From NCBI GenBank assembly GCA_016906335.1, contig JADEYG010000009.1, forward strand, positions 992,001 to 1,056,000: a stretch of 64,000 nucleotides of DNA, in the 5' to 3' direction. This document shows positions 1 through 64,000 of this stretch, one piece after another; position 1 is the stretch's first letter; each line of letters opens with the position of its first letter. The DNA comes from Novakomyces olei (taxonomy: Eukaryota). The notes beneath the pieces were generated by a model. The model was not told where the DNA came from. It did not search any database and was given only the letters and a program-made list of their open reading frames with translations. Position numbers and translations under genes: made by a program.

Positions 1-693
1 TAATGTACTGGCTTTATTTTTAGTAGAATTACTTGCTTGTATTGTATTGCACATTAAAAGCTGTGGCCGCTTATAATTATTGTTCATTATATTCTATATT
101 TATGCTCGCTTTACCATTAATGTTTGGCTGAAAATTATTATATATAGTAATTATATATAGAAATACACATTCGCCATCCTGTGTGAATACGCTTTTATAT
201 AGGGCGCTACTTTTATTTATGGCGCTTTTGTTATATCCCGTGCACCCGTGTACATGATTAGGTTACATTTTTGTGCCAATCGAGACGTGGATCCCGAATG
301 GCTACAAGCACGGAATTTCTATTACTGGGTCGGAAAAGACGGGTTGTCTTGTCCGTCCAAAATACCTGATTTTATCAGATTCAAATGGCTTTCGATCAGC
401 AGATTTAATCAATCGTATCGCTTTTTTTATTCAAACTAATTAAACTAATTATATTAAATTGTTTACTTTTCAATTTATCTAATTTCAATTTAATTCAAGT
501 TTGAAAAATTCACTTTTATTGAACTGTCTCATATACAGTCGAGCGCTTAATAATAGGGAAAAACATAATAAAGAACAAATTAATTAAAAAAAAATAAATA
601 AATAAATAAATAAAGAAAAGCAATGCTTGTCAGTATCGATTGCTTCCAAAATTCAAATTTTAAACTATTCTATCCTTATTATCGACCACTGTA

Positions 694-3475
694 TCAGCTC
701 CGGACAGGCTCAAACTTGTCGACTGTCTGGGTAAAAGTGCCGTGGCCTCGAGTCAGACTCTGCAGTACACGGTTGTACCCCACCATATTCACCAAGGGCA
801 CACGTGCCCGAATGACTTGAGTCCGCTGGGGCTGTTGCAGGGCGAGCGCCTCGTGCATTGTAGGATCGGGTGGAGCATAGACTCGGCCCTGTTCGTGCTG
901 GGCAGAGACAGAATCAAGCGTACTCGTCTCATACACATCCCCATTACGAACGCCAGCAATATCGTTTGCCACTGCTCCAACGTACTGTTCCTCCACGGTA
1001 ATGGCAACGTCCATTACTGGCTGCAAAAGGCAAACGTCTCCCATAGCTGCCGCGTTTATACACTGGGAAAGGGCCTGTCTGACTGCGGCAATCAGAGCAT
1101 GAGCGTTTGTTGCTCCTGCTGTAGCATCGACCTGGTCTAATGACACAGTAACATTGATTAGAGGATGGCCTTGGATACGGCCGCGTACAAGCCCAGCCTC
1201 TGCACCTTGCACTAGTGCAGTCTGGACTTGCTGCCGCGACAAGTCAGCAGCCTTGGCAACCTGCTCAAGGACAGTACGGGGACAAGTTATAAAGTTACTC
1301 TGGCCGACTGCAAATGTTTCCCGCTTGCCCTGCTTACCGTCTGGATTAGTGCCCTTTCTTTCCCAACTTTTTGCCTTTGCACTCCGCTCTTGCGTGCTTT
1401 GCCTGCATGCATCAGCATCGCTCTGCTCTGCCGGTCTAACTTGCAAAGTTACTCCTGCCACTAACGTCTTTGCACCTACTTGCTGCTCATACGCATGTGC
1501 CACAGAAGGCAGTGGCCGGGTTACTGATTCCTTGTAATTGATCTCCAACGGTCCCATCTCCATTCGAGCCTTGAAATGATCACGCAGCCTTTTAGCCCCA
1601 ATATCCAGATGAAGTTCGCCCATCCCGGCCAGCAGTAACTGGCCAGTGGCCTCGTTTACACTGACAGAGAAGCTTGGATCTTCTTGCACAAGCGAGGCCA
1701 GAGCTTGCTCTAGCGGTTTTTGCTCGCCTACTGAAGCTGGCTCCAGGCTGGCCATATAAACAGGCGGAGGCACACTAATAGGCAGCAATTGCAGTGTCTT
1801 TTTGGAGTCTCGCTGCGCAATTAAAGTGTCCCCAGTACGAATGGCTTTAGCACCTGCAATCACACAAATGTTGCCCGCTGGGACAGAGGCAACTTGCCTA
1901 AGGTCGTCGGCAAAGGCGTACATAACTTTGGAAACCCGCTCTGTGCTCTGCGTCCGAGTATTGAATACTGTGGCCCCAGAGTGTAAGGTGCCAGAGTACA
2001 CGCGTGTATAAACCAGAGGGCCACGTTGAGCATCGTGTAAGACTTTGAACGCCAGAGCACATAGACTGGGCTCGTGCAGGCTGGGTTTGTAGCCAGTTTT
2101 GGGGGCAATCTTACTGTTATTGCTACCTTTATTATTTGTAGTCTTGGTTTCGAAACCAGTCTCAAGATCCCCGATTTGCAAAGTAAAAGGCGGAGGCCGC
2201 TCTAGCGGGTTAGGCAAGTACTTTAGTATAGCGTCGAGTAGAGGCTGAACCCCAGTATTGCGGAAAGAGGCGCCTAAAAGCACGGGAACAAGGACGCTTG
2301 CCTTTGTAGCCCGAGCTAGAGCTGCTTCGATTAGAGGGACAGGTACGGAAAGCGCACTTGACGCTTCAGCAAAGTGCTCTAGAAAAGTATCATCGACTTC
2401 AGCCAGCGATTCTACAAGTGCCGTACGCGCACGATCAACTTCTGCCCTCACTGAAGGACGTGTGGCACTTGAAAGTGGGTACACATTCGGCTCGCCGTCC
2501 TTCCATACTATTAGTCTGTCTGCCAGTATATCCACGAGTCCGCAAAACGTTGTATCAAAACTAGAAGCCTGCACGTCGCCCTCGAGAGGTGAAGTGGATG
2601 AGGCAAAGTAGGGCAGCTGTAGTACTGCCGGTCTTGCACCTAAGCGAGACGCCACTTGCTTTACTGCCCTGCCAAATCCAGCGCCTACACGGTCCATTTT
2701 ATTTACGAAAAAGATGTTGGGCAACCTGTGCTGAAACTGAGTCTGGCGCCACACTTTTTCCGTTTGTGCCTCGACTCCTTTCACTGCATCCAGGATACAC
2801 ACTGCCCCGTCAAGGACACGAACACTGCGCTCTACTTCAAAAGTAAAATCTGCGTGCCCGGGTGTATCAATAAGGTTGATTCGGTGGCCTTGCCAGGCAA
2901 AAGTTATGGCCGCCGAGTTGATTGTAATACCACGTTCACGTTCTTCCGGAAGGTAGTCCATTACCGTTGATCCAGAGTCAACCTCTAGCTGTAAGCAAAA
3001 TGTGGCATTGTAACAGCCAAATCTAGCAAAAGGATAGAAACAACATGTCTAACGTGCGACGATAACTTGAGAGCAGATCCATAAAAAAGAGAACTGAAAA
3101 GAGAGCAAAGAGCCAAAAGAGCAAAGAGAGTAAACCGTAGAAGACGCAACGTCATTACAAAGGCCAAACAATCCATACAAGAATATTTGCAGACTAAAGC
3201 CGAAAGGAAATTGAGAAAACGTACCGCCAATCGCTCTCGTGTAGCCGCCATAGTAAAGCATACGTTCTGTCGTAGTAGTTTTGCCCTACCAGAAAAAAGT
3301 CAGTACTCCAATAAACGTTTCAGTCTCGTACGGCGTCGATGTGTGCTACAATGCCAATATTACGAACAAGACGGGCGTCAGTATCGGCAGTAGGTTTCCC
3401 GTCCGCTGCGGCGGTCGCGTAGCGCCGCAGTAAGCGGCCTACATGTATGTACGGCAGTCGAATGCGTGTTATCAT
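694..3475 (-). CDS. MEF2: Mitochondrial ribosome-recycling factor EF-G2mt (3 exons)
   Basis: Spliced N-terminus MITRIRLP...VRNIGIVAHIDA|GKTTTTERMLYY..IG|EVDSGSTVMDYLPEERERGITI. GTPase motifs DTPGH and NKMD, EF-G C-terminal domains (GMGELHL). GTACG donors near 3331 and 3224. Confidence 0.9.
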
Positions 3476-3832
3476 GCCATGAAACCTTTGGAATAGTTGT
3501 TCAAACTTTTAAAGTTGAAATTGAATAGACTTTATTATGGAAATAGTGGATTCACCACTGTTTGCAAAGTTAGGGATTGGATAGAGTGTTACAAGAAAGT
3601 GCAAGGCAGACAGAATTTAATGTGTAGTGTGATAACGGGTATTGTGTAAAGTTGTAACGTTTAATGTACCGTGCGCTACATTAGCTTGGAAAGAAACTGG
3701 GAGAGTATTGCGAAAGTGTATAACGTGTACAGGGTTACCCACAAAGTACCATACATTATACACAAGTGAAATAGTACCCTGCTCTAACCCCGTGAGTCAC
3801 ACAGCACGAGAGGATACTGTAAAGAGCCAGGC

Positions 3833-5538
3833 ATGTCGGCGCGGCCGAGTGTGAACGTAACCGCAATTGAACGCATAGGGCGTAAAGATCTCATTGTCAA
3901 GTTTGATGCGCATGTAAGATTGTCTCCATTCCTATTTCAAAGGCAATCTAACGTTTAGGTAACGTTGCCGCAGTACCGTACATCGCAGTACCGCGATGTA
4001 CGACGCACTTTCGCAGAGTTTGGCAAACTGGCCGACTACTTGATTGCAACGTACCCAGAGTGTATCATACCCGCTGTGCCGTTGAGTGTCACCGCGTTTG
4101 GAGCGGGCACAGAGGAAGATGAGCGGCTGACACGGGCAAACATGCAACACTGGTTTAACATTGTTCTTTCAAAGACGCCGCTGGCACCAGATGAGGAGAT
4201 TCGATTCTTCATAGAGTCTGACTTTGGCTACTCGCCCATGATTAATAAGGGCAATCCTACAAGCGGCCTTAAACGGCGCGCAATCAAGGCGCAGGGACCC
4301 CCACCGGAGACTACACCCGAACTGGCGGCAGCAAGAGGTGCTATAAAGCAGTTTTATGTAGAAACTGCTCATACTTTGACTAAGCTGGATAAAGTTTTGA
4401 AGGCGCGGAAACGTATGGTGTTTGATTTCAGAGTTCCCCTTTTTTTTTTTATCTGGGTTTGGGATATTTTCATCACTGCTGATTTAAATTATTTGGGATT
4501 CGATCAGTGGTTTATAACTGTTGCTCGTGACGATACGTTTGTCCTTTGTTGTCTGTCTTTGTCTTTTTTATACGTTGATGGTTTAAAGCATTTTACATTT
4601 TTCTTTTATTCTATCCAATTGTCTACCCCTTTCCTTGTATCTTCAACTTTTCTAGTATGGATGATGAAAATGTTTGATTCTTGTCGCTTGTATTACAGTT
4701 CCCTCCCAACTCCCTCCCAACTTGTCTCTCTTTTTTCCCACATTTCCCAATCTAACATTGCGCAGACTTAAGCCTGGCACAGGTCGAGACGGGCGGCCGT
4801 ATTGCCGCCCTCGGCACTTCAGAAACACACGCTGGTATGGCTAACGCGTTTACGCGTTTTGGACGCGTAATTCAGTCAGTTGGGGATTGTATGTCTGTAC
4901 ACGCGACAGTAGAAGCCGGAACCCTGGGCGACGCGTTACGTTACCACAGTCACGACGCATTTATCGTGAAGGAGACCCTAACTAACCGCAATTTAATGGT
5001 ACGGGACTTGATTGCCGTACAAAACAGCACACGGGCAAAACAGCAAACTGCCTCTAAAATGAGAACGTCATCAAATATCAGCCCAGCTAAAGTCGATGAG
5101 GCAATTTCGGCTATGGAAGAGGCTCAACGTCAAGAATCGCATTTGGCCCAGCGCGTGCAGGCAGTCACGGATAACCTGGTACGTGAGGCCAGATCGTGGA
5201 CTAACCATACTTCTCGTGAGATGCGAAGTACCCTCGTACTTTATGCTCAACGGCAGATTGATACTGAGCGTAAAGTACTGAATGTATTAGAGTCTGTTCG
5301 CTCTGATATTCGTAATATCGACGGGTCTGGAGGCCTTTCGCGTTTAGGCAGGGAGAATTTGCGGCACCGTGCTTCTTCACAGTCTGGAACTGGGAGTGTG
5401 GCGGGAGATGAGTGGAGTGGGGTTACTCGTGCTTCACAGAACGTTAGTCCACCGAAATCGCGGACTCGGCCTGTCGTGGGGGCTCAGGCTGGCCGAATTG
5501 ATGCTAGATCTGCAGCCTCGTTTTTGGCCTCTTCTTGA
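3833..5538 (+). CDS. VPS17: Retromer PX-BAR sorting nexin Vps17 (3 exons)
   Basis: Exon 1 IERIGRKDLIVKFDAH, intron 3914-3958, then LPQYRTSQYRDVRRT..EF.KL (PX domain). Intron ~4413-4766, then BAR-like helices (DAFIVKETLTNR) and GGLSRLGRE. Confidence 0.88.
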
Positions 5539-6233
5539 TGCTTTGGTTTTTGTAATTAAACGTTTAAAACAAAGTATTCCGAGATATTGGATAGGTGTAA
5601 GTTTAATTCTTCTAGTTTTTATTTGTCTTATCTACGATCCTTCGTTCTTCTTTTGCCTTTGATTGTTGAAATGTTTTACAGAGCTTGCCTGGTCACCATC
5701 GTGCATTGCGCGTTTATTTTTCCTTTTGTAATCGACTTTACGATTAGTGCATCGTCTGATATGCGCTCGGGTTAGTATTTCCATGGCAGCATTCAATACA
5801 TCACCCCATTTGAGTAGAAGATGTCCACCAATTCGAAATGACAAAAAGTTAGATATAGCAAACGGACAAGAATTTCTGTCTCTGTCATAGAGACTAGAGA
5901 GACTCGTTAGCAAACCTCTGCTTTGGTCTAAAATAACACAATTATCTCGTGCTTCGATGGAATTTACGTGTAAGAGCTTCAATTCAAGTATAATAAAACT
6001 GTATTCTTCCACCTTTACTAATTTGTATTCTAATACTCTAATCTATGTTACTGCTAAAGTTAGATTTCATATTCCACCCACTTTTCCGCCGTACTAAAGT
6101 ACTAAGTCCATCACTAAAAGTATAGTTCCTTGGCTCGTACGTACGTCAATGTTAGATACAAAGTTAGAAATAAATAATATACTGTACTCTGGCCTAAAGT
6201 AGTGATTGTCACGTACATGACCCAGTTCATGGC

Positions 6234-7168
6234 ATGGACAGGTTTGCAAATGCCGTCGCTTCGCCCGCGCGAATAGCGGACACGCCGTCACGGCGCAACG
6301 GCATATCCGAAAGGCAAGAGCTTGATTATCGTGCAGAGATGGCCAGGCTGGTCCAGTCCTCTGGGCAATTGCTTGAACTGTGAGTTACCTGACGAGAGTA
6401 GTTTCTCATTTACCTTCAACTTTACCTTTTCTCTACGGTTTTGTTTTCAGAGTACTCATGACAGACGTCAATCTACCATTGGTGTCGCTCAAGTTCTCCT
6501 GCAGCAATACTACTTTATGGCGCGCATAGACGTTGAGCAAATAGACGCGACTGCCATGGCTGCTATACTTTTGGCCTGTAAACTTTCAGAAAAGAGTGTC
6601 AACGTGCGGCACATTGTGGGCACCTTTTACTACATTGAAAACGGCCGTATAATTGACGCTTTTGGAGAGGTAACTATGTCCATTTGCACGCGTTTTTCTA
6701 TTTGTTTTATTTAATTTTTTATTATTGAATTTATTGGCCCGTCTTATTGTAACTTCATCAATTAGGGATTAATGGTAGGAATTCTATGATACACGGCGAC
6801 GGATGAATCAGGCTGAAATGGAGATTTTGAGACACATTGGCTTTGATACCAACATTACCCTACCATACCCCTTTCTCATAAATTATATACAAACTCTAGG
6901 TCTCGCTGGTAATCGTTCCTTCGTACAAACTGCCTGGGAACACGTCAACGGGCTTTTGTGGACAATCCTGCCCGCTGTATACCAGCCGCATGTGCTTGCC
7001 TGTGCTGCTCTGTTCCTGGCCGCCAGGAAACATGCCGTGAAGCTTCCACCGGACTGGCACCTTGTTATGGATACAGAGCTTTTAGATATTGTACAAACAG
7101 CAGCGTACCTCAAAGGATTTTATGTACGTCAATCCTTACCAGTCGCTAAAGGCGCCGTGAAAAAATAA
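6234..7168 (+). CDS. Cyclin L-like transcriptional cyclin (3 exons)
   Basis: MDRFANAVAS..TPSRRNGISERQELDYR..LVQSSGQLLEL|RQSTIGVAQVLLQQYY..LLACKLSE..AEMEILRHIGFD..LPYPFLINYIQTL, a cyclin-box pattern of the cyclin L family. Donors at 6380 and 6670. Confidence 0.8.
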
Positions 7169-7408
7169 TAAAGATATTTTGAGTGCTTTTTGATCCAATT
7201 AGACAAAAGAAAGACTGGAATTGTGTGTATGTATGTATGTGTAGATACGTAAATACATATACATACAAGTACACGGCATCTGTACGTAATACATCATCTT
7301 TGCTTGCGGGGTCAATCTCTGGGTTTGTAGAGATTGATTATTTTATCTGTTCTCCATCGAGGTTTCTGTAAACCTTCAACCCTTTTTTGCACTGTAATCG
7401 TGCACAGA

Positions 7409-8765
7409 CTAGAACGAAGTATATCGAGTCCAAATCATGACATTGCCTGTACTTGAGCATCTATCCATGATCTGATTAGATTTTGTCAACGCTGGAAGAT
7501 AAAGTCGTACCATAAGAATCATAATAGCTCAAAACAAGATCAGATTTTGCCAGTCAGGTATCGCAGTGGCTGATTGATAAATAAATCAAGCACGACGAAG
7601 TAAATTGAAAGCAGACGTTGTCTATCAAGTCAGAAATCCAATTTGAAGCAAACAAGAAAAATAATAACAAAAATAGTACAGAAGCAAATAGAAACAAATA
7701 AAACAAAAATAAATTAAAATAAATTAAATAAATCGAAATGATGGGTATGAAAAATGGAGGCTATAGCAATCAACGGGTAAACACTACCTCTTGCAATTTC
7801 AAGGTCGAGCTAAACACGCTTGTAATATCACGGAGAGACTGCACGCTATTCGCATCATCTGTAAACCTATCACCCACTGGTTTTGGCCAGTTGGCAATAG
7901 CATCAATACGTCTCAAAAGCGCCGCATTAGGCTCTTCACCCTCTTGTACACGTTGCACATACGCGCGAAGCCCAAGCAAACGCTCCCGCAACATCTCCAC
8001 AGCAGCCTTTTGTTCACGTAAGTGTAAAAGTACTAAAGTTAGAAGAGTCGCAAATAATATATATTAAAGAGGAACAAAATCTAGTCTTGGCACTTACAGC
8101 GCATGTTCCGTGATGTATCCCGCGGTTTTGTTTTCGTTACGTGCTCGATAGCAATTCGTTCTTCTTCTGTCATTTCCATTCGACACTGAAGAGGAGCAAA
8201 GCGCGTTGTACGCTTTGAACTATCGTAAATGCCTTCGTAAGCAGCCAAGGGTAATTCTGATGCAGAGTGAGACTTGTGGAAAGCTTCGACGTCCAACAAG
8301 AGCAAAATTGGCGCTGCTACTATTTCCTGGACCGCTGTATAAGCGGCCAAGTGTGCAGACTCTGGAGTTTGGCCGTAAGCAAAGATCCCAGACACCTCGA
8401 GATCAGGAGCTATCTCCTTGACTTAATTCTTAGCAATTAAACGATGGTAAACAGATTAGGAAGCAAACCCGTCTGGAACAACAAAAAAACATGGGAGCAG
8501 TCTTACACTGAGATTCACGTAGCTTCAAAAACTCCATATCAATAGATCCGTCCTGTACAGGTACATCACATGCAGCACGAACTGTAAGTCGCCGGCCAGT
8601 TTGTTCACCGATCAAAGCGCCAATGAGGTTTTGTTGCTCAATACTTGCATTGGAAAGAGCCACTTTGTTGCGAGTGTATATATCTGATATTGACAGCAAC
8701 GCTACGGGCGAAATAAGAACCTCGAGGCCGCTGGACGCTGCTTCCTGCGCTACCAGTTCCGTCAT
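7409..8765 (-). CDS. CSN6: COP9 signalosome subunit 6-like MPN protein (multi-exon; 3' end uncertain)
   Basis: SGLEVLISPVALLSISDIYTR..IGALIGEQTGRRLTV (MPN- domain), later EMTEEERIAIEHV and AVEMLRERL..YVQRVQEGE, spread over ORFs 8430-8894, 8081-8395 and 7770-8000. Confidence 0.75.
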
Positions 8766-8984
8766 GTCGTATGTGCACTGTGAACTTTTGTGAATGACAC
8801 CAGTATAGTGTAACAATACGTTTGTATGTGTAGTGTCTAAATAGACAGAAGTACCACCAATTTGGCAGAAAGTTACTGCTGTTTGTACGTGCATACTAGT
8901 GTTGATATTTAATGTTCAGAGTAACTTTATTGAGGAAAATACAGTCTGCGCAGTACATTTTTGCCTTGAATAAAGTACAGGCAG

Positions 8985-9082
8985 ACGCGTATTGCTTTTG
9001 AATATTAAGTTTCTCTAACTTTTTACTTACAATTCACCACTTTATCCCCACTTTAAAGTACGGTACGCTTTGAAGTACGCGT
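8985..9082. promoter_or_regulatory. Two MCB elements (ACGCGT) upstream of the Sld7-like gene
   Basis: ACGCGT at 8985-8990 and 9077-9082, within 150 bp of the ATG at 9126. Confidence 0.45.
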
Positions 9083-9125
9083 TCCATCAGCTGTTGACTT
9101 TGAACGGGAGAACAGATGCGCGCCT

Positions 9126-10344
9126 ATGCCAAATGCATGGACAGGCAGAGTAGACTCGAGCGCGTTTAGGGCTGAGTATGGCAATTATCACAATGGCAAG
9201 TTTTTCTCACCAATTGTTTCTAACGCTATACAGTACCTCGAGAATTGGAACAGATCAAACTTACATCGGCCGGCGCACGGTGGCTAAGTGAAATTGGCGA
9301 CCTACGGCTTTTGCGCGTAATAAATGTCGAAAATGTGCCTTATTGGCTTTTTGATGGGGGTCATGCTTTAATGTACGTGGTATTTGTCAACCATGCTAAA
9401 CACGTGAAAGGGAAACAACAAGCCAAAAGACGCGGCAATGCATAGAGGATATTTTGAACGCGGTATGCGGCTTTTATCCCTTTAAGTTTTCCGCTCTTTT
9501 CGTTAATTTTCCGATGCTATAAATGCCTTTCTTCAATTCAACTTTAATTACTGCAATCTAACGGTATATAGTACGAGGGAAACGCAGCGCTTTTGTTGGA
9601 AGCTTCTACAAGTCTATTATTGGGAATCCCTCATAATGGAGAAATTGTAGTGCGGTACATTAGCCAGCGCAAACGGGAACTGCTACAGTCTCTGCTGTCT
9701 ATTAAATTAGAGGAAGAAGAGGACGATGGACCCTACTTTATCGATGTGGCAGATGGAGAAAGCAGGACACGTCATGAAAGCTTGGCCGCTCGTTTTGATG
9801 CATTGGCAGGGAATGGGGCGAAGAAAAGAAATCCGATTGAGAGGCTTATGCCGACATTGGTCCGACGTAGAGAAGGTTCAGTGCCTGCACCGGCTCTTAA
9901 TGATTCGTTCCAAAAAGATTCAAAGACGTCATTGACGCGCGAGATGGAAAAGGCAAAATTGCCCTTGTCACTGCGAACGACCGGTGCCTTGGATCCTGTT
10001 AAAGCGGTAGGCTTCTATTTTATTTTTTGTTGTATTGTAATATATTTATTTATTTTTTCTATTTATTTATTTTTTCTATATATTTATTTTTCTCTTCATT
10101 TATTCAACTGTTTAGTTATTTCTTTGACAGGCTTGTACTTAATGTTTAGCCGGCCATTGAAAAGCTGGTCCAGGCGGCTCTAAGATTGCACGGAGTCTTG
10201 GAAGAGAGCAATCCAGAATATGAACAATTGTACAGTATGACGTTGCAGGCTGCCACGTTTGCTGTACGAAATCATACGAGAATAGATGCTCAGAATGCTA
10301 TGCGAATAGTTGACGATTTGCTAAGAATTTTCACGGGACGGTAG
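9126..10344 (+). CDS. Sld7-like replication-initiation factor with Sld7 C-terminal domain (5 exons)
   Basis: Last exon reads AIEKLVQAALRLHGV..EYEQLYSMTLQAATFAVR..MRIVDDLLRIFTGR*, resembling the fungal Sld7_C pattern. Exons join in frame using GCAAGT, GTACGT, GTATGC and GTAGGC donors. Confidence 0.65.
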
Positions 10345-11078
10345 AAATGAGGCCCGCCTACATTTGTACGTTTACAATTACCTAGACATTGGGAATGCCG
10401 CCTTTCAAATAGCCAAATAAACGCGTCTATTCTGAGCCAAGCAAGTCAAACAATACATTTCTCTATGGAGCATATCTCGATGGAGCGATACATTAGCAAT
10501 CAGTTCATAATCAAGTAGATTGTCTTTGGCTCTTTCGGCAAGTTATGATTGCCCCGAACCTGTATCTTTAATCCTTTGGCGCTACCAGAAAAGTCACTTT
10601 TAAACCCAAGAATCCTCTGCACATTAATTAAAGTTGAGTTATTTCCCGATTAGATATCCGTGCGACAGATCGGCTCTACATACGTAAAAGATCACTAAAT
10701 ATTGTATGTGTATATATATATGTGTGATACGTCATATTCAAACATTAGATTGGCGAGTACGAGACGAGATATATAATAAAAGTAGCGCACGTTAAAAGTC
10801 CCGATAAGTATATCCTCAATTACCACTTTTGCAGCTCCACCAGCCTGATCCAAAGCAGGGACGTGTACGTCTATTTGAAATGCTGCAGCGGCAACGTGCT
10901 CACTCAACCAATCTCGGACCGACTTTAAACAACTTCAAACAGCTTTAAACACTCAACACTTACACTTTACACTTTACACTTTACGATTTACACTAAACAC
11001 TCAACCAACTTGAACGACTAACTACCTCTAACCAAACACATTGTCTCTATAAAAAGTAGGGCAAGGCAGCAGACTGCA

Positions 11079-12398
11079 ATGTCGTCATCCTCGCCGCTTC
11101 GTAAGCACGTGCTGCGGCAGGCGGGGATCCGTACGAGTACAAAATCGACGCCAGCGTCTTCGCGAGGCGGTTCAGAGGACGAGTCGGACACGAGTCTGGC
11201 TACGCAAAACGAAAGTCTTACCGAGCAAGACTCGGTGCCGTGGCCGACGGAGGTGAGGGAGACAGTTCGAGACTTGGCGGACCGGCGCAGTGGGATCGGC
11301 TCGGCCGAGGGCAGAAAAGAGCGGTTTAGTAGGGCTGTTCGGCTGTTGGCGCAGCACTATTGCCACGACGCTCTTGCAGACGACGAGGCAGAGCTTTTTG
11401 CCGCAGCTGCCCGCTCTCTGCGCTCACCGCGGTCAGAGTCAGAGGCGGTTCTTGCGAGCCAAATGCTCACACTCGCCTATCTAACTTTCCCCGGCAACGA
11501 GCAAGTGTGGCCTGCGACAGTGCCTATCGTTAAAACTGCCATCAGGGAAAACCCTGACTCTGGAGTAGTAGCGGCAGCACTAACTGCTCTCGCTGTAGCG
11601 GTGCTCGTGTACTGTGAGGGCGAGACAGAGGCAGCAGAGTGTGCTGCCTCTCTGCTCTCCATCGTAGAATCTGACGGAGCCAGTGTGGGAGCACTGGACG
11701 ACGAGACTGTAGTCGCCTCGGCCATTGAGGCTTTAGCGTGTGTAGTAACCTGCCTGCCCGAGGACAGCCTGCAGCCAATTGGCGATCGCACAGTGGCAGC
11801 CCTGCGTGACCAGCTCGAGTCTGGTTCCAGCGCCGTCCGGTCTGCCAGCGGAGAGTGCCTCGCTCTTGTCTGCCAAGTCTGTGCTGCCGCTGGACACTTG
11901 GCCGTAAGAAATGAAGAGGAAGTGGATGCGCTCACAGACAAACTGGCGGCTCTCGCTACTGTATCGTCAAAGAGAATCTCCAAGGCCGCCCGGCGACAGC
12001 ACCATACACTGTTCCGAGCAGTACTGCGCACTGTTCAGGCTCAGGGCGAAGAGTGCTTTGAAGACGAGACTCTTCGGTTTGGAAGGCGAACCGTCTACCA
12101 CGTAGACTCCTGGCGCAAGGCGGTAAGGTTAAAGGTGCTGCGCAAGGCGATCCCGTACGGCCTGCATGTTCACTTTGCCCGTAACCCTGTTGTCCAGTCT
12201 GCTCTCGAGTACAGCGGACCAGCTGTCGTCTTGGACAAGCAGGACGAGGAGGAGGAGGGCGATTTAATTGGCTCTGACTCGGACAGTGGCCGCGACAGGC
12301 ACTCGCGTATCTACAACAGGAACACCGCCAAGGCTCACACGGAGGCTATAAAGGCCAGCAGGCGGTCAAAACTGGAGGCTGTCTTTCAGAACGATTAG
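11079..12398 (+). CDS. IFRD (interferon-related developmental regulator) domain ARM-repeat protein
   Basis: Single exon, 439 aa. IVESDGASVGALDD, QLESGSSAVRSASGECLAL, SSKRISKAARR, VDSWRK..LHVHFARNPVV fit fungal IFRD proteins. Confidence 0.8.
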   Translation: MSSSSPLRKHVLRQAGIRTSTKSTPASSRGGSEDESDTSLATQNESLTEQDSVPWPTEVRETVRDLADRRSGIGSAEGRKERFSRAVRLLAQHYCHDALADDEAELFAAAARSLRSPRSESEAVLASQMLTLAYLTFPGNEQVWPATVPIVKTAIRENPDSGVVAAALTALAVAVLVYCEGETEAAECAASLLSIVESDGASVGALDDETVVASAIEALACVVTCLPEDSLQPIGDRTVAALRDQLESGSSAVRSASGECLALVCQVCAAAGHLAVRNEEEVDALTDKLAALATVSSKRISKAARRQHHTLFRAVLRTVQAQGEECFEDETLRFGRRTVYHVDSWRKAVRLKVLRKAIPYGLHVHFARNPVVQSALEYSGPAVVLDKQDEEEEGDLIGSDSDSGRDRHSRIYNRNTAKAHTEAIKASRRSKLEAVFQND

Positions 12399-12962
12399 CC
12401 GGCACTGGCTCTGAATTTTTCTAGACCACTTGGAGATGGAGATGGAGATGGATGCTCCTTTTTTGGTTTCAGTTAGCCACTGCTGGCCCTCTGGCCATCG
12501 TGTGTATCGTGGAGTCTATTGAATTTACCAATGTCCCGTCAGCTTGATGTTTACAAGGCAGGCTCAGTGGGCTATGCTACCCACTGGCCTTGATGTTTTG
12601 TGTACACTATTTAGGTTTGTTTCGGTGCAGGAATAGTCATATTAGGTGTGTCTACATAAACATTCGTCAAAGATAATCGTCGTGCCAGTACAGTGCCAAA
12701 AGTGCGTACTTGTCACGCTCGTCGTATACTGCCATGAACACGTAATGTTTTACTCTCGCTTTTGATAGGAACGGGCCCATCTGCGAATGGGAGGGCACGG
12801 TGTTCAGTTTTTACTAATCTGTAACAAATGCATCTGCCGAGAAATTGACTCAAGATTAAATCGACTTGTTAAATCATAACTACTTGTTTAATCATATCTA
12901 CTTTACTTGTTAAATCATATCGACTTGTTAAATCACATCGAGCTCCAAAAACGCGTCTCCAG

Positions 12963-13489
12963 ATGGACGTGATTAAAGCAGTAGTGGGCTTCATACTGGT
13001 CGGCGGTAGGCTGTATACAAAACGCAAACTAACACGCAGCTTGTTGGGGCTTGACGAACCCGTTTATTGCAGTCGGCGCCAAACGCGCCTACGCCAATTT
13101 GGACCAGCAAGTCGATGGCGAAGAGTACGATGAGTCTGTGCCAGAGACACGGTGGGCGGGTGTATTGGGATTTATAAGGCAAAAAGCCAAGGCACTCCGC
13201 CTCGTCCTGTTAACCCCGAGCTACTTGGTCCCATTGGCAATTAACTTGAGCGGCGGACTCGTTTATTTCTACTTTCTCGGCCAGGCCGATGTAACACTTG
13301 CCGTGCCTATTTGCAAGTACTTAGACATACATAACATTCTCCTGGTTTAACAATTCTAGTTCTTTTGCTTTTGTTTTCACTGCTATCGGGCAATGGGCTT
13401 TGACTGGATCCGTTCCCGACCGGTTTGCCGTTCTCGGCAGCGTGCTCGTCGTGGCGGGCGTAGCCCTGTGCGTGCGCAGCAAGGTCTAG
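12963..13489 (+). CDS. TMEM234-family small membrane protein (3 exons)
   Basis: FILVG|ACWGLTNPFI..YLVPLAINLSGGLVYFYFLGQADVTLAVPIC|NSFAFVFT family motifs. Confidence 0.8.
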
Positions 13490-13517
13490 CTAGTATAATC
13501 CGTGCGCACAACGGGGG

Positions 13518-13570
13518 TTAGGGTTAACAAGGAAATGCCGTGTGTCAATTAGGGTTAGTTAGGGTTAGTT
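13518..13570. repeat. Interstitial TTAGGG telomere-like motifs
   Basis: TTAGGG at 13518, 13549 and 13559 (TTAGGGTTAGTTAGGGTTAGTT). Confidence 0.7.
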
Positions 13571-13968
13571 GCTTTTAGTGTCGCAAAGCGTCGGCTAGTG
13601 TGAGTTGGGTCGCGGTGGGCGGACCGGTTTGGTGGGCAATGGTATATTCTAAAAGGCCGGCGCAGATAGGCGGTGGTGGCGTTTTACACTGGGACAAAAG
13701 AATGCAATATATGTTGTACAATTGCAAGAGTTTGGCAACTGCAATTGGAGCCTTTGCTGATAAAAGATCAAAACTATGAATTAAACTAGTACGCAATTTA
13801 TGCGATGTATAATACAGAAAACATTGTGGTGCATGTACAGTGAGCGAGTCTACGAGTGCTGACGACTGAGTATATACTGCATAAATGTATTATATACAAT
13901 TACGGTATAACCCGCTCGGCAGTATACGCAAAACCATAAACTTTTCGACTCAGGCAAGCAAGGCCGGG

Positions 13969-15962
13969 TCAACGATTGTCGCCAAAGTGGGGCGTGTTGA
14001 GGAAAATGGCGAGTGTCAGTCCCGAGAGCAGACCGGCGCAGGGCAGTGTAAGAATCCAGCCAAAGACGATCCACGCTAATTGGCGCCAGTTGACAGACCG
14101 CAAATCAAAGTTCATTACAGCGACTCCGATGATGGCACCGGTAATGCACTGAGTCGTGGACACAGGCAGCGAGAGTCGAGAGGCCATAAGAACAGTGATA
14201 GCGGCCCCCAACTCCATCGCGAACCCTCTTGCGGGAGTCATTATAGTGATTTTATTGCCCAGGCCTCGCATCATGTGGTAGCCGTACGTGAGGAACCCGA
14301 TCCCGAGCATAAGACCGGCCACTACGAGAATCCATACTGGAGTGTCCGCACTGTCATACACCCTCATCGTCGTCCAAATCATATACTCTGCTGAAAAGGG
14401 CCCAACGGCATTAGACACATCGTTCGATCCATGAGCAATAGACATTAGCATTGCAGAAGCGACTTGAGCAAAAGTGAACATGTGCTCGATTTTGTTATCA
14501 TAGATAGGCGCCCGTGCATGAATCTCTGACATTGTGCTCGACTGATGAGCAATGACGTCACGCGTCATTCCATAAGAGCAGATATACTTTGCCGTTGCAA
14601 AGAGCCTGCGAGGATGAGCCCAGGGCAGATTATCGACTTTAGCGAGTCCGGACAGCGGCCGTTGCTGGCCAGATCCGGTTTGCTGGTTGCCTTCGCTATA
14701 CTTTTCACTGCTGCCCCTTTGAATGTTTGTGATACTGTCTGTGTTTTTAGCATTTTGGGTATTATTTTTGTCATTGTTTGTATCGTTATTGGTATTATCA
14801 TCTTGCTTTTCCTCTGCGTTTGCACGAGGTGTCTTTTCCACATCCAGCGGATCCGGCTGCTGGCTCTGCGGAGCAGATTTGTCGTAATAATTATCGACAA
14901 TCTTTGTCCCTTTGCTGGGGTACGGGATCCATGGATCCTGTTTCCACAGTGTTGGCCCGAGAAAGATATGGAACGGACGTAGTCGCGTATCCTCAACCAC
15001 CAGCCGGCGGTAGAAATAGGGCTGGAAAAACGCGTAAGCAATAACAAGACTGCCGCCGAGAACGCCGAGTACAATTGCAGCGGCCCTGCCTTGCAATTCC
15101 TCCAACGAGGGAACTCCGTGTGAGGCCTCAACCGTGATAAAAAGTGCTAAAATCGCCGCAGTGAAGGCGAGATAAAACGGTATTATACGCATTGCCCACT
15201 TGAAGGGATCTTTTCTGTTCAAAATTCCGAATTTAATTGTCCCGAAAATAATGGCACCGAACCCGGCAGAAATACAGGGCGCAACTCCCCAGGAAGCGGC
15301 AATTTGCGACACGCTTCCGCTCGACCAGCCCCAAGTAACGCTACGGTTAGCTGCGATTCCGCATCCCACCAAAGCCCCCACCAGGGACTGCGTAGTTGAG
15401 ACGGGGAGCTGCAATTTAGTGGCCAGAGCCAGCCAAACACCGGAAGCAAACTCGGCCACAACCATGACCATCATTAGCACGGCCGGACTATCGCGAAACT
15501 CATCGATGTCAAGGATTCCTGATCTAATTGTGGCAGTGACTCTGGAACCGAGAGCAACTGCCCCGACAAACTCTGTTATTGTCGCAAGGAAACCTGCTTG
15601 AGGTAGCGTGAGCGTTTTAGCTGCTACCGATGTCGCATAACTAGGCAGTTAGAAGCATGCCCTTTGATTTGATTGAATAAGCGAAAAAATTCAAAAATAT
15701 GAAAAGAGAAATGAAGAAAAATGAAGAATTAAAGAATTAAAAAAAAAGGAGAAATAAAAAGAAAAAGAAATAAAGAAATGGAAACCTCATCGGCCATCAA
15801 TGGCTAGTGTAACCAGTAATAAAGAAGAATAAAGCAATAAATCTTCTTTTCAAAAAGTACTCACGAGTTTGCGATATCGTTCGCGCCAATTCCCCAGGCA
15901 GACAGGAGGAAAAAGACGACTCCGAGGCTGAAAAGCCAGTCATAGCGATGGTAATAAGGCAT
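13969..15962 (-). CDS. PHO89: PiT/PHO4-family sodium:phosphate symporter (2 exons)
   Basis: Exon 1 MPYYHRYDWLF..WGIGANDIANS|YATSVAAKTLT. Also LPVSTT, HGSNDVSNAVGP and RGFAMELGAA PiT signatures. Confidence 0.92.
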
Positions 15963-16101
15963 CGCCGCCACGGATTAGAATTGGTTTTTATGGTATATAT
16001 ATATAAATATAATTGAATATATTTTCTTGGATATATATCACGTTTAGATTGAGATAAGGCGTGCTCATTTATATACAATTATCGATCAATCATCCATGTT
16101 G

Positions 16102-16284
16102 CACGTGCACTGCCAAGCTTTATGTCAAAAGCATTGCGCGCGTATGATTGGCTGCAGCTCTTTAGCGAAAAAAGAAGGGTCTTAAGGCTTTCTTCGCTTA
16201 ATACTATAGTATGAGCGGTTCGGGAAATAGCGTGTGCATATAATAAACCTTTTCGCCTATAAATTGAGGCCTAACGTGCACGTG
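16102..16284. promoter_or_regulatory. PHO89 promoter: two CACGTG E-boxes plus TGCCAAG (PacC/Rim101-type site)
   Basis: CACGTG at 16102-16107 and 16279-16284, TGCCAAG at 16111-16117, 140-320 bp upstream of the ATG. Confidence 0.55.
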
Positions 16285-17635
16285 CGAGTCGCAGTATTGG
16301 AATAGGTTATTGTGGGGCAAAACCTGCAGTTTTTACGCGTTAATTTGACAAGCAAAGTGGCTAAGCAGTCTTATGCGCTAGCGAGAAGGGTCGTCCAGAG
16401 ATTTCACGGTGAGATTGTACGTTGTACATTGTAGCTTTTGTATCTTGTTTGAAAGAACGTATCGATAAAATTATAGGCATTAGAATTAGAGGCAATATAG
16501 TTAGAGGCAATAGAATTAGAGACAATAGAATAGTTGATCGAATACATCATGAAACGCAGCTCCGTGTCATTAGGTGATATATCGCTACTTGTTTACGTAC
16601 TGGTTTTCGTTTTTCACTGGCCGCTTCGTGTATCACCTGCGGCTCATGTGACCTTTACTGGTAAAATAAAGAATATCAAGAGACAGGTGTACTATCGCCC
16701 AATGGCTGTATATGGAACAGTCATTTTGAATCTGGCCACAACGAAGAGCCCTCGTGCCACTATTGCTACTTAATTTACTATACGGCTAGAATCAATTTAC
16801 GTCACTCAAACTTTTTTTTTTCTTAATCTTTGACTTGCTCGCGTTCTGATTCTAAGTTTACTGAAGTTTTATTCTATAGTAAATGTAGTCTTAAACAGTG
16901 GGCAGATTAGTTTTACTTATGTCTGTCTCCTGCACTACCGGTTCCAATATAGTCAAGAGATTTCCTTAGTCAAATCCATTTTTTTATCGGACAGATAGGA
17001 GCCAAGTTAAATTTACAAGCCAATTCGTTCCAGGAGGTTTTTCTTTTGTGCGTGCTTCTACCGTCTGTTTTAATGCAGATCAGCATTTAGGAGGTGCCTT
17101 CAATACTGTACAGTTTAATCAAAATTCCAATTAGCCTGCCTTGATCATGATCCTGGTTTGTAATATCGGGTTTCGTCGAGCAGAGAGTTCCCGCGATAGC
17201 TTATACGGACTAACTTCCTGCGAGCACAGTGGGAAATAAATAGGGCAGTACAGATACACACGAAATCAACTTGATTTACCATATAATTGATAAATGGAGA
17301 ATTGTCTGTAAAATTATAGCGTCCGTTCAAAGATTTGGCTCCCAACTACCAACTACGTTGCGCAACGGTACACAAAATACGATCGGAAAGACGTAATGCT
17401 ACAGAATACAATCAGGCGCTAAAAATCACCAACACTCTGAACAATACAATAATGTTTGTCGAATTGTTAAGCTACAATTAAATACGCCTCCCAGTGTACC
17501 AACCGATCATTACTATCAAATGCATATTGCGTCGCAGCTATATCGCTCCCCCCTCGCCAATCCGTACCAATTCCCGTTTCAGCCTGCTCCGTTAAATAGC
17601 CAAGCCTGAATATATCAAATCTGACTACGTACTGC

Positions 17636-18498
17636 TCACGATGGAATTGCCTGGTACTCCGGCGGAGACATGATACCAATCACAGTGACAAGCACACAGC
17701 ACAAAAAGTTGATGGCAAAAGCCACAGTCAGACATATCCAGCCATAATCTCACCATTAGCACGATACGTAAAAAAAAAAACGGTACCTAGTCGCCACCCG
17801 ATGGCAAAGCGAGAACTATTGTTGAACAGATACGCGATTAAAGACATCGCCGTCATTTGGCATATAGCTGATTGTCAGCCTGGAGAAGAACAAGTGCAAT
17901 TATAATAGAAGATCAAGAGGATTATGCCACAAAACAGTTGACTTAGACGATCCAGGCTCTAGCCAAAATTAAATAAAACAGGAAAAAGAAATCCATTGTC
18001 GAGTTGAGATTCTTACTGCAAGCTGCCAGCATGGAAGAAACGGGTTTCCAGCCCTTTTCGCGTTTGGCACGGCCTCCGGCAAAAATGGTTATATAAGCCA
18101 CAAACAGTACAATTTCCAGCACGGCCGAAATGTACACGAGGAATCCTTTGTCGTTAATAAACTGGCCGTCGTATATAAAGCAGACCGCAGAACCTTACCT
18201 GCAGATTTCCACACATCGCAAAATCCCTGTTCCCCCGCACAGTCCTGGTCATCTGGAAACGGGCGGCAGTCACCAAAAATGCTATCAAAAAGCAACAGTC
18301 GAGGTTAGACTCAAAAAAATATGATACAGCGGAAACGTACGAAGAACATCGTTGATCAAGACCTAGCGTGATAGTCGGAGAAATGGGCGGTGGACCAGAG
18401 AAGCGCAGCCAGCTTGGAGTAGCTAGTGTAATAAAATGCAGTACTGCCGTTATTATAACGACCACAAAGGACGTCGAGTAAAGAGCAAGGCCCGCCAT
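17636..18498 (-). CDS. Claudin-like (PMP22/SUR7-PalI-type) four-TM membrane protein (multi-exon)
   Basis: TM1 then TPSWLRF..LGLDQRC, CRPFPDDQDC..FCDVWKSAG, AGGRAKREKGWKPVS, YLFNNSSRFAIGWRLG, ending SPPEYQAIPS*. Confidence 0.7.
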
Positions 18499-19386
18499 GA
18501 TACGTCGTCAGTGGGGATATTTATTGCGAGACAATTTAAAAGTGCTCTGTCTGTATCGCGTCACGTGAACAGCCCGCACCCCAATGACGTAAATCAAGTA
18601 ATAACCCTAACTAACCCTATACCTCCCATGACCGTAATGACGCAGGATTAAATGTTTGAGAGCCTGCGAGCCCGTCATCCATCTCATTATGTAATAAAGT
18701 TATTCCCCTAAGTATACGCATAACTAAATTAGGACAGTACTCGTACGCATCCAATTTCTACTTTGACAATTTCTACTTTGCTGCTCGATGTATCGCATAT
18801 CATACACCAACTCGGTACTCATCCCGCGCTATGCTTGTTTTATCCCACCACTTTGACAAGTATGTAATAATAGATGGAGCAAGAGCAAGGCCAAGATTGT
18901 TGTATTATAGACTGATTGCAATATAGACTAATTGCATCATAGCCTAACGCTTAAACTGCGGTCAGATTACGGAGAGCAGCAATATGCTAACAGTTCCCAG
19001 TTACAAGCAGACGCGGGAAACTCGCTAAACTTCCGCGCACTCGGTTCCAGGCGCGCCATATTAGCCAGGCGCTTGGGTTTCCTACTCGAGTAACGCGCCC
19101 TCAATCTGGGGAATATAATGTCTGCGGCCTTTGCTCTCTGGGCATCTGCCCTGCACTCCACCCTCCAAAGACTGGGTGTACATGCCACGATAAATTTGTA
19201 TCGTGTTTTTGACACGTTCCGCGGCAATTGTTACTTGCCGGTCGCGTTACAGGGACCGCGTCCGTCCTTTTACGCTAGTCGCGTGGACCCGTTGGCAGAG
19301 ATAGATTGGAAGGCGCAAACAATTTCCACATTTAAACATCCAATAAAAGCAGAGCTGGTCAATTGAATTGTATCAAAATAGACAAA

Positions 19387-20823
19387 ATGGTCTCTTGTCA
19401 TCTCGCCCGCGCGTCAGTGCGACTGAGTGGGTGTGGGAAAAGAGCCGTTCATTCAGCGTCAGACAGTGTCAAAAAATCGGGCGATATTTCCTCTGTCTTT
19501 GCATCACTGTCAGGCGCAGACGCTGAACCCTTACCTGCCCGATTTGCACATTTAAAACAGCAACTGGCAGCCGGCCACCATGAGGCCCTGGCCGATAGCT
19601 GGAGACGGCTTTTACCCGCTGTAGCAGCGGCAGTGCAAGAGCTGCGAGAGCTGCGAGAGCATGCAGTTCCCGAGATTGACTATGGGGACCTGTCTCGGCC
19701 GTCCACTGAGCTGCGGAAGCAGGTGGCCCGGAGAGGATGTGTAGTCGTGCGCAACGTGGTCCCTGACGAAGAGGCACTCGGCTGGAAGACTGATCTGCTA
19801 AAGTACATTGCCGAAAACCCTAATACTAAGGGTTTTCCTGCAGCAGATCCCGCCGTGTTTGAGCTGTACTGGTCACCGAGCCAGGCACGTGCACGTGCCC
19901 ACCCAAATATGCGGAAAACCCTCAACTTTGTCAATTCGTTTTGGCACGCGAGCGCTACCGCCCCAGTGTCCTTTCGGCACTCGTGTACGTATGCGGACCG
20001 TGTGCGTATGCGAAAGCCTGGCGAAGCGCAATTCGCTCTCGGCCCTCACATTGACGGGGGCTCGCTCGAGCGCTGGGAGGATAAGGAGTACCGTAAAACC
20101 TATACGGATATCTTGCAAGGCAGCTGGGAGCAATGCGACCTGTACAACGCTGATCACCGCATCTTTGCCCAGTCTGATATGTACAATGGAGCCGGCGGCT
20201 GCTCTGTCTTTAGAGCCTTCCAAGGCTGGGCCAGCATGTCGGACGTTGGGCCCGGCGAGGGCTCTTTGCTGCTTGCCCCCTGCTTGCAAGAGTTTACTGC
20301 CTACATGATGCTCCGGCCTTTTTTCGACGACAAGGATCGCCTTGACTTGCAGTCCCCGGCTTTCCCTGGCGCACCAATGGGGAAGCAGCAAGAGCTGTTC
20401 CCTCAACTACACCCCCACTTACAATTGGACTCGGCAATGGTTCCCATTCCGAGAATGCTGCCGGGCGATGCTGTTTTTTGGCACGGAGACCTGTGCCACG
20501 CAGTCGATCCTGTTCACAGGGGCACTCGTGACTCTAGTGTAATTTATATACCAGCCGTGCCGGCTTGTGCTACATCGGCGCACTACCTGGAACGGCAGCG
20601 AGACGCTTTCCTCCGCCACTGCCCGGCTCCAGATTTTCCGGGGTACCCAAACGATATCGGCGAATCGCAACACGTGGGCCGTGTGGACCCCAAGTTTATC
20701 CACAGCGTTGGCGGAGACGGCGCTCTGGCCGCTATGGGCTTAGGGCCTTGGAAGATTACGGATGATTTATTACCGGGCGAGAAGAAGGCATTACTCGATA
20801 GCAACGCTATACTAGGCTTTTAG
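19387..20823 (+). CDS. DUF1479 / Gig2-like Fe(II)-2-oxoglutarate oxygenase-fold protein with putative mitochondrial presequence
   Basis: GDISSVFASLSG, ELYWSPSQ..ARAHPN, LGPHIDGGSLERWED, CSVFRAFQGW, PGDAVFWHGDLCHAVD, DSSVIYIPA. Confidence 0.88.
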   Translation: MVSCHLARASVRLSGCGKRAVHSASDSVKKSGDISSVFASLSGADAEPLPARFAHLKQQLAAGHHEALADSWRRLLPAVAAAVQELRELREHAVPEIDYGDLSRPSTELRKQVARRGCVVVRNVVPDEEALGWKTDLLKYIAENPNTKGFPAADPAVFELYWSPSQARARAHPNMRKTLNFVNSFWHASATAPVSFRHSCTYADRVRMRKPGEAQFALGPHIDGGSLERWEDKEYRKTYTDILQGSWEQCDLYNADHRIFAQSDMYNGAGGCSVFRAFQGWASMSDVGPGEGSLLLAPCLQEFTAYMMLRPFFDDKDRLDLQSPAFPGAPMGKQQELFPQLHPHLQLDSAMVPIPRMLPGDAVFWHGDLCHAVDPVHRGTRDSSVIYIPAVPACATSAHYLERQRDAFLRHCPAPDFPGYPNDIGESQHVGRVDPKFIHSVGGDGALAAMGLGPWKITDDLLPGEKKALLDSNAILGF

Positions 20824-21552
20824 ATTCAGTCTTGTAGTCTAGTACACTAATAGCATTAATAGTATTGATAGTATTCAGCACTAATAGACGAGGGCAAATT
20901 CGTAATTGCAGTGCCATGGGACAGACGCTCGTCTACTCAAAAGGCTTGCTAGGGTTTGTGTTTGTGTGCTTAGGGTTTGTTTTGTAGACTCGATAGTGTA
21001 AATCTGGTACATTTATTACCCATTCATTGGGGACTGGAGTATTTGTAACCTATCGAAAATATTGTCAGGGTTTTCTGAATGATAGGGTTCCAACAGTTTG
21101 TTGCGAAGGTGGTACTTCTCATGCGTTCACCTTGATTCGTGTGAATATTAATAATCCCAACCGAGCGATTAACGTAAACATACTTGCGATTAAGGGTATT
21201 TGGAGTAAAGATAATAAATGTTTTGTTCAAATGATTATGTAAACAATTATTATACAAAGGATTACTTACTTTGTGGATGGTACAGATACTGTACTGTCGC
21301 TCGTATATTATTGTTTACATGTGCGCTCCATACTAATTCTCTATCATTGCGAGTCTGTTTTACTATATATCGTCTGTTTTACTACTATATAGCCGGTGCT
21401 ATTGTTACTGTTGTTTATATAAACAATATTATGATGTACAAAAAAAATAAAAACAAACACGTTGCGACAACATCGACCTACCGGGAAAGGATCAAAGAGG
21501 ACAGCGAAACCGTATCGTCGCCACAGACAAAGTACTGTTTGTGGCTTTGTAA

Positions 21553-24500
21553 ATGGACGACGATCGATACCTTGAGCCTGGCTTCGATGTTTCGTCGCTC
21601 ACTATGCCTCGTTTACGAGGCATATTGACCGAGTATAACGTCGATTTCCCATCCAACGCGCGTAAAGGAGATCTAGTCGATCTCGTAGTGACCTCTGTCG
21701 TGTCCCGCGCAGACGAAATAATGGCCACGCGTGCAAACGTGGAGCCAAACTCTGACGGGGTCGAGAACGTTGGAAACGCTAAAAGCAAGAGACAGACAAG
21801 AACAGTGATAGAGCCTCCGCCTCTGTCTGCCGCAGTCCAAGATCAAGAAGCACGAACGAGTCCGCGTAAACGAGGCCGTAAGAAGAATACGCCTGACGTG
21901 GACGAGACGCCCTCTAAAAGATCGTCCGTTGAAGCTCCTGCGACTGTCGGTCGAGGCCGACCGCGTTCGGTTAAGAGCAGTACGCCTGCTCCAGCGCCAT
22001 TAGCAAAACGCGTCTTTTCTTCGGAGGAAAGCACCAGCGAGCTGGAGTCTGTGGATAATCTGCCACCGAAATCCAAGTCTCCGATTAAACGGAAACAGCC
22101 GACAGTTAGTCTGCAATCTGCCGCTGCAGAAACCGAGTCTCGAGTACAGGAAGAACAGAGCCAAATTAGAGCACAGCCATCAGCTCCGCAAGAGACGCTG
22201 AAGAAGGTTAAAAAGGAGGATCGATCAAGTGCTACACCGTCGCATCGATCAAGCACTTCGCCGTCGCAGGATTCGTTTACTTTTAAAAACATATTTCAGT
22301 CTCATTTAAAAACTGGTTCTGACTCAGGAGCAAGGCGAGCATCCAGCAACGACAGCAGAACAAGCGAAGGCAAACCTTACATCCAGTACAAGAACGAAAG
22401 CGCCGAAGAACGATCGCCCTTTCGGTACTTTAAATCGTCACCTTCAGACAAACCCTTCTCCACGGTTCCGGACAGAGACGGGGTCAGAACGCCTTCGTCT
22501 CCTGACTCGGCAAAATCAAAACGATCAAAATTTATGGCTGATATTGCTGCGTTGTCTACAAGCTCTACTTTCCAAGATTTGTTGAGTGGATCAAAGTCTC
22601 CCCCTGCTTCTTCCTCGTCATCAGGCAAGAAGGAGACTGCCAAGAGTAATCGGACGGAACCCGAGTCGGGCAGCAGTCCCAGGGGCGTGAAGAGCGATAG
22701 TCAGGGGGCCTATTCAAAGATAGATTTCCGAAAATCTAAGAAAAATGCCTCTAATATCTCCTCTCCCTCTCCAGCTTCTTCTTCCTCATCAACCAAGACC
22801 GGGAAACCCCGGGACCGTTCAGCACCACTCGCAGATCGGTCTAAACGGTCAGCCACCCGATCTTCTTCTTCTTCTTCTTCCTCCGCAAATGCTGAAAACT
22901 CGGAAGATGACGGAGACTCTATGGAACTCGTTTCCGAACAGGGGCAAATACGCACCCGCTGGGCATCAACACGTATACCCTCATTCCGGGGCTTATTGAC
23001 ATCTTTAATAGCTGCAAGCGCTATTATCACTCCCGCCGGTATTGGGCTTTACAACAAGGAGAAAATTGCCGCTGGCTATTGCGGGCTACCAGACTCTACA
23101 GACCGGCCTCTACAGTTTTTAGGTGACGATTACAAGGCAGAGTGTGTTCCGTGTCCCCCTCATGCTTTATGTCTCCCTAAACTGCACCTTGTTTGTGATG
23201 AGGGTTATGTTTATAAGGACACGAGCTTGCTCGGAGAACTTGGGCTCCCGGGCCTAATCGCAGGCCAGGGCGAATGTGTCCCGGACACAGAAAGGGCGTC
23301 AAAGATTAGTATTGTGGCCAGTGAGGCTGCTAAAGTTTTAAGGGACAAGGCAACGGCTGTTTTTTGTGGAGTCAAGGATGCAAAACTACCTGATTTTGAA
23401 AGCGCCAGGACTTCAGTGTCTTCTTTAAAGAACAAATTATACGAGTATAAGTCGGTAAGTGGTTAAATTGACGTTTTTGCGTTAAGATTTATATTTTATT
23501 TATTTAGCAATTACTTCAGTTATTGAACAATTGTTTTATTTAAAGGCTTTTAATGTCAATTTTTTAAACTTGCGTATAGCTTTTTAGTTTTTCACTCTCC
23601 TATCGTCCCATGTGACTCGGGGTGATAGAGCTGAAAGCCTCAAGAGCAGTTATGGGTTGTAGTTGATATGGGAATAATCAAACAGAGAGGACATTAGATA
23701 CTAGCTCAACTTTTGACTAGCGCTTGAAAGTACGGTCTGATTTTGGGCTCATTATAGACATTTTGTCAGGGCAAAGTTTGATTTTAAGAACTTCAATTCT
23801 TGTTCACGCCAGTCTCTACTTTTATTTTATTTTTCCTTTAAAATTTTAATATATGTTAAGACTCGACATTGATGGTACATTCACTACCAATTTCGATTTG
23901 TCTGATCAGGATTTGGCTGGCGTGCTTTTGTCATAGCTTTTCTTAATTTTGGTTGGCTCTTTTTGTTCGTCCGTTGGCTGTTTCTCTTTTCTTCGAGTTC
24001 GATCTTTTGCGTTTGTCTCTACATTTAAGCCCCCTTCCTTTTCTTCTTCTTTTTCCTTTTTCATTTTTTATTTCGAGTCTGTTCGTAGCTTTCTGTTCTT
24101 GTTTGAGCTGTCTTCTCTTGCTCTTTATGAATTCTTCTTAATTCTTACATTCTTTCTTAGCCAACCTTATCGGACGAGCAATTTGAGGACCTTTGGAACA
24201 ATGCTTTGCGTGAATTGGTCAGCAAACCGGAAATATCGGTAGAGCCGTCCTCAGCTGATTCAATATCTGAGCTGCAGGAAAATCCGTAAGTCTTTACCCT
24301 CAACCTATAATTATGCTGCAATTATATCATTAATCGACTTACAAGCACCCGCTAATACAGCAAAGTACAAAGTATTACCTATCCAGCAACGACCTCTCCC
24401 AGCTTCCCTTTGGCTGCCAGCTCCGACAGGGATTCCGACGAAATCTGGCGCGATATCGTCTTCAGCTTGGTGGTAAGCAGATACAATTAATCACTTACAT

Positions 24501-24989
24501 AATTGATTGATTATTAATTGTCTACAAACTATTAATTGCTTATAATTCTGACAATCAGGGACACTACTAGGCATACTGACGGCCATTTACTTTCGCCATT
24601 CCTTTGCTAAGAAACGAGAATTGCAACACGCTGTCAATAATCTTTCGCAGAGAGTGCTGGACAGGCTGGCTCAGCAGGCTTCCATTGCCAGGCAAAAAGA
24701 CGACACCTCCAAGTTTCCGGCTTATTTGTCTTCCACGCGTTTGCGTGATTATTATTTGAGACAAATGCCTTTGGCTCGAAGAAATAATATATGGAAGCGC
24801 GTGAGTCAACGCGTTGAGGCAGAGACAGATGTCAGAGTTCGTCAGCTTGAATTGCAGGGAGAAATTCATCGTGTATGGGAATGGACAGGCGAAGTTGATC
24901 CTTCATTCGTAACGCAGTTATCGCCATCTTCAGCAAACTTGGGATTAGAGACTGGCTCCTCTTCCAGTTCGGGATGGCAGGTTGCGTAG
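21553..24989 (+). CDS. SRC1: Inner nuclear membrane LEM/HEH - Man1/Src1 family protein (multi-exon)
   Basis: N-terminal HEH domain YLEPGFDVSSLTMPRLRGILTEYNVDFP, TM, lumenal GYCG..CVPCPPHALC..CVPDTE, and C-terminal GEIHRVWEWTG. Long intron 23455-24160. Confidence 0.88.
23594..23763 (+). ncRNA. Candidate intronic box H/ACA snoRNA
   Basis: Hairpin 1 (CTCTC/GAGAG lower stem, TCCCATGT/ATATGGGA upper stem), H box ACATTA at 23691-23696, hairpin 2 (AGCTCAA/TTGGGCT), then ACA at 23758-23760 followed by TTT. Confidence 0.45.
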
Positions 24990-25164
24990 ATTTATGTAGC
25001 TTTATTTGAATAAATTATTGAGTATATGAATATACTACACCCCACAATTAAACAATTTGAATAATTACAAAAATCAAACAAATATTATTACAAAATACTA
25101 TAACCAACCTTTTCATAATTCGAGGTGTGCAGTGAGTTTGCAGTCTCAATTCGAGCCGCGTTCT

Positions 25165-26124
25165 TTATTCCGATTTAGAGTCAGAGTCAGACTCTGAACT
25201 TGAACTTGAATCTGAATCTGAATCTGAATCTGAATCTGAATCTGAATCTGAATCTGAATCTGAATCTGAATCTGAATCTGAATCTGAATCTGAATCTGAA
25301 TCTGAATCTGAATCTGAATCTGAATCTGAATCTGAATCTGAATCTGAATCTGAATCTGAATCTGAATCTGAACTCGAATCTGAATCTGATTCCTTCTTTG
25401 TTACGGATTCACCTAAAAGCGCTGCCTTTACAAGATCCAATCTCTCTGCAACGGCCTTGTCTACATCCTCCTTTGCCCGTGCTTCTTCCACATTATGTAA
25501 AAGTCTCTCCCGAGCTCCGCCCTGAACACTAGCGGCATAATGAACAACGAGTCCGTCATATTTATTAGAAAATTCAGGGGCAAAAATAAGCTTGAAGAAT
25601 TTTGTCTGCAGCGCTTTGGAAAATCGCCAATTTTCTCGATCATGTTTATACCGTGAAAGGTATTCGACCAGTGCAGTTTCACGGTTTCTTTGCTTTTCGT
25701 CTTCGTCTGTAACTTTGTTTGCTTTGCCTTTTTCATTATTGCCCTCTTGCTTTTTAAATTTGTCCTTCTTTTGATTGCTTTCCTCTTTCCCTAAAGTGTC
25801 TGCTTTGGCTGCTGCGACTGCTGCTTCACGTTTACGCGCCCGCCGCCGCCGTTTCATTTTCCGGTTTTTACGTGAATTTTTACCGGCTCGTTTAGCTTGT
25901 TTTTCATCTGTTTCATCTGTGCTTTTCGCATTGTCTTGTACAGAATCTCTAGGCGCGATTTTGGGTTTTTTATTGCTCGACTTCACATTGTCGTTGCCAA
26001 GTGAAACGGTGCCATTGTCCTTCGGCGCACTGCGTTTTTGAGCAGTACTGTTTTTGGTTTCTACGCTGCCTTTTATGGCTGCTGATGGGCCAGTCTTTAT
26101 GAATTGCTGCCATTTTGGCGGCAT
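25165..26124 (-). CDS. WKF-domain (DUF2373/C7orf50-like) nucleolar protein with Ser-Asp tail
   Basis: Lys-rich N-terminus, then ALVEYLSRY..ENWRFSKALQ..YAASVQGGARERL (WKF domain), and a C-terminal (DS)n tract. Confidence 0.8.
   Translation of the reverse strand: MPPKWQQFIKTGPSAAIKGSVETKNSTAQKRSAPKDNGTVSLGNDNVKSSNKKPKIAPRDSVQDNAKSTDETDEKQAKRAGKNSRKNRKMKRRRRARKREAAVAAAKADTLGKEESNQKKDKFKKQEGNNEKGKANKVTDEDEKQRNRETALVEYLSRYKHDRENWRFSKALQTKFFKLIFAPEFSNKYDGLVVHYAASVQGGARERLLHNVEEARAKEDVDKAVAERLDLVKAALLGESVTKKESDSDSSSDSDSDSDSDSDSDSDSDSDSDSDSDSDSDSDSDSDSDSDSDSDSDSDSDSDSDSSSSSESDSDSKSE
25211..25372. repeat. (TCTGAA)27 coding hexanucleotide repeat
   Basis: Perfect tandem array encoding Asp-Ser on the minus strand. 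Confidence 0.97.
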
Positions 26125-26846
26125 TCGCGATTGCAGCTCAGCAGGAAATGTTTTGTTATTTTGTAATCTTTTATTTTGTCAATATTAATTTTACTAAAAC
26201 TTTTTTCTTATATTTGTGCTCCATTAATTATTATAGTTTATTAATTTATTAACTAGTTTGTTTTTTTCTTCGTATATCACATTGTATAGTTCGTTCATCA
26301 TAATATGTATTGTTGTATGTACAGACAGACTCGACTGAAGTCCAAACTGTATCACACGCAGCTCGAGCTTTTTCCGTAGTATTATAGTTCATTTTGGTTT
26401 GTCAAAATAAGACAATATGTATGATACAACAATGTAGCAAGTCGTTTGTTAGATTGTCATATTGACCAAGCTTGACTTGAGTTTGAGTGTTATTGATTTG
26501 AGCATCTTTTGGCCATAAGAACATAACCGAATATATCTTCTCCATTATGCGCACCTTCGCATAAGCTGTCTATATAACAATGTCTCCTTGTGAGTACCCT
26601 TTCTCCACGTTTATCCCACTATTACTATAGCTAATGTGGGAACGATAAGCTAAATATATCGGATCCCATTACTCACGTATAGTATTCATTATTCATCTGT
26701 AAATTTCATATTAAACATTATTATTTACCAGGCTGGTTTGATCAAGTATGATTATCGGAGTATACACTTTACAGAAATGTTGCATGTTTTATCAATTTAT
26801 AAAAGGACCTGCGAAAACTTTAACCGCCCCATAACCGATCTCGATA

Positions 26847-28261
26847 ATGCACTCCAGCTTAGGTCGCGTAAGCGGACTGCGTCAGAGCAGACTGCATTGG
26901 AACAAGAGTGTGCGTGGTTTGGAAAATTGCAGGAAAATGGCCTCAGTACCAAAGATCAAAGTGGCAAATCCTGTCGTTGAACTGGACGGCGATGAAATGA
27001 CACGAGTCATTTGGAAAGTGATCAAGGACAAGCTCATCTACCCTTATCTCGACATGGATATAAAGTACTACGACTTGGGTATCGAGCACCGTGATGCTAC
27101 GGACGATAAAGTTACAGTACAGGCGGCCGAAGCTATTCTGAAATATGGTAAATTGACTCTTACAAGATTGTCTATTCAAAACTTTATTTTTATTTTCAAA
27201 AACGGCGTATACTAAATAAATTAGACGTGGGAATCAAGTGTGCTACTATTACCCCTGACGAGGCTCGTGTAAAAGAGTTTAATTTGAAGAAAATGTGGCG
27301 ATCGCCTAATGGAACTATCCGCAATATTATTGGCGGCACAGTGTTCCGTGAACCCATTGTTATTCAATCCATCCCGCGTTTCGTGCCCGGCTGGACAAAG
27401 CCTATTACCATTGGCCGTCATGCCTTTGGCGATCAGTACCGGGCAACGGACTTCGTAGTGCAGGAACCTGGCCGGCTGGATCTTGTTTTTACTCCAAAGA
27501 ATGGATCCGAGGCAAAGACATATAACGTGTACGAGTTTCCAGAACATGGAGGCGTAGCCCTGGCCATGTACAATACTGAGGACTCTATTCGAGGCTTTGC
27601 CCGCTCTTCCTTTGAGCATGCATTAAGCAAAGGACTGCCTCTGTACTTGTCTACAAAGAACACGATCCTCAAGGCTTATGATGGCCGTTTCAAGGACATA
27701 TTCGCAGAACTTTATGAAAAGGAGTATCGTGATGCGTATGAGAAGAAGGGGATCTGGTATGAACACCGATTGATTGATGATATGGTTGCTCAAGCTATAA
27801 AGTCCAACGGCGGCTTTGTGTGGGCTTGCAAAAACTATGATGGAGACGTGCAGTCAGACATTGTAGCCCAGGGTTATGGATCTCTAGGTTTAATGACGTC
27901 AGTGTTGGTACATCCTAACGGTCGTACAGTCGAGGCTGAAGCTGCTCATGGAACTGTACAGCGCCATTATCAGCAGTACAAGCAAGGAAAGCCTACCAGT
28001 ACGAATTCGATTGCCTCTATTTTCGCCTGGACCCGTGGATTGGCTCAGCGAGGTCGTCTTGACAAAAACGAGGAGCTGCAAGCTTTCGCTACCGCTGTGG
28101 AAAATGCTTGTGTATCTACGGTGGAAGCTGGAATAATGACAAAGGATCTGATGCTCATCCGCGGTGCCAAGTCAGGCTGGGTCGATACATTTGAGTTTCT
28201 CGATGCTGTTGCTGATCGCGTACGTGATGCAGTCTCGACCGGGCTGAAGAGTAAACTGTAA
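26847..28261 (+). CDS. IDP1: NADP-dependent isocitrate dehydrogenase (2 exons)
   Basis: [18 protein letters not shown], intron ~27148-27224, [39 protein letters not shown]-terminal SKL. Confidence 0.96.
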
Positions 28262-29937
28262 GCCTTGTCCGTTATAGTATATCAAAACGATGAGTATTGA
28301 AAATCACTAATAAATAAATGTAGATAATTTTGGGGCAACAAGTAAAGGCGCAGGCACTAGTAGCGTAAAGCATAGCGGTCTACCTTGGTAGAATTGCTCT
28401 GATTTACATTCAAGAGTTATATTTGTGCTACGTTGAATGCAATAGCCAAGCACAAGCATGGAGAGTTTGTGATGCATCCTCTATGCAAGCAAATGCATAC
28501 GCGTATCAAACCTTAATTTTATTGCAAAATATCAATGTTTGGGCACTTTAGACGAAGCAGTACCACTCAAATGCCAACCAATAATATCTGGAAATTTTGG
28601 TTTTCATGTAAACAAGGTATGAAATAACGACAAGGGATGGGGGCCAGATACGCATTATGGTTTACCGGCAAATAACTGTACTCGGAAAAATAAAATAAAA
28701 AACTGCGGCACCGCACAGGGTATTGATTACCCTTTTTCTAATCCAAGCTTTGCGATAAAGCCCGTGATTCACCTAAATTTGTACCACACCCTGTCCTAAA
28801 AATTAAAAAGATGAGAAGGGTGATAGAGAAGGGCGATAAAGAAGGGCGATAAAGAAGGGTGTTGATTGATTAATCAATCAATCTAACCTTATCGGTAGTT
28901 GAAGTTTATTCTTCCAAAGTATCTGTCCCAAACTAGTCGCGAATCGGATTTTACAACGATACAGTTTGAAGAATAATAAAGTAGTAGTACTCGTACTGTA
29001 AGCATGACACTCGAATAAAGTTAGACTCAAATTACAAAGTATTTTAGACGAAAAGAAAATCGAGCAACTTATAAAGCAAGCTATTCAGGAACAATGTTGC
29101 AATTTTGGGAACCTGACGATAATCGTACCATTCGGCATCACCAAACTTCTAACCGTGCGCTCTCCTAATATACCAACATCGAACCATAATTCAGCCTAGA
29201 AACTTGCTCGTGAGCCGAATATGGCAGCTAAGCTGCAAGAAGGCTTATAAACCCATCAAATGTATTCAGTAAAGTGCCACTGCTCCGCGAGCTTAGACGA
29301 GAAATTATTCTTGACATGTACAAAAGAGTTAATCTTTAGCGCCGGAGAAAAGGGGCGTACATAGCATATTCCCCACAATGATAATAGGCTCCCAAGTTGC
29401 CGGATTAGCGGGTTTCCCGGCACGTTGGTTACTTTGCAGCGGCAGTTGTAATTTTCTACTATTATTATTGAACTGCTCGGCGTATTTATTGTAATGCCTT
29501 TTATTCAATGTCGTAGTTTGCTCTCTCCCATTATACATTCTCCCCTTATTCGTCCCTAAAATTACTTTTCTGCCTACAAAATCTCTGTTTTTATAACAAT
29601 CGCATTACATTTTGTTCACGTTACGAAACTGCGCATCCCCAAATCTACGGCATACAATAAATCACATTCAATTCTCGCTGATACTATAAACGAATATCGC
29701 TTAGTCGCAAATCACCTTCCCACGCTTTAAACAACCCCGCATTTCCCCACATTGCACTTGTCCGGTGCTGAACCGTTGGATTGCCATAGAGCATGTATAT
29801 AATGAGACTAGGGCCGGCCCTGAGCCTGCAGAGGCAAGGCCAATTACGATTTACGTCTTCAATTCCAATTGCTCTCTTAGTCTTCACAACAAAACTCGAC
29901 GGTTTAAGCACAGGCTCCCCTTTTTTTTTGAAGTAAA

Positions 29938-30990
29938 ATGGTTCAAACGGTCCCGCGCGAGCAAAACGCAGTTCTTTTCCGCAAGAACGGAGGCGATCTG
30001 GAGTACACGAAAATCACTGTTCCAGAGCCCAAGGACGATGAAGTTCTTGTAAACATCAAATACTCTGGCGTGTGCCACACTGATCTGCACGCCTGGAAAG
30101 GCGATTGGCCATTGGACAACAAACTTCCTTTGGTGGGCGGCCACGAAGGAGCTGGGGTTGCGGTTAAAGTAGGCAAGAACGTCAATGGTATTCAAGTGGG
30201 CGACTATGTAGGAATCAAGTGGCTCAATGGCTGCTGTGGAGCTTGCGAGTACTGCATGAACTCTTGGGAGCCAAACTGCCCTCACGCTGCACTTTCTGGC
30301 TTTACTGTTGATGGTACTTTCCAGCAGTACGCGATCGGCCAGGGCTCCCAGCTGGCACGTATTCCCAAGAACGTCGACTTGGCCAAGGCAGCGCCTATCC
30401 TGTGCGCCGGTATCACAGTGTACAAGGGCCTGAAGGAGTCTGAAGTTAAGCCCGGCCAGTGGATCTGTATCACCGGTGCCGGAGGCGGACTCGGCCACTT
30501 GGCGGTTCAGTACGCAAAGGCTATGGGAATGCGTGTCATTGCGATTGATGGCGGAGACGATAAGCGCCGTCTAGTACACTCGCTCGGCGCTGAAGCCTTT
30601 ATCGATTTTACCAATACAAAGGACATTGTCAGTGCAGTGCAGCAGGCAACTGATGGTGGACCTCACGGGACACTTGTGCTTGCCACTAGTGTCACTGCGT
30701 ATGAGCAGGCTTGCAAATACGCTCGTCCGCGTGGTGTTGTTGTCACTATCTCTCTACCGGCCAATGCGACTCTCAAGGCAGATATGTTTTGGTTTACGAT
30801 AAAGACGCTGCGTATGAAGGGATCTTATGTCGGCAACCGGGCTGATTCTGAGGAGGCACTCGACTTTTTCGCCCGTGGACTTGTGGACCCGCATATCAAG
30901 ATTCTGCCGTTGAAACAGTTGCCAGAGATTTACAAGGAAATGGAGGAGGGTCGTATTGCGGGCCGTATCGTGCTCGATATGTCTGCTTGA
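29938..30990 (+). CDS. ADH1: Zinc-dependent alcohol dehydrogenase
   Basis: GVCHTDLH, GHEGAG, structural-zinc CGACEYC..C, GAGGGLG, GSYVGNR. 350 aa, single exon. Confidence 0.96.
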   Translation: MVQTVPREQNAVLFRKNGGDLEYTKITVPEPKDDEVLVNIKYSGVCHTDLHAWKGDWPLDNKLPLVGGHEGAGVAVKVGKNVNGIQVGDYVGIKWLNGCCGACEYCMNSWEPNCPHAALSGFTVDGTFQQYAIGQGSQLARIPKNVDLAKAAPILCAGITVYKGLKESEVKPGQWICITGAGGGLGHLAVQYAKAMGMRVIAIDGGDDKRRLVHSLGAEAFIDFTNTKDIVSAVQQATDGGPHGTLVLATSVTAYEQACKYARPRGVVVTISLPANATLKADMFWFTIKTLRMKGSYVGNRADSEEALDFFARGLVDPHIKILPLKQLPEIYKEMEEGRIAGRIVLDMSA

Positions 30991-31532
30991 ACTTTATAAT
31001 GTTGAATATATTTAAGCTTTCATTTTATAGTCTTCATGGAAATGTTGTAACTTGTGTGCAGTGCAAAAGTGATTAGCAAAGTAGTATCTTAAGGTATAAG
31101 CAAGCAGAGGTTGAAGCGTGTATAGTCTACCTCTATAAAGTGATCATTATAAACTGTGGCGTGTGTTTCAAGTGTAATGTTTGCTCAAAGTATGGTGGCG
31201 TTCTGCAAAATGTGGTGCTTCTCATTTGTATGTAAAAGGCGAATTATAAACTTTACCACACTGGAGAAGAATAGTATTAGTACTATGATAAGCATTGCTA
31301 ATTTCAGCAGTTTATTGCCTGAACCGTCGTCTGTTTGGACACTGAAGAACGGAGCATAATTTGAAAAATGTTGCAGTCTACTTACATATGCGTTTAAAGT
31401 AATTTTTAGGTATAAAGCTGTAAGGACAATGTAATTAAGACTGTTTATTTATTATAATATATATATATATATATAATTATATAATTATTATATTATAGTT
31501 AATTATAAAGACTACTTGGCCCTATCAAACGT

Positions 31533-31613
31533 AAAAGTATCAAACATAATATCAAACATAAAGAATCGAACATAAAGTATCAAACATAAAGAATCGAACA
31601 TAAAGTATCAAAC
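31533..31613. repeat. ~14/28-bp tandem repeat (AAAGTATCAAACAT / AAAGAATCGAACAT)
   Basis: Alternating 14-mers upstream of the patatin gene. Confidence 0.8.
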
Positions 31614-31862
31614 GTAGAGTATATAACAGAGAGCGCCCACTAATATCCAAAGTCGGGTCTAACGTCGGTCGGACACAAAGCTGGGAAGTGTCACAGGCGA
31701 CAAGTAAAGAATAATGTATGAATCGCGAGTGTAGGGTGCGTAGAGGTATAATAGTGTAAAGTAAGGATAACGAAACGTCTGCGTAAAACAAGTGCGGCCA
31801 TCGAGTAGGTTTGCCGTCGAACCGTAAATGCGTACGACATCCACGGCAGATGTATCCGCGGC

Positions 31863-34198
31863 ATGGCGCTGCAGACTTTGATAGTGAGCATAAAACTGCG
31901 CTGCTTTTTTCTAACCACGCAGAACGAGACTGTTACACTGCTAGTGACAGTTTTCCTGCACTGGCAAAGAGTAAGGCTGTACAAACGTACCACACTTTCT
32001 GACAGACACAGAGAGTATGTCGCCTGTTTACGAGGCGGTCGCGAGTAGCGGAAGCTCGAGCGCGGCTTGACGAGGCGGACAGCTATGACGAATGGCTCCA
32101 ATGTGCATTTGATTTAGACACTGTTCTGGGCAATGATCTGTGGCGAGCAAATCCAAGATCAAACCGCTACGACCACCGTCTTATTATGGCGCGCTCAGCT
32201 CAGCTGTACGAGCTGAGGCGTACACGTGACCATCGCCAGCTGGCGGATGTGCTGCGCTCCGGTCTTATCCGAAACTTTGGAAACATTGCCGACATTCAAA
32301 TGTACACGCGATCGTACGTGGGGACAAAGCTTTTAGTGGAGACGTACATGAAGCAAATCTGCCAGGGACTCGAGGAGTATCTGCTGCACGCGGACGACGT
32401 CTCTCCTCAGCGGAAGCTCGATTTCTTTCACGATGCGCGGCAAATGTACGGGTCAACTGCTCTTGTTTTACATGGCGGTGCTGCCTTTGGACTCACTCAC
32501 TTGGGCGTTATCCGTGCCCTGTACCTCTCCCACTTGCTGCCCAATATTATCGTCGGCACAAAAGTAGGCGCTATGATTGCGTCATTGGTCTGTGTGCGTA
32601 CTGACGCAGAACTGGCTGGACTGCTTCGACACGGAGCACTAGCGGGACTCTCGGGGGAGGAGGAGGAAGAGGATAGTAGTAGTAGTAGTAGTAGTAGTAG
32701 CGGTAAAAGGGTTAGACATGGACTCTGCAGCCGAGTGAAGGGAGCCCTGTGGTACATCCGCGAGGGCTTTCATAGGCTGCGTGTGTCTGGACACCTGGTA
32801 GACTTGAGGCGACTGTACAAGGTGGTGGAAAGAGACGTGCAAGACTTGACTTTTGAAGAGGCTTTTGCCCGCTCTGGCCGTATTTTAAACATCACTACTT
32901 TCTCCGGCTACACTGGCGCACCTTTGCTTTTAAACTACTTGACTGCTCCAACTGTGGTACGCCGATAGCGTCTACGCTGCTTTTGATTTTCGTTTTGTGG
33001 CTTTTCTTGCCAAGTTTAATTTCCGTCTACTAACAACCAGCTGATTCGGTCTGCTGTAGTCGCAAGCAACGCCGCCACTTACGATCCAACTCTGCTTTCG
33101 TGCCGGTCGAATGACGGCCGGATCATTCCGTGGTTCCCAGACAGTATGATATTGCCTTTTTTTTTTGTTTTGTTTCTGTTTTTGTTTGTTTTTGTTGTTT
33201 CTTTATGGTTTTATTCTATATTTAATTGGATTTATACCTGTTTTATATCAAGATATGTTTACAATATGTTTACAAGATGGCTACAATTTATTTACAATAT
33301 TTTATATTAGTTCTTTCATATTTCTATAACGATTTATTTTTCGCTCTTTTCTTACATCAGCTGCGCTACATGCACAATACCAGGCTCAGCATCCTGTTTT
33401 GCGCAACGGTTCGCCTTACACCCGATTATCAGAATTATTCAACGTAAACAACTTGATTGTTTCACAAGCAATGCCCTGGATTTCGCAGCCATTGACGTCC
33501 AATTTGCATCGTCGAAAGCAACGCCGGCACGGGCTTATAATGGGGCTTCTAAGGCTTTTGGTTTTGGAAATAAGACACAGAATTTCGCTGTTACAACAGC
33601 TCAATCTGCTTCCAGCTGCCTTGAGCCGCGAGCTTGCACCTTACGACATGCTGTTGGCCCCTGCCGCCTCTTATGACTCATCTGCCTGTGAACTTACTGT
33701 GGCCCCGACTCTTGCTTTTAGAGATGCCCTTAAGCTGTTTGTTCAAACTGACGATACAGAGTATTGGATCCGGAAAGGTGAACGATCTATCTGGCCGGGC
33801 CTTGCTCTTATACACGCGCGTTGTGTGATCGAAAGGAAACTAGACTCCCGTAAGATTTTACTGCAAATGCTTTTGCTTTAATTGTGTTTATTTGAGTTTT
33901 AATTTTCATCTAATGTCAAATTTCCACGAAATTACACTACCAGTACTAGTTTGCCTTGCAATTTATACTTTATTCATTTTTTATTTTCACAATCTGACCT
34001 CTAGTCTACAATCTATCACGGTCTCCAATGGATAAAAGCAGGCCGACTGCTGCACGTGCAAATGGCATTGCTCCTACGCCAAGAGCGCGGGTTCTCGCTC
34101 CTAATTCCACGCCGAGTACTGTGCGTCGGCGCCGGTCTCCGTCGCCTACAACAAACGCCCTCAGACGCCGCAGCGGCTCCGAGGCGGCTCTGCTATAG
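31863..34198 (+). CDS. Patatin-domain TGL3/4/5-family lipase-like protein (multi-exon)
   Basis: SYDEW..LDTVLGNDLWR..YDHRLI (DUF3336), YVGTKLLVETY, TALVLHGGAAFGLTHLGV, LTFEEAFARSGRILNIT, LLNYLTAPTV|LIRSA, RLSELFNVNNLIVSQA. Confidence 0.88.
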
Positions 34199-34374
34199 AA
34201 AATAGAATAAGATAAATTAATCTAGTATGGATCTAACTAGACACTATTCGGCAAACATTTGTTTTGTTTCCTGTTTAGACCATTAACGTGTTTTCCGTGT
34301 GGTTTTGCACTTTTTATAAACATTTATGCCAACACAAAATATAGTTGTATTCTTATCCCGTCTCTATCACCTTT

Positions 34375-36200
34375 TTATGTGCAGCCAACGCGTGCTGTCC
34401 CTCGTACACGCGCTTGCGCTGACGTCATTTTGGCGGTACGCGCACCAAACTGGATGGCCCGTTTCTTTTCTAAAGCACTTTTTATTAGCACATATACGAC
34501 ACTGTCAGGGTAAAGACTTACGTTTTAACAAGGCCGAGGTCAGCCGCAATTTCGCGTAACAGTAATTTAGCACCAATCTCACCGACACGCGGATCGCATT
34601 TCGCCTGTGTCGGCAGCTGCAAAAGACAGTGTATTACGCGTTCATCCAGGAACGGGTACCGTAACTCGCGTCCGTGATGTGCCGTAACACGGTCATCCCT
34701 ACCCAAATTACGCGTCCCAATACGCGCTGTGTCTGCTGCAATTTCTTTTGCTAACGCGTCAAACGCGCCCTGTTCCGATTTGGCAGCCATATACGCGCGC
34801 AGGTGCCTCGAGTATCCGCCCAACTGTTCGTCTGCTCCCAAACCGGAAATCAATACACGCGCCTGCGCCGTGTACGCGTCTCGGCGTTGCTCGAGTGGCC
34901 CCTTGATAATTCGCGCGTGAGAATGCTCGCACTCGGCGATAAAGTAAAAGGCGAGGGCTATACTTAAATCCATTTCGGTACACTGCGGCGCCATCAGTCT
35001 TAAAACCGAAGCCCGTTCCGAACAGACTGCGGAGTACGGCACATCTATTTCGACTACGCGCCACTCGCGTTCACTGCATTCCCGTCGAAGCTCTTGAATA
35101 GCACGTGATGCCGTCATACGGTCGGGGCACTGAGAAAACGCGTCTGCGCTTCCATTAGATATACGGGGATTTTCAAACGCCACCGTCAACAGTTCGATCG
35201 GAGTTTGCGTAGGCAATACCATGTCTGCTAGACGCGCAAGCACAGTGGAGTCTAGACCACCGGAAAACATTATCGCCACTGGCACAGCTGTGCCGGCAGT
35301 TTCGCCGTCATCGGAATTGCCGTTGACAGTTTTCTGAATGCATTCGGTGTTAAGAGCACCATTTTCGCCGTTATGTCCGTCCACGGCGTTTACTCCCTCT
35401 TTGGGATTACTATTTACACATTGTGCATCCCTTTCGGCGATAACGCCGTCGTTTACATTACATCTTCCGCCCTTCACATTCCTCTCGGCCACACCGCAGC
35501 AGCGAACGCGAACCGCGTCTATTAGCGTGTCACGCAGGAGCGAACGTGCAGCTGACCACTGTCCCCTATCCGTGTCTGTTACTACACTGCTCGGCTCTTC
35601 CACCGTATCGTCTCCCCAAGGCACGCGTTCCAACACCAGCTGAGGTAAAGTCAAATCTGCAGTGTAAAATCCTTCCACCTCGACGGCATCAGCACCACTA
35701 CTCACGCTGGCAAGGACAAGCGACTCCTGGCCGCTATTGTTATGGAGGCGCATTGTAAGTGACCGACGGCCTAATCGGTCGCGGCCGTAAAAGAGCCGCT
35801 GTTGCCGGGCGTCATAGTATACAAGCGCCCAGGGGCCACGCAACTGCCGAACCACTGTCAGAATGCTGTCATAGTCACGCGCTCCCCTTAGCGACGCGTA
35901 CAAAAGAGACGTGTCGTTATTGCGGGTATCGTTGACTCCCGGAAGACCATCGTATATTTCCCCATTAAAACATAAAACGGACCCATCGCTATGCACGAGG
36001 GGTTGCTGTTGCGTTTGCGTGCCACGCAAATGTAATACCGATGCCGTCGCATGTATTACGCGTCGCGTAGAAGCGACGCGGCTTACCGCATTTCCGGTAC
36101 CATCTGGACCGCGACGCGCTACCGCGTCCAGCAGTTCCGACGTGACTGTAGCATTGAAGTCTATAGGCGGGTCGTGCAAAACAAAGCAGATGCCACACAT
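34375..36200 (-). CDS. Asparagine synthetase domain-containing protein (ASNSD1/YML096W family; 2 exons)
   Basis: MCGIC start, RRGPD, SVLHLRG, FNGEI, RDRLGRRSL, FSGGLDS, GLGADEQLGGYSRH, RNLGRDDR, and last exon KKRAIQFGARTAKM. Confidence 0.92.
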
Positions 36201-36672
36201 ATAGGAAAATTTACGCAAAGTATTACCCACATGATATTCTAATCTATAGGCCTAAAGTAAAGCAAGGCCAGGTATATATTGAAAATGTTGATAATTCCTT
36301 ATTGTGAACAAATCAAACGAAATAGAAAAAATAGTTTAATAAATCTTTATTAATATATTTAATATTTAATATATGAGGAGAGGCGATATATCCTATGAGC
36401 TCTGATTGCCGCCAAAGTTTCCAAACTTTAATGATAGCTAAATTTCATTTTGCTTTGGAATATAAAGTCCTTTCCTCGGTGGTGAGTCCTTGGACAAGGG
36501 CTAACTGATCGATCGATTGGTTTATAAAATATTTGTTATATTAAATTGGTTATTAAATTGGTTATTAAATTGGTTGTTAAATTGTTTATTATATTGGTTT
36601 TAAATTGGTTGTTAAATTGAATATTAAATTGTTTGTTAATCCTTCATTAATTCGTCAATTATATACAAACCT

Positions 36673-39600
36673 TTATTTTCTACACTCTTCAATACGGGTC
36701 AGCATGCGCTTGTAAACTTCAATACAATCCCGGGCGGAACTTGCACTGCTACCTTCGAGCAGAGCCAGCGACTTTGCAATTCCAGCACGGTACCGAACCA
36801 GACTCGCTCGGCGATCGACACTATTGAGCGCCTCGTACAATCCATCGTACTCGTCTTGCCTGTGCAAATGAGCGTGATTCAATTTAGCGTCAATATCGAC
36901 CATTTGCTCCGGCTCCAAAAGCAATTCCAATACTTTTGGTGATGCGAATCGCACGCAAGCAATCTTGTCGATACCAACGCTCTTCAGTACCATTTTTATG
37001 GCCGTATAACCAGTCGGTTCAAACCCGGAAAGATGAAGCAAATGGAGTGGGATATCCGATATTTCAAGCTTGGGCAATTGCTCTGCCGACACTGTCTTTG
37101 TGACCCATGAAGAAGCACCCGGCAGAGCCGTACTCGCACCAGTTGCTGAGTCAAGAGAAGAGGATTTGTCCTCATCATCATCGTCGTCTTCGTCTTCGTC
37201 AAAGGGGAAAGAGGTTGAGCGACGCTTTTTGCTTTTCCGGCTTGGTAGATCATGATCCAAGTCGTCCTTTAATTCTCCCTCTGAACCTGAATCCTGAGCC
37301 GAACCTGAGCCATACTCGGAAGGAGACCCATCCGTATTATTATTATTACCTTCTCTTGCTTTAGGCGGCAGTTTAACAGCCCGTCTTGCTGTTGCTCCCT
37401 CACGTTTTCGGATTCTGAACCCGTCAAGCGGAGGCAGACCGATAGCCGCGTTCAATCGTCCTGCAGTATTCGTTGCCAAATGCTCTTGCCGAATTTCGTG
37501 CCGGACCCGTTTGGACACTGCTGTTGACCATTCGAGCGGGATGAGGACATCAAAGTTGGCTTCTATTGGCCTTTTCTCCGTCATATAATCATTGGCTTTG
37601 TCGACCTGCCCTTGATCACGATTGCCTTCCTCGTCGTCTGATACTTGAATAATTTCCGTAAAAGATTTTGCCCCGTTTCCAACCGGCTCGTGGGCCGACG
37701 CTTGGTCGTGAGCCCAAGAAGGTTCTTCACTATCAGTGGCAGCATAATCTGCCACACCAGTCTCGCCGTCTTTCGGATCCATAAACAGGTTTCTATTTGT
37801 CGCTGGTAGTGATCTGTCAGCAGGGAGAGCGCAGTACAAATCAGTTGTTGCTACATTACTCGCACTTGTGGTTTCTTCCACGCTTTTTACTAGAGACTTT
37901 TGTTTGTCTGTAGACTTTGTCGGTAAGGTTTGGGCTCTAGACTTTTTCACCAATTTTTTCCCAGTCTTGCTGTCCGCTTGCTTGCTTGCTTGATCTTTTT
38001 CTTTTTGATTGCCGTCACGGCTTTTAGCTATAGACGGCTCGCTTTGCTTTAAACCATTTGGGCTCTGCCCTTTATCATCAGATCGCTCGTTGCCCGATGC
38101 CTTTTGTAAAGAAGACTGCGTTATGGACAAGGTCAGTAGCCGCTCTAATTGCTCAAGACGGGCCATCATACTCCCCAGCTGTGATTTCAGCGTCTTGTTT
38201 TCTTCGAAAATATTGCCATTTTCTAGATGTAGGTTGGCGTTTTGCTCTTGCTCCGTATCTACCAGCGTTCCCGTCTCTGATTTTGGTTCCTTGCTTGGAC
38301 TAGTCTTGGAAATAGACGCCTGCCTTTTGCTCTTGTCCAAATCCCTGGTTTGACCTTGCTCTCTGCCTTCCACTTTTTCACGCTCAGCTTGCAAAGTCTC
38401 CTTTCGAGCCTTTGGATCATCTTCTTGAGCGTTCAATGCCGCCTTTTTGGAAGCATCTCTTCCACGTCCCAAATCTCCATTTTCTTGCTGATTTAATGAA
38501 GCTTCACTTTGAGCCACTGAATGCGTCACAGTTGCCGTTTGACCGTCGCTCCAATCGTATTCTTCTTCGATCCTTTCGTGTATTGCATGAACGTCGCCCA
38601 TCTCCCAGCCTGTATCATCTCCCGGAGGATTTTCAATTTTTTGCTTTTTTTCTGTGATTTCAACGGGCTCTCGTTGATCACTTGGTTCCGGCTTGCTTTG
38701 GCCTTTAGCTTCAGTATCTTCATCGTCATCGTCAGAGAAGAGCTGACTATATATTCCGGGCGTATTGGCGGATAGGCTTTTTACCGATTTTGGTGGATCA
38801 GGAGGTTTAGTATCGTTTTCACTGTCGGACTTTCCATCGTCCGTCCCGGACCACTCCTCATTGATATCTGCATTTTCCGCTAACGCATTTATTCCTTTGG
38901 CTAGAAATTAGCATAGATAAAAATAAATAAAAGTAAATAAACAACCGAGTCATTTGCAAGTCACCTTTTGCTACAGCCTTTATAAATTCAAAATTAAGAA
39001 GCTTCTCAAACGGTTTTGGACTGCTTGGTTCCAAAGATGGCGGATGCTCTGTATTGCCATTCGTATCTTTTTTCGGAATGTTGCTACTTTCGCCATTTGA
39101 TTGTGGATCTTTGACAGATTCCGTCGGAGTCTCTTTGTCCTTTTTCATCTCATTCAAAGCCTCCGCTTTACTCTCTACACTCAACCGATTTGGCTCTTGA
39201 ATGTCAAGTTTCTTGCCATTGACAGTAGCATTGACGCCCTTCTTTACTGTCGTATTTTCCTCACTTGCCTGGACTTGAGCAGGCTTTGTCTGAGCGACTT
39301 TTGTAGGCGTGCCTTTCGCACTCTGGCTCGGTTTGCCTCGACGCATCATATCCTTCCACGATCTTTTCTTGGACGAACCCGGTTCCTCTGTTGAAACGTG
39401 AGGCTGTGGAGCCTGAGACGGAGTTGGCTCCAACTCTGGAGCTGGTGCGGTACTCACAAGAGCAGCAGCAGCAGCAGCTTCCTGTCTTAACAAATTATGC
39501 ATAGGGAATGAAGTGTCGTGCTCATAAGCACCGCTCTCTTCATTGTAGATCTTTTATTAGACAATCACTTCTTGCAAAGATTCAAGGTAAAAGTTTCAAG

Positions 39601-40243
39601 CATGAAATAGGGAAACAAGCTTAAGAAAAAGAAAAGGAAACGGAAAAAAAAGGGTGAAAAAAAGCAAAAAATAAAAGAAGCACAAATAAAAAAAACCAAA
39701 ATAAAAAATACAATTAAAAGCAGGGTACAGATAACAAATGCCGAGAAAAGCAACTAGAAATTATTCTAAACAGAAAAGACAAACATTATAGTAGTCAAAT
39801 AAATTCAAAAAAGCACGTACATCTGGAATAACCATCCCGTGAGCCTTTATAGATTCTGCGCGGCGATCAAACACGTCGTCAGGCAGCACGTCTGGTATTT
39901 GGTCCTCGTTGCGTTCGGCCCAAGAGACAGCAACATTAAGGATCGCTGAACGTAATTGTAGAGCTGACAAATCAACGCGCGATTCACGAAGCAGGCGACC
40001 CAGTTGGCGCAGCATTTGCTGGCCATTATGAAGTTTTTCACAAAGGACATGCTTCCCCTTTCGAATTGCTATACAGCGATAGAGCTTGACACCGCTTATA
40101 TGTGTTGGTAACGTACTGCCCTCGGTGTTACAGGCTGCGCAGGCCACAATATTGCGAGCCGCACTATACAATTGAGTCAGAGCTTCATTTTCCAGCGCTG
40201 TTAATTGCAGTACGCGTCTCACATGTTGCTCTTCTTGAGACAT
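36673..40243 (-). CDS. Orphan ~1090-aa protein (3 exons): N-terminal Cys4 zinc ribbon, long disordered core, small C-terminal alpha/beta domain
   Basis: ORFs 39761-40243, 38858-39502 and 36673-38601 join in frame via GTACGT..CTAATAAAAG (~39820-39551) and GTGACT..GCTAATTTCTAG (~38964-38902) introns. N-terminal CAAC..YRC..LCEK. Confidence 0.7.
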
Positions 40244-40569
40244 TCTTCACGGCATTGGACGTTGAGCTGAGAAGGAACAGACTGGACTTTATCGTAATAT
40301 TAATTTATTATTTGTTTGATTATATAATTTGTTCGATTATATTTTTCATTGAATGTACATATATATTTTACCATATTTTCACGAGCAGATCTCATTGTAT
40401 TTTTTGTATTATGCCAAAATTGTTTGTTTATGCTGTACACAATAAATTTTGTTTTATATTCTTATAAACCTGCATTCATATATAGATTTTTTCATATTTT
40501 AGATCAAATTTATAATGTGCTTGAACATTAAAGTATAAAAGTATTTTTATTTCCATATTTATATTATTC

Positions 40570-40650
40570 TACATTTTATTGTTCTACATTTTATTGTTCT
40601 ACATTTTATTGTTCTACATTTTATTGTTCTACATTTTATTGTTCTATATT
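40570..40650. repeat. 15-bp tandem repeat (ACATTTTATTGTTCT) x~5
   Basis: Visible array between the RNase III and orphan genes. Confidence 0.9.
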
Positions 40651-40748
40651 TTATATGTCTATATTTGTCATTTCCTTTATTTAGCGGATATTCACTGCCC
40701 CTAATAATAGAGATAAGAAGCGTTCATAAACAAGATTCGTAGTCATAT

Positions 40749-43202
40749 TCACGGCTTTGGTTTAGGACGATTAATAAGATTTCCAGTCTTATCCACCTCC
40801 ACACCGAGTTCTTTAACTTCAGGTATCGCCAGCTCTAAAGCCTTCATGGCCGCTCTGGTCTGAGCAAAACCCAGGTTCACATCCTTCCCTATCCCATACT
40901 GTGCACCGCCTATACGACAGGCAATAGTTTTGCAGGGGAAAGGGTGAGGTTTCTCATGAACCTCGACATACTCAATTCGACGAAGCGATCGGGGGAATCC
41001 ACGGTACACAATTGCCTGTAATTTTTGCTTTGCATTCATATCAAGAGGCCCAAAGTCCTCATACAAACTGGCTTCTGCCCGTACTTTAAATTTCTGTACC
41101 ATAGGTGCTGATATCTGCCGGAACCAGGTGTAAGATTCTGCGTTTTTGCACTCGAGCATAAGGGCTCCAATGTACACTTTGAACTCATCAGCATAAGCAA
41201 ATCCATCGATAGACCCTCTGACAGTGGTCAGATTCTTGCGCAAACTACTGCGATCCTGGAAATCATACATTTTCCGATAAAATTCTAGTGAATAATGGGA
41301 AACGAGGTCGAATCTCATACGCTGAAGCTGTTCTCTTCGCCAGTGAGGAAATTGGTCGTAAGCTACACGCCCTGCTAGCGACATTAAGGCAATATCACCA
41401 ATAAATTCGAGTCTGTCAGCAGCCAAACCCTTGCGCGTGAGTGACGAGAGAGTGTCTTTATCCAGCTCCTCCCCTTCGTCCAAATCCAAGCGCAAAACAG
41501 TTCGAAGGTCTGTTGATTCAATGAGTGGAACATCGGGAAAGTCTTCGGATTCTTCATCTTCCCTAAGATCCTCGTCACCGTCTTTCTCCTTGTGGGCTTC
41601 ATTTATGTTATTTTTGCTTTCCACGCTATTATTGATACTGTTATTATTATTATTATTATTATTTTCAGCAGCAGCTACCTCGATTCTGACATCGGTTCCA
41701 GGTTCAAATTGCACATCATTCCCATCAGCACCACCTTTGCCAGCTTCAACAACGACAATATTATCTAAATTAGTTACATTTTCCGCGACATCTTTGGTCT
41801 CTTTGGCTTCTTTTTCCCTTCTGCTCAGAATCGAAGCGTCCATTAGCTGGTCATCATCGTCCGAGACGACGGAGGTAGAGGATACGGAGTTTGCTCTGTG
41901 TGTTGTTGCCGAAATATATACCGCCGGCTCTGCCTGCCTACTATTTCTGGATTCTTGAACAAGGGTTTGAGCACGAATAACTGCTTCAAACCCTTCCGTA
42001 TGGTCCGAAGAATGGCCATTTTCAGACTTCGAATCAGACCCACTCTCTCCTTCAACCAAGGCACCAACAACCGGCCCTTTATCCTTTGCATTTATATCAA
42101 TAGCATCTACATCGTTCGGTTGAGCGACATTTGTTTCCACCTGTACAAAGGAAGACCATGAATTTGGTAGAGCACTCGCCCGATCATTGTCTATAGTCCA
42201 GGCCTTTCTCACACCATGATGAGGATGCAAACTTCCGGTCGGGGGAGGAGAGCCACTGTCGTTTCGACCAGTAGAATCTCGACCAGTATCATTAGGCGTA
42301 GAGGCTGAATTAGCAGTAGACGCAGAAAGGCCTTCCTGGTCTTTTGCGTCAGAGTATTGTTGGCTTCTGCTTCTTCTGCTGCTGCTACCACTGCCACTGC
42401 GATCACTGATACTCCTATTTTGTGAGTATTCGGGTTCAGACTCGTCGGAATCGGACTCTGATCCAAGATGAACCATTTCTGCATCAGTATCAAAGTGCAT
42501 TCGCTCCTTCCCTGCAATTTCGCGTTCCTTGATTGATCTTTTCCGCAATCTCCGCATTTTTTGCCATTCATTACGGTCTTTTTCGAGCACATCTTCCACT
42601 GCGCCAGGCTCCTCTACAGCGTAATCCATCATTGACTCCCGACTCTTGTCTTTGTGCGCTTTGGCAAAAGTGCCGGTTTCGTCCTTGACAGTAAAATGTT
42701 CAGGTACTGCTCCGTCCTTTACCGCTTCGTTCTTTCCGCCCTTTTTGTTTTCGCTATCGTCTCCTTTACCCTCATCCTCAGCCTCGTCATCGTACTCTAC
42801 GTCCCGTTCTGATCCAGATCCGTTCTGCATTTCCTCGTCGTCCGAGAGAGACGGCTCCGGTACAATCTTTTGCTTCAGAGGTAGCATTTGAGCTCTTGCA
42901 TCAGCGCTCAATTCAATATTGAAAACGGCACTTGTTACGTCTGGCGACGCGTTACGCGCTGTATCAGATGCCGGAGACCTTTCTTGCTCAGTGCTAATTC
43001 GAGCGGTTTCGGACTGGTCTGAAGGCTTTAAAAGCCGCTCACCTATTTTGTCTACGCGCTCATGCTCCTCCTCATCATCGACAGTAATAGAAAGCGGAGA
43101 AGAAACGCGCAGCCGTTTCTGCGCTCTTTCAACAGCCGCCACAGATTCATAGACGGGCGAAGACTCTCCCGCTGCCGGACCAGGAGCCTTGCTGTCAACC
43201 AT
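40749..43202 (-). CDS. Pac1/Rnt1-like RNase III + dsRBD protein with degenerate active site and long acidic N-terminus (start uncertain)
   Basis: DRLEFIGD signature, AYDQFP, LVSH, FAYADEFKVYIGAL, then dsRBD DMNAKQKL..IACRIGG..GIGKDVN..AQTRAAMKALE. Confidence 0.85.
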   Translation of the reverse strand: MVDSKAPGPAAGESSPVYESVAAVERAQKRLRVSSPLSITVDDEEEHERVDKIGERLLKPSDQSETARISTEQERSPASDTARNASPDVTSAVFNIELSADARAQMLPLKQKIVPEPSLSDDEEMQNGSGSERDVEYDDEAEDEGKGDDSENKKGGKNEAVKDGAVPEHFTVKDETGTFAKAHKDKSRESMMDYAVEEPGAVEDVLEKDRNEWQKMRRLRKRSIKEREIAGKERMHFDTDAEMVHLGSESDSDESEPEYSQNRSISDRSGSGSSSRRSRSQQYSDAKDQEGLSASTANSASTPNDTGRDSTGRNDSGSPPPTGSLHPHHGVRKAWTIDNDRASALPNSWSSFVQVETNVAQPNDVDAIDINAKDKGPVVGALVEGESGSDSKSENGHSSDHTEGFEAVIRAQTLVQESRNSRQAEPAVYISATTHRANSVSSTSVVSDDDDQLMDASILSRREKEAKETKDVAENVTNLDNIVVVEAGKGGADGNDVQFEPGTDVRIEVAAAENNNNNNNNSINNSVESKNNINEAHKEKDGDEDLREDEESEDFPDVPLIESTDLRTVLRLDLDEGEELDKDTLSSLTRKGLAADRLEFIGDIALMSLAGRVAYDQFPHWRREQLQRMRFDLVSHYSLEFYRKMYDFQDRSSLRKNLTTVRGSIDGFAYADEFKVYIGALMLECKNAESYTWFRQISAPMVQKFKVRAEASLYEDFGPLDMNAKQKLQAIVYRGFPRSLRRIEYVEVHEKPHPFPCKTIACRIGGAQYGIGKDVNLGFAQTRAAMKALELAIPEVKELGVEVDKTGNLINRPKPKP

Positions 43203-43874
43203 CAAGCTCACTACGAAAAACGGAACAGCGAATCAGCATCAATTATCAACCCAGGCTAATCTTGGCTCATTTTACTTCTGTGCTTTGAAGACGTTTAAGC
43301 TCGTAAAAGCGCAATTTCGCCAATTGCTCTTGTCTACCCTACCATTAAAAGCACTATGATTAAAAGCGTAATACTCCAAGAAAACCCTTATTGCTCTTAT
43401 CCGGAAAACCCTAGTTGCACGGTAGAGCTGACAATCTCGGTCAAGGCAGATTGTGCATTCTGGCGTCGTGCGCTTATGGGCAGTTGCGATAACTGTTGTC
43501 TGCTCCGATGAGGATTGGCTGGCAAAGTTTCTTTGTTGTGTCACAAACACAAACGCAACTGAAGTCTAAGCCGGTTTGGAAATAAGAATTGCATTGGTTT
43601 GCCTATGGTTCAATATTGATAATCGCGGTAACCCTATTGGCTGCTCTTGGCTTTACGTCGGCATTTGACCGTCCTACGATATGATCCTGTAGCTCTTGAC
43701 AGTGCTGGACAAAGAAGCTCGTAATCATTGATTGTGTATATTTTGTATATTATTCTACGCTCTCGCTACGATCCGCAAGCAAGGAGAGAAAATAAAGCAA
43801 AGCAACACAGACACGCGTCGACTAGTACAAAACAAAAAGGAGATCAAATAATCGTACAACCGGAACCTTTAATA

Positions 43875-45830
43875 ATGGCCATGGCAATTGTTATCGCAGC
43901 CACAGCGGCAGTTACTTACCTGCTCTACTGGTTAAACAACCGGCTTGAAGTTCTCTCTGACTTGGGAGTACTTTTATTCTTTTTGTACCGCACAGACCTG
44001 TACCAGTGGTGGTACCGTCGGCGCGGTCGGATCAGCCTGTTTTACAGGCTACAGGAGCAAGCACAGTCAAGGCCGAATGCTGTTTTTTTACGCCCAGATC
44101 ATGGAGCGGATGTGACCTTTGCCGAAACGCTGGACAGAAGCACCCGTTGGGCTTATTTCTTACTTGATTCTGGTCTTAAACGCGGTGACCGATTGGCAAT
44201 TGTGTTTGGCAATTCTGATAACTTTGTCTACGTTTTTCTCGCTTGCACAGCGATCGGAGTGATTCCGGCTTTTGTTAATTTCAACTTGTCTGGTCAAGTA
44301 CTCTTGCACTGCATAACCGTGAGCCAAGCAAGTATTGTCCTCTTTGAGTCGCGCTATGTGTCACAGATGGAAAGTATTGCTAAACAGTTGGAGGCTGCAA
44401 ACGTGGAGGCAGTAGCCTTTACCGGGTTCCAACAATTGTGGCCTCTGTCGTACAAATGGCCACGGGTTGTTGATTGGCAAGATATAGACAAAATGACCCC
44501 CACTCGGCCCCATCAGACCCCAATTACACCCCCGCACTGTGGCTGGAACGATGCGCTGTGCCTTATCTACACTTCGGGAACTACCGGAATGCCCAAGGCC
44601 GCAGTAGTAGCAAACTCAAAGTACCTTTTTGGTGCAAATTTGGGTATTCACCTTATGCAGCTCGGCCGCCATTGGCCATGGAGAAAGCAAAAATGGCCCG
44701 ATGTTGTTTACGTGTCCATTCCACTCTACCATTCCACTGGTGCCATGTTTGGGCTAGTGGCCGCCCTTTTGTCCGGAACGACTCTTGCCATTGGGACGAG
44801 TTTTAGTGCTCGTGCCTTTTGGAAAGAGTGCATAAGACTGCGGGCGACTCATATAGTATATATAGGCGAGCTTTGCCGGTACCTTGTAAATGCCCCGTCT
44901 GCTCATTCTCCAGAAGCCCACCAGCATCATGTCCGCTGTGCTTTTGGCAATGGATTACGACCCGACGTTTGGCACAAGTTTCGAGAGAATTTTGGGATAA
45001 AGAGAATTGTAGAGTTTTATGCTTCCACGGAGGGAACTTCAGCTCTGTTTAATGCTTCTTCCGATGGTCGCGGCGAGGGCGCGGTAGGCCGTTTAGGCCT
45101 TTTTGGGCTTTGGAAACTGGCTGCTTTTAGTGCCATTGTCAAAGTCGATCCACAAACAGGCGATTTGCTCCGCGACAGCCGGGGACACTGTATCCGGACC
45201 CGTGCAAACGAACCCGGTGAGCTGCTGCAGGTTGTAGAGCGAAAAAAGATTGATTTCACGGGGTATTATAACAGCAAGGCCTCCACACAATCAAAGCTGG
45301 TACACAATGCCTTTTGCAAGGGCGATACTTGGTACCGTACGGGCGATCTTATGGAAAAGGACAGGCACGGTTACTTTAGATTTTGTGATAGAATGGGCGA
45401 CACGTTCCGTTGGAAGGGAGAGAACGTGTCTACTGCGCAGGTCGAACACGTAATAAACTCGTTTCCGGGTGTTTGTGAGTCCAATGTTTACGGATCTCGG
45501 TTGCCCGGATACGAAGGACGCATCGGCTGTGCGGCTCTGCCACGTGACCTGCAGCACAATCTTGATTTTCCTGCTCTTGCGCTTCATGTAGAAGCCAATT
45601 TGCCAAAGTACGCGAGACCGATTTTCTTGCGATTCACTGACCTGGAACATACTGCTACGAACAAACAGCAAAAGCAGCGTTTACGCGACGAAGGAGTGGA
45701 TCCGGCATGCGTGTCGCCAAGGAATGACGCGGTTTATTGGCTGGTTGGCCAGCCGGGTGGCCGACCGGATTATCTGCCTTTCAAGGCAGATGACTGGGAC
45801 GCAATCGCTAGCGGTCAGGCTCGGCTTTGA
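43875..45830 (+). CDS. FAT1: Very-long-chain acyl-CoA synthetase / fatty-acid transport protein
   Basis: LIYTSGTTGMPKAA, YIGELCRYL, FGNGLRPDVW, EFYASTEG, DRMGDTFRWKGENVST. N-terminal TM, C-terminal ARL (PTS1-like). Confidence 0.93.
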   Translation: MAMAIVIAATAAVTYLLYWLNNRLEVLSDLGVLLFFLYRTDLYQWWYRRRGRISLFYRLQEQAQSRPNAVFLRPDHGADVTFAETLDRSTRWAYFLLDSGLKRGDRLAIVFGNSDNFVYVFLACTAIGVIPAFVNFNLSGQVLLHCITVSQASIVLFESRYVSQMESIAKQLEAANVEAVAFTGFQQLWPLSYKWPRVVDWQDIDKMTPTRPHQTPITPPHCGWNDALCLIYTSGTTGMPKAAVVANSKYLFGANLGIHLMQLGRHWPWRKQKWPDVVYVSIPLYHSTGAMFGLVAALLSGTTLAIGTSFSARAFWKECIRLRATHIVYIGELCRYLVNAPSAHSPEAHQHHVRCAFGNGLRPDVWHKFRENFGIKRIVEFYASTEGTSALFNASSDGRGEGAVGRLGLFGLWKLAAFSAIVKVDPQTGDLLRDSRGHCIRTRANEPGELLQVVERKKIDFTGYYNSKASTQSKLVHNAFCKGDTWYRTGDLMEKDRHGYFRFCDRMGDTFRWKGENVSTAQVEHVINSFPGVCESNVYGSRLPGYEGRIGCAALPRDLQHNLDFPALALHVEANLPKYARPIFLRFTDLEHTATNKQQKQRLRDEGVDPACVSPRNDAVYWLVGQPGGRPDYLPFKADDWDAIASGQARL

Positions 45831-46559
45831 GGTCTGCAATGCAGACGATTATAAACGATACACGCTGGCGACAGTTGAGATGTGTATGGATGAATGAAGA
45901 GTCTTTACAAGGTTTGGTTCAAACTCTAACTAAAAACAAGTCATAGACAGTTTGGAGCCATAGACAGTTTGGAAGCTTTTGTGTGGAGAATTATTTAATA
46001 AACACGCGCAATTTCCTAGAATGCGGGGCCAATTTCCGTGATTAATGTCGTGAGTGGTACGGTAGCTTATTGTTATCAAGAATAATTGGATTTTCTTTGC
46101 AGGTGTAACAAACCGTAAATTGCTCTTTAAATCTCAATCGTACTTGCGCTTTTGTCGCGAAAATGGGTTAATACCAAAACCTTAATCGGTCGCAGCGCGT
46201 GTCCGTTCACGTGCAGACCAGGGAAAACCCTGATTTACATAGAACTATGATTTCACTCAAAAAGTCTCACAATGCAATCACCCTGTAAACCACTATAGAA
46301 AACCACTATAGAAAACCACTACATAGAATAACCCCTCCCAAAAGAAAACCCTGTTGGAAGAATTTCCTTTTTGATCTTTAACCGCTCGTGTATAAAGATT
46401 CGCATATATAAGGACACGTTGCGCAATTGTGACACGTGGCGCTTTCTTCGCCGTAGACTTGCTTAGTCTGTGGTGGAGAATAGCATCAGCCAAAGCTATA
46501 AACTCTTTGAGCAGACAGGACACTGCCCACATCGATCTCTATTTGCCGCGTCGAAAAGC

Positions 46560-47416
46560 ATGTCGGCCTCAACGTTGAGTCCGTCGTTAAAACGTACGCA
46601 CGAGGATCTTTTACTGGGCGAGAGCAACTGCGCTCCCTCTGCCTCGGAAGACGGGTTATCTCCGATGGACACCTTGTCACCTCCGAAACAGCGTCGGACT
46701 AAAGCGCGTACAGTGGAGGAAAAGCAGCGTAAGGCCGATGAACGGAGTGAACGGAACCGGCGCGCCGCTAAAGAATCCCGAAATCGGCATCGCGAGTACG
46801 TGGAAAGTTTAGAGGGACAAGTGAAGAGCCTAAAGGACGAGAACACCGGATTACGGAAGAATCAGTCCATATTAGAATCACGTATTACTGCGCTGGAAAA
46901 GCTTTTGTGTGGAAATTCTAAGAATGAGGCATTAGTCAACAGCGATAAAGAAAACAATAAAAATGAAGATGGATCTGTGAGCGATTTGAGCGATTTTAGT
47001 GATTGTTCCGCTTCTCCTTCCAAGTCTTGTACTTCGTCATCAGCATTATTCAACGACGATCAAAGTGACGTTCAAAACTCACAAGGATTAGGTACAGATT
47101 TCGATGCTATTGATGAGCCCCTGTTCCCTCTACCTTGCACGAATAATTTTACATTAAACGACAAGGACGTTTTTGGGTACTCGTCTGCCTTCGAAGCCAG
47201 TATGCTTGATCTTCACCGTCCTGCAGCGACGGTGGGAGCCACAGTATCCACCAGCCTTGATGGATCTGCTGTGGCCGACCGGCAGTGTCGATCGAGCAAT
47301 TCCCTGGTTTTGAAACAGGTGATGTTTTTGAGTATCCATCTGGCTTCAACGACACTGGCGTCGATTCAGTTTTTCCACAGTTTATTGGGGCTGATGACTC
47401 CTTAAGTGTTCATTGA
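46560..47416 (+). CDS. HAC1: UPR bZIP transcription factor Hac1/HacA with unconventional intron
   Basis: PKQRRTKARTVEEKQRKADERSERNRRAAKESRNRHREYVESLE bZIP. The unspliced ORF stops at 47405. Removing 47224-47282 gives ..HRPAVSIEQFPGFETGDVFEY..DDSLSVH* (stop 47414-47416). Confidence 0.88.
47203..47298 (+). other. Ire1-cleaved RNA structure; 59-nt non-spliceosomal intron 47224-47282
   Basis: CACCGTC-[CTG|CAGC]-GACGGTG and CGAC-[CGG|CAGT]-GTCG hairpins, closed by the TGCTTGATC/GATCGAGCA stem. Confidence 0.88.
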
Positions 47417-47929
47417 AGGACGCCTTATCTGTTTGTATGTAACTTTGTTTCTGTCGGGGAGTGTGATTTTATTAGCATGCATGGTGGACTTTTTTCTGGT
47501 CATTGCTTTTGGGTTGGGAATTTTAACAGTTTATCTGTTGAGACAAGAAAAGAATCCCGAGTGTAATCTATTTGATTAAGGATGTTTCTTGCCTGTTTGG
47601 GCTGGCATACACTATTTTGATGGCCTTGAGACGTTTTGGCTCGGCCTGGAAGGTAGTTGCATTTGCAGCCAAAGCAAAAGAGACTTTTTTCGTCGAATTA
47701 TTTTACAAGCACAAGGCAATTGAGCGGATGATTGCTTCACATAGTATATAGCATTAATTGATTGAGATTCACAGACTTGTGTCCGAGTCATAGACTGGTA
47801 GCCGGAGTAATGGAATAGTAAAGCCTCGAAAGGTAAAAACGCTTGATGAATTGTCGCTGGCAATGTGCTTGAAAATTGCCTCGGGCCGAGTTTTCTGCAT
47901 TCATGCCAATCAAATAGGCGCTGATTATG

Positions 47930-48115
<186 letters not shown>

Positions 48116-49217
48116 TTTTTTTTTTTATTTTTTTTTTTATTTATTTTCTTATTTTTTTTATTATTTTTATTTTTGGCTATTTGCCACTTATTCTAATTGT
48201 ACGAATAAATGTCTGTATACTATATTTACTTGTTGTGTTCGTCATATTTTTTATTTTGATATTTTCACTCTACTGCTCTTTAGACTAGGTATATTTAAAT
48301 CCTGGGAAGTTGGCTCAAGGGACCCCAGTCTTTGGTTTTGTAAGCAGTAGAGCGCGAAAGGATCGTTTAATATGCAATTGTAAATTCTAGTGGCAATTAA
48401 TAAAGAGTGCCGATTCCTCTGTGTACTGTAGTTTATTTCGGTTCGTTTCAGTACAAACCTTTTTCTCATAACATGCTGCTTTTTCCATTGCTTAATTCGC
48501 GTAATTGACTGCTAATCAAGCGTTAATTAAATTAAACTCATTAAACCATTAATCTATGGATACACGTATTACGCACAGGCACGCACGATCTCCAGTTAAT
48601 TAAATAAAATAATAAAAGAAAGAAAAAAAAGGAATCCGCTAAAAGCCTCCACAGCCAGCGGCGGAGGACGGACGTTTGGCACTCACGCACCAGCAGTCTG
48701 CGGAACAAAACCTTTGGAATCGAGCTTAGAGGCTGTAGAGTGTATTCCAGTCGGGGCTTTGACTCAATTTGGAGTAAAGCACGCGAAAGTTGTGAAACAA
48801 GGTTCGGGGAAGGTTAAGCCGTTCTTTCGTAAACGTCTTCGAGCCAGCACGAATCCTGACCACGCTCTTTAATTACACCAGACGCTTTGCTCGCGTGCTT
48901 GGAATTCCAAGTAATCTTGATCCGGCAGTTTTGGCAGACGAGTCTATATCTCAAGCACAGTGTCTTTTCTGCAATTTCCTGACGTCTCGCGTGACGCCAG
49001 CTGGAGCGTGACCGGCTCACGGGTGAGCCGCGCTACGACGCGCTTAAGAGGTATATTATAACTCGGCAAACTTGCATTGATCTGGCGATAAGTACAGTCT
49101 CGATATTACAGTACCAGTCTCGCACCGTCGGTCTCTAAATTCAGACTATTCAGACTATTCTGATTATTCAGACTATTCCTTGGCAGATCCTTGGCTGATC
49201 AATTTATTGGTTGGCGA

Positions 49218-49307
49218 AATTATCGTTTGGCTAAATTATCGTTTGGCTAAATTATCGTTTGGCTAAATTATCGTTTGCTAAATTATCATTTCCTAAATTA
49301 TCGTTGG
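49218..49307. repeat. 16-bp tandem repeat (AAATTATCGTTTGGCT) x~5-6 upstream of SSD1
   Basis: Visible, slightly degenerate array. Confidence 0.85.
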
Positions 49308-49568
49308 CTCTGATTTATTGGCCACGTCGAGTACTCAAGCGTGTGTCACGCTGTTGAATTCTATCGCGATCAGATCGCTCTCCTCTCCTCGTCTGGTCCG
49401 AGACTATTATCTCCATTTCCGGGGCAGATTGCTAAACCTCTTGTTTGTCTACAAAGCCTTTCTTGCATAACGTTATACAAACGACGTTGATCTACTTGCC
49501 ACTATTCTGCCACTCTCTGTCCGTCGTGTGACTGCCAAATCTCAAAGTCACAAGGCGTAAATTACAGT

Positions 49569-52500
49569 ATGAGTTTCAACGAAGGCAATATGCCTCCGCC
49601 TCAGCCGCCTCAGCAGCAACAGGGCGTCGTTTACCCTCGATACCAGCGCAGCAATCGGCCGCCTTTAAGAATTGCTCATCGGCGCTCACCGTCAGAACTG
49701 ACTCCACTAATGCTGGAACAGTATGCATTGCAGCAGCAAATTGAACTATTACAGCAGCAGCAGCAGTTGCTACAACAACAACAGCAGCAACAAGCAGCTC
49801 AGCAGCAACAACAGCAGCAATCTCAGCATCAGCAAGCTCAGCCTCATCAATTAGGACCTGCTTTTGCTCCGACTTCTTCGCTTGGATCTTCAGGAAGTTT
49901 TGTCGGAGTCTTTGATGGGATGGGAATCCCTAACGGCAATCAAGGTCCTGCAGGCCATCGCAGAGGCCAGAGTATAGGCCGGTCCCAGTCTCCCTCTCGT
50001 GCTACTGGCGGCAGCTTGAGCCACGGGTACTCTACATCTCAGTCTCAGCCTCCTCAGCGGTGGACTGGTGGATCTGGTCATTCACGGAGGCACAGTCTCG
50101 TACTGTCGGAGGCTAAAAGAGCCGCTGAGCTGGCACAGGCTCAGAGGAATCTGCAAAACCCACAGAGCCCTCGTCAGGCTCCGAGCAGTACTGCCAATGC
50201 TAGTACTAGTAGTAATACTAATGCTAGTACTAGTAGTAATACTAATGCTAGTACTAGTAGTAATACTAATGCTAATACTAATACTAGTACTAGTACTAGT
50301 ACTAGTGCTAATACTAACACTAATACTAGTGCTAATACTAATACTAGTGCCCTACCCAGCTGGCACCTGCAGCAGCCTTCTGATGGAGGAAGCGAGTCTT
50401 CTGCAGCAGCTGCTAGAGAAGGCTCTCCTCCACGGAGATCCGGGTACATTCCTACGCCGAGCCATGGCAGGAGCGCCTCTCAGGGAGGAGGCAGTTTCAA
50501 GTTCCCTCTTTCCCCGAGTTCGTCAGCGCAAAGATCGCACTTGAACCCTCCTGCCCAAGGGTTCCATGAGCGAAGGCAGTCGCAAGGCCGAGGCGGTCGG
50601 AGCAGTATAAACAACAAAAGCAGCTCCTCGAGCTATATGAATAATGGCAGCAGCAATACCAACTATGGCAGCAATTTTGGCAACAGTTTTGCTGGCAACT
50701 TTGCCGAGCAAGGTTCGGGTATAAGCAGCTCCACTACTGGCGGAGGCCATTGGCGAGGCAATTCTATCGGCCATGCGAGGTCAGCGTCGCAGACGCAGGG
50801 CGGCAGTAGTGAGCAATCGACCTTCCAGCCGGGCCACAGACCACGTGGGTCTTACAGCAGTTCTATAGGCGGTGGATCTATTTCTATTTCGCAGTTTATG
50901 AGCTCTAATCCTCAGTTTGCGGGTATGCCGGGTGGAGTAATGCCGCTGCAGCTAAACACTGCCGGATTCCAGGGCCCGATCTCTGGTCCAGGACCAATGT
51001 CTGGGCCGATAGGAGCCGGAGGAGCTGCTGCGCCCTTGATGTCTCCTCAGATTATGCAGCAGCAGCAGCTACAGCATCTGAGCCAGGCTAATCAGGCACA
51101 GAGAAAAAGCCTCTATGCTCCGTACCTTCCGCAGGTAACTCTGCCGCCTCTTTTAGCGGATGGACGGCTCGTCTCTGGGATTCTGAGGGTCAACAAGAAG
51201 AACAGGTCAGATGCGTATGTCACCACAGACTTGCTGGACCATGAGATTTTCATTTGCGGATCAAAAGACCGTAATCGCGCTCTTGGTGGGGACCTTGTAG
51301 CGGTTGAGCTGCTGGACGTTGACGAAGTTTGGGGCTCTAAGCGTGAAAAAGAGGAGAAAAAGAAGCGCAAAGACGGAGGCGGCCTGGGCGGAGGCAGTTC
51401 GACGCTGGCCGGTAGCAGCAGCAGCAGCCTTCCACCGGCCTCTGGCTCTTCAGGCTCCGGCCTGAGACGCCAGGGCAGTATTCGGGACAGACCAGAGGCG
51501 AAGAAGAAGGACGATATTGAAGTGGAAGGGCAGAGCCTTATGCTGGCGGACGAAGAGGAGGTCAGTGACGAGCAGAAACCGGTCTACGCTGGCCATATTG
51601 TGGCAGTAATCGAACGCGTTCCTGGCCAAATGTTTTCAGGAACACTGGGACTCCTTCGGCCGTCGAGTGCAGTTACAAGAGAAAAGCAGGAGGCAGAGAG
51701 ACGTGAGAAAGAAGGAGGAGGCAGTGGAGTAAGTACAGCCGAAGCTTCAGCCGTACCTGAGCCGAAAAGATTTGCAGAGAGGCCCAAGATTGTATGGTTC
51801 AAGCCTACAAACAAGCGAGTTCCGCTGATAGCTATCCCAACAGAACAGGCGCCAAAAGACTTTGTAGAGATGCATGCAAAGTATGCAAATCGGCTCTTTG
51901 TAGCGTCAATTAAGCGCTGGCCAATAACGTCACTGCACCCCTTTGGCACTCTGGTCGAGGAGCTTGGGGATATAGGCAATATTGCAGTGGAGAATGAGGC
52001 AATCCTGAGAGACAATTCCTTTGCCGGAGACGAGTTTGCCGACGCAGTTTGCCGAAGCGTTCCTGCTCTCGAAGCCGGAGAAGTAGTGACAGAGGCAGAC
52101 GTTTGTGCTCGTGACGATTTCCGTCAAGAGTTTACCTTTAGCATAAGCGCCTCTGCCGACTCTGTACCCGTTGCTGTTCATGTAAAACCAAACGCTGAGC
52201 TCGACGGCCATGTCGATGTCGGTGTCCACGTGGCAGATATTGCCCACTATGTACGTCCAGGATCAGTGGCCGATCGAGAAGCTCGTAAACGTGGAACTGC
52301 CGTTTTCCTTATCGACCGCAGTGTTGCCCTTTTCCCTCGAGAGATTACTCACTCGCTGGCCAGTCTAAAGCCTGGCGAAGACCATCTCTCTCTCAGCGTT
52401 GTTCTTACCTGTAATCCTGCCAATGGGGATATTGTAAGGACTCTGTTTTCCACTGGCGTAGTGCGGTCTGATGCTGCTCTTTGCCTGGACTCTGTCGCAG

Positions 52501-54305
52501 CTATACTCGACGGCGAAGGAGAAGGAGACGAAGGTAATGGAGACAGAGAAGACAGAGACGAAGACAGAGAAGACAAAGACAAAGACAAAGACAAAGACAA
52601 AGACAAAGACAAAGACAAAGACAAAGACAAAGGCAAAGACAAAGGCAAAGACAAAGACAAAGGCAAAGACAACATCCCCGGTCTCGTTCTGGGCGGAGAC
52701 TCCTTACAGACGGTACTGCCACAGCTGAAATCAAAACTGCAGCTGCTTGATAAGCTGACTATGCGAATGAGGGAGCAAAGAGTCGCTGGTCCTGTTCGAG
52801 CAGAAGGCCTTCGTCTCCTTTTCCTGTCGGACGACGAGGACGAGCAGCCGAGTGTAGTTGGCAGCATTTTCAATCCTCAACGGTACCGCAATATCACAGA
52901 GGAGATTGAGATTGCAGCAAACTTGGCTGTCGCTCAACGGCTGTCCCAAGATCTGCCAGAGGAGGCACTTTTACGGAAACAGAATCCTCCGTTCCAGTAC
53001 AGAATGGACGCGTTTACTGCTCGAATGAAACGGCTCCGGTTCCCTGCCGACAGCAGCTCTGGCGGAGCCATCGAGTCCTCCATCTACCAGATCCCAGACG
53101 AAAGTATCCGACGCGTTATGGAAGTAGGGCTCTCCAAGATTGTGCCGAGAGCAGAGTACTTTGTTGCCGCCGAGTACGATTCCTCACAGTGGTCACATTA
53201 CAGTATAAATACGCCCGTTTACACTCATTTTGTGGCCCCGTTCAGACGGTATGCCGATGTTGTTGTCCACAGACAGCTCCGGGCTGCCTTTGATCTCGGC
53301 ACTGCTTCTTCTTCTTTTTCTACTGGTACTACTACTGGTACTACTGCTTCTACTACTAATGCTACTAATGCTTCTACTACTAATGCTCCTACTGCTCCTA
53401 CTACTTCTTCTTCTTTTGCTCCTACTACTTCCTCTTCTTTTGCTCCTTCTTCTTCTTTTGCTCCTTCTTCTTCTGTTTCGCCTCCGCCTCCTCTTCAGCC
53501 CTCGTTGCCGCAGCAGTCGGCTGCGGCAACAGAGGACGTCGAGTCCCTGATCAAGCTGACGGACCAGCTAAACTACAAAAAAGACTCGGCCATGAATGCG
53601 CAAGAGCAGAGCATCCACCTGCACTTGTGCTCTATGATTGCAATGTTCTCTCAAACGGCAAAGCCGATTATCAGAAATGCGGTAGTGCACACTTGCCAGG
53701 ACTCGTCGTTTGACGTGTTTGTCTCAGAGTACGGGATTGAGAAACGTGTCCATTTGGACCAACTGCCACTGGAAAAGGCCGAGTATGATAGCCGGAATCG
53801 TGTGCTCGAGCTGTACTGGATGAGGGGCGTAGACCCGCTCACGTACGTTCCCCCTGGAACAGAGAGACCGTGGCAGTTCAAGTTTGGGTCAGCGTCAGAG
53901 GCCGATGAGCTGCACAGTACAATGATGGAGATTAGCGCTCTTTCTCTCTCGGAGGGAACCGGAACCAGAACCGGAGCCGGAGCCGATTCAGCGGGTAAAG
54001 GCAGTCAGCCTGCTACTGCTGTGCCTGTTGTCCACGCTTCGCAGAGCGCTCCGGCTTCTCCCGTAGTCAAAGCGAAATCGCCAAACTCGAAATCGGAGCC
54101 GGTGAGCCCTCACACGGATCTTTTGGCCTCTGAAATGCTGTTTGCTATCCCCAACGACAGATTGCAAGTACGCGAGAATGGGCAGTTTGTTCAGATAGTC
54201 AAAGAGCTGGATACACTGCCGATTATCTTAAGAGCTGAAGTCGAGTTTCATTCTCCCGCACTTTGTGTCGCAAAACCAATCAACCCGTTCCTCGCTGCCA
54301 AGTGA
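49569..54305 (+). CDS. SSD1: Ssd1/Sts5 RNB-family RNA-binding pseudonuclease
   Basis: IAHRRSPSELTPLMLEQ, RKSLYAPYLPQ, GILRVNKKNRSDAYV, ICGSKDRNRAL, KPTNKRVPLIAIPTEQAP, YTHFVAPFRRYADVVVHRQL. Confidence 0.95.
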   Translation: MSFNEGNMPPPQPPQQQQGVVYPRYQRSNRPPLRIAHRRSPSELTPLMLEQYALQQQIELLQQQQQLLQQQQQQQAAQQQQQQQSQHQQAQPHQLGPAFAPTSSLGSSGSFVGVFDGMGIPNGNQGPAGHRRGQSIGRSQSPSRATGGSLSHGYSTSQSQPPQRWTGGSGHSRRHSLVLSEAKRAAELAQAQRNLQNPQSPRQAPSSTANASTSSNTNASTSSNTNASTSSNTNANTNTSTSTSTSANTNTNTSANTNTSALPSWHLQQPSDGGSESSAAAAREGSPPRRSGYIPTPSHGRSASQGGGSFKFPLSPSSSAQRSHLNPPAQGFHERRQSQGRGGRSSINNKSSSSSYMNNGSSNTNYGSNFGNSFAGNFAEQGSGISSSTTGGGHWRGNSIGHARSASQTQGGSSEQSTFQPGHRPRGSYSSSIGGGSISISQFMSSNPQFAGMPGGVMPLQLNTAGFQGPISGPGPMSGPIGAGGAAAPLMSPQIMQQQQLQHLSQANQAQRKSLYAPYLPQVTLPPLLADGRLVSGILRVNKKNRSDAYVTTDLLDHEIFICGSKDRNRALGGDLVAVELLDVDEVWGSKREKEEKKKRKDGGGLGGGSSTLAGSSSSSLPPASGSSGSGLRRQGSIRDRPEAKKKDDIEVEGQSLMLADEEEVSDEQKPVYAGHIVAVIERVPGQMFSGTLGLLRPSSAVTREKQEAERREKEGGGSGVSTAEASAVPEPKRFAERPKIVWFKPTNKRVPLIAIPTEQAPKDFVEMHAKYANRLFVASIKRWPITSLHPFGTLVEELGDIGNIAVENEAILRDNSFAGDEFADAVCRSVPALEAGEVVTEADVCARDDFRQEFTFSISASADSVPVAVHVKPNAELDGHVDVGVHVADIAHYVRPGSVADREARKRGTAVFLIDRSVALFPREITHSLASLKPGEDHLSLSVVLTCNPANGDIVRTLFSTGVVRSDAALCLDSVAAILDGEGEGDEGNGDREDRDEDREDKDKDKDKDKDKDKDKDKDKGKDKGKDKDKGKDNIPGLVLGGDSLQTVLPQLKSKLQLLDKLTMRMREQRVAGPVRAEGLRLLFLSDDEDEQPSVVGSIFNPQRYRNITEEIEIAANLAVAQRLSQDLPEEALLRKQNPPFQYRMDAFTARMKRLRFPADSSSGGAIESSIYQIPDESIRRVMEVGLSKIVPRAEYFVAAEYDSSQWSHYSINTPVYTHFVAPFRRYADVVVHRQLRAAFDLGTASSSFSTGTTTGTTASTTNATNASTTNAPTAPTTSSSFAPTTSSSFAPSSSFAPSSSVSPPPPLQPSLPQQSAAATEDVESLIKLTDQLNYKKDSAMNAQEQSIHLHLCSMIAMFSQTAKPIIRNAVVHTCQDSSFDVFVSEYGIEKRVHLDQLPLEKAEYDSRNRVLELYWMRGVDPLTYVPPGTERPWQFKFGSASEADELHSTMMEISALSLSEGTGTRTGAGADSAGKGSQPATAVPVVHASQSAPASPVVKAKSPNSKSEPVSPHTDLLASEMLFAIPNDRLQVRENGQFVQIVKELDTLPIILRAEVEFHSPALCVAKPINPFLAAK
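52572..52670. repeat. (GACAAA)n coding repeat encoding Asp-Lys inside the Ssd1 RNB domain
   Basis: Hexamer array with GGCAAA variants. Confidence 0.95.
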
Positions 54306-55287
54306 GGTGGTGTGCTGCCCAGTAAAACTCGTACTGCCAAATAAAACTCTTGAAAAGCTGTAAAGAAATATATTAAAAAAAGAACTTTTCAAAACCAAAA
54401 ATAAAAAAAAAGGAGGAGGAGGAGGAGGAGGGAGGAGGAGGAGGAATTAGTTTTAGCTTGTTCCAAGCTGAGAACAGCTTGTTCAAGCTGAAAGCACCTT
54501 TAAAGTTCCAAACTTTAGGCACAGGAAGGGGCATTGAAGGTGGCAGAGGGGGTAAGCGGACAACAGATTACTTACGCTGCCTCGGCGAGGCAGTCTCAAG
54601 AATTTTCCCGAGTGAAAGCTGCAGCTTTTTGATGTTTTGTCTGGATGATTTATTTCTACCCGAATTTCTAGTTTCCTTGTCTCTTTATTCCTCACGGTGC
54701 GACGAAATGACCAATTTTGTTTATTTAAATTTTTTTATTCCAGAGTTGATTCAAATAATTAACTCCGTTTTGCATGAATCCCGCCCGATCTTCCAGATTA
54801 GACTGTCTAGATAAATGTTTTAGTGTTTTATTCGTAATCTATTCTAATGGCTCATTTTCCATTTGACCGCTGTCTGCAGACTCGTGTCCATTACTTTTTC
54901 GGACGTTTATCTATCACTATTCCGAGTTGAATTCCACTGGTTTCGTCTAAAACTCGTGGATTCTGCTCAGCATAGTATATTTTCATCATATTAATTTCCA
55001 TGGAAACTGCCTCAGTGCGCGATTTTATTGGCAGCCAAATTAAACCCCTCTCCGTCCAGACTGTTATGTAACGACAAGGGACAAGTGCAGGCCTACATGA
55101 AACACTGCTAGCCTACTTTACACGTCCCCGCAGCGGCACTAGTGGAACAAAAAATCAAAATCAAAATCAAAATAATACAAATCAAAATAATCAAAAAAAT
55201 AAATAATAATAAATAATAAATAATTAAAATAATATACAAGAAAACAACCCCAGAGTCAAGAGCAGCATAAAGGCAACCACCCCATCG

Positions 55288-56061
55288 ATGCTTGTCGCTA
55301 GTTTTGCACGGGCAATCTTGTTGTGGTGGCCATGCCTAGTCACAGCAACGCAGTCAGATCTATACAAGATGGTGGTTCACGAGTACGAGATGGAGTGCTA
55401 TGGCTACGCGACTCAGCGCACATTTTCCCTCTATGTTGAGGAGAAGAAGCACCCAGTAATTGCCGCTGCCAATCATCTGCTGGTCGGTCGAGCGGGTGCG
55501 GAGCCGACACAGTTCCGATTAATGCACAGTAAACTGTCACTCTTCCCTATCCCAGTGCACGAGTCTCCTACTGCCGGCAGCGGCACTGGCGGCAATTCTA
55601 CTATAGAAAAGCCGAGGCCGGAAAACGCGGCCCAAAGTTACGAGGCAGTCGCGGTGGATATAACGGCAGAGCAAAGCGGGTTGGGCCAGTACCTCTATAT
55701 TCCAACATTCGATCCGCTCCAGAACCACAGCTGGACGGAGACTGGGCCGAGTGCGGATTACAGCAACACTGTTCAGCTCCTCAACGCTCGCAGCTGCGAC
55801 GAGGCAACTGGGCCAAATCGTGACCCGTACCTCGTCTTCAATTGGCTCACAGACAGCACTTTTGTCTGCGAGTCAAATGTGCCACGACTGCAGGCCAATG
55901 CGGATCTTTTGCAGTTACCGCCCGTGCTTATTATTGGATGGGGGAACAGAAAAATATGGAAAAGCCCTCGACTGCCTCGAGGCTGCCGCGCTGCTCGCCT
56001 GTACCTCACATTCCACGATGATCTGGCGTGGCCCTGGCGCGTTTGTAAGACTGATATTTAA
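55288..56061 (+). CDS. Putative secreted/cell-wall protein of unknown function
   Basis: 257-aa ORF with a hydrophobic N-terminal signal-like segment, NST/NHS sequons and C-terminal FVC..GC..ARL cysteine pattern. Confidence 0.6.
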   Translation: MLVASFARAILLWWPCLVTATQSDLYKMVVHEYEMECYGYATQRTFSLYVEEKKHPVIAAANHLLVGRAGAEPTQFRLMHSKLSLFPIPVHESPTAGSGTGGNSTIEKPRPENAAQSYEAVAVDITAEQSGLGQYLYIPTFDPLQNHSWTETGPSADYSNTVQLLNARSCDEATGPNRDPYLVFNWLTDSTFVCESNVPRLQANADLLQLPPVLIIGWGNRKIWKSPRLPRGCRAARLYLTFHDDLAWPWRVCKTDI

Positions 56062-56091
56062 TCGTGGTTATCATTAATAAATTAATATATA

Positions 56092-56212
56092 AATAATAAA
56101 TAATAAATAATAAATAATAAATAATAAATAATAAATAATAAATAATAAATAATAAATAATAAATAATAAATAATAAATAATAAATAATAAATAATAAATA
56201 ATAAATAATAAA
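56092..56212. repeat. (AATAATA)~17 heptanucleotide repeat
   Basis: Perfect tandem array just after the stop codon of the secreted protein. Confidence 0.95.
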
Positions 56213-56608
56213 TTTATTTATTTTTATATTTGGTGGGCGTATTAAATATAAAAAGAGCGCGCTTTCTGCCATTAATTGCCATAAATTGAACAAATCGCGA
56301 TAAAGGAGATTTGCAGACACAAGCCTGGAACTGCTATCTGACGAGACATTCTTTCGTCCAGAATCGTATGCGTCTACTTAACAGGAACAGTTTGTATATA
56401 AGCTGTTTATATTGTACTCAAAAATACCAAAGATGTAATGCTGGGGTAAAGAGGTTTTATTGCAAGATTTTATATAAAAGAAAAATAACAATATTACATA
56501 TAAAAGAAAAATACATTACAAGTGTAGATAAGCATAACTGGTACAGATCATTTCAGGGTGATAAATAAAATTATTTATTCGTGCGCAAACTTATCAAAAG
56601 CCCATAAA

Positions 56609-59600
56609 ATGCACAACATTAGCATACTCGGACATGAGACAGTCTTGGAGTATGCGGACGATATCGCAGCAGTCTCGTTTGAAGGCGGATCGCGATCGCT
56701 GCTTATAGCGCGTGGGAATGGTCGCGAGTTTCGGCTGGAGAGAATCAACGTATGATCAAAGACGATTATGATTAATTTCGACAAAATTTGTTTTATTTTA
56801 TTTTTAATTTTTAATTCTTCCTTTGGTTCTCGTTTTCGTTTCCGTTTATTTATATTTTCTAGCCTGTCTATTTGTTTTTTATTAATTGTTTATTTCGTAA
56901 TTTATTTTTTTTATTTAATTATTGTCTTGTTTCCAACATTTGACTAATGCTAGCCCGGTGGAGAAAGGATACGGCTATCAGAGTTTAGCAGTACTGCTTC
57001 ATCGACTGAGAGCACAGCAGACGCAATTATCAGCCTTAAATCCGTAGCTGAAACGGGTCAAATTAGCATAGTTCTCTCGGGCGGTGACATCATTGTTGTG
57101 AACGAGGACGATGAAGGGGCGGTGGAGTACATTGGTTCCGTAGACGAAGGAATCGATGCGGCTGATTGGTCGCCGGACGAGCAGCTGCTCGTTCTGGCCA
57201 CTAAAGCGGACACGCTAATCTTTATGACTGCCCATTTCCAAGTATTGCACACGGTCCCCGTGAAAGTTTCTGACGACGATTTAATTCTACAAAAGCAGGT
57301 CAGTGTTGGATGGGGACGAGCAGAGACACAGTTCCGTGGAAAGCACGCTCGAGCAGCAGCAGCTGCTGCTGCTGCTGCTTCAGGTCCACGTGATCCAACA
57401 CTGCCGACGAGTATAGATGAGGGAACTTTAAGCGAGGCAGACGATAGGGCTGTTCGCCTTAGCTGGCGAGGCGACGGAGCCTGTTTTGCTCTCTCTCGTA
57501 TTGAAAACGGGCGGAGGGCAATTCGAGTGTACTCACGCACCTCTGAGCTTGACAGTATAAGCGAGCCAGTAAACGGGCAGGAAGGCGCTCTCGCTTACGC
57601 TCCCAACGGCTCGCTTATCGCTACAGTTAAGCGAGACGTAGATCAACAGCAGATCATTTTCTTTGAACGAAACGGGCTACGCCATGGCGAATTTGATCTC
57701 GGGGCAGTGACTGCCGTTCGGCAATTGGCTTTTACAGCCGACAGCAGAGCCCTGCTTGTAGTATTAGAGGACTCAGTGCAAGTCTGGGTGCGCAGCAATT
57801 ATCATTGGTACTTGAAGCAGGAACTTTCTACGCTTGACCAGAGCGGAACCCGTGCCCTTATCCACCCTGAACAAGGATCCGTATTGGCGCTGTGGACGGC
57901 GGAGTCGGTGCAGCTGTTTCAATTGGGCACACAGGTATACCGTCAGCAGCAGGAGCAGAATATAAATAAAAAGATGGAAAATAAAATGATGGAAAATGAA
58001 ATTATGGAAAATAAAATGATGGAAAATAAAATTATAAAAAATAAAAATACTGATAGTGATCTCGATCTGGGACTAGTAGCGGTCGTGGACGGCCGCCAAC
58101 TGCTGCTGACACCTCTGGCAACTGCCAATGTGCCACCGCCAATGTCGCTGGCTCAAGTGGAAACGAGCTCTGTTCCGCGCACAGTGGCAGTCTCGTCTCA
58201 GTATATTGCCGCCGTTGGAGACTCGGTTGTCGATGTCTTTGAATGGACTGCCAAGGGACCATTATTGAAGTTTTCCCTTGATTACAAGGACCAGTACATC
58301 TCCGAGTTTGCCGTTCGATCGGCCACTTTTATTGGGAAAAGTGTAGAAAACGGCAGCGGTAGAGGGAACGGAGACAAATCCGCTCCGGAAGCTCTTATTA
58401 TCGCCTGTCAGGAGGGAAACTTGCTGGTGCTTGATGTCGACAGTCAGACGGTAGAGGTCTGTTTGATCCAGCACGGTATAACTGACGTTTGCCACATTGC
58501 TCGAGTCATGGGGACAAGCAGCGAGTTTATTATCGCTGGCAGGACTGGCAGTTTAGCCTCTGCTGATCTTGCTGACCAATCTGCCAGGATCCTTCCTTTC
58601 AAACACGCCGGCATTATGGCTGTTCAGGCCTGCAGAGTTGGAGAGCAATTGCTCACTTTTACCCAATGCGCAGGCGGCCGATTGTTTGCCAATGACCGGC
58701 TATTAACAAACTCTAGTACTTCGTTTATGGCCACTTTAAACCACCTAATTTTTACTACGGCCCAGCATTTTGCCAAAATTGTGGTTTTACAGCCTTCAGT
58801 ATCGGACCTGCACGTGCCTGACGATGAGGCAGCGGGCCGGCTCGATGAGAGAGCCAGATCGGTCGAACGAGGATCTAGGATTATCATGATTTGCCCTTCT
58901 CAGCGTAGTCTGGTCCTGCAACAGGGCCGTGGCAATTTAGAGACTGTCTACCCACGGGCACTAGTGCTCGAGGGAATACGAGAAAATATACGAAATTCAC
59001 AGTACCGTGAAGCGTTCCTGGCCTGCCGGACTCACCGAATCGATATGAATATACTACACGACTACGATCCCGAGCGGTTCGCTGCCAATATCGACTTTTT
59101 TGTCAATCAGTTGGAGACACCGGATAATTTAGACCTTTTTATCTCGTCATTAAAGTACGTGTTTATCTACTTTTTCATTTATTATCTATTTTTCCATTTA
59201 TTATTTATTTTTCATTCATTGTCTATTTTTTCATTTATTATCTATTTTTTCATTTATTGTTTATTTTTCCATTTATTATTTATTTTTCATTCATTGTCTA
59301 TTTTTTCATTTATTATCTATTTTTTCATTCATTGTCTATTTTTTCATTTATTATCTATTTTTTCATTTATTATCTATTTTTTCATTTATTATTTATTTTT
59401 CATTTATTATGTGTAATAAATCTAACGCCAGACCGGAAAACGTCACACTTACGCGATATCCCGACCACCGGGCGGCGAGTACGAGTGCGCAGGACCAATT
59501 CCCAGCGGCAAAAGTCAACGGCATAACCGACTCTCTTATCCAGTGTCTCGAGTCGGAGCACAAAACGACGCATGAGAAATCAATAATCACCTGTTACATG

Positions 59601-61031
59601 TGCAAATCGCCTCCGGCACTAGCAAAGGCGCTCGAGGCAATTGCAAATTTGCGGACAGCTTCTGCGGTTGGCGAGTCTGGCTCACAGTTTGAGAGTGCAA
59701 TTGAGCACATTTGCTTCCTTGGCGACATAAACCAGCTGTACCGTGAATCCCTGGGCCTCTACGATTTGCCTCTGGCAGTAGCAATTGCGCAAAGGTCCCC
59801 CCTTATGGATCCAAAAGAGTATATTCCAGCGCTTGAAGAACTGCAAGCTCTCGGCCCGCTGGAGAGGCAGTTTCGGATAGACAATGACCTCGGCCGGTTC
59901 AGTAAGGCTCTGCTGGCTTTAAAGGCTGTGCCTGCCACAGAAGAAGCCTTTAACCGTCTTGTTGCCTATGTGCAATTGCACCCAGAGCTGTTTGAACAAG
60001 CACTCTCATTTTATCGTTATGGACAGGAGCAGCATACGGCTCTCATGTCCGCCTACGCTGCTGCTTTACAAGCAGACCGTAAATTTGCCTCAGCGGCTCT
60101 CGCTTTTTACTCTGTGGGCATTTACGCAAAGGCACTTGCCAACTATGAGGCTGCTGGAGACTGGCGAGCGGCCCTCTCTCTTGCCAGCCGTCTTGGCCTG
60201 CCTCACTCTGACCAGGAATCATTGGCCTCTGCACTGGCACAGGCCTGCTTTGAGCAGCAGAATTTTGTAGACGCGGCCGCAATCTACCGCGATTACTTGC
60301 ACAACTCCACGTCTGCGGCCCAGTGCCTCTGCGAGGCAGGCCGCCACGACGAAGCAGAAGCCCTTATCTTTCGGGACGCTGATAACCCTAACCCTAACCC
60401 TAACCCTCTTTATAGGTCTATTATCGTGCCGAGTGCGGTGGAAAAGTTTACCGAGGCCTCGGAGCTGCTGTCCGAGATGAGGGCTCAAATTACGTCACAG
60501 CTGAGGCGGATGCACGTTTTGCAGGAGAAGAAAGCAGCCGATCCGGCTGCTTTTATGGCCGAGGATGATGAGCAAGGCGATCACGATTCTGACGCTGTTT
60601 CTGTAGCAAGCTCAAACGTGTCCACGCTTAATACTGCGTTTACAAGGTACACGAGCATCTCTGCAAGCACTGCTGTCACTGGCGGAACCACGAAAAGATC
60701 AGCGGCAAAGAATAAAAGGAAAGAGGAGAGGAAAAAGGCTCGTGGACGTAAAGGTACCGTCTACGAGGAGCAGTACCTCGTGGCATCGCTCACGCGTCTG
60801 TGCGAAAGGCTCCGTGACGAAACTGACGCTTTACAAAGTCTGCTAAGGACTCTGATACGTGCTGGTGATTTTGTTAGAGCAAAGGCTCTGCAAAACCAGG
60901 CTCAGTCGCTGACACGAGCTGTTCAGGATTCAGTAGTGCCGATACTTGCCCCCGCAGATTCAGAGACAAGGAGCGATTATGTGTTTGTAAAGCCGTGGGA
61001 GACTATACCGATCTTGTACAGCGACGACTAG
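56609..61031 (+). CDS. ELP1: Elongator complex subunit 1 (3 exons)
   Basis: MHNISIL start, WSPDEQL, VSVGWGRAETQFRG, LSWRGDG, FFERNGLRHGEF, NYHWYLKQ, RGNLETVYPR, MDPKEYIP, RKKARGRKGTVYEEQYL. Introns ~56750-56954 and ~59155-59431. Confidence 0.96.
59160..59410. repeat. Degenerate T-rich tandem repeat filling ELP1 intron 2
   Basis: Repeated ~18-19-nt TTTTTCATTTATTATCTAT-like units. Confidence 0.8.
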
Positions 61032-61523
61032 ACCAGGATTGTAATTAACGTATTAATTATTGATTATTGATTATTGCTACAGACACCGGCATAGCACTGA
61101 CTGGTGCATGGAACCAAGTCGCTCGCCTTTACTGTGCACGCTTTCCTGCTCTACTATTTATTACTTTTGGGGTCTAAATTTAGCTGCCACCCGGTCAATA
61201 ATTGTGGACGCAGTGGCCATTGAATTGCTAAAAATGTGTTACTAGTAAAGACTCATACAATATGCTAATTGATTCAATACGATTGCCGTCAAGCTGGTCC
61301 TGTTGCAAACGACCGCAAAAGACGCTTGCAAATTTCGCCCTTTATCGTACCGTTCTGTACCAGGGAAGATCCGGTGATGTGTATTGTGAATTAAGAAAAA
61401 AATTCATTGAAAGAGTACTCTTCCACCCAAAAAAGAAGAACAGTTTTAGTATTCGATAATAAAACATTCATAAATAATTGAATAGAAATAAAACCCAATC
61501 ATCTTGATAAAAAATTAATATTA

Positions 61524-61645
61524 TAAATAATATTAGAAATAATATTAGAAATAATATTAGAAATAATATTAGAAATAATATTAGAAATAATATTAGAAAT
61601 AATATTAGAAATAATATTAGAAATAATATTAGAAATAATATTATA
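61524..61645. repeat. 12-bp tandem repeat (AATAATATTAGA) x~9
   Basis: Visible array downstream of the coiled-coil gene. Confidence 0.93.
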
Positions 61646-61677
61646 AATAATGACTAAGCAGAAGAATGAGGTGCCAA

Positions 61678-64000
61678 TCACGATAATGGAGCGTTAATTT
61701 CAGAAAGAGGATCTCTGTTTTTCAGGGGCATTAAGGCAGCATCGTCTTCGGACTCGCCAGCTTTTGCTCTTTTCCCTAATACATTGTAATTCTCCTTTCC
61801 AGCAACATTATCAGGGTTCGATTGAGTATAAACGTCAATATTCTCCTTATTATCGTGCTGCTTTTTGCCGGCCCTGGAAGACGGACTCTTGTGGACAAAA
61901 GAGCCAACCTGTCTCGACAAGTCACCCGACAATTTCTGCAATATTTCATTGTCCGTCGCGTCTCGAGCTCGAAACTTTTTGAGCTGCGCAGTTGAATGCT
62001 TTAAATGACTCTGTAAATCCGCATTTTCACGTCTTACCCGCTCTAAAACTTGTTGCAGCGAAGCTTTTTCAGAGCGAATTGCGTCCAGTGCTTCGACTAG
62101 TAGATTACTCTTTTCTTTAACGTCATTAAGCATTTCTCCACGCATTGCGTACATTTCGTTTGTGTGCTTCAATCGCATTTCAAGTAGCTCAATGTGCCCG
62201 GATTTTTCTTGCAACAAAATCAAAAGCTCTGATTCCTTTTGTGAAGCTATTGTAGAATCAGTATTGGCACTGTTTAGGGTATTACCATCCTTCCTTGATT
62301 GATCAATTTCCTGTGTCTGGCAATGCACTTCGCTTTGCGTTTCCTTTGCACCAGAATCCTGCAAAGGCTTGGCGACATTTTGAGTCTCCAGCTGCTTTAA
62401 TAAGAACGCAATTTGACTCTCAAGCGCCTTGTTCCTTTGCTGAGAATCAGAAAGGGCACATTTACACTGGTTCAGCTCGGCATTCACGTCGGAATTTTTC
62501 TGTGCCTTTAATTCCAATTCCACTGTTAAATCATTTACGCGCTGAACCGAATCCTCGTACCTTCTGGAAAGCCTTGATTGTTCTTGAGCAACGTCGATAG
62601 CGACACGGGACATGTCGGACTCTAAACTGGCAAACCTTCTCGTCAAATCTTGGGCTTCCTTGGCCTTTGTATCCAGCTGCAGAGATAATTGCTCTCTGTC
62701 CTGTCGAATTTCGGCCATCTCTTTTTCCCTTGCCGACCTTTCCTGAATCATTCTGTGACAAGAGTCTTTAATATTTCGTAATTCTGCAACTATCCGTGCT
62801 TTGCTATTTATCGTGTCTGTTAATTTACTCTGCAGCGCGAGCAAATTGCCCTCCAGAGCTCGAACTCGAGACTTTGCTGCTAAAACTGCCGCAGCAGCTT
62901 CGTGTCTCTCTTCGTCGTTCATTGCCGCATCATCACGTTCTCTTTGCAAGCACTTTCTCAAATTTTCGCACTCTGTTCGGGCCAGAGCAAGAGAAAATTT
63001 GAGAGAAGAGCATTCGTGCTCATACTGCTTCCGAGCAGTCGACTCCTGCTCAGAGTCTTTACGCAGTTTTGTTGCTTCTGCTTCTAACCCTGCCACTCGT
63101 GCATTTAATTGCTCTAACTGACCATCGCGGAACTGTGACCTAATTGCTTCTGTTACCGCTTCCCTAATCTCGGGGATTCCTGCCAGCCGAAGAAGCTGAT
63201 GCTGCGAAAGAGCTTCGCTGCCTGTTTGCATTTGGTCGGCAATAATTGCCGTGTCCTGACCGCCTTCGTAACCGGCAACAAACGTCTCATACCCTGCATG
63301 TACATGCGCAGCTGCATCTTCGTATCCCACCGCTTTACTTGCCTCGTAGTCTCCCGCTGACCATACACTGGTGGGATGCTCGTTGATGGAAAAGGGCACA
63401 AATTCTGGAGCGTTAACGTCGAGCGACAGGGATTTTGTGTGGCCTGGCTCGGGTGCTGTCTCACTGTCCGGCGCGAGAGGCAAAACGCCCAATGACGCGA
63501 GCATTTGCTCTCTGAACTGGTGCACGTGCATGTGCCAGCCTGTGCATTAGATTTGTAATTAAAAGGACGCGGCCGTATGGTACTGGCGCTTGTTGCATTC
63601 CAGCATAGACCCGTGCGTCTGTTTGATTGTTTTTTAATTGTTTTTTGTAGTTTTTGAACTGTTTTCAAACTGTTTTCAAATTATTTTTAAATAATTTTTA
63701 AATAAGTTTTAGATTGTTTTCAAATAATTTTTAAATAACTTTTAAATTGTTTTAAATAATTTTTTTCTGCAGCAGCAGTCTGTCAGTGTCATACCTAGCA
63801 AATTGGGCAGATGCACAATAGCCTCTTCCCCTCCCATCACGTGCTCTCGGCCCGGACCGTGCTCCGAGTCGGGGTCCGGTTCTTCAGAGTCCGATGGCTG
63901 CTGTATAGCGTACTCGGGCAAAGCCGTCGTGTTCGCGGCAGTATGGCTGTGCTTTACCCGCTTTGGAAGATGCACAGTGATACTGCGGTCACTGCGCTGA
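61678..64000 (-). CDS. Long coiled-coil protein with PAM2 motif and APC/C degrons (5' end outside window)
   Basis: Exon ..HLPNLLG joins via a GTATGA..CTAATGCACAG intron (~63794-63540) to WHMHVHQF. Contains SLSLDVNAPEFVPFS, ~400 aa of heptads, two KEN motifs and RDPLSEIN. Confidence 0.75.

What the first reader, a model, noticed from the sequence alone, without database searches (positions are those of the whole stretch)
40749..43202. Naturally inactivated RNase III (Pac1/Rnt1-like) carrying the classic E->K substitution
Seen: signature DRLEFIGD is retained, but the second motif reads FAYADEFKVYIGAL instead of K-x-x-ADxFEAYIGAL (AAA codon at 41180-41178), and LVSN is LVSH. Aligned by eye to Rnt1, three of six active-site residues (N278, K313, E320 equivalents) are replaced, while the ORF and dsRBD are intact. 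Known: E. coli RNase III E117K (rnc70) binds dsRNA without cutting and is dominant negative. A ~570-aa acidic disordered N-terminus precedes the domain. Inference: a dsRNA-binding pseudo-RNase III paralog that could shield or sequester dsRNA, or poison the active enzyme or RNAi.
Basis: partly seen in the sequence, partly recalled or inferred. Interest (0 to 1): 0.78.

Follow-up and report, generated by a model that had tools for sequence, protein, structure and literature searches.

The report
Naturally dead Rnt1/Pac1-type RNase III
A fungal gene encodes a relative of the RNA-cutting enzyme RNase III whose key catalytic residue is replaced exactly as in laboratory "binds but cannot cut" mutants, so it probably binds double-stranded RNA without cleaving it; inactive copies of this kind are already known in other yeasts.

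Summary
Window 40749-43202 (-) is an intact 817-codon ORF. Its last ~255 residues are an Rnt1/Pac1-type RNase III domain plus one dsRBD (PDB Rnt1p 4oog, E=5e-21). The Glu that bridges both Mg ions (E. coli E117, Rnt1 E320) is Lys, encoded by AAA at 41180-41178. N278 is His and K313 is Phe. The E65 equivalent is also Arg. An independent sequencing run carries the identical sequence, so this is not an assembly error. Among 150 homologues filled at that column, 149 have Glu.

The fold-defining residues, the predicted canonical dimer interface and most of the dsRBD are kept. The gene sits on the longest branch of the family tree (3.36 against a median of 0.44). The first 562 residues are acidic (pI 4.6), low in complexity, and unrelated to known Rnt1 N-terminal domains.

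Best reading: a maintained, catalytically dead pseudo-RNase III that dimerises and binds dsRNA. It is not a mitoribosomal protein.

Not settled: whether it is a paralogue. No genome is held and no close orthologue was found. No RNA data exist.

Precedent is Candida Cdl1, so this is a new variant of a known kind and of moderate interest.

The parts
40749..43202 (-). Whole ORF, 817 codons plus stop (protein P0001)
   Evidence: In-frame codon-usage score is 0.245 (N part) and 0.146 (C part), against 0.09-0.23 for 12 other long ORFs of the window; other frames are negative. No CTAAC branch site inside.
41517..43202 (-). N-terminal acidic, low-complexity region, residues 1-562
   Evidence: pI 4.57, net -53, hydrophobic fraction 0.19. 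AF2 single-sequence mean pLDDT 42, with 472 of 562 residues under 50. No similarity to the N-terminal parts of 111 homologues. No Pfam family.
42498..42602 (-). Basic helix, residues 201-235 (KDRNEWQKMRRLRKRSIKEREIAGKER...). It is the only N-terminal segment with pLDDT 66-80. Nuclear-localisation-like by inference.
   Evidence: helix H201-235; local net charge +2 in an otherwise acidic region. The NLS reading is inference.
41058..41516 (-). RNase III domain, residues ~563-715, starting with the FPDVPLIESTDL entry motif that matches the family's PPxLPxI
   Evidence: Rnt1p 4oog/5t16, E about 5e-21; consensus; pLDDT 84.8; Foldseek top hits Rnt1p.
41394..41417 (-). Signature motif DRLEFIGD, residues 596-603. 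The E41 and D45 equivalents are kept; the E38 equivalent is Asp.
41331..41336 (-). Arg623-Glu624, where the family has Glu-Gly (E65-equivalent Glu in 121 of 152; Gly in 145 of 152)
   Evidence: codons read.
41295..41297 (-). His636 (CAT) in place of the family's Asn (Rnt1 N278 equivalent; N in 133 of 152)
41199..41201 (-). Phe668 (TTT) in place of Lys (Rnt1 K313 equivalent; K in 102 of 138 filled rows; the alignment is loose here)
41178..41180 (-). Lys675 (AAA) in place of the metal-bridging Glu (E. coli E117 / Rnt1 E320; E in 149 of 150)
   Evidence: Identical in contigs of runs X1 and X2.
40833..41054 (-). dsRBD, residues ~717-790. Ala-Lys-x-x-Leu of helix 1, G-x-G and A...AA..AL are kept; Gly778 (40869-40871) replaces the usual Lys/Arg.
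   Evidence: dsrm 18.3 bits; Rnt1p dsRBD chains 1t4l/1t4n/1t4o, E 7e-4 to 3e-3; 1t4o_A, TMt 0.68.
43203..43874 (.). 672-base intergenic region shared with the divergently oriented FAT1-like acyl-CoA synthetase gene (43875-45830, +). Presumed promoter region.
   Evidence: An in-frame stop lies 10 codons upstream of the ATG. The promoter role is inferred.

Best explanation
The gene encodes a maintained but catalytically dead member of the eukaryotic class-1 RNase III lineage (Rnt1/Pac1 type): one RNase III domain followed by one dsRBD. The domain still folds and still forms the usual RNase III homodimer through the signature-motif helix. The protein probably still binds double-stranded RNA.

It cannot build the two-Mg2+ site. 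The Glu that bridges both metals is Lys675. The neighbouring Asn is His636 and the neighbouring Lys is Phe668. The E65-equivalent Glu is Arg623.

It therefore most likely acts as a non-cleaving dsRNA- or hairpin-binding protein. The basic helix in the N-terminal region suggests it is nuclear. It could compete with an active RNase III for substrates, or pair with one. The 562-residue acidic tail is a lineage-specific addition of unknown role.

Shown: sequence, fold, the substitutions, their rarity, the reality of the codon, and accelerated divergence.

Inferred: loss of cleavage (from E. coli, Aquifex and yeast mutants), retained RNA binding, nuclear location, and the existence of an active RNase III elsewhere in the genome.
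For: (1) Family. phmmer of residues 560-817 against PDB gives Rnt1p 4oog_C at E=5e-21, 5t16_A at 5.9e-21, P. stipitis Dicer 7dey at 4.8e-15 and K. polysporus Dcr1 at 1e-8 (the 7dey title is). The AF2 model from a 60-sequence alignment has pLDDT 84.8, and its best Foldseek hits are the Rnt1p chains at E about 1e-10.

(2) Dead site. Lys stands opposite E320 of Rnt1. E is found in 149 of 150 homologue rows, and the one other K (P0063) also lacks the D45 and Asn equivalents. This Glu binds both metals and is functionally essential (PMC3867540, passage). E117K, A or Q give no cleavage in vivo or in vitro while dsRNA binding is kept (PMC8708148, Table 1 text). rnt1 E320K is described as catalytically inactive (PMC4169253). 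Aquifex E110K was crystallised bound to dsRNA (entries 1rc7 and 1yyo, listed).

(3) The codon is real. A 1312-base contig of run X2, from another study, covers 40617-41928 with 0 differences. The X1 contig covers 40617-43400 with 0 differences.

(4) Maintained, not decaying. The ORF is an open 817 codons with gene-like codon usage in both halves. Of the 34 columns conserved in at least 80% of the family, Q keeps 28. Two changes are conservative. The four non-conservative changes (G624E, N636H, E675K, A676V) lie at or next to active-site residues.

(5) Relaxed or shifted constraint. The end branch is 3.36 against a median of 0.44 in a 75-row tree, longer than the other two degenerate proteins (1.99 and 1.55). 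Q is 22-29% identical to homologues that are 21-49% identical to each other. The neighbouring FAT1-like protein is only slightly more divergent than normal: 35-42% to the seven named fungi, against 36-56% among those seven.

(6) Dimer. The two-copy model scores 0.56 against a best control of 0.01. That mark was reached by 21 of 30 microbial proteins solved as pairs of one chain and 0 of 23 solved as single chains. On eukaryotes it was reached by 17 of 29 and 0 of 30. The runs agree in at least 89% of contacts, and the partner pLDDT is at least 65. The interface is residues 34-71 of the piece, which is the signature-motif helix region. RNase III dimers are solved, so the pass may be from memory: it shows likeness, not binding.

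(7) The RNase III + dsRBD piece is unusually basic: pI 9.26, net +7, higher than 99% of 107 homologues (median pI 5.99). This fits nucleic-acid binding.

(8) Precedent. Candida Cdl1 is an RNase III paralogue with altered Mg-binding residues, called inactive and of unknown function (PMC3579876; PMC11047096).
Against: No biochemical data exist for this protein; loss of cleavage rests on mutants of other enzymes.

Three of the four core carboxylates (E599, D603, D672) are kept. Two extra Glu residues lie next to lost positions (E624 beside R623; E673 beside D672).

The dsRBD has Gly778 where 88 of 108 homologues have Lys/Arg, so RNA binding may be weakened.

No orthologue was found. There is no test of purifying selection, and no evidence that the Lys is old (best hit 34% identity; none in metagenome contigs).

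No second, active RNase III of this organism could be looked for.

The tree was a 'quick' search. Placement of long branches is unreliable, and part of the long branch may reflect a generally divergent lineage.

The enrichment of changes at active-site columns is weak when only the six catalytic columns are counted: 3 of 6 against 3 of 28, Fisher p=0.053. The p=0.001 version counts flanking residues chosen after the fact.
Confidence: 0.7

Rival explanations
1. It is the organism's sole Pac1/Rnt1 orthologue and is still an active endonuclease. It would use a rearranged site, for example with Glu624 and/or Glu673 taking over metal binding, and would have diverged quickly in a poorly sampled fungal lineage.
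For: E599, D603 and D672 are kept, and two unusual Glu residues flank the lost positions. The lineage is deep: the FAT1-like and MEF2-like neighbours are only 41-44% identical to their best named homologues, so a low identity for an orthologue is not by itself odd. No other RNase III was seen, but only 64 kb could be searched.
Against: The bridging Glu is E in 149 of 150 homologues, including other long-branch rows. E117K, A and Q all abolish cleavage in E. coli, and E320K does so in yeast. Four further active-site-area positions are changed as well. Glu673 is at i+1 of D672 on a helix and so points away from the site (inference). The end branch is 7.6 times the median.
Confidence: 0.1
2. It is a recently inactivated gene on its way to becoming a pseudogene, with no function of its own.
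For: The active site is degenerate, the branch is very long, no orthologue is detectable among 1.84 billion representatives, and no RNA run is listed (this blank is no evidence either way).
Against: The ORF is 817 codons without a stop, and an in-frame stop lies just upstream of the ATG. Codon usage in frame matches other genes, in the disordered part too. Q keeps 28 of 34 family-conserved positions. The AF2 fold is confident and the canonical dimer interface is predicted. So much divergence without one frame disruption argues for selection on the frame.
Confidence: 0.08
3. It is a mitoribosomal RNase III-fold protein (mL44/MRPL3 or mL57/MRPL15 type).
For: Those proteins also have an RNase III-like fold without catalysis (recalled). 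Mitoribosome chains do appear in the Foldseek list (4v1a_h, 3j7y_c, 5mrc_5 and 6ywe_5, E 2.7e-5 to 2.5e-4, 11-15% identity).
Against: No mitoribosomal chain is among the 16 PDB sequences with E up to 10 by phmmer, while Rnt1p scores 5e-21. Rnt1p, Dcr1 and bacterial RNase III all rank above them by structure. The N-terminus is strongly acidic (net -53), unlike a mitochondrial presequence (inference).
Confidence: 0.02
4. The Lys codon is an assembly or sequencing error, and the true gene has GAA.
For: None found.
Against: Contigs of two runs from two studies are identical over the codon. X1, which may be the source, has word depth about 1114. X2 has depth 4.55. Five other active-site-area substitutions cannot come from one base error.
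Confidence: 0.01

Closest known systems
S. cerevisiae Rnt1p / S. pombe Pac1 (eukaryotic class-1 RNase III)
   Same: One RNase III domain followed by one dsRBD at the C-terminus. Best sequence and structure matches. PPxLPxI-like entry motif, signature motif, and a predicted dimer through the same helix.
   Different: The E320, N278, K313 and E65-equivalent residues are replaced. No detectable Rnt1-type N-terminal domain; in its place are 562 acidic, low-complexity residues. The catalytic + dsRBD module is much more basic than in relatives. The branch is very long.
Laboratory catalytic-dead alleles: E. coli rnc70 (E117K), Aquifex E110K, yeast rnt1-E320K
   Same: The same residue is changed to the same amino acid. 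Those mutants keep dsRNA binding and lose cleavage (PDB entries 1rc7 and 1yyo).
   Different: Here the change is natural, fixed in the two data sets seen, and comes with further active-site changes. Dominant-negative behaviour is recalled for rnc70 and was not seen in any call.
Candida Cdl1 (Candida Dicer-like 1)
   Same: A fungal single-RNase III-domain protein whose Mg-coordinating residues are altered. It is regarded as inactive and of unknown function (PMC3579876; PMC11047096).
   Different: Cdl1 is described as Dcr1-like, with the non-canonical Dicer domain structure. Q ends 27 residues after its single dsRBD and scores closer to Rnt1p than to Dcr1. Q falls outside the 45-row budding-yeast clade (97*), with the long-branch caveat. 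The origin is therefore independent. P0044 and P0063 look like further independent degenerate cases.
Degenerate RNase III-domain partners: mitoribosomal mL44/mL57 and trypanosome editosome KREPB4/5 (recalled, from no call)
   Same: An RNase III fold kept for dimerisation or RNA binding without catalysis. This gives a model in which a dead subunit pairs with a live one.
   Different: No specific sequence relationship: mitoribosome chains reach only 11-15% identity by structure search. No partner is known here.

Membership tests
Eukaryotic class-1 RNase III (Rnt1/Pac1) | RNase III domain with signature motif (E/D)RLEF(L/I)GD | tested here: met
   DRLEFIGD at 596-603. Rnt1p E=5e-21. AF2 pLDDT 84.8 with Rnt1p as top Foldseek hits. 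The Pfam Ribonuclease_3 score is below its gathering cut-off (21.7 against 27 bits).
Eukaryotic class-1 RNase III (Rnt1/Pac1) | Single C-terminal dsRBD | tested here: met
   dsrm 18.3 bits, below the cut-off of 23. Rnt1p dsRBD chains 1t4l/1t4n/1t4o at E 7e-4 to 3e-3. 1t4o_A TMt 0.68. Conserved A-K..L, GxG and A..AA..AL are kept, but K/R778 is Gly.
Eukaryotic class-1 RNase III (Rnt1/Pac1) | Complete catalytic set (Rnt1 E241, D245, N278, K313, D317, E320; numbering recalled, consistent) | tested here: not met
   E, D and D are kept; N is His, K is Phe and E is Lys. It belongs to the lineage by descent but is not a member of the enzyme class by this criterion.
Eukaryotic class-1 RNase III (Rnt1/Pac1) | Family-type N-terminal (dimerisation) domain | tested here: not met
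   phmmer against 111 N-terminal parts gave no hit. A profile built from them scored -7.3 bits over the whole N-terminal query (best single stretch 0.5 bits); the only aligned stretch of note was the PPxLP entry motif. These domains diverge fast, so a remote relationship is not excluded.
Eukaryotic class-1 RNase III (Rnt1/Pac1) | Homodimer through the RNase III domain | tested here: inconclusive
   In-silico only: 0.56 against a best control of 0.01. The mark was reached by 21 of 30 solved pairs of one chain and 0 of 23 single chains (eukaryotes 17 of 29, 0 of 30). Contacts agree in at least 89% and pLDDT is at least 65. The pass may come from memory of solved RNase III dimers.
Eukaryotic class-1 RNase III (Rnt1/Pac1) | Mg2+-dependent cleavage of dsRNA or capped hairpins | not testable with these tools
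   Needs an enzyme assay.
Budding-yeast non-canonical Dicer (Dcr1/Cdl1) | Second dsRBD after the first | tested here: not met
   The protein ends at residue 817, 27 residues after the dsRBD.
Canonical Dicer / Drosha | Two RNase III domains in one chain, plus helicase/PAZ or other accessory domains | tested here: not met
   One RNase III stretch only (596-685) and no other Pfam domain. tblastn with six homologues' RNase III + dsRBD regions hits only 40830-41417 at E<0.1.
Mitoribosomal mL44/mL57 | Specific sequence similarity to the mitoribosomal RNase III-fold proteins | tested here: not met
   None among the PDB phmmer hits at E up to 10. By structure only rank 21 and lower, at 11-15% identity.

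The most novel reading that the evidence does not exclude
This is not a spare copy but the lineage's own Pac1/Rnt1 orthologue, which has lost catalysis. In that case the normally essential pre-rRNA 3'-ETS and sn/snoRNA cleavages would be done by a different nuclease, for example a Dicer as in Candida. The dead enzyme would be kept as a basic dsRNA-hairpin-binding module, regulated by its 562-residue acidic tail and acting as an assembly or surveillance factor.
Probability: 0.12. Interest if true: 0.8.

Novelty: new variant of a known kind. Interest (0 to 1): 0.45.

Why it matters
Inactive RNase III-like proteins recur in evolution. Examples are Candida Cdl1 and, from recall, the mitoribosomal and editosome subunits. 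The fungal ones still have no known function (PMC11047096).

This protein is a clean natural copy of the classic 'binds but does not cut' mutant in the Rnt1/Pac1 branch. It arose independently of Cdl1. Its RNA-binding module is unusually basic and is fused to a very acidic tail. If it is expressed, it offers a natural test of what a non-cleaving class-1 RNase III does: compete with substrate processing, pair with an active subunit, or sense dsRNA.

Its weight is limited. Precedent exists, paralogue status is unknown, and there are neither orthologues nor expression data.

Tried and rejected
- Own-genome search for a second RNase III: no genome is held.
- Word-index protein search with residues 560-817 among proteins of 449-1430 aa: nothing at E<=1e-3. 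The exhaustive representative search then found only distant relatives.
- Exact look-up: neither P0001 nor the FAT1-like neighbour is in the 15-billion-protein collection.
- Metagenome contig scan for relatives: 91 pattern matches, none confirmed.
- Earlier notes of this scan, by place, sequence and words: nothing.
- RNA evidence: no RNA holder is listed among the 4 runs, so expression and editing could not be examined.
- Runs X3 and X4 hold only short, unlike pieces.
- dN/dS: impossible. X2 is identical and no orthologue is known.
- N-terminal domain homology search: negative.
- NCBIfam: only TIGR02191 at 34.3 bits against a cut-off of 166.
- ESM Atlas, by features only: assorted RNase III/dsRBD clusters at 0.89-0.93, nothing specific.
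- Intron scan of the ORF: no CTAAC site, and one weak in-frame candidate at codon 54.
- Rejected readings: mitoribosomal protein, Dcr1/Cdl1 type, canonical Dicer, assembly error (see the rival explanations and membership tests).
- Supplementary files of the papers were not opened. Those of the Cdl1 papers may list which residues are altered in Cdl1.
Full report
**Observation**

The window holds an uninterrupted 817-codon ORF on the minus strand at 40749-43202. An in-frame stop lies ten codons upstream of the first ATG. A 672-base spacer separates the ORF from a divergently oriented FAT1-like acyl-CoA synthetase gene.

The Lys codon AAA is at 41180-41178.

Codon usage scored against 12 other long ORFs of the window is gene-like in frame. 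The N-terminal 562 codons score 0.245 and the C-terminal 255 codons score 0.146. The other ORFs score 0.09-0.23, and all other frames are negative.

The ORF holds no CTAAC branch site and only one weak in-frame intron candidate. Introns do exist in this genome: several neighbouring genes match their Pfam profiles only in part, and the ELP1 gene is split.

**What it is**

Pfam sees the RNase III domain (596-685) and the dsRBD (743-790) only below its own thresholds. NCBIfam behaves the same way.

A direct comparison of residues 560-817 with all PDB sequences is unambiguous (the 7dey title is):

| PDB entry | Protein | E-value |
|---|---|---|
| 4oog | Yeast Rnt1p | 5e-21 |
| 5t16 | Yeast Rnt1p | 5.9e-21 |
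| 7dey | Pichia stipitis Dicer | 4.8e-15 |
| 3rv0 | K. polysporus Dcr1 | 1e-8 |
| 1t4l, 1t4n, 1t4o | Isolated Rnt1p dsRBD | 7e-4 to 3e-3 |

No mitoribosomal chain appears among the 16 sequences listed at E up to 10.

An AF2 model built on a 60-sequence alignment is confident: mean pLDDT 84.8, with only a loop at 93-105 of the piece poorly defined. Its best structural matches are again the Rnt1p chains. Next come the yeast Dicers and bacterial RNase III. Mitoribosome chains appear only from rank 21, at 11-15% identity.

The protein ends 27 residues after its single dsRBD. It therefore has the Rnt1/Pac1 architecture and not the two-dsRBD Dcr1/Cdl1 one.

**The active site**

In the alignment to 4oog_C, His636, Phe668 and Lys675 stand opposite the Asn, Lys and Glu of Rnt1p. 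Their spacing in that chain corresponds to N278, K313 and E320. The numbering offset is recalled. E320K as the catalytic-dead allele is in PMC4169253 (passages).

I aligned Q with 153 matched stretches from the 150 listed proteins of the exhaustive search. The columns behave as follows:

| Position | Family residue | Residue in Q | Count in family |
|---|---|---|---|
| E117/E320 equivalent | Glu | Lys675 | 149 of 150 |
| Asn column (N278) | Asn | His636 | 133 of 152 |
| Lys column (K313; loosely aligned) | Lys | Phe668 | 102 of 138 |
| E65 equivalent | Glu | Arg623 | 121 of 152 |
| Position after E65 | Gly | Glu624 | 145 of 152 |
| Residue after the bridging Glu | Ala | Val676 | 146 of 150 |

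The only other Lys at the E117 column belongs to P0063. That protein also lacks the D45 and Asn equivalents.

The other three core carboxylates (E599, D603, D672) are kept.

According to the review PMC3867540 (passage), this Glu coordinates both catalytic metals and is functionally essential. Table 1 of PMC8708148 (text seen) lists rnc70 (E117K, A or Q) as having no cleavage in vivo or in vitro, with dsRNA binding retained. Aquifex E110K bound to dsRNA is in the PDB (1rc7 and 1yyo, listed). Loss of cleavage is therefore a well-grounded inference, but it is not a measurement on this protein.

**Not an artefact**

Two public runs hold the stretch. A 7336-base contig of X1 covers 40617-43400 without a difference; X1 may be the source of the assembly. 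A 1312-base contig of X2, from another study, covers 40617-41928 without a difference, and this stretch includes the codon. No RNA run was listed, so expression and editing remain open.

**Maintained or decaying?**

Of the 34 alignment columns that are at least 80% conserved in the family, Q keeps 28. Two changes are conservative (E to D, L to I). Four are non-conservative, and all four lie at or next to active-site positions.

The hydrophobic core, the signature motif and the dsRBD hallmarks (A-K..L, GxG, A..AA..AL) are intact. Gly778 replaces a usually basic residue (K/R in 88 of 108).

A two-copy model gives the canonical RNase III dimer through the signature-helix region, residues 34-71 of the piece.
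- The score is 0.56 against a best control of 0.01.
- The mark was reached by 21 of 30 microbial proteins solved as pairs of one chain and 0 of 23 solved as single chains.
- On eukaryotes it was reached by 17 of 29 and 0 of 30.
- Contacts agree in at least 89% of cases, and the partner pLDDT is at least 65.
- RNase III dimers are solved, so this may be memory. It shows likeness only.

The gene has diverged strongly. In a quick maximum-likelihood tree of 75 rows, its end branch is 3.36 against a median of 0.44. The 75 were the first of 108 rows that cover both domains. The two other degenerate proteins have branches of 1.99 (P0044) and 1.55 (P0063).

Q is 22-29% identical to homologues that are 21-49% identical to one another. 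The neighbouring FAT1-like protein is only a few points more divergent than is usual between fungal phyla. The acceleration is therefore largely gene-specific.

Enrichment of changes at the six catalytic columns is only borderline (Fisher p=0.053). The stronger figure (p=0.001) uses flanking residues chosen after the fact.

**N-terminal region**

Residues 1-562 are acidic (pI 4.57, net -53) and poor in hydrophobic residues. They have no Pfam family. They show no similarity to the N-terminal parts of 111 homologues, apart from the PPxLPxI-like entry motif just before the domain.

They are modelled with mean pLDDT 42. The exception is a basic helix at 201-235 (single sequence, so weak evidence).

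The RNase III + dsRBD module is unusually basic: pI 9.26, net +7, above 99% of 107 homologues. An acidic tail regulating a basic RNA-binding module is an idea, not a result.

**Lineage and the paralogue question**

The organism's proteins are not in the large protein collection.

- The FAT1-like neighbour has one unnamed relative at 65% identity. Otherwise it has about 41% at best, with Taphrinomycotina and Pezizomycotina among the first named hits.
- The MEF2-like neighbour's best named hits are Protomyces (43%) and Taphrina (42%).

This points to a poorly sampled, intron-bearing fungal lineage.

The exhaustive search of 1.84 billion representatives found 159 proteins at E<=1e-3. Fourteen were at <=1e-10 and none at <=1e-30. 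The best was only 34% identical. Named top hits are Rnt1/Pac1-type proteins of Pachysolen, Kazachstania, Candida verbasci and Schizosaccharomyces japonicus.

Q falls outside the 45-row budding-yeast clade (97*), weakly beside Pezizomycotina sequences. The usual long-branch caveat applies.

No orthologue and no second RNase III could be examined. No genome is held. Nothing else lies in the window. Nothing turned up in metagenome contigs. That an active RNase III exists elsewhere is therefore an inference: class-1 RNase III activity is essential or near-essential in the yeasts studied (CaDCR1 per PMC11047096; the rest is recalled).

**Comparison with what is known**

The closest enzymes are Rnt1p and Pac1. 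The closest functional analogues are the laboratory alleles rnc70, Aa-E110K and rnt1-E320K.

The closest natural precedent is Candida Cdl1. It is described as an RNase III whose Mg-coordinating residues are altered, inactive, and of unknown function (PMC3579876, passages; PMC11047096, passages).

Three literature searches listed inactive fungal RNase III only in the form of Cdl1. I saw no report of a natural Rnt1/Pac1-type E-to-K protein, but these searches cover open-access text only.

P0063 and P0044 from the search show that such degeneration has happened more than once.

**Verdict**

The 'pseudo-RNase III' reading is well supported. 'Paralogue' and the proposed cellular roles remain untested.

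It is a new variant of a known kind and of moderate interest. Confidence in the best explanation is 0.7.

Noticed in passing
P0063 (422 aa) and P0044 (696 aa), hits: Two other naturally degenerate Rnt1/Dcr1-like yeast proteins. P0063 has the same Glu-to-Lys change plus D45-equivalent Thr and Asn-equivalent Asp. P0044 has a degenerate signature (the seven checked columns read ERSDHGE) and a long C-terminal extension. In the tree both sit inside the budding-yeast clade on long branches (1.55 and 1.99).
   Followed up: partly
P0008 (377 aa) and P0016 (325 aa): Schizosaccharomyces japonicus carries two Pac1-named proteins, 49% identical in the domain region. Neither is among the rows listed as deviating at the seven checked active-site columns.
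   Followed up: no
window 57224-61031 (+), junction at 59280-59431: The ELP1 gene appears as two overlapping ORFs in different frames. Between them lies an AT-rich tandem repeat of about 20 bases (about 59280-59410), followed by CTAAC and AG. This looks like a repeat-bearing intron.
   Followed up: partly
window 49569-54305 (+): A 1578-aa Dis3L2-type exoribonuclease (CSD2, RNB and Dis3l2 C-terminal domains). About 740 residues before the first recognised domain have no Pfam match.
   Followed up: no
window 36673-38601 (-), 38858-39502 (-), 39761-40243 (-), 61678-63531 (-): Long ORFs (642, 214, 160 and 617 aa) without any Pfam family at E<=1e-5.
   Followed up: no
window 40602-40650: Contigs of all four runs break or change here, just downstream of the gene's stop. 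Short high-depth pieces and loose ends made of GTACTG-like repeats suggest a repeated element or microsatellite shared with other organisms in runs X3 and X4.
   Followed up: no
window 41627-41678: The Asn-rich run of the protein (about codons 509-525, including NNNNNNNN) was skipped as a repeat by the read-laying tool. Its length could vary between strains.
   Followed up: no

Follow-up and report, generated by a model that had tools for sequence, protein, structure and literature searches.

The gene at positions 46560-47405 of the window, by which we mean the whole 64,000-nucleotide stretch of Novakomyces olei DNA that was analyzed, reads as a single bZIP protein, and it raises the question of whether that reading frame is the one that yields the active product. 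The unfolded-protein response (UPR) has the Ire1-Hac1/Xbp1 switch as its oldest branch. Because ordinary gene finders miss Ire1-type introns, the annotations that they produce give the inactive isoform of such genes. An earlier note had proposed that the gene is HAC1 and that it carries a 59-nt unconventional intron with a hairpin of its own inside. We agree with the identification, and we put the probability at roughly 85% that ORF 46560-47405 is the HAC1/hacA ortholog of an ascomycete yeast-like fungus and contains an Ire1-type intron of 59 nt. Comparison with related sequences backs this reading well, and the splicing itself is predicted.

The reading frame is uninterrupted on the + strand, as are all of the features described below, and its translation in the ORF list comprises 281 amino acids. 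The bZIP domain spans amino acids 54-114 (46719-46901) and is recognized by Pfam bZIP_1 (E = 2.4e-10, 40.8 bits against a cut-off of 27.6) and bZIP_2 (31.2 bits); a search of NCBIfam gave chance-level matches only. Approximately 300 nt 3' of the zipper, in the same ORF, are the strings CTGCAGC (47221-47227) and CGGCAGT (47280-47286), each of which forms a 7-nt loop that fits the Ire1 consensus CNG/CNGN, with the slash marking the cut. The distance between the two cut sites defines a predicted Ire1-type unconventional intron at 47224-47282, whose 59 nt belong to the 3n+2 class. Exon 1 (46560-47223) encodes amino acids 1-221, supplies the initial base of codon 222 and is common to both isoforms. 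Neither IRE1 nor TRL1 was among the 19 window ORFs of at least 250 amino acids that were scanned with Pfam.

The hairpin, outer-stem and inner-hairpin strings quoted in the earlier note are all present at the positions given there. The 5' splice-site stem-loop (47214-47234; CACCGTC-CTGCAGC-GACGGTG) has a 7-bp stem with a predicted cut after G47223; two additional G.U pairs lengthen this stem to 9 bp (47212-47236), and the probability of its closing pair is 0.99. The 3' splice-site stem-loop (47276-47290; CGAC-CGGCAGT-GTCG) has a stem of 3-4 bp, as do its counterparts in related loci, and a predicted cut after G47282. An outer helix of 9 bp, including one G.U, is formed by a 5' arm at 47203-47211 (TGCTTGATC) and a 3' arm at 47290-47298 (GATCGAGCA), and its ends at 47203 and 47298 are also the ends of the alignment to the Rfam family RF04247. 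This helix was said to close both hairpins. It is present, but G47290 is claimed by the helix and by the 3' hairpin alike, so that the real choice is between 9+3 bp and 8+4 bp. Across the ensemble, this base usually goes to the outer helix and not to the 3' stem, with pair probabilities of 0.12 for C47276-G47290, 0.92 for C47279-G47287 and 0.85 for U47203-A47298.

Between the two splice-site hairpins, and within the intron, lies a 38-nt inner hairpin (47238-47275) that is the third arm of a predicted four-way junction. It is found in both the minimum free energy (MFE) and the centroid folds, and when folded alone it reaches -19.6 kcal/mol. The "third hairpin" of the earlier description is therefore real as a predicted fold, but it is without comparative support. 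An RNAfold calculation on 47195-47305, which had been suggested as a check, returned the four-way junction as the MFE structure at -46.3 kcal/mol (z = -3.52), and none of 200 shuffled sequences folded as well. The MFE structure contains one extra pair within the 3' loop.

How often would such an arrangement arise by chance? Loops of the form CNGCNGN on a stem of at least 4 bp occur 16 times in the window, compared with 9.3 +/- 2.9 times in 200 dinucleotide shuffles, and pairs of loops no more than 1000 nt apart occur twice, compared with 0.7 times in the shuffles. Twin loops within 120 nt were found in 63 of 1000 shuffled windows, and in one of 1000 when the twin also had to be closed by an outer helix of 6 bp or longer. 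Because single loops are common, the case for an arrangement beyond chance rests on the closed twin architecture and on its position just after the bZIP domain, and not on the loops alone. Within the gene and onward to 47800, the two loops described here are the only ones with a stem of at least 3 bp, and the borders of the predicted intron are thus unambiguous.

Removal of the predicted intron changes the reading frame, and both the length of 59 nt and the frame shift had been given correctly. The spliced ORF encodes 265 amino acids and ends at a TGA (47414-47416). The first reading of the sequence had anticipated that the new frame would open with RPAVS and continue into an acidic tail, and the junction in the window is indeed R-P/A-V-S-I-E-Q. 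Exon 2 in the spliced frame (47283-47416) specifies a tail of 43 amino acids, of which 8 are acidic, none are basic and 7 are aromatic; this acidic, aromatic-rich make-up would fit an activation domain. The tail that is particular to the unspliced form (47226-47405; amino acids 223-281, ending at a TAA at 47403-47405) has 59 amino acids, including 2 acidic residues and, when histidine is counted, 5 basic ones. Residues 1-222 are common to the two isoforms.

We also considered whether the unspliced message might be silenced in the manner of S. cerevisiae, by pairing of the 5' UTR with the intron. The duplex predicted by RNAduplex between the 5' UTR (46430-46565) and the intron has an energy of -34.0 kcal/mol, compared with a mean of -38.7 kcal/mol for shuffled introns, and 88% of 300 shuffled introns were at least as stable. 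A translational block of the S. cerevisiae type is ruled out on this measure, the duplex being no better than those of shuffled introns. Since no 5' UTR-intron pairing was detectable, the unspliced mRNA is probably translated.

The protein relatives of the predicted product are consistent with HAC1. We compared the window protein with a library of 1.84 billion proteins in an exhaustive phmmer search and obtained 72 proteins at E <= 1e-3. The best match is P0002 (E = 1.4e-19), which shares 41% identity with query residues 58-280 and retains both of the peptides encoded at the loops, H-R-P-A-A-T-V and Q-C-R-S. These peptides are separated by 16 codons plus 2 nt, which corresponds to a spacing of approximately 50 nt and is also 3n+2. 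The next matches, at 45-55 bits, bear the P-A...Q-C signature. When the window protein was used on its own in a word-index search of proteins, no match reached E <= 1e-3.

It had been conceded that the proposal would fail if the bZIP fell outside the Hac1/HacA clade. By similarity searches, as distinct from a tree, the protein is closer to Hac1 than to other families in phmmer, in the ESM Atlas clusters, in the names returned by a profile and in scores against PDB entries. The nearest proteins are Hac1-like and score 45-87 bits, whereas PDB entries for other bZIP families (Jun, CREB, Fos, ATF and Pap1) score at most 24.4 bits. The two top ESM Atlas clusters are both automatically named "Transcriptional activator hac1" (score 0.94), with 191 and 188 of 256 features shared. 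A profile built from the window protein and its 12 best matches found 299 proteins, and among the 120 matches listed 21 were named HAC1 or hacA and none was named for another bZIP family, a result that speaks to the family of the neighbors and only indirectly to the window protein.

At the RNA level, the covariance model for the Hac1/Xbp1 intron (RF04247) had been named as a further check, and its outcome is divided. Model positions 1-72 all align to 47203-47298, with both loops in register, but the alignment earns 18.4 bits, short of the gathering score of 41 (E = 3 for a search of 1.3 kb), and by Rfam's criterion it would not count as a match. The score is low because the 38-nt inner hairpin is penalized as an insert. 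Furthermore, only 1 of the 22 RF04247 matches that we obtained in clearly related loci reaches 41 bits, and the threshold is therefore no sharp criterion for this clade.

Those related loci were drawn from metagenomes. A first scan, based on the alignment of the window with P0002, produced 102 pattern matches, none of which was confirmed; a second scan, by way of the bZIP domain, identified 35 loci that encode related bZIPs. RF04247 matched at E <= 1 in 22 of the 35 (14 of 20 and 8 of 15 in the two sets), always on the coding strand and shortly downstream of the bZIP, and the matches listed for these loci included no different Rfam family. The loop scan found twin loops in 28 of the 35 loci, with spacings of 17, 20, 23, 29 or 44 nt, all of which are 3n+2.

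With near-duplicates left out, 18 of the 28 twin-loop loci were spliced in silico. The junction P/A-V-S followed by an acidic tail was present in 14 of these, with 12-18 acidic and 0-2 basic residues in the tails. The four others are L001, L010 and L023, in which the choice of frame failed, and L030, which was ambiguous. The closest resemblance to the window noted at the junction is in L016, which has H-P/A-V-S-F-E-Q. For the window taken together with 14 loci, covariation is seen in the 5' stem: all 8 pairs are changed on both sides and the share of paired cells is 93.2%, values that none of 500 shuffles reach, and in the 3' stem 3 of 4 pairs are changed on both sides; in both counts the inner pairs lean towards structure because the script picked hairpins with at least 3 pairs beside the loop. 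The core of the 3' stem-loop, GAC-CNGCAGT-GTC, is nearly invariant among 15 aligned relatives. The 59-nt element thus appears, on in silico evidence, to carry every sequence feature of an Ire1-spliced intron: loops in the RF04247 register, a 3n+2 length, the P-A-V-S junction and the acidic tail.

Three other explanations deserve consideration. In the one that survives best, the gene is a true HAC1 descendant whose splicing switch is no longer in use, with Ire1 acting, for example, through mRNA decay, on which fission yeast relies, or through cleavage without productive ligation, and with the hairpins persisting as a relic or as a decay signal. S. pombe keeps Ire1 without a HAC1 ortholog, as excerpts of PMC13703316 report, so the circuit can be rewired in ascomycetes, and we infer both splicing and the presence of Ire1 in the present case. 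Against this, the two hairpins are intact in loop and stem, and so are the outer helix, the 3n+2 length and the open 43-codon acidic frame. Moreover, P0002 keeps both loop peptides and the 3n+2 spacing at only 41% identity, which argues for continued selection. We regard a disused switch as improbable.

It is less probable still that the intron is real but that the principal novelty lies in the unspliced protein, Hac1u, with a conserved, moderately hydrophobic segment at its C terminus by which the nascent chain, along with its mRNA, would be tethered to the ER membrane. There are parallels for such a tether in mammalian XBP1u and in the membrane anchor of plant bZIP60. The unspliced tail of the window protein is moderately hydrophobic at amino acids 254-272 (maximum 19-residue Kyte-Doolittle mean of 1.47), P0002 reaches 1.33 at the homologous place, and several of the related loci likewise have hydrophobic unspliced tails. 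However, when 18 other window ORFs are read with the same shift, 5.6% of 19-residue windows reach 1.47, and 10% of the open runs in that frame have a length of at least 57 codons. From these frequencies, the hydrophobicity can arise as a side effect of third positions rich in T in the acidic frame. The hydrophobic stretch is likely such a by-product, and we set the Hac1u tail aside as a special feature, since it is not exceptional when compared with the shifted frames of other genes.

The least credible explanation, that the bZIP belongs to a different family, such as ATF/CREB or AP-1, and happens to be followed by two chance hairpins that mimic Ire1 sites, can draw on the abundance of single loops with 4-bp stems (16 in 64 kb), on an Rfam score under the gathering threshold and on the difficulty of assigning domains as short as bZIPs, but it is very unlikely in view of the rarity of the closed twin architecture in shuffled sequence, the margin by which Hac1-like proteins outscore the other bZIPs of the PDB, the match of the junction peptide and acidic tail to 14 of 18 related loci, and the conservation of both loop peptides in P0002.

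Returning to HAC1 with an Ire1-excised intron as the preferred reading, we propose the following course of events. Near its splice sites, the HAC1 mRNA would fold into a four-way junction composed of the outer helix, the 5' stem-loop, the inner hairpin and the 3' stem-loop. By analogy with the established Ire1-Hac1 pathway, ER stress would lead the Ire1 RNase to cut each 7-nt loop after its third base, at G47223/C47224 and G47282/C47283. The outer helix and the stem halves may then hold the exons together after cleavage, and tRNA ligase would join them with the loss of the 59 nt. The frame shift, which is evident in the nucleotide sequence, would exchange the 59-amino-acid tail for the acidic tail of 43 amino acids, and the resulting active Hac1 of 265 amino acids would, as in the established pathway, activate UPR genes. 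The unspliced mRNA would probably be translated into a Hac1u of 281 amino acids, as in short-intron species.

To place the lineage in which this gene is found, we turned to its neighbor FAT1 (43875-45830). FAT1 has one relative, P0074, at 65% identity; P0074 is reported to lie on a Logan contig 8,714 nt long, a length given for the contig of P0002 as well, so that the FAT1-HAC1 arrangement is likely syntenic in that relative. Against all named fungi among the 120 matches listed, FAT1 has 35-41% identity, and in the same list Protomyces and Savitreella (Taphrinomycetes) rank amid Pezizomycotina, Basidiomycota and Mucoromycota. In a tree of FAT1, the window sequence and P0074 fall within an Ascomycota clade (SH-aLRT 99), in which they share a long branch (1.17) and form a three-way split with Taphrinomycetes and Pezizomycotina; this tree is one without Saccharomycotina, none of which were among the 120 matches listed. 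Placing the pair with Taphrinomycetes comes at a cost of 4.15 lnL (AU p = 0.089), and the support for joining it to Pezizomycotina is only 22. The window lineage is a long-branched ascomycete, and the FAT1 tree speaks neither for nor against a place beside the Taphrinomycetes. The GC content of the window is 45.5%, compared with 43.8% in a published Taphrinomycotina genome according to excerpts of PMC7912804, a likeness too weak for placement.

The suggestion that this is a Taphrinomycotina genome that retained the ancestral circuit is therefore one that we hold only tentatively. It is possible, and on balance doubtful, that this deep ascomycete lineage belongs to the Taphrinomycotina, in which case an intact Ire1-Hac1 switch would have been kept in the subphylum where fission yeast lost it, which would narrow down the point of that loss on the tree, and the 59-nt intron would represent a distinct four-way-junction architecture. 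With such an architecture, it would be the inner hairpin, and neither direct adjacency nor a long intron, that brings the two Ire1 sites together. The intron of approximately 50 nt in the relative suggests that introns of this middle size are a stable form within the clade. The key survey of Hac1/Xbp1 introns is reportedly that of Hooks and Griffiths-Jones (2011). In the portions available of the literature on HAC1 together with Taphrinomycotina or five of its genera, we found no description of a Taphrinomycotina HAC1 intron.

The mechanism described here is well known; it is met in a poorly sampled yeast-like lineage, in which excision by Ire1 is most likely, judging from the sequence and its relatives. 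The locus adds a clean example of a mid-size (59 nt) intron in a lineage without close annotated relatives. Should that lineage prove to be part of the Taphrinomycotina, the locus would help to locate the disappearance of Hac1 along the fission-yeast branch. If not, it is a well-conserved HAC1 of the ordinary kind, and its main practical value is a corrected annotation, namely an active isoform of 265 amino acids in which position 47223 is joined to 47283.

Comparison with known systems places the window gene among several precedents and corrects one aspect of the original description, in which the size of the intron was called unusual. That characterization was overstated. The unconventional intron of Cryptococcus neoformans HXL1 is 56 nt, with splicing demonstrated by RT-PCR and no 5' UTR-intron pairing in the excerpts of PMC3154848. 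In Pezizomycotina, hacA/hac1 introns are 20 nt in Aspergillus and Trichoderma and 23 nt in Neurospora, as stated in excerpts of PMC13703316. Saccharomycotina HAC1 introns range from 19 to 379 nt and up to approximately 850 nt, with 152 to approximately 850 nt in the CTG clade, and S. cerevisiae HAC1 has a 252-nt intron and a translational block by 5' UTR-intron pairing, by the account in excerpts of PMC6222058. With introns of 20-23, 56 and 19 to approximately 850 nt on record, 59 nt falls within the known range. The assignment to the 3n+2 class holds: the length agrees in this respect with the spacings of 17, 20, 23, 29 and 44 nt in the related loci and with the 56 nt of HXL1.

Like HXL1, the window gene encodes a UPR bZIP, has a mid-size intron downstream of the bZIP domain (59 and 56 nt, both 3n+2) and gave no detectable 5' UTR-intron pairing. 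HXL1 is, however, a basidiomycete gene with splicing shown, whereas the window gene is from an ascomycete and its splicing is predicted, and the two are compared here by intron size and position and not by fold. With Pezizomycotina hacA and the RF04247 model, the window gene shares the twin 7-nt CNG/CNGN loops, the outer helix, the 3n+2 length and the switch to an acidic tail; it differs in the 38-nt hairpin between the loops, which makes the junction four-way in place of three-way. The introns of the related metagenome loci, at 17-29 nt, stand alongside the Pezizomycotina sizes, with one spacing class of 44 nt. The window gene resembles HAC1 of S. cerevisiae and the CTG clade in its gene family, in having an Ire1 loop wherever exon meets intron and in the structured interior of the intron, but its intron is far shorter and it has no 5' UTR-intron duplex above the level of shuffled introns. 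Finally, the statement in the earlier note that S. pombe has Ire1 but no Hac1 agrees with the excerpted text of PMC13703316. In contrast to S. pombe, the window retains an intact HAC1, and the two may belong to the same subphylum if the window lineage is one of the Taphrinomycotina.

The gene immediately upstream of HAC1 encodes a FAT1-like acyl-CoA synthetase (window 43875-45830). For both P0074, the closest relative of the FAT1-like protein (65% identical), and P0002, the closest relative of Hac1 (41% identical), the reported source is a Logan contig with a length of 8,714 nt, which suggests that FAT1-HAC1 synteny is conserved within an otherwise unsampled lineage. P0002 also shares with the window protein a moderately hydrophobic segment, which lies at the corresponding position in the tail that HAC1 encodes only in the unspliced frame (47226-47402); for a shifted frame, this segment does not stand out statistically.

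Among the other genes in the window, ELP1 is divided between two ORFs (57224-59416 and 59409-61031) with an 8-nt overlap. Across the division the alpha-solenoid is covered by Pfam without a gap (positions 1-68, then 68-203), which suggests that the reading frame is interrupted by a frameshift, by an assembly error or by a very short intron. A spliceosomal intron of 77 nt (GTAAAT...TACTAAA...TAG) is present in the NADP-isocitrate dehydrogenase gene at 27148-27224, with a branch-point-like motif approximately 10 nt from the 3' site. For several other genes in the window the profile match begins mid-profile, and introns biased toward the 5' ends of genes are therefore suggested. On the reverse strand, an ORF of 817 aa (40749-43202) encodes a dsRBD (aa 742-789) and, ahead of it, an RNase III domain that is weak at 21.7 bits (aa 595-684), both called by Pfam; no Pfam match was obtained for its 590-aa N-terminal region. 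The ORF has just this one RNase III domain and is not a canonical two-domain Dicer. The Rfam model group-II-D1D4-7 was matched at 31350-31442, with 40.7 bits against a gathering score of 34. This match, which falls in AT-rich intergenic DNA in a region that looks nuclear, is probably due to chance.

Approximately 500 nt 3' of the HAC1 stop codons lies a perfect (ATT)62 microsatellite (47930-48115), followed by T-rich runs. On the 5' side of the gene, a CACGTG palindrome (46433-46438, within GACACGTGGC) lies approximately 125 nt upstream of the ATG and is preceded by a TATA-like run (46392-46415). It is conceivable that HAC1 is autoregulated through this palindrome, which resembles both ACGTG-core UPR elements and a generic E-box.
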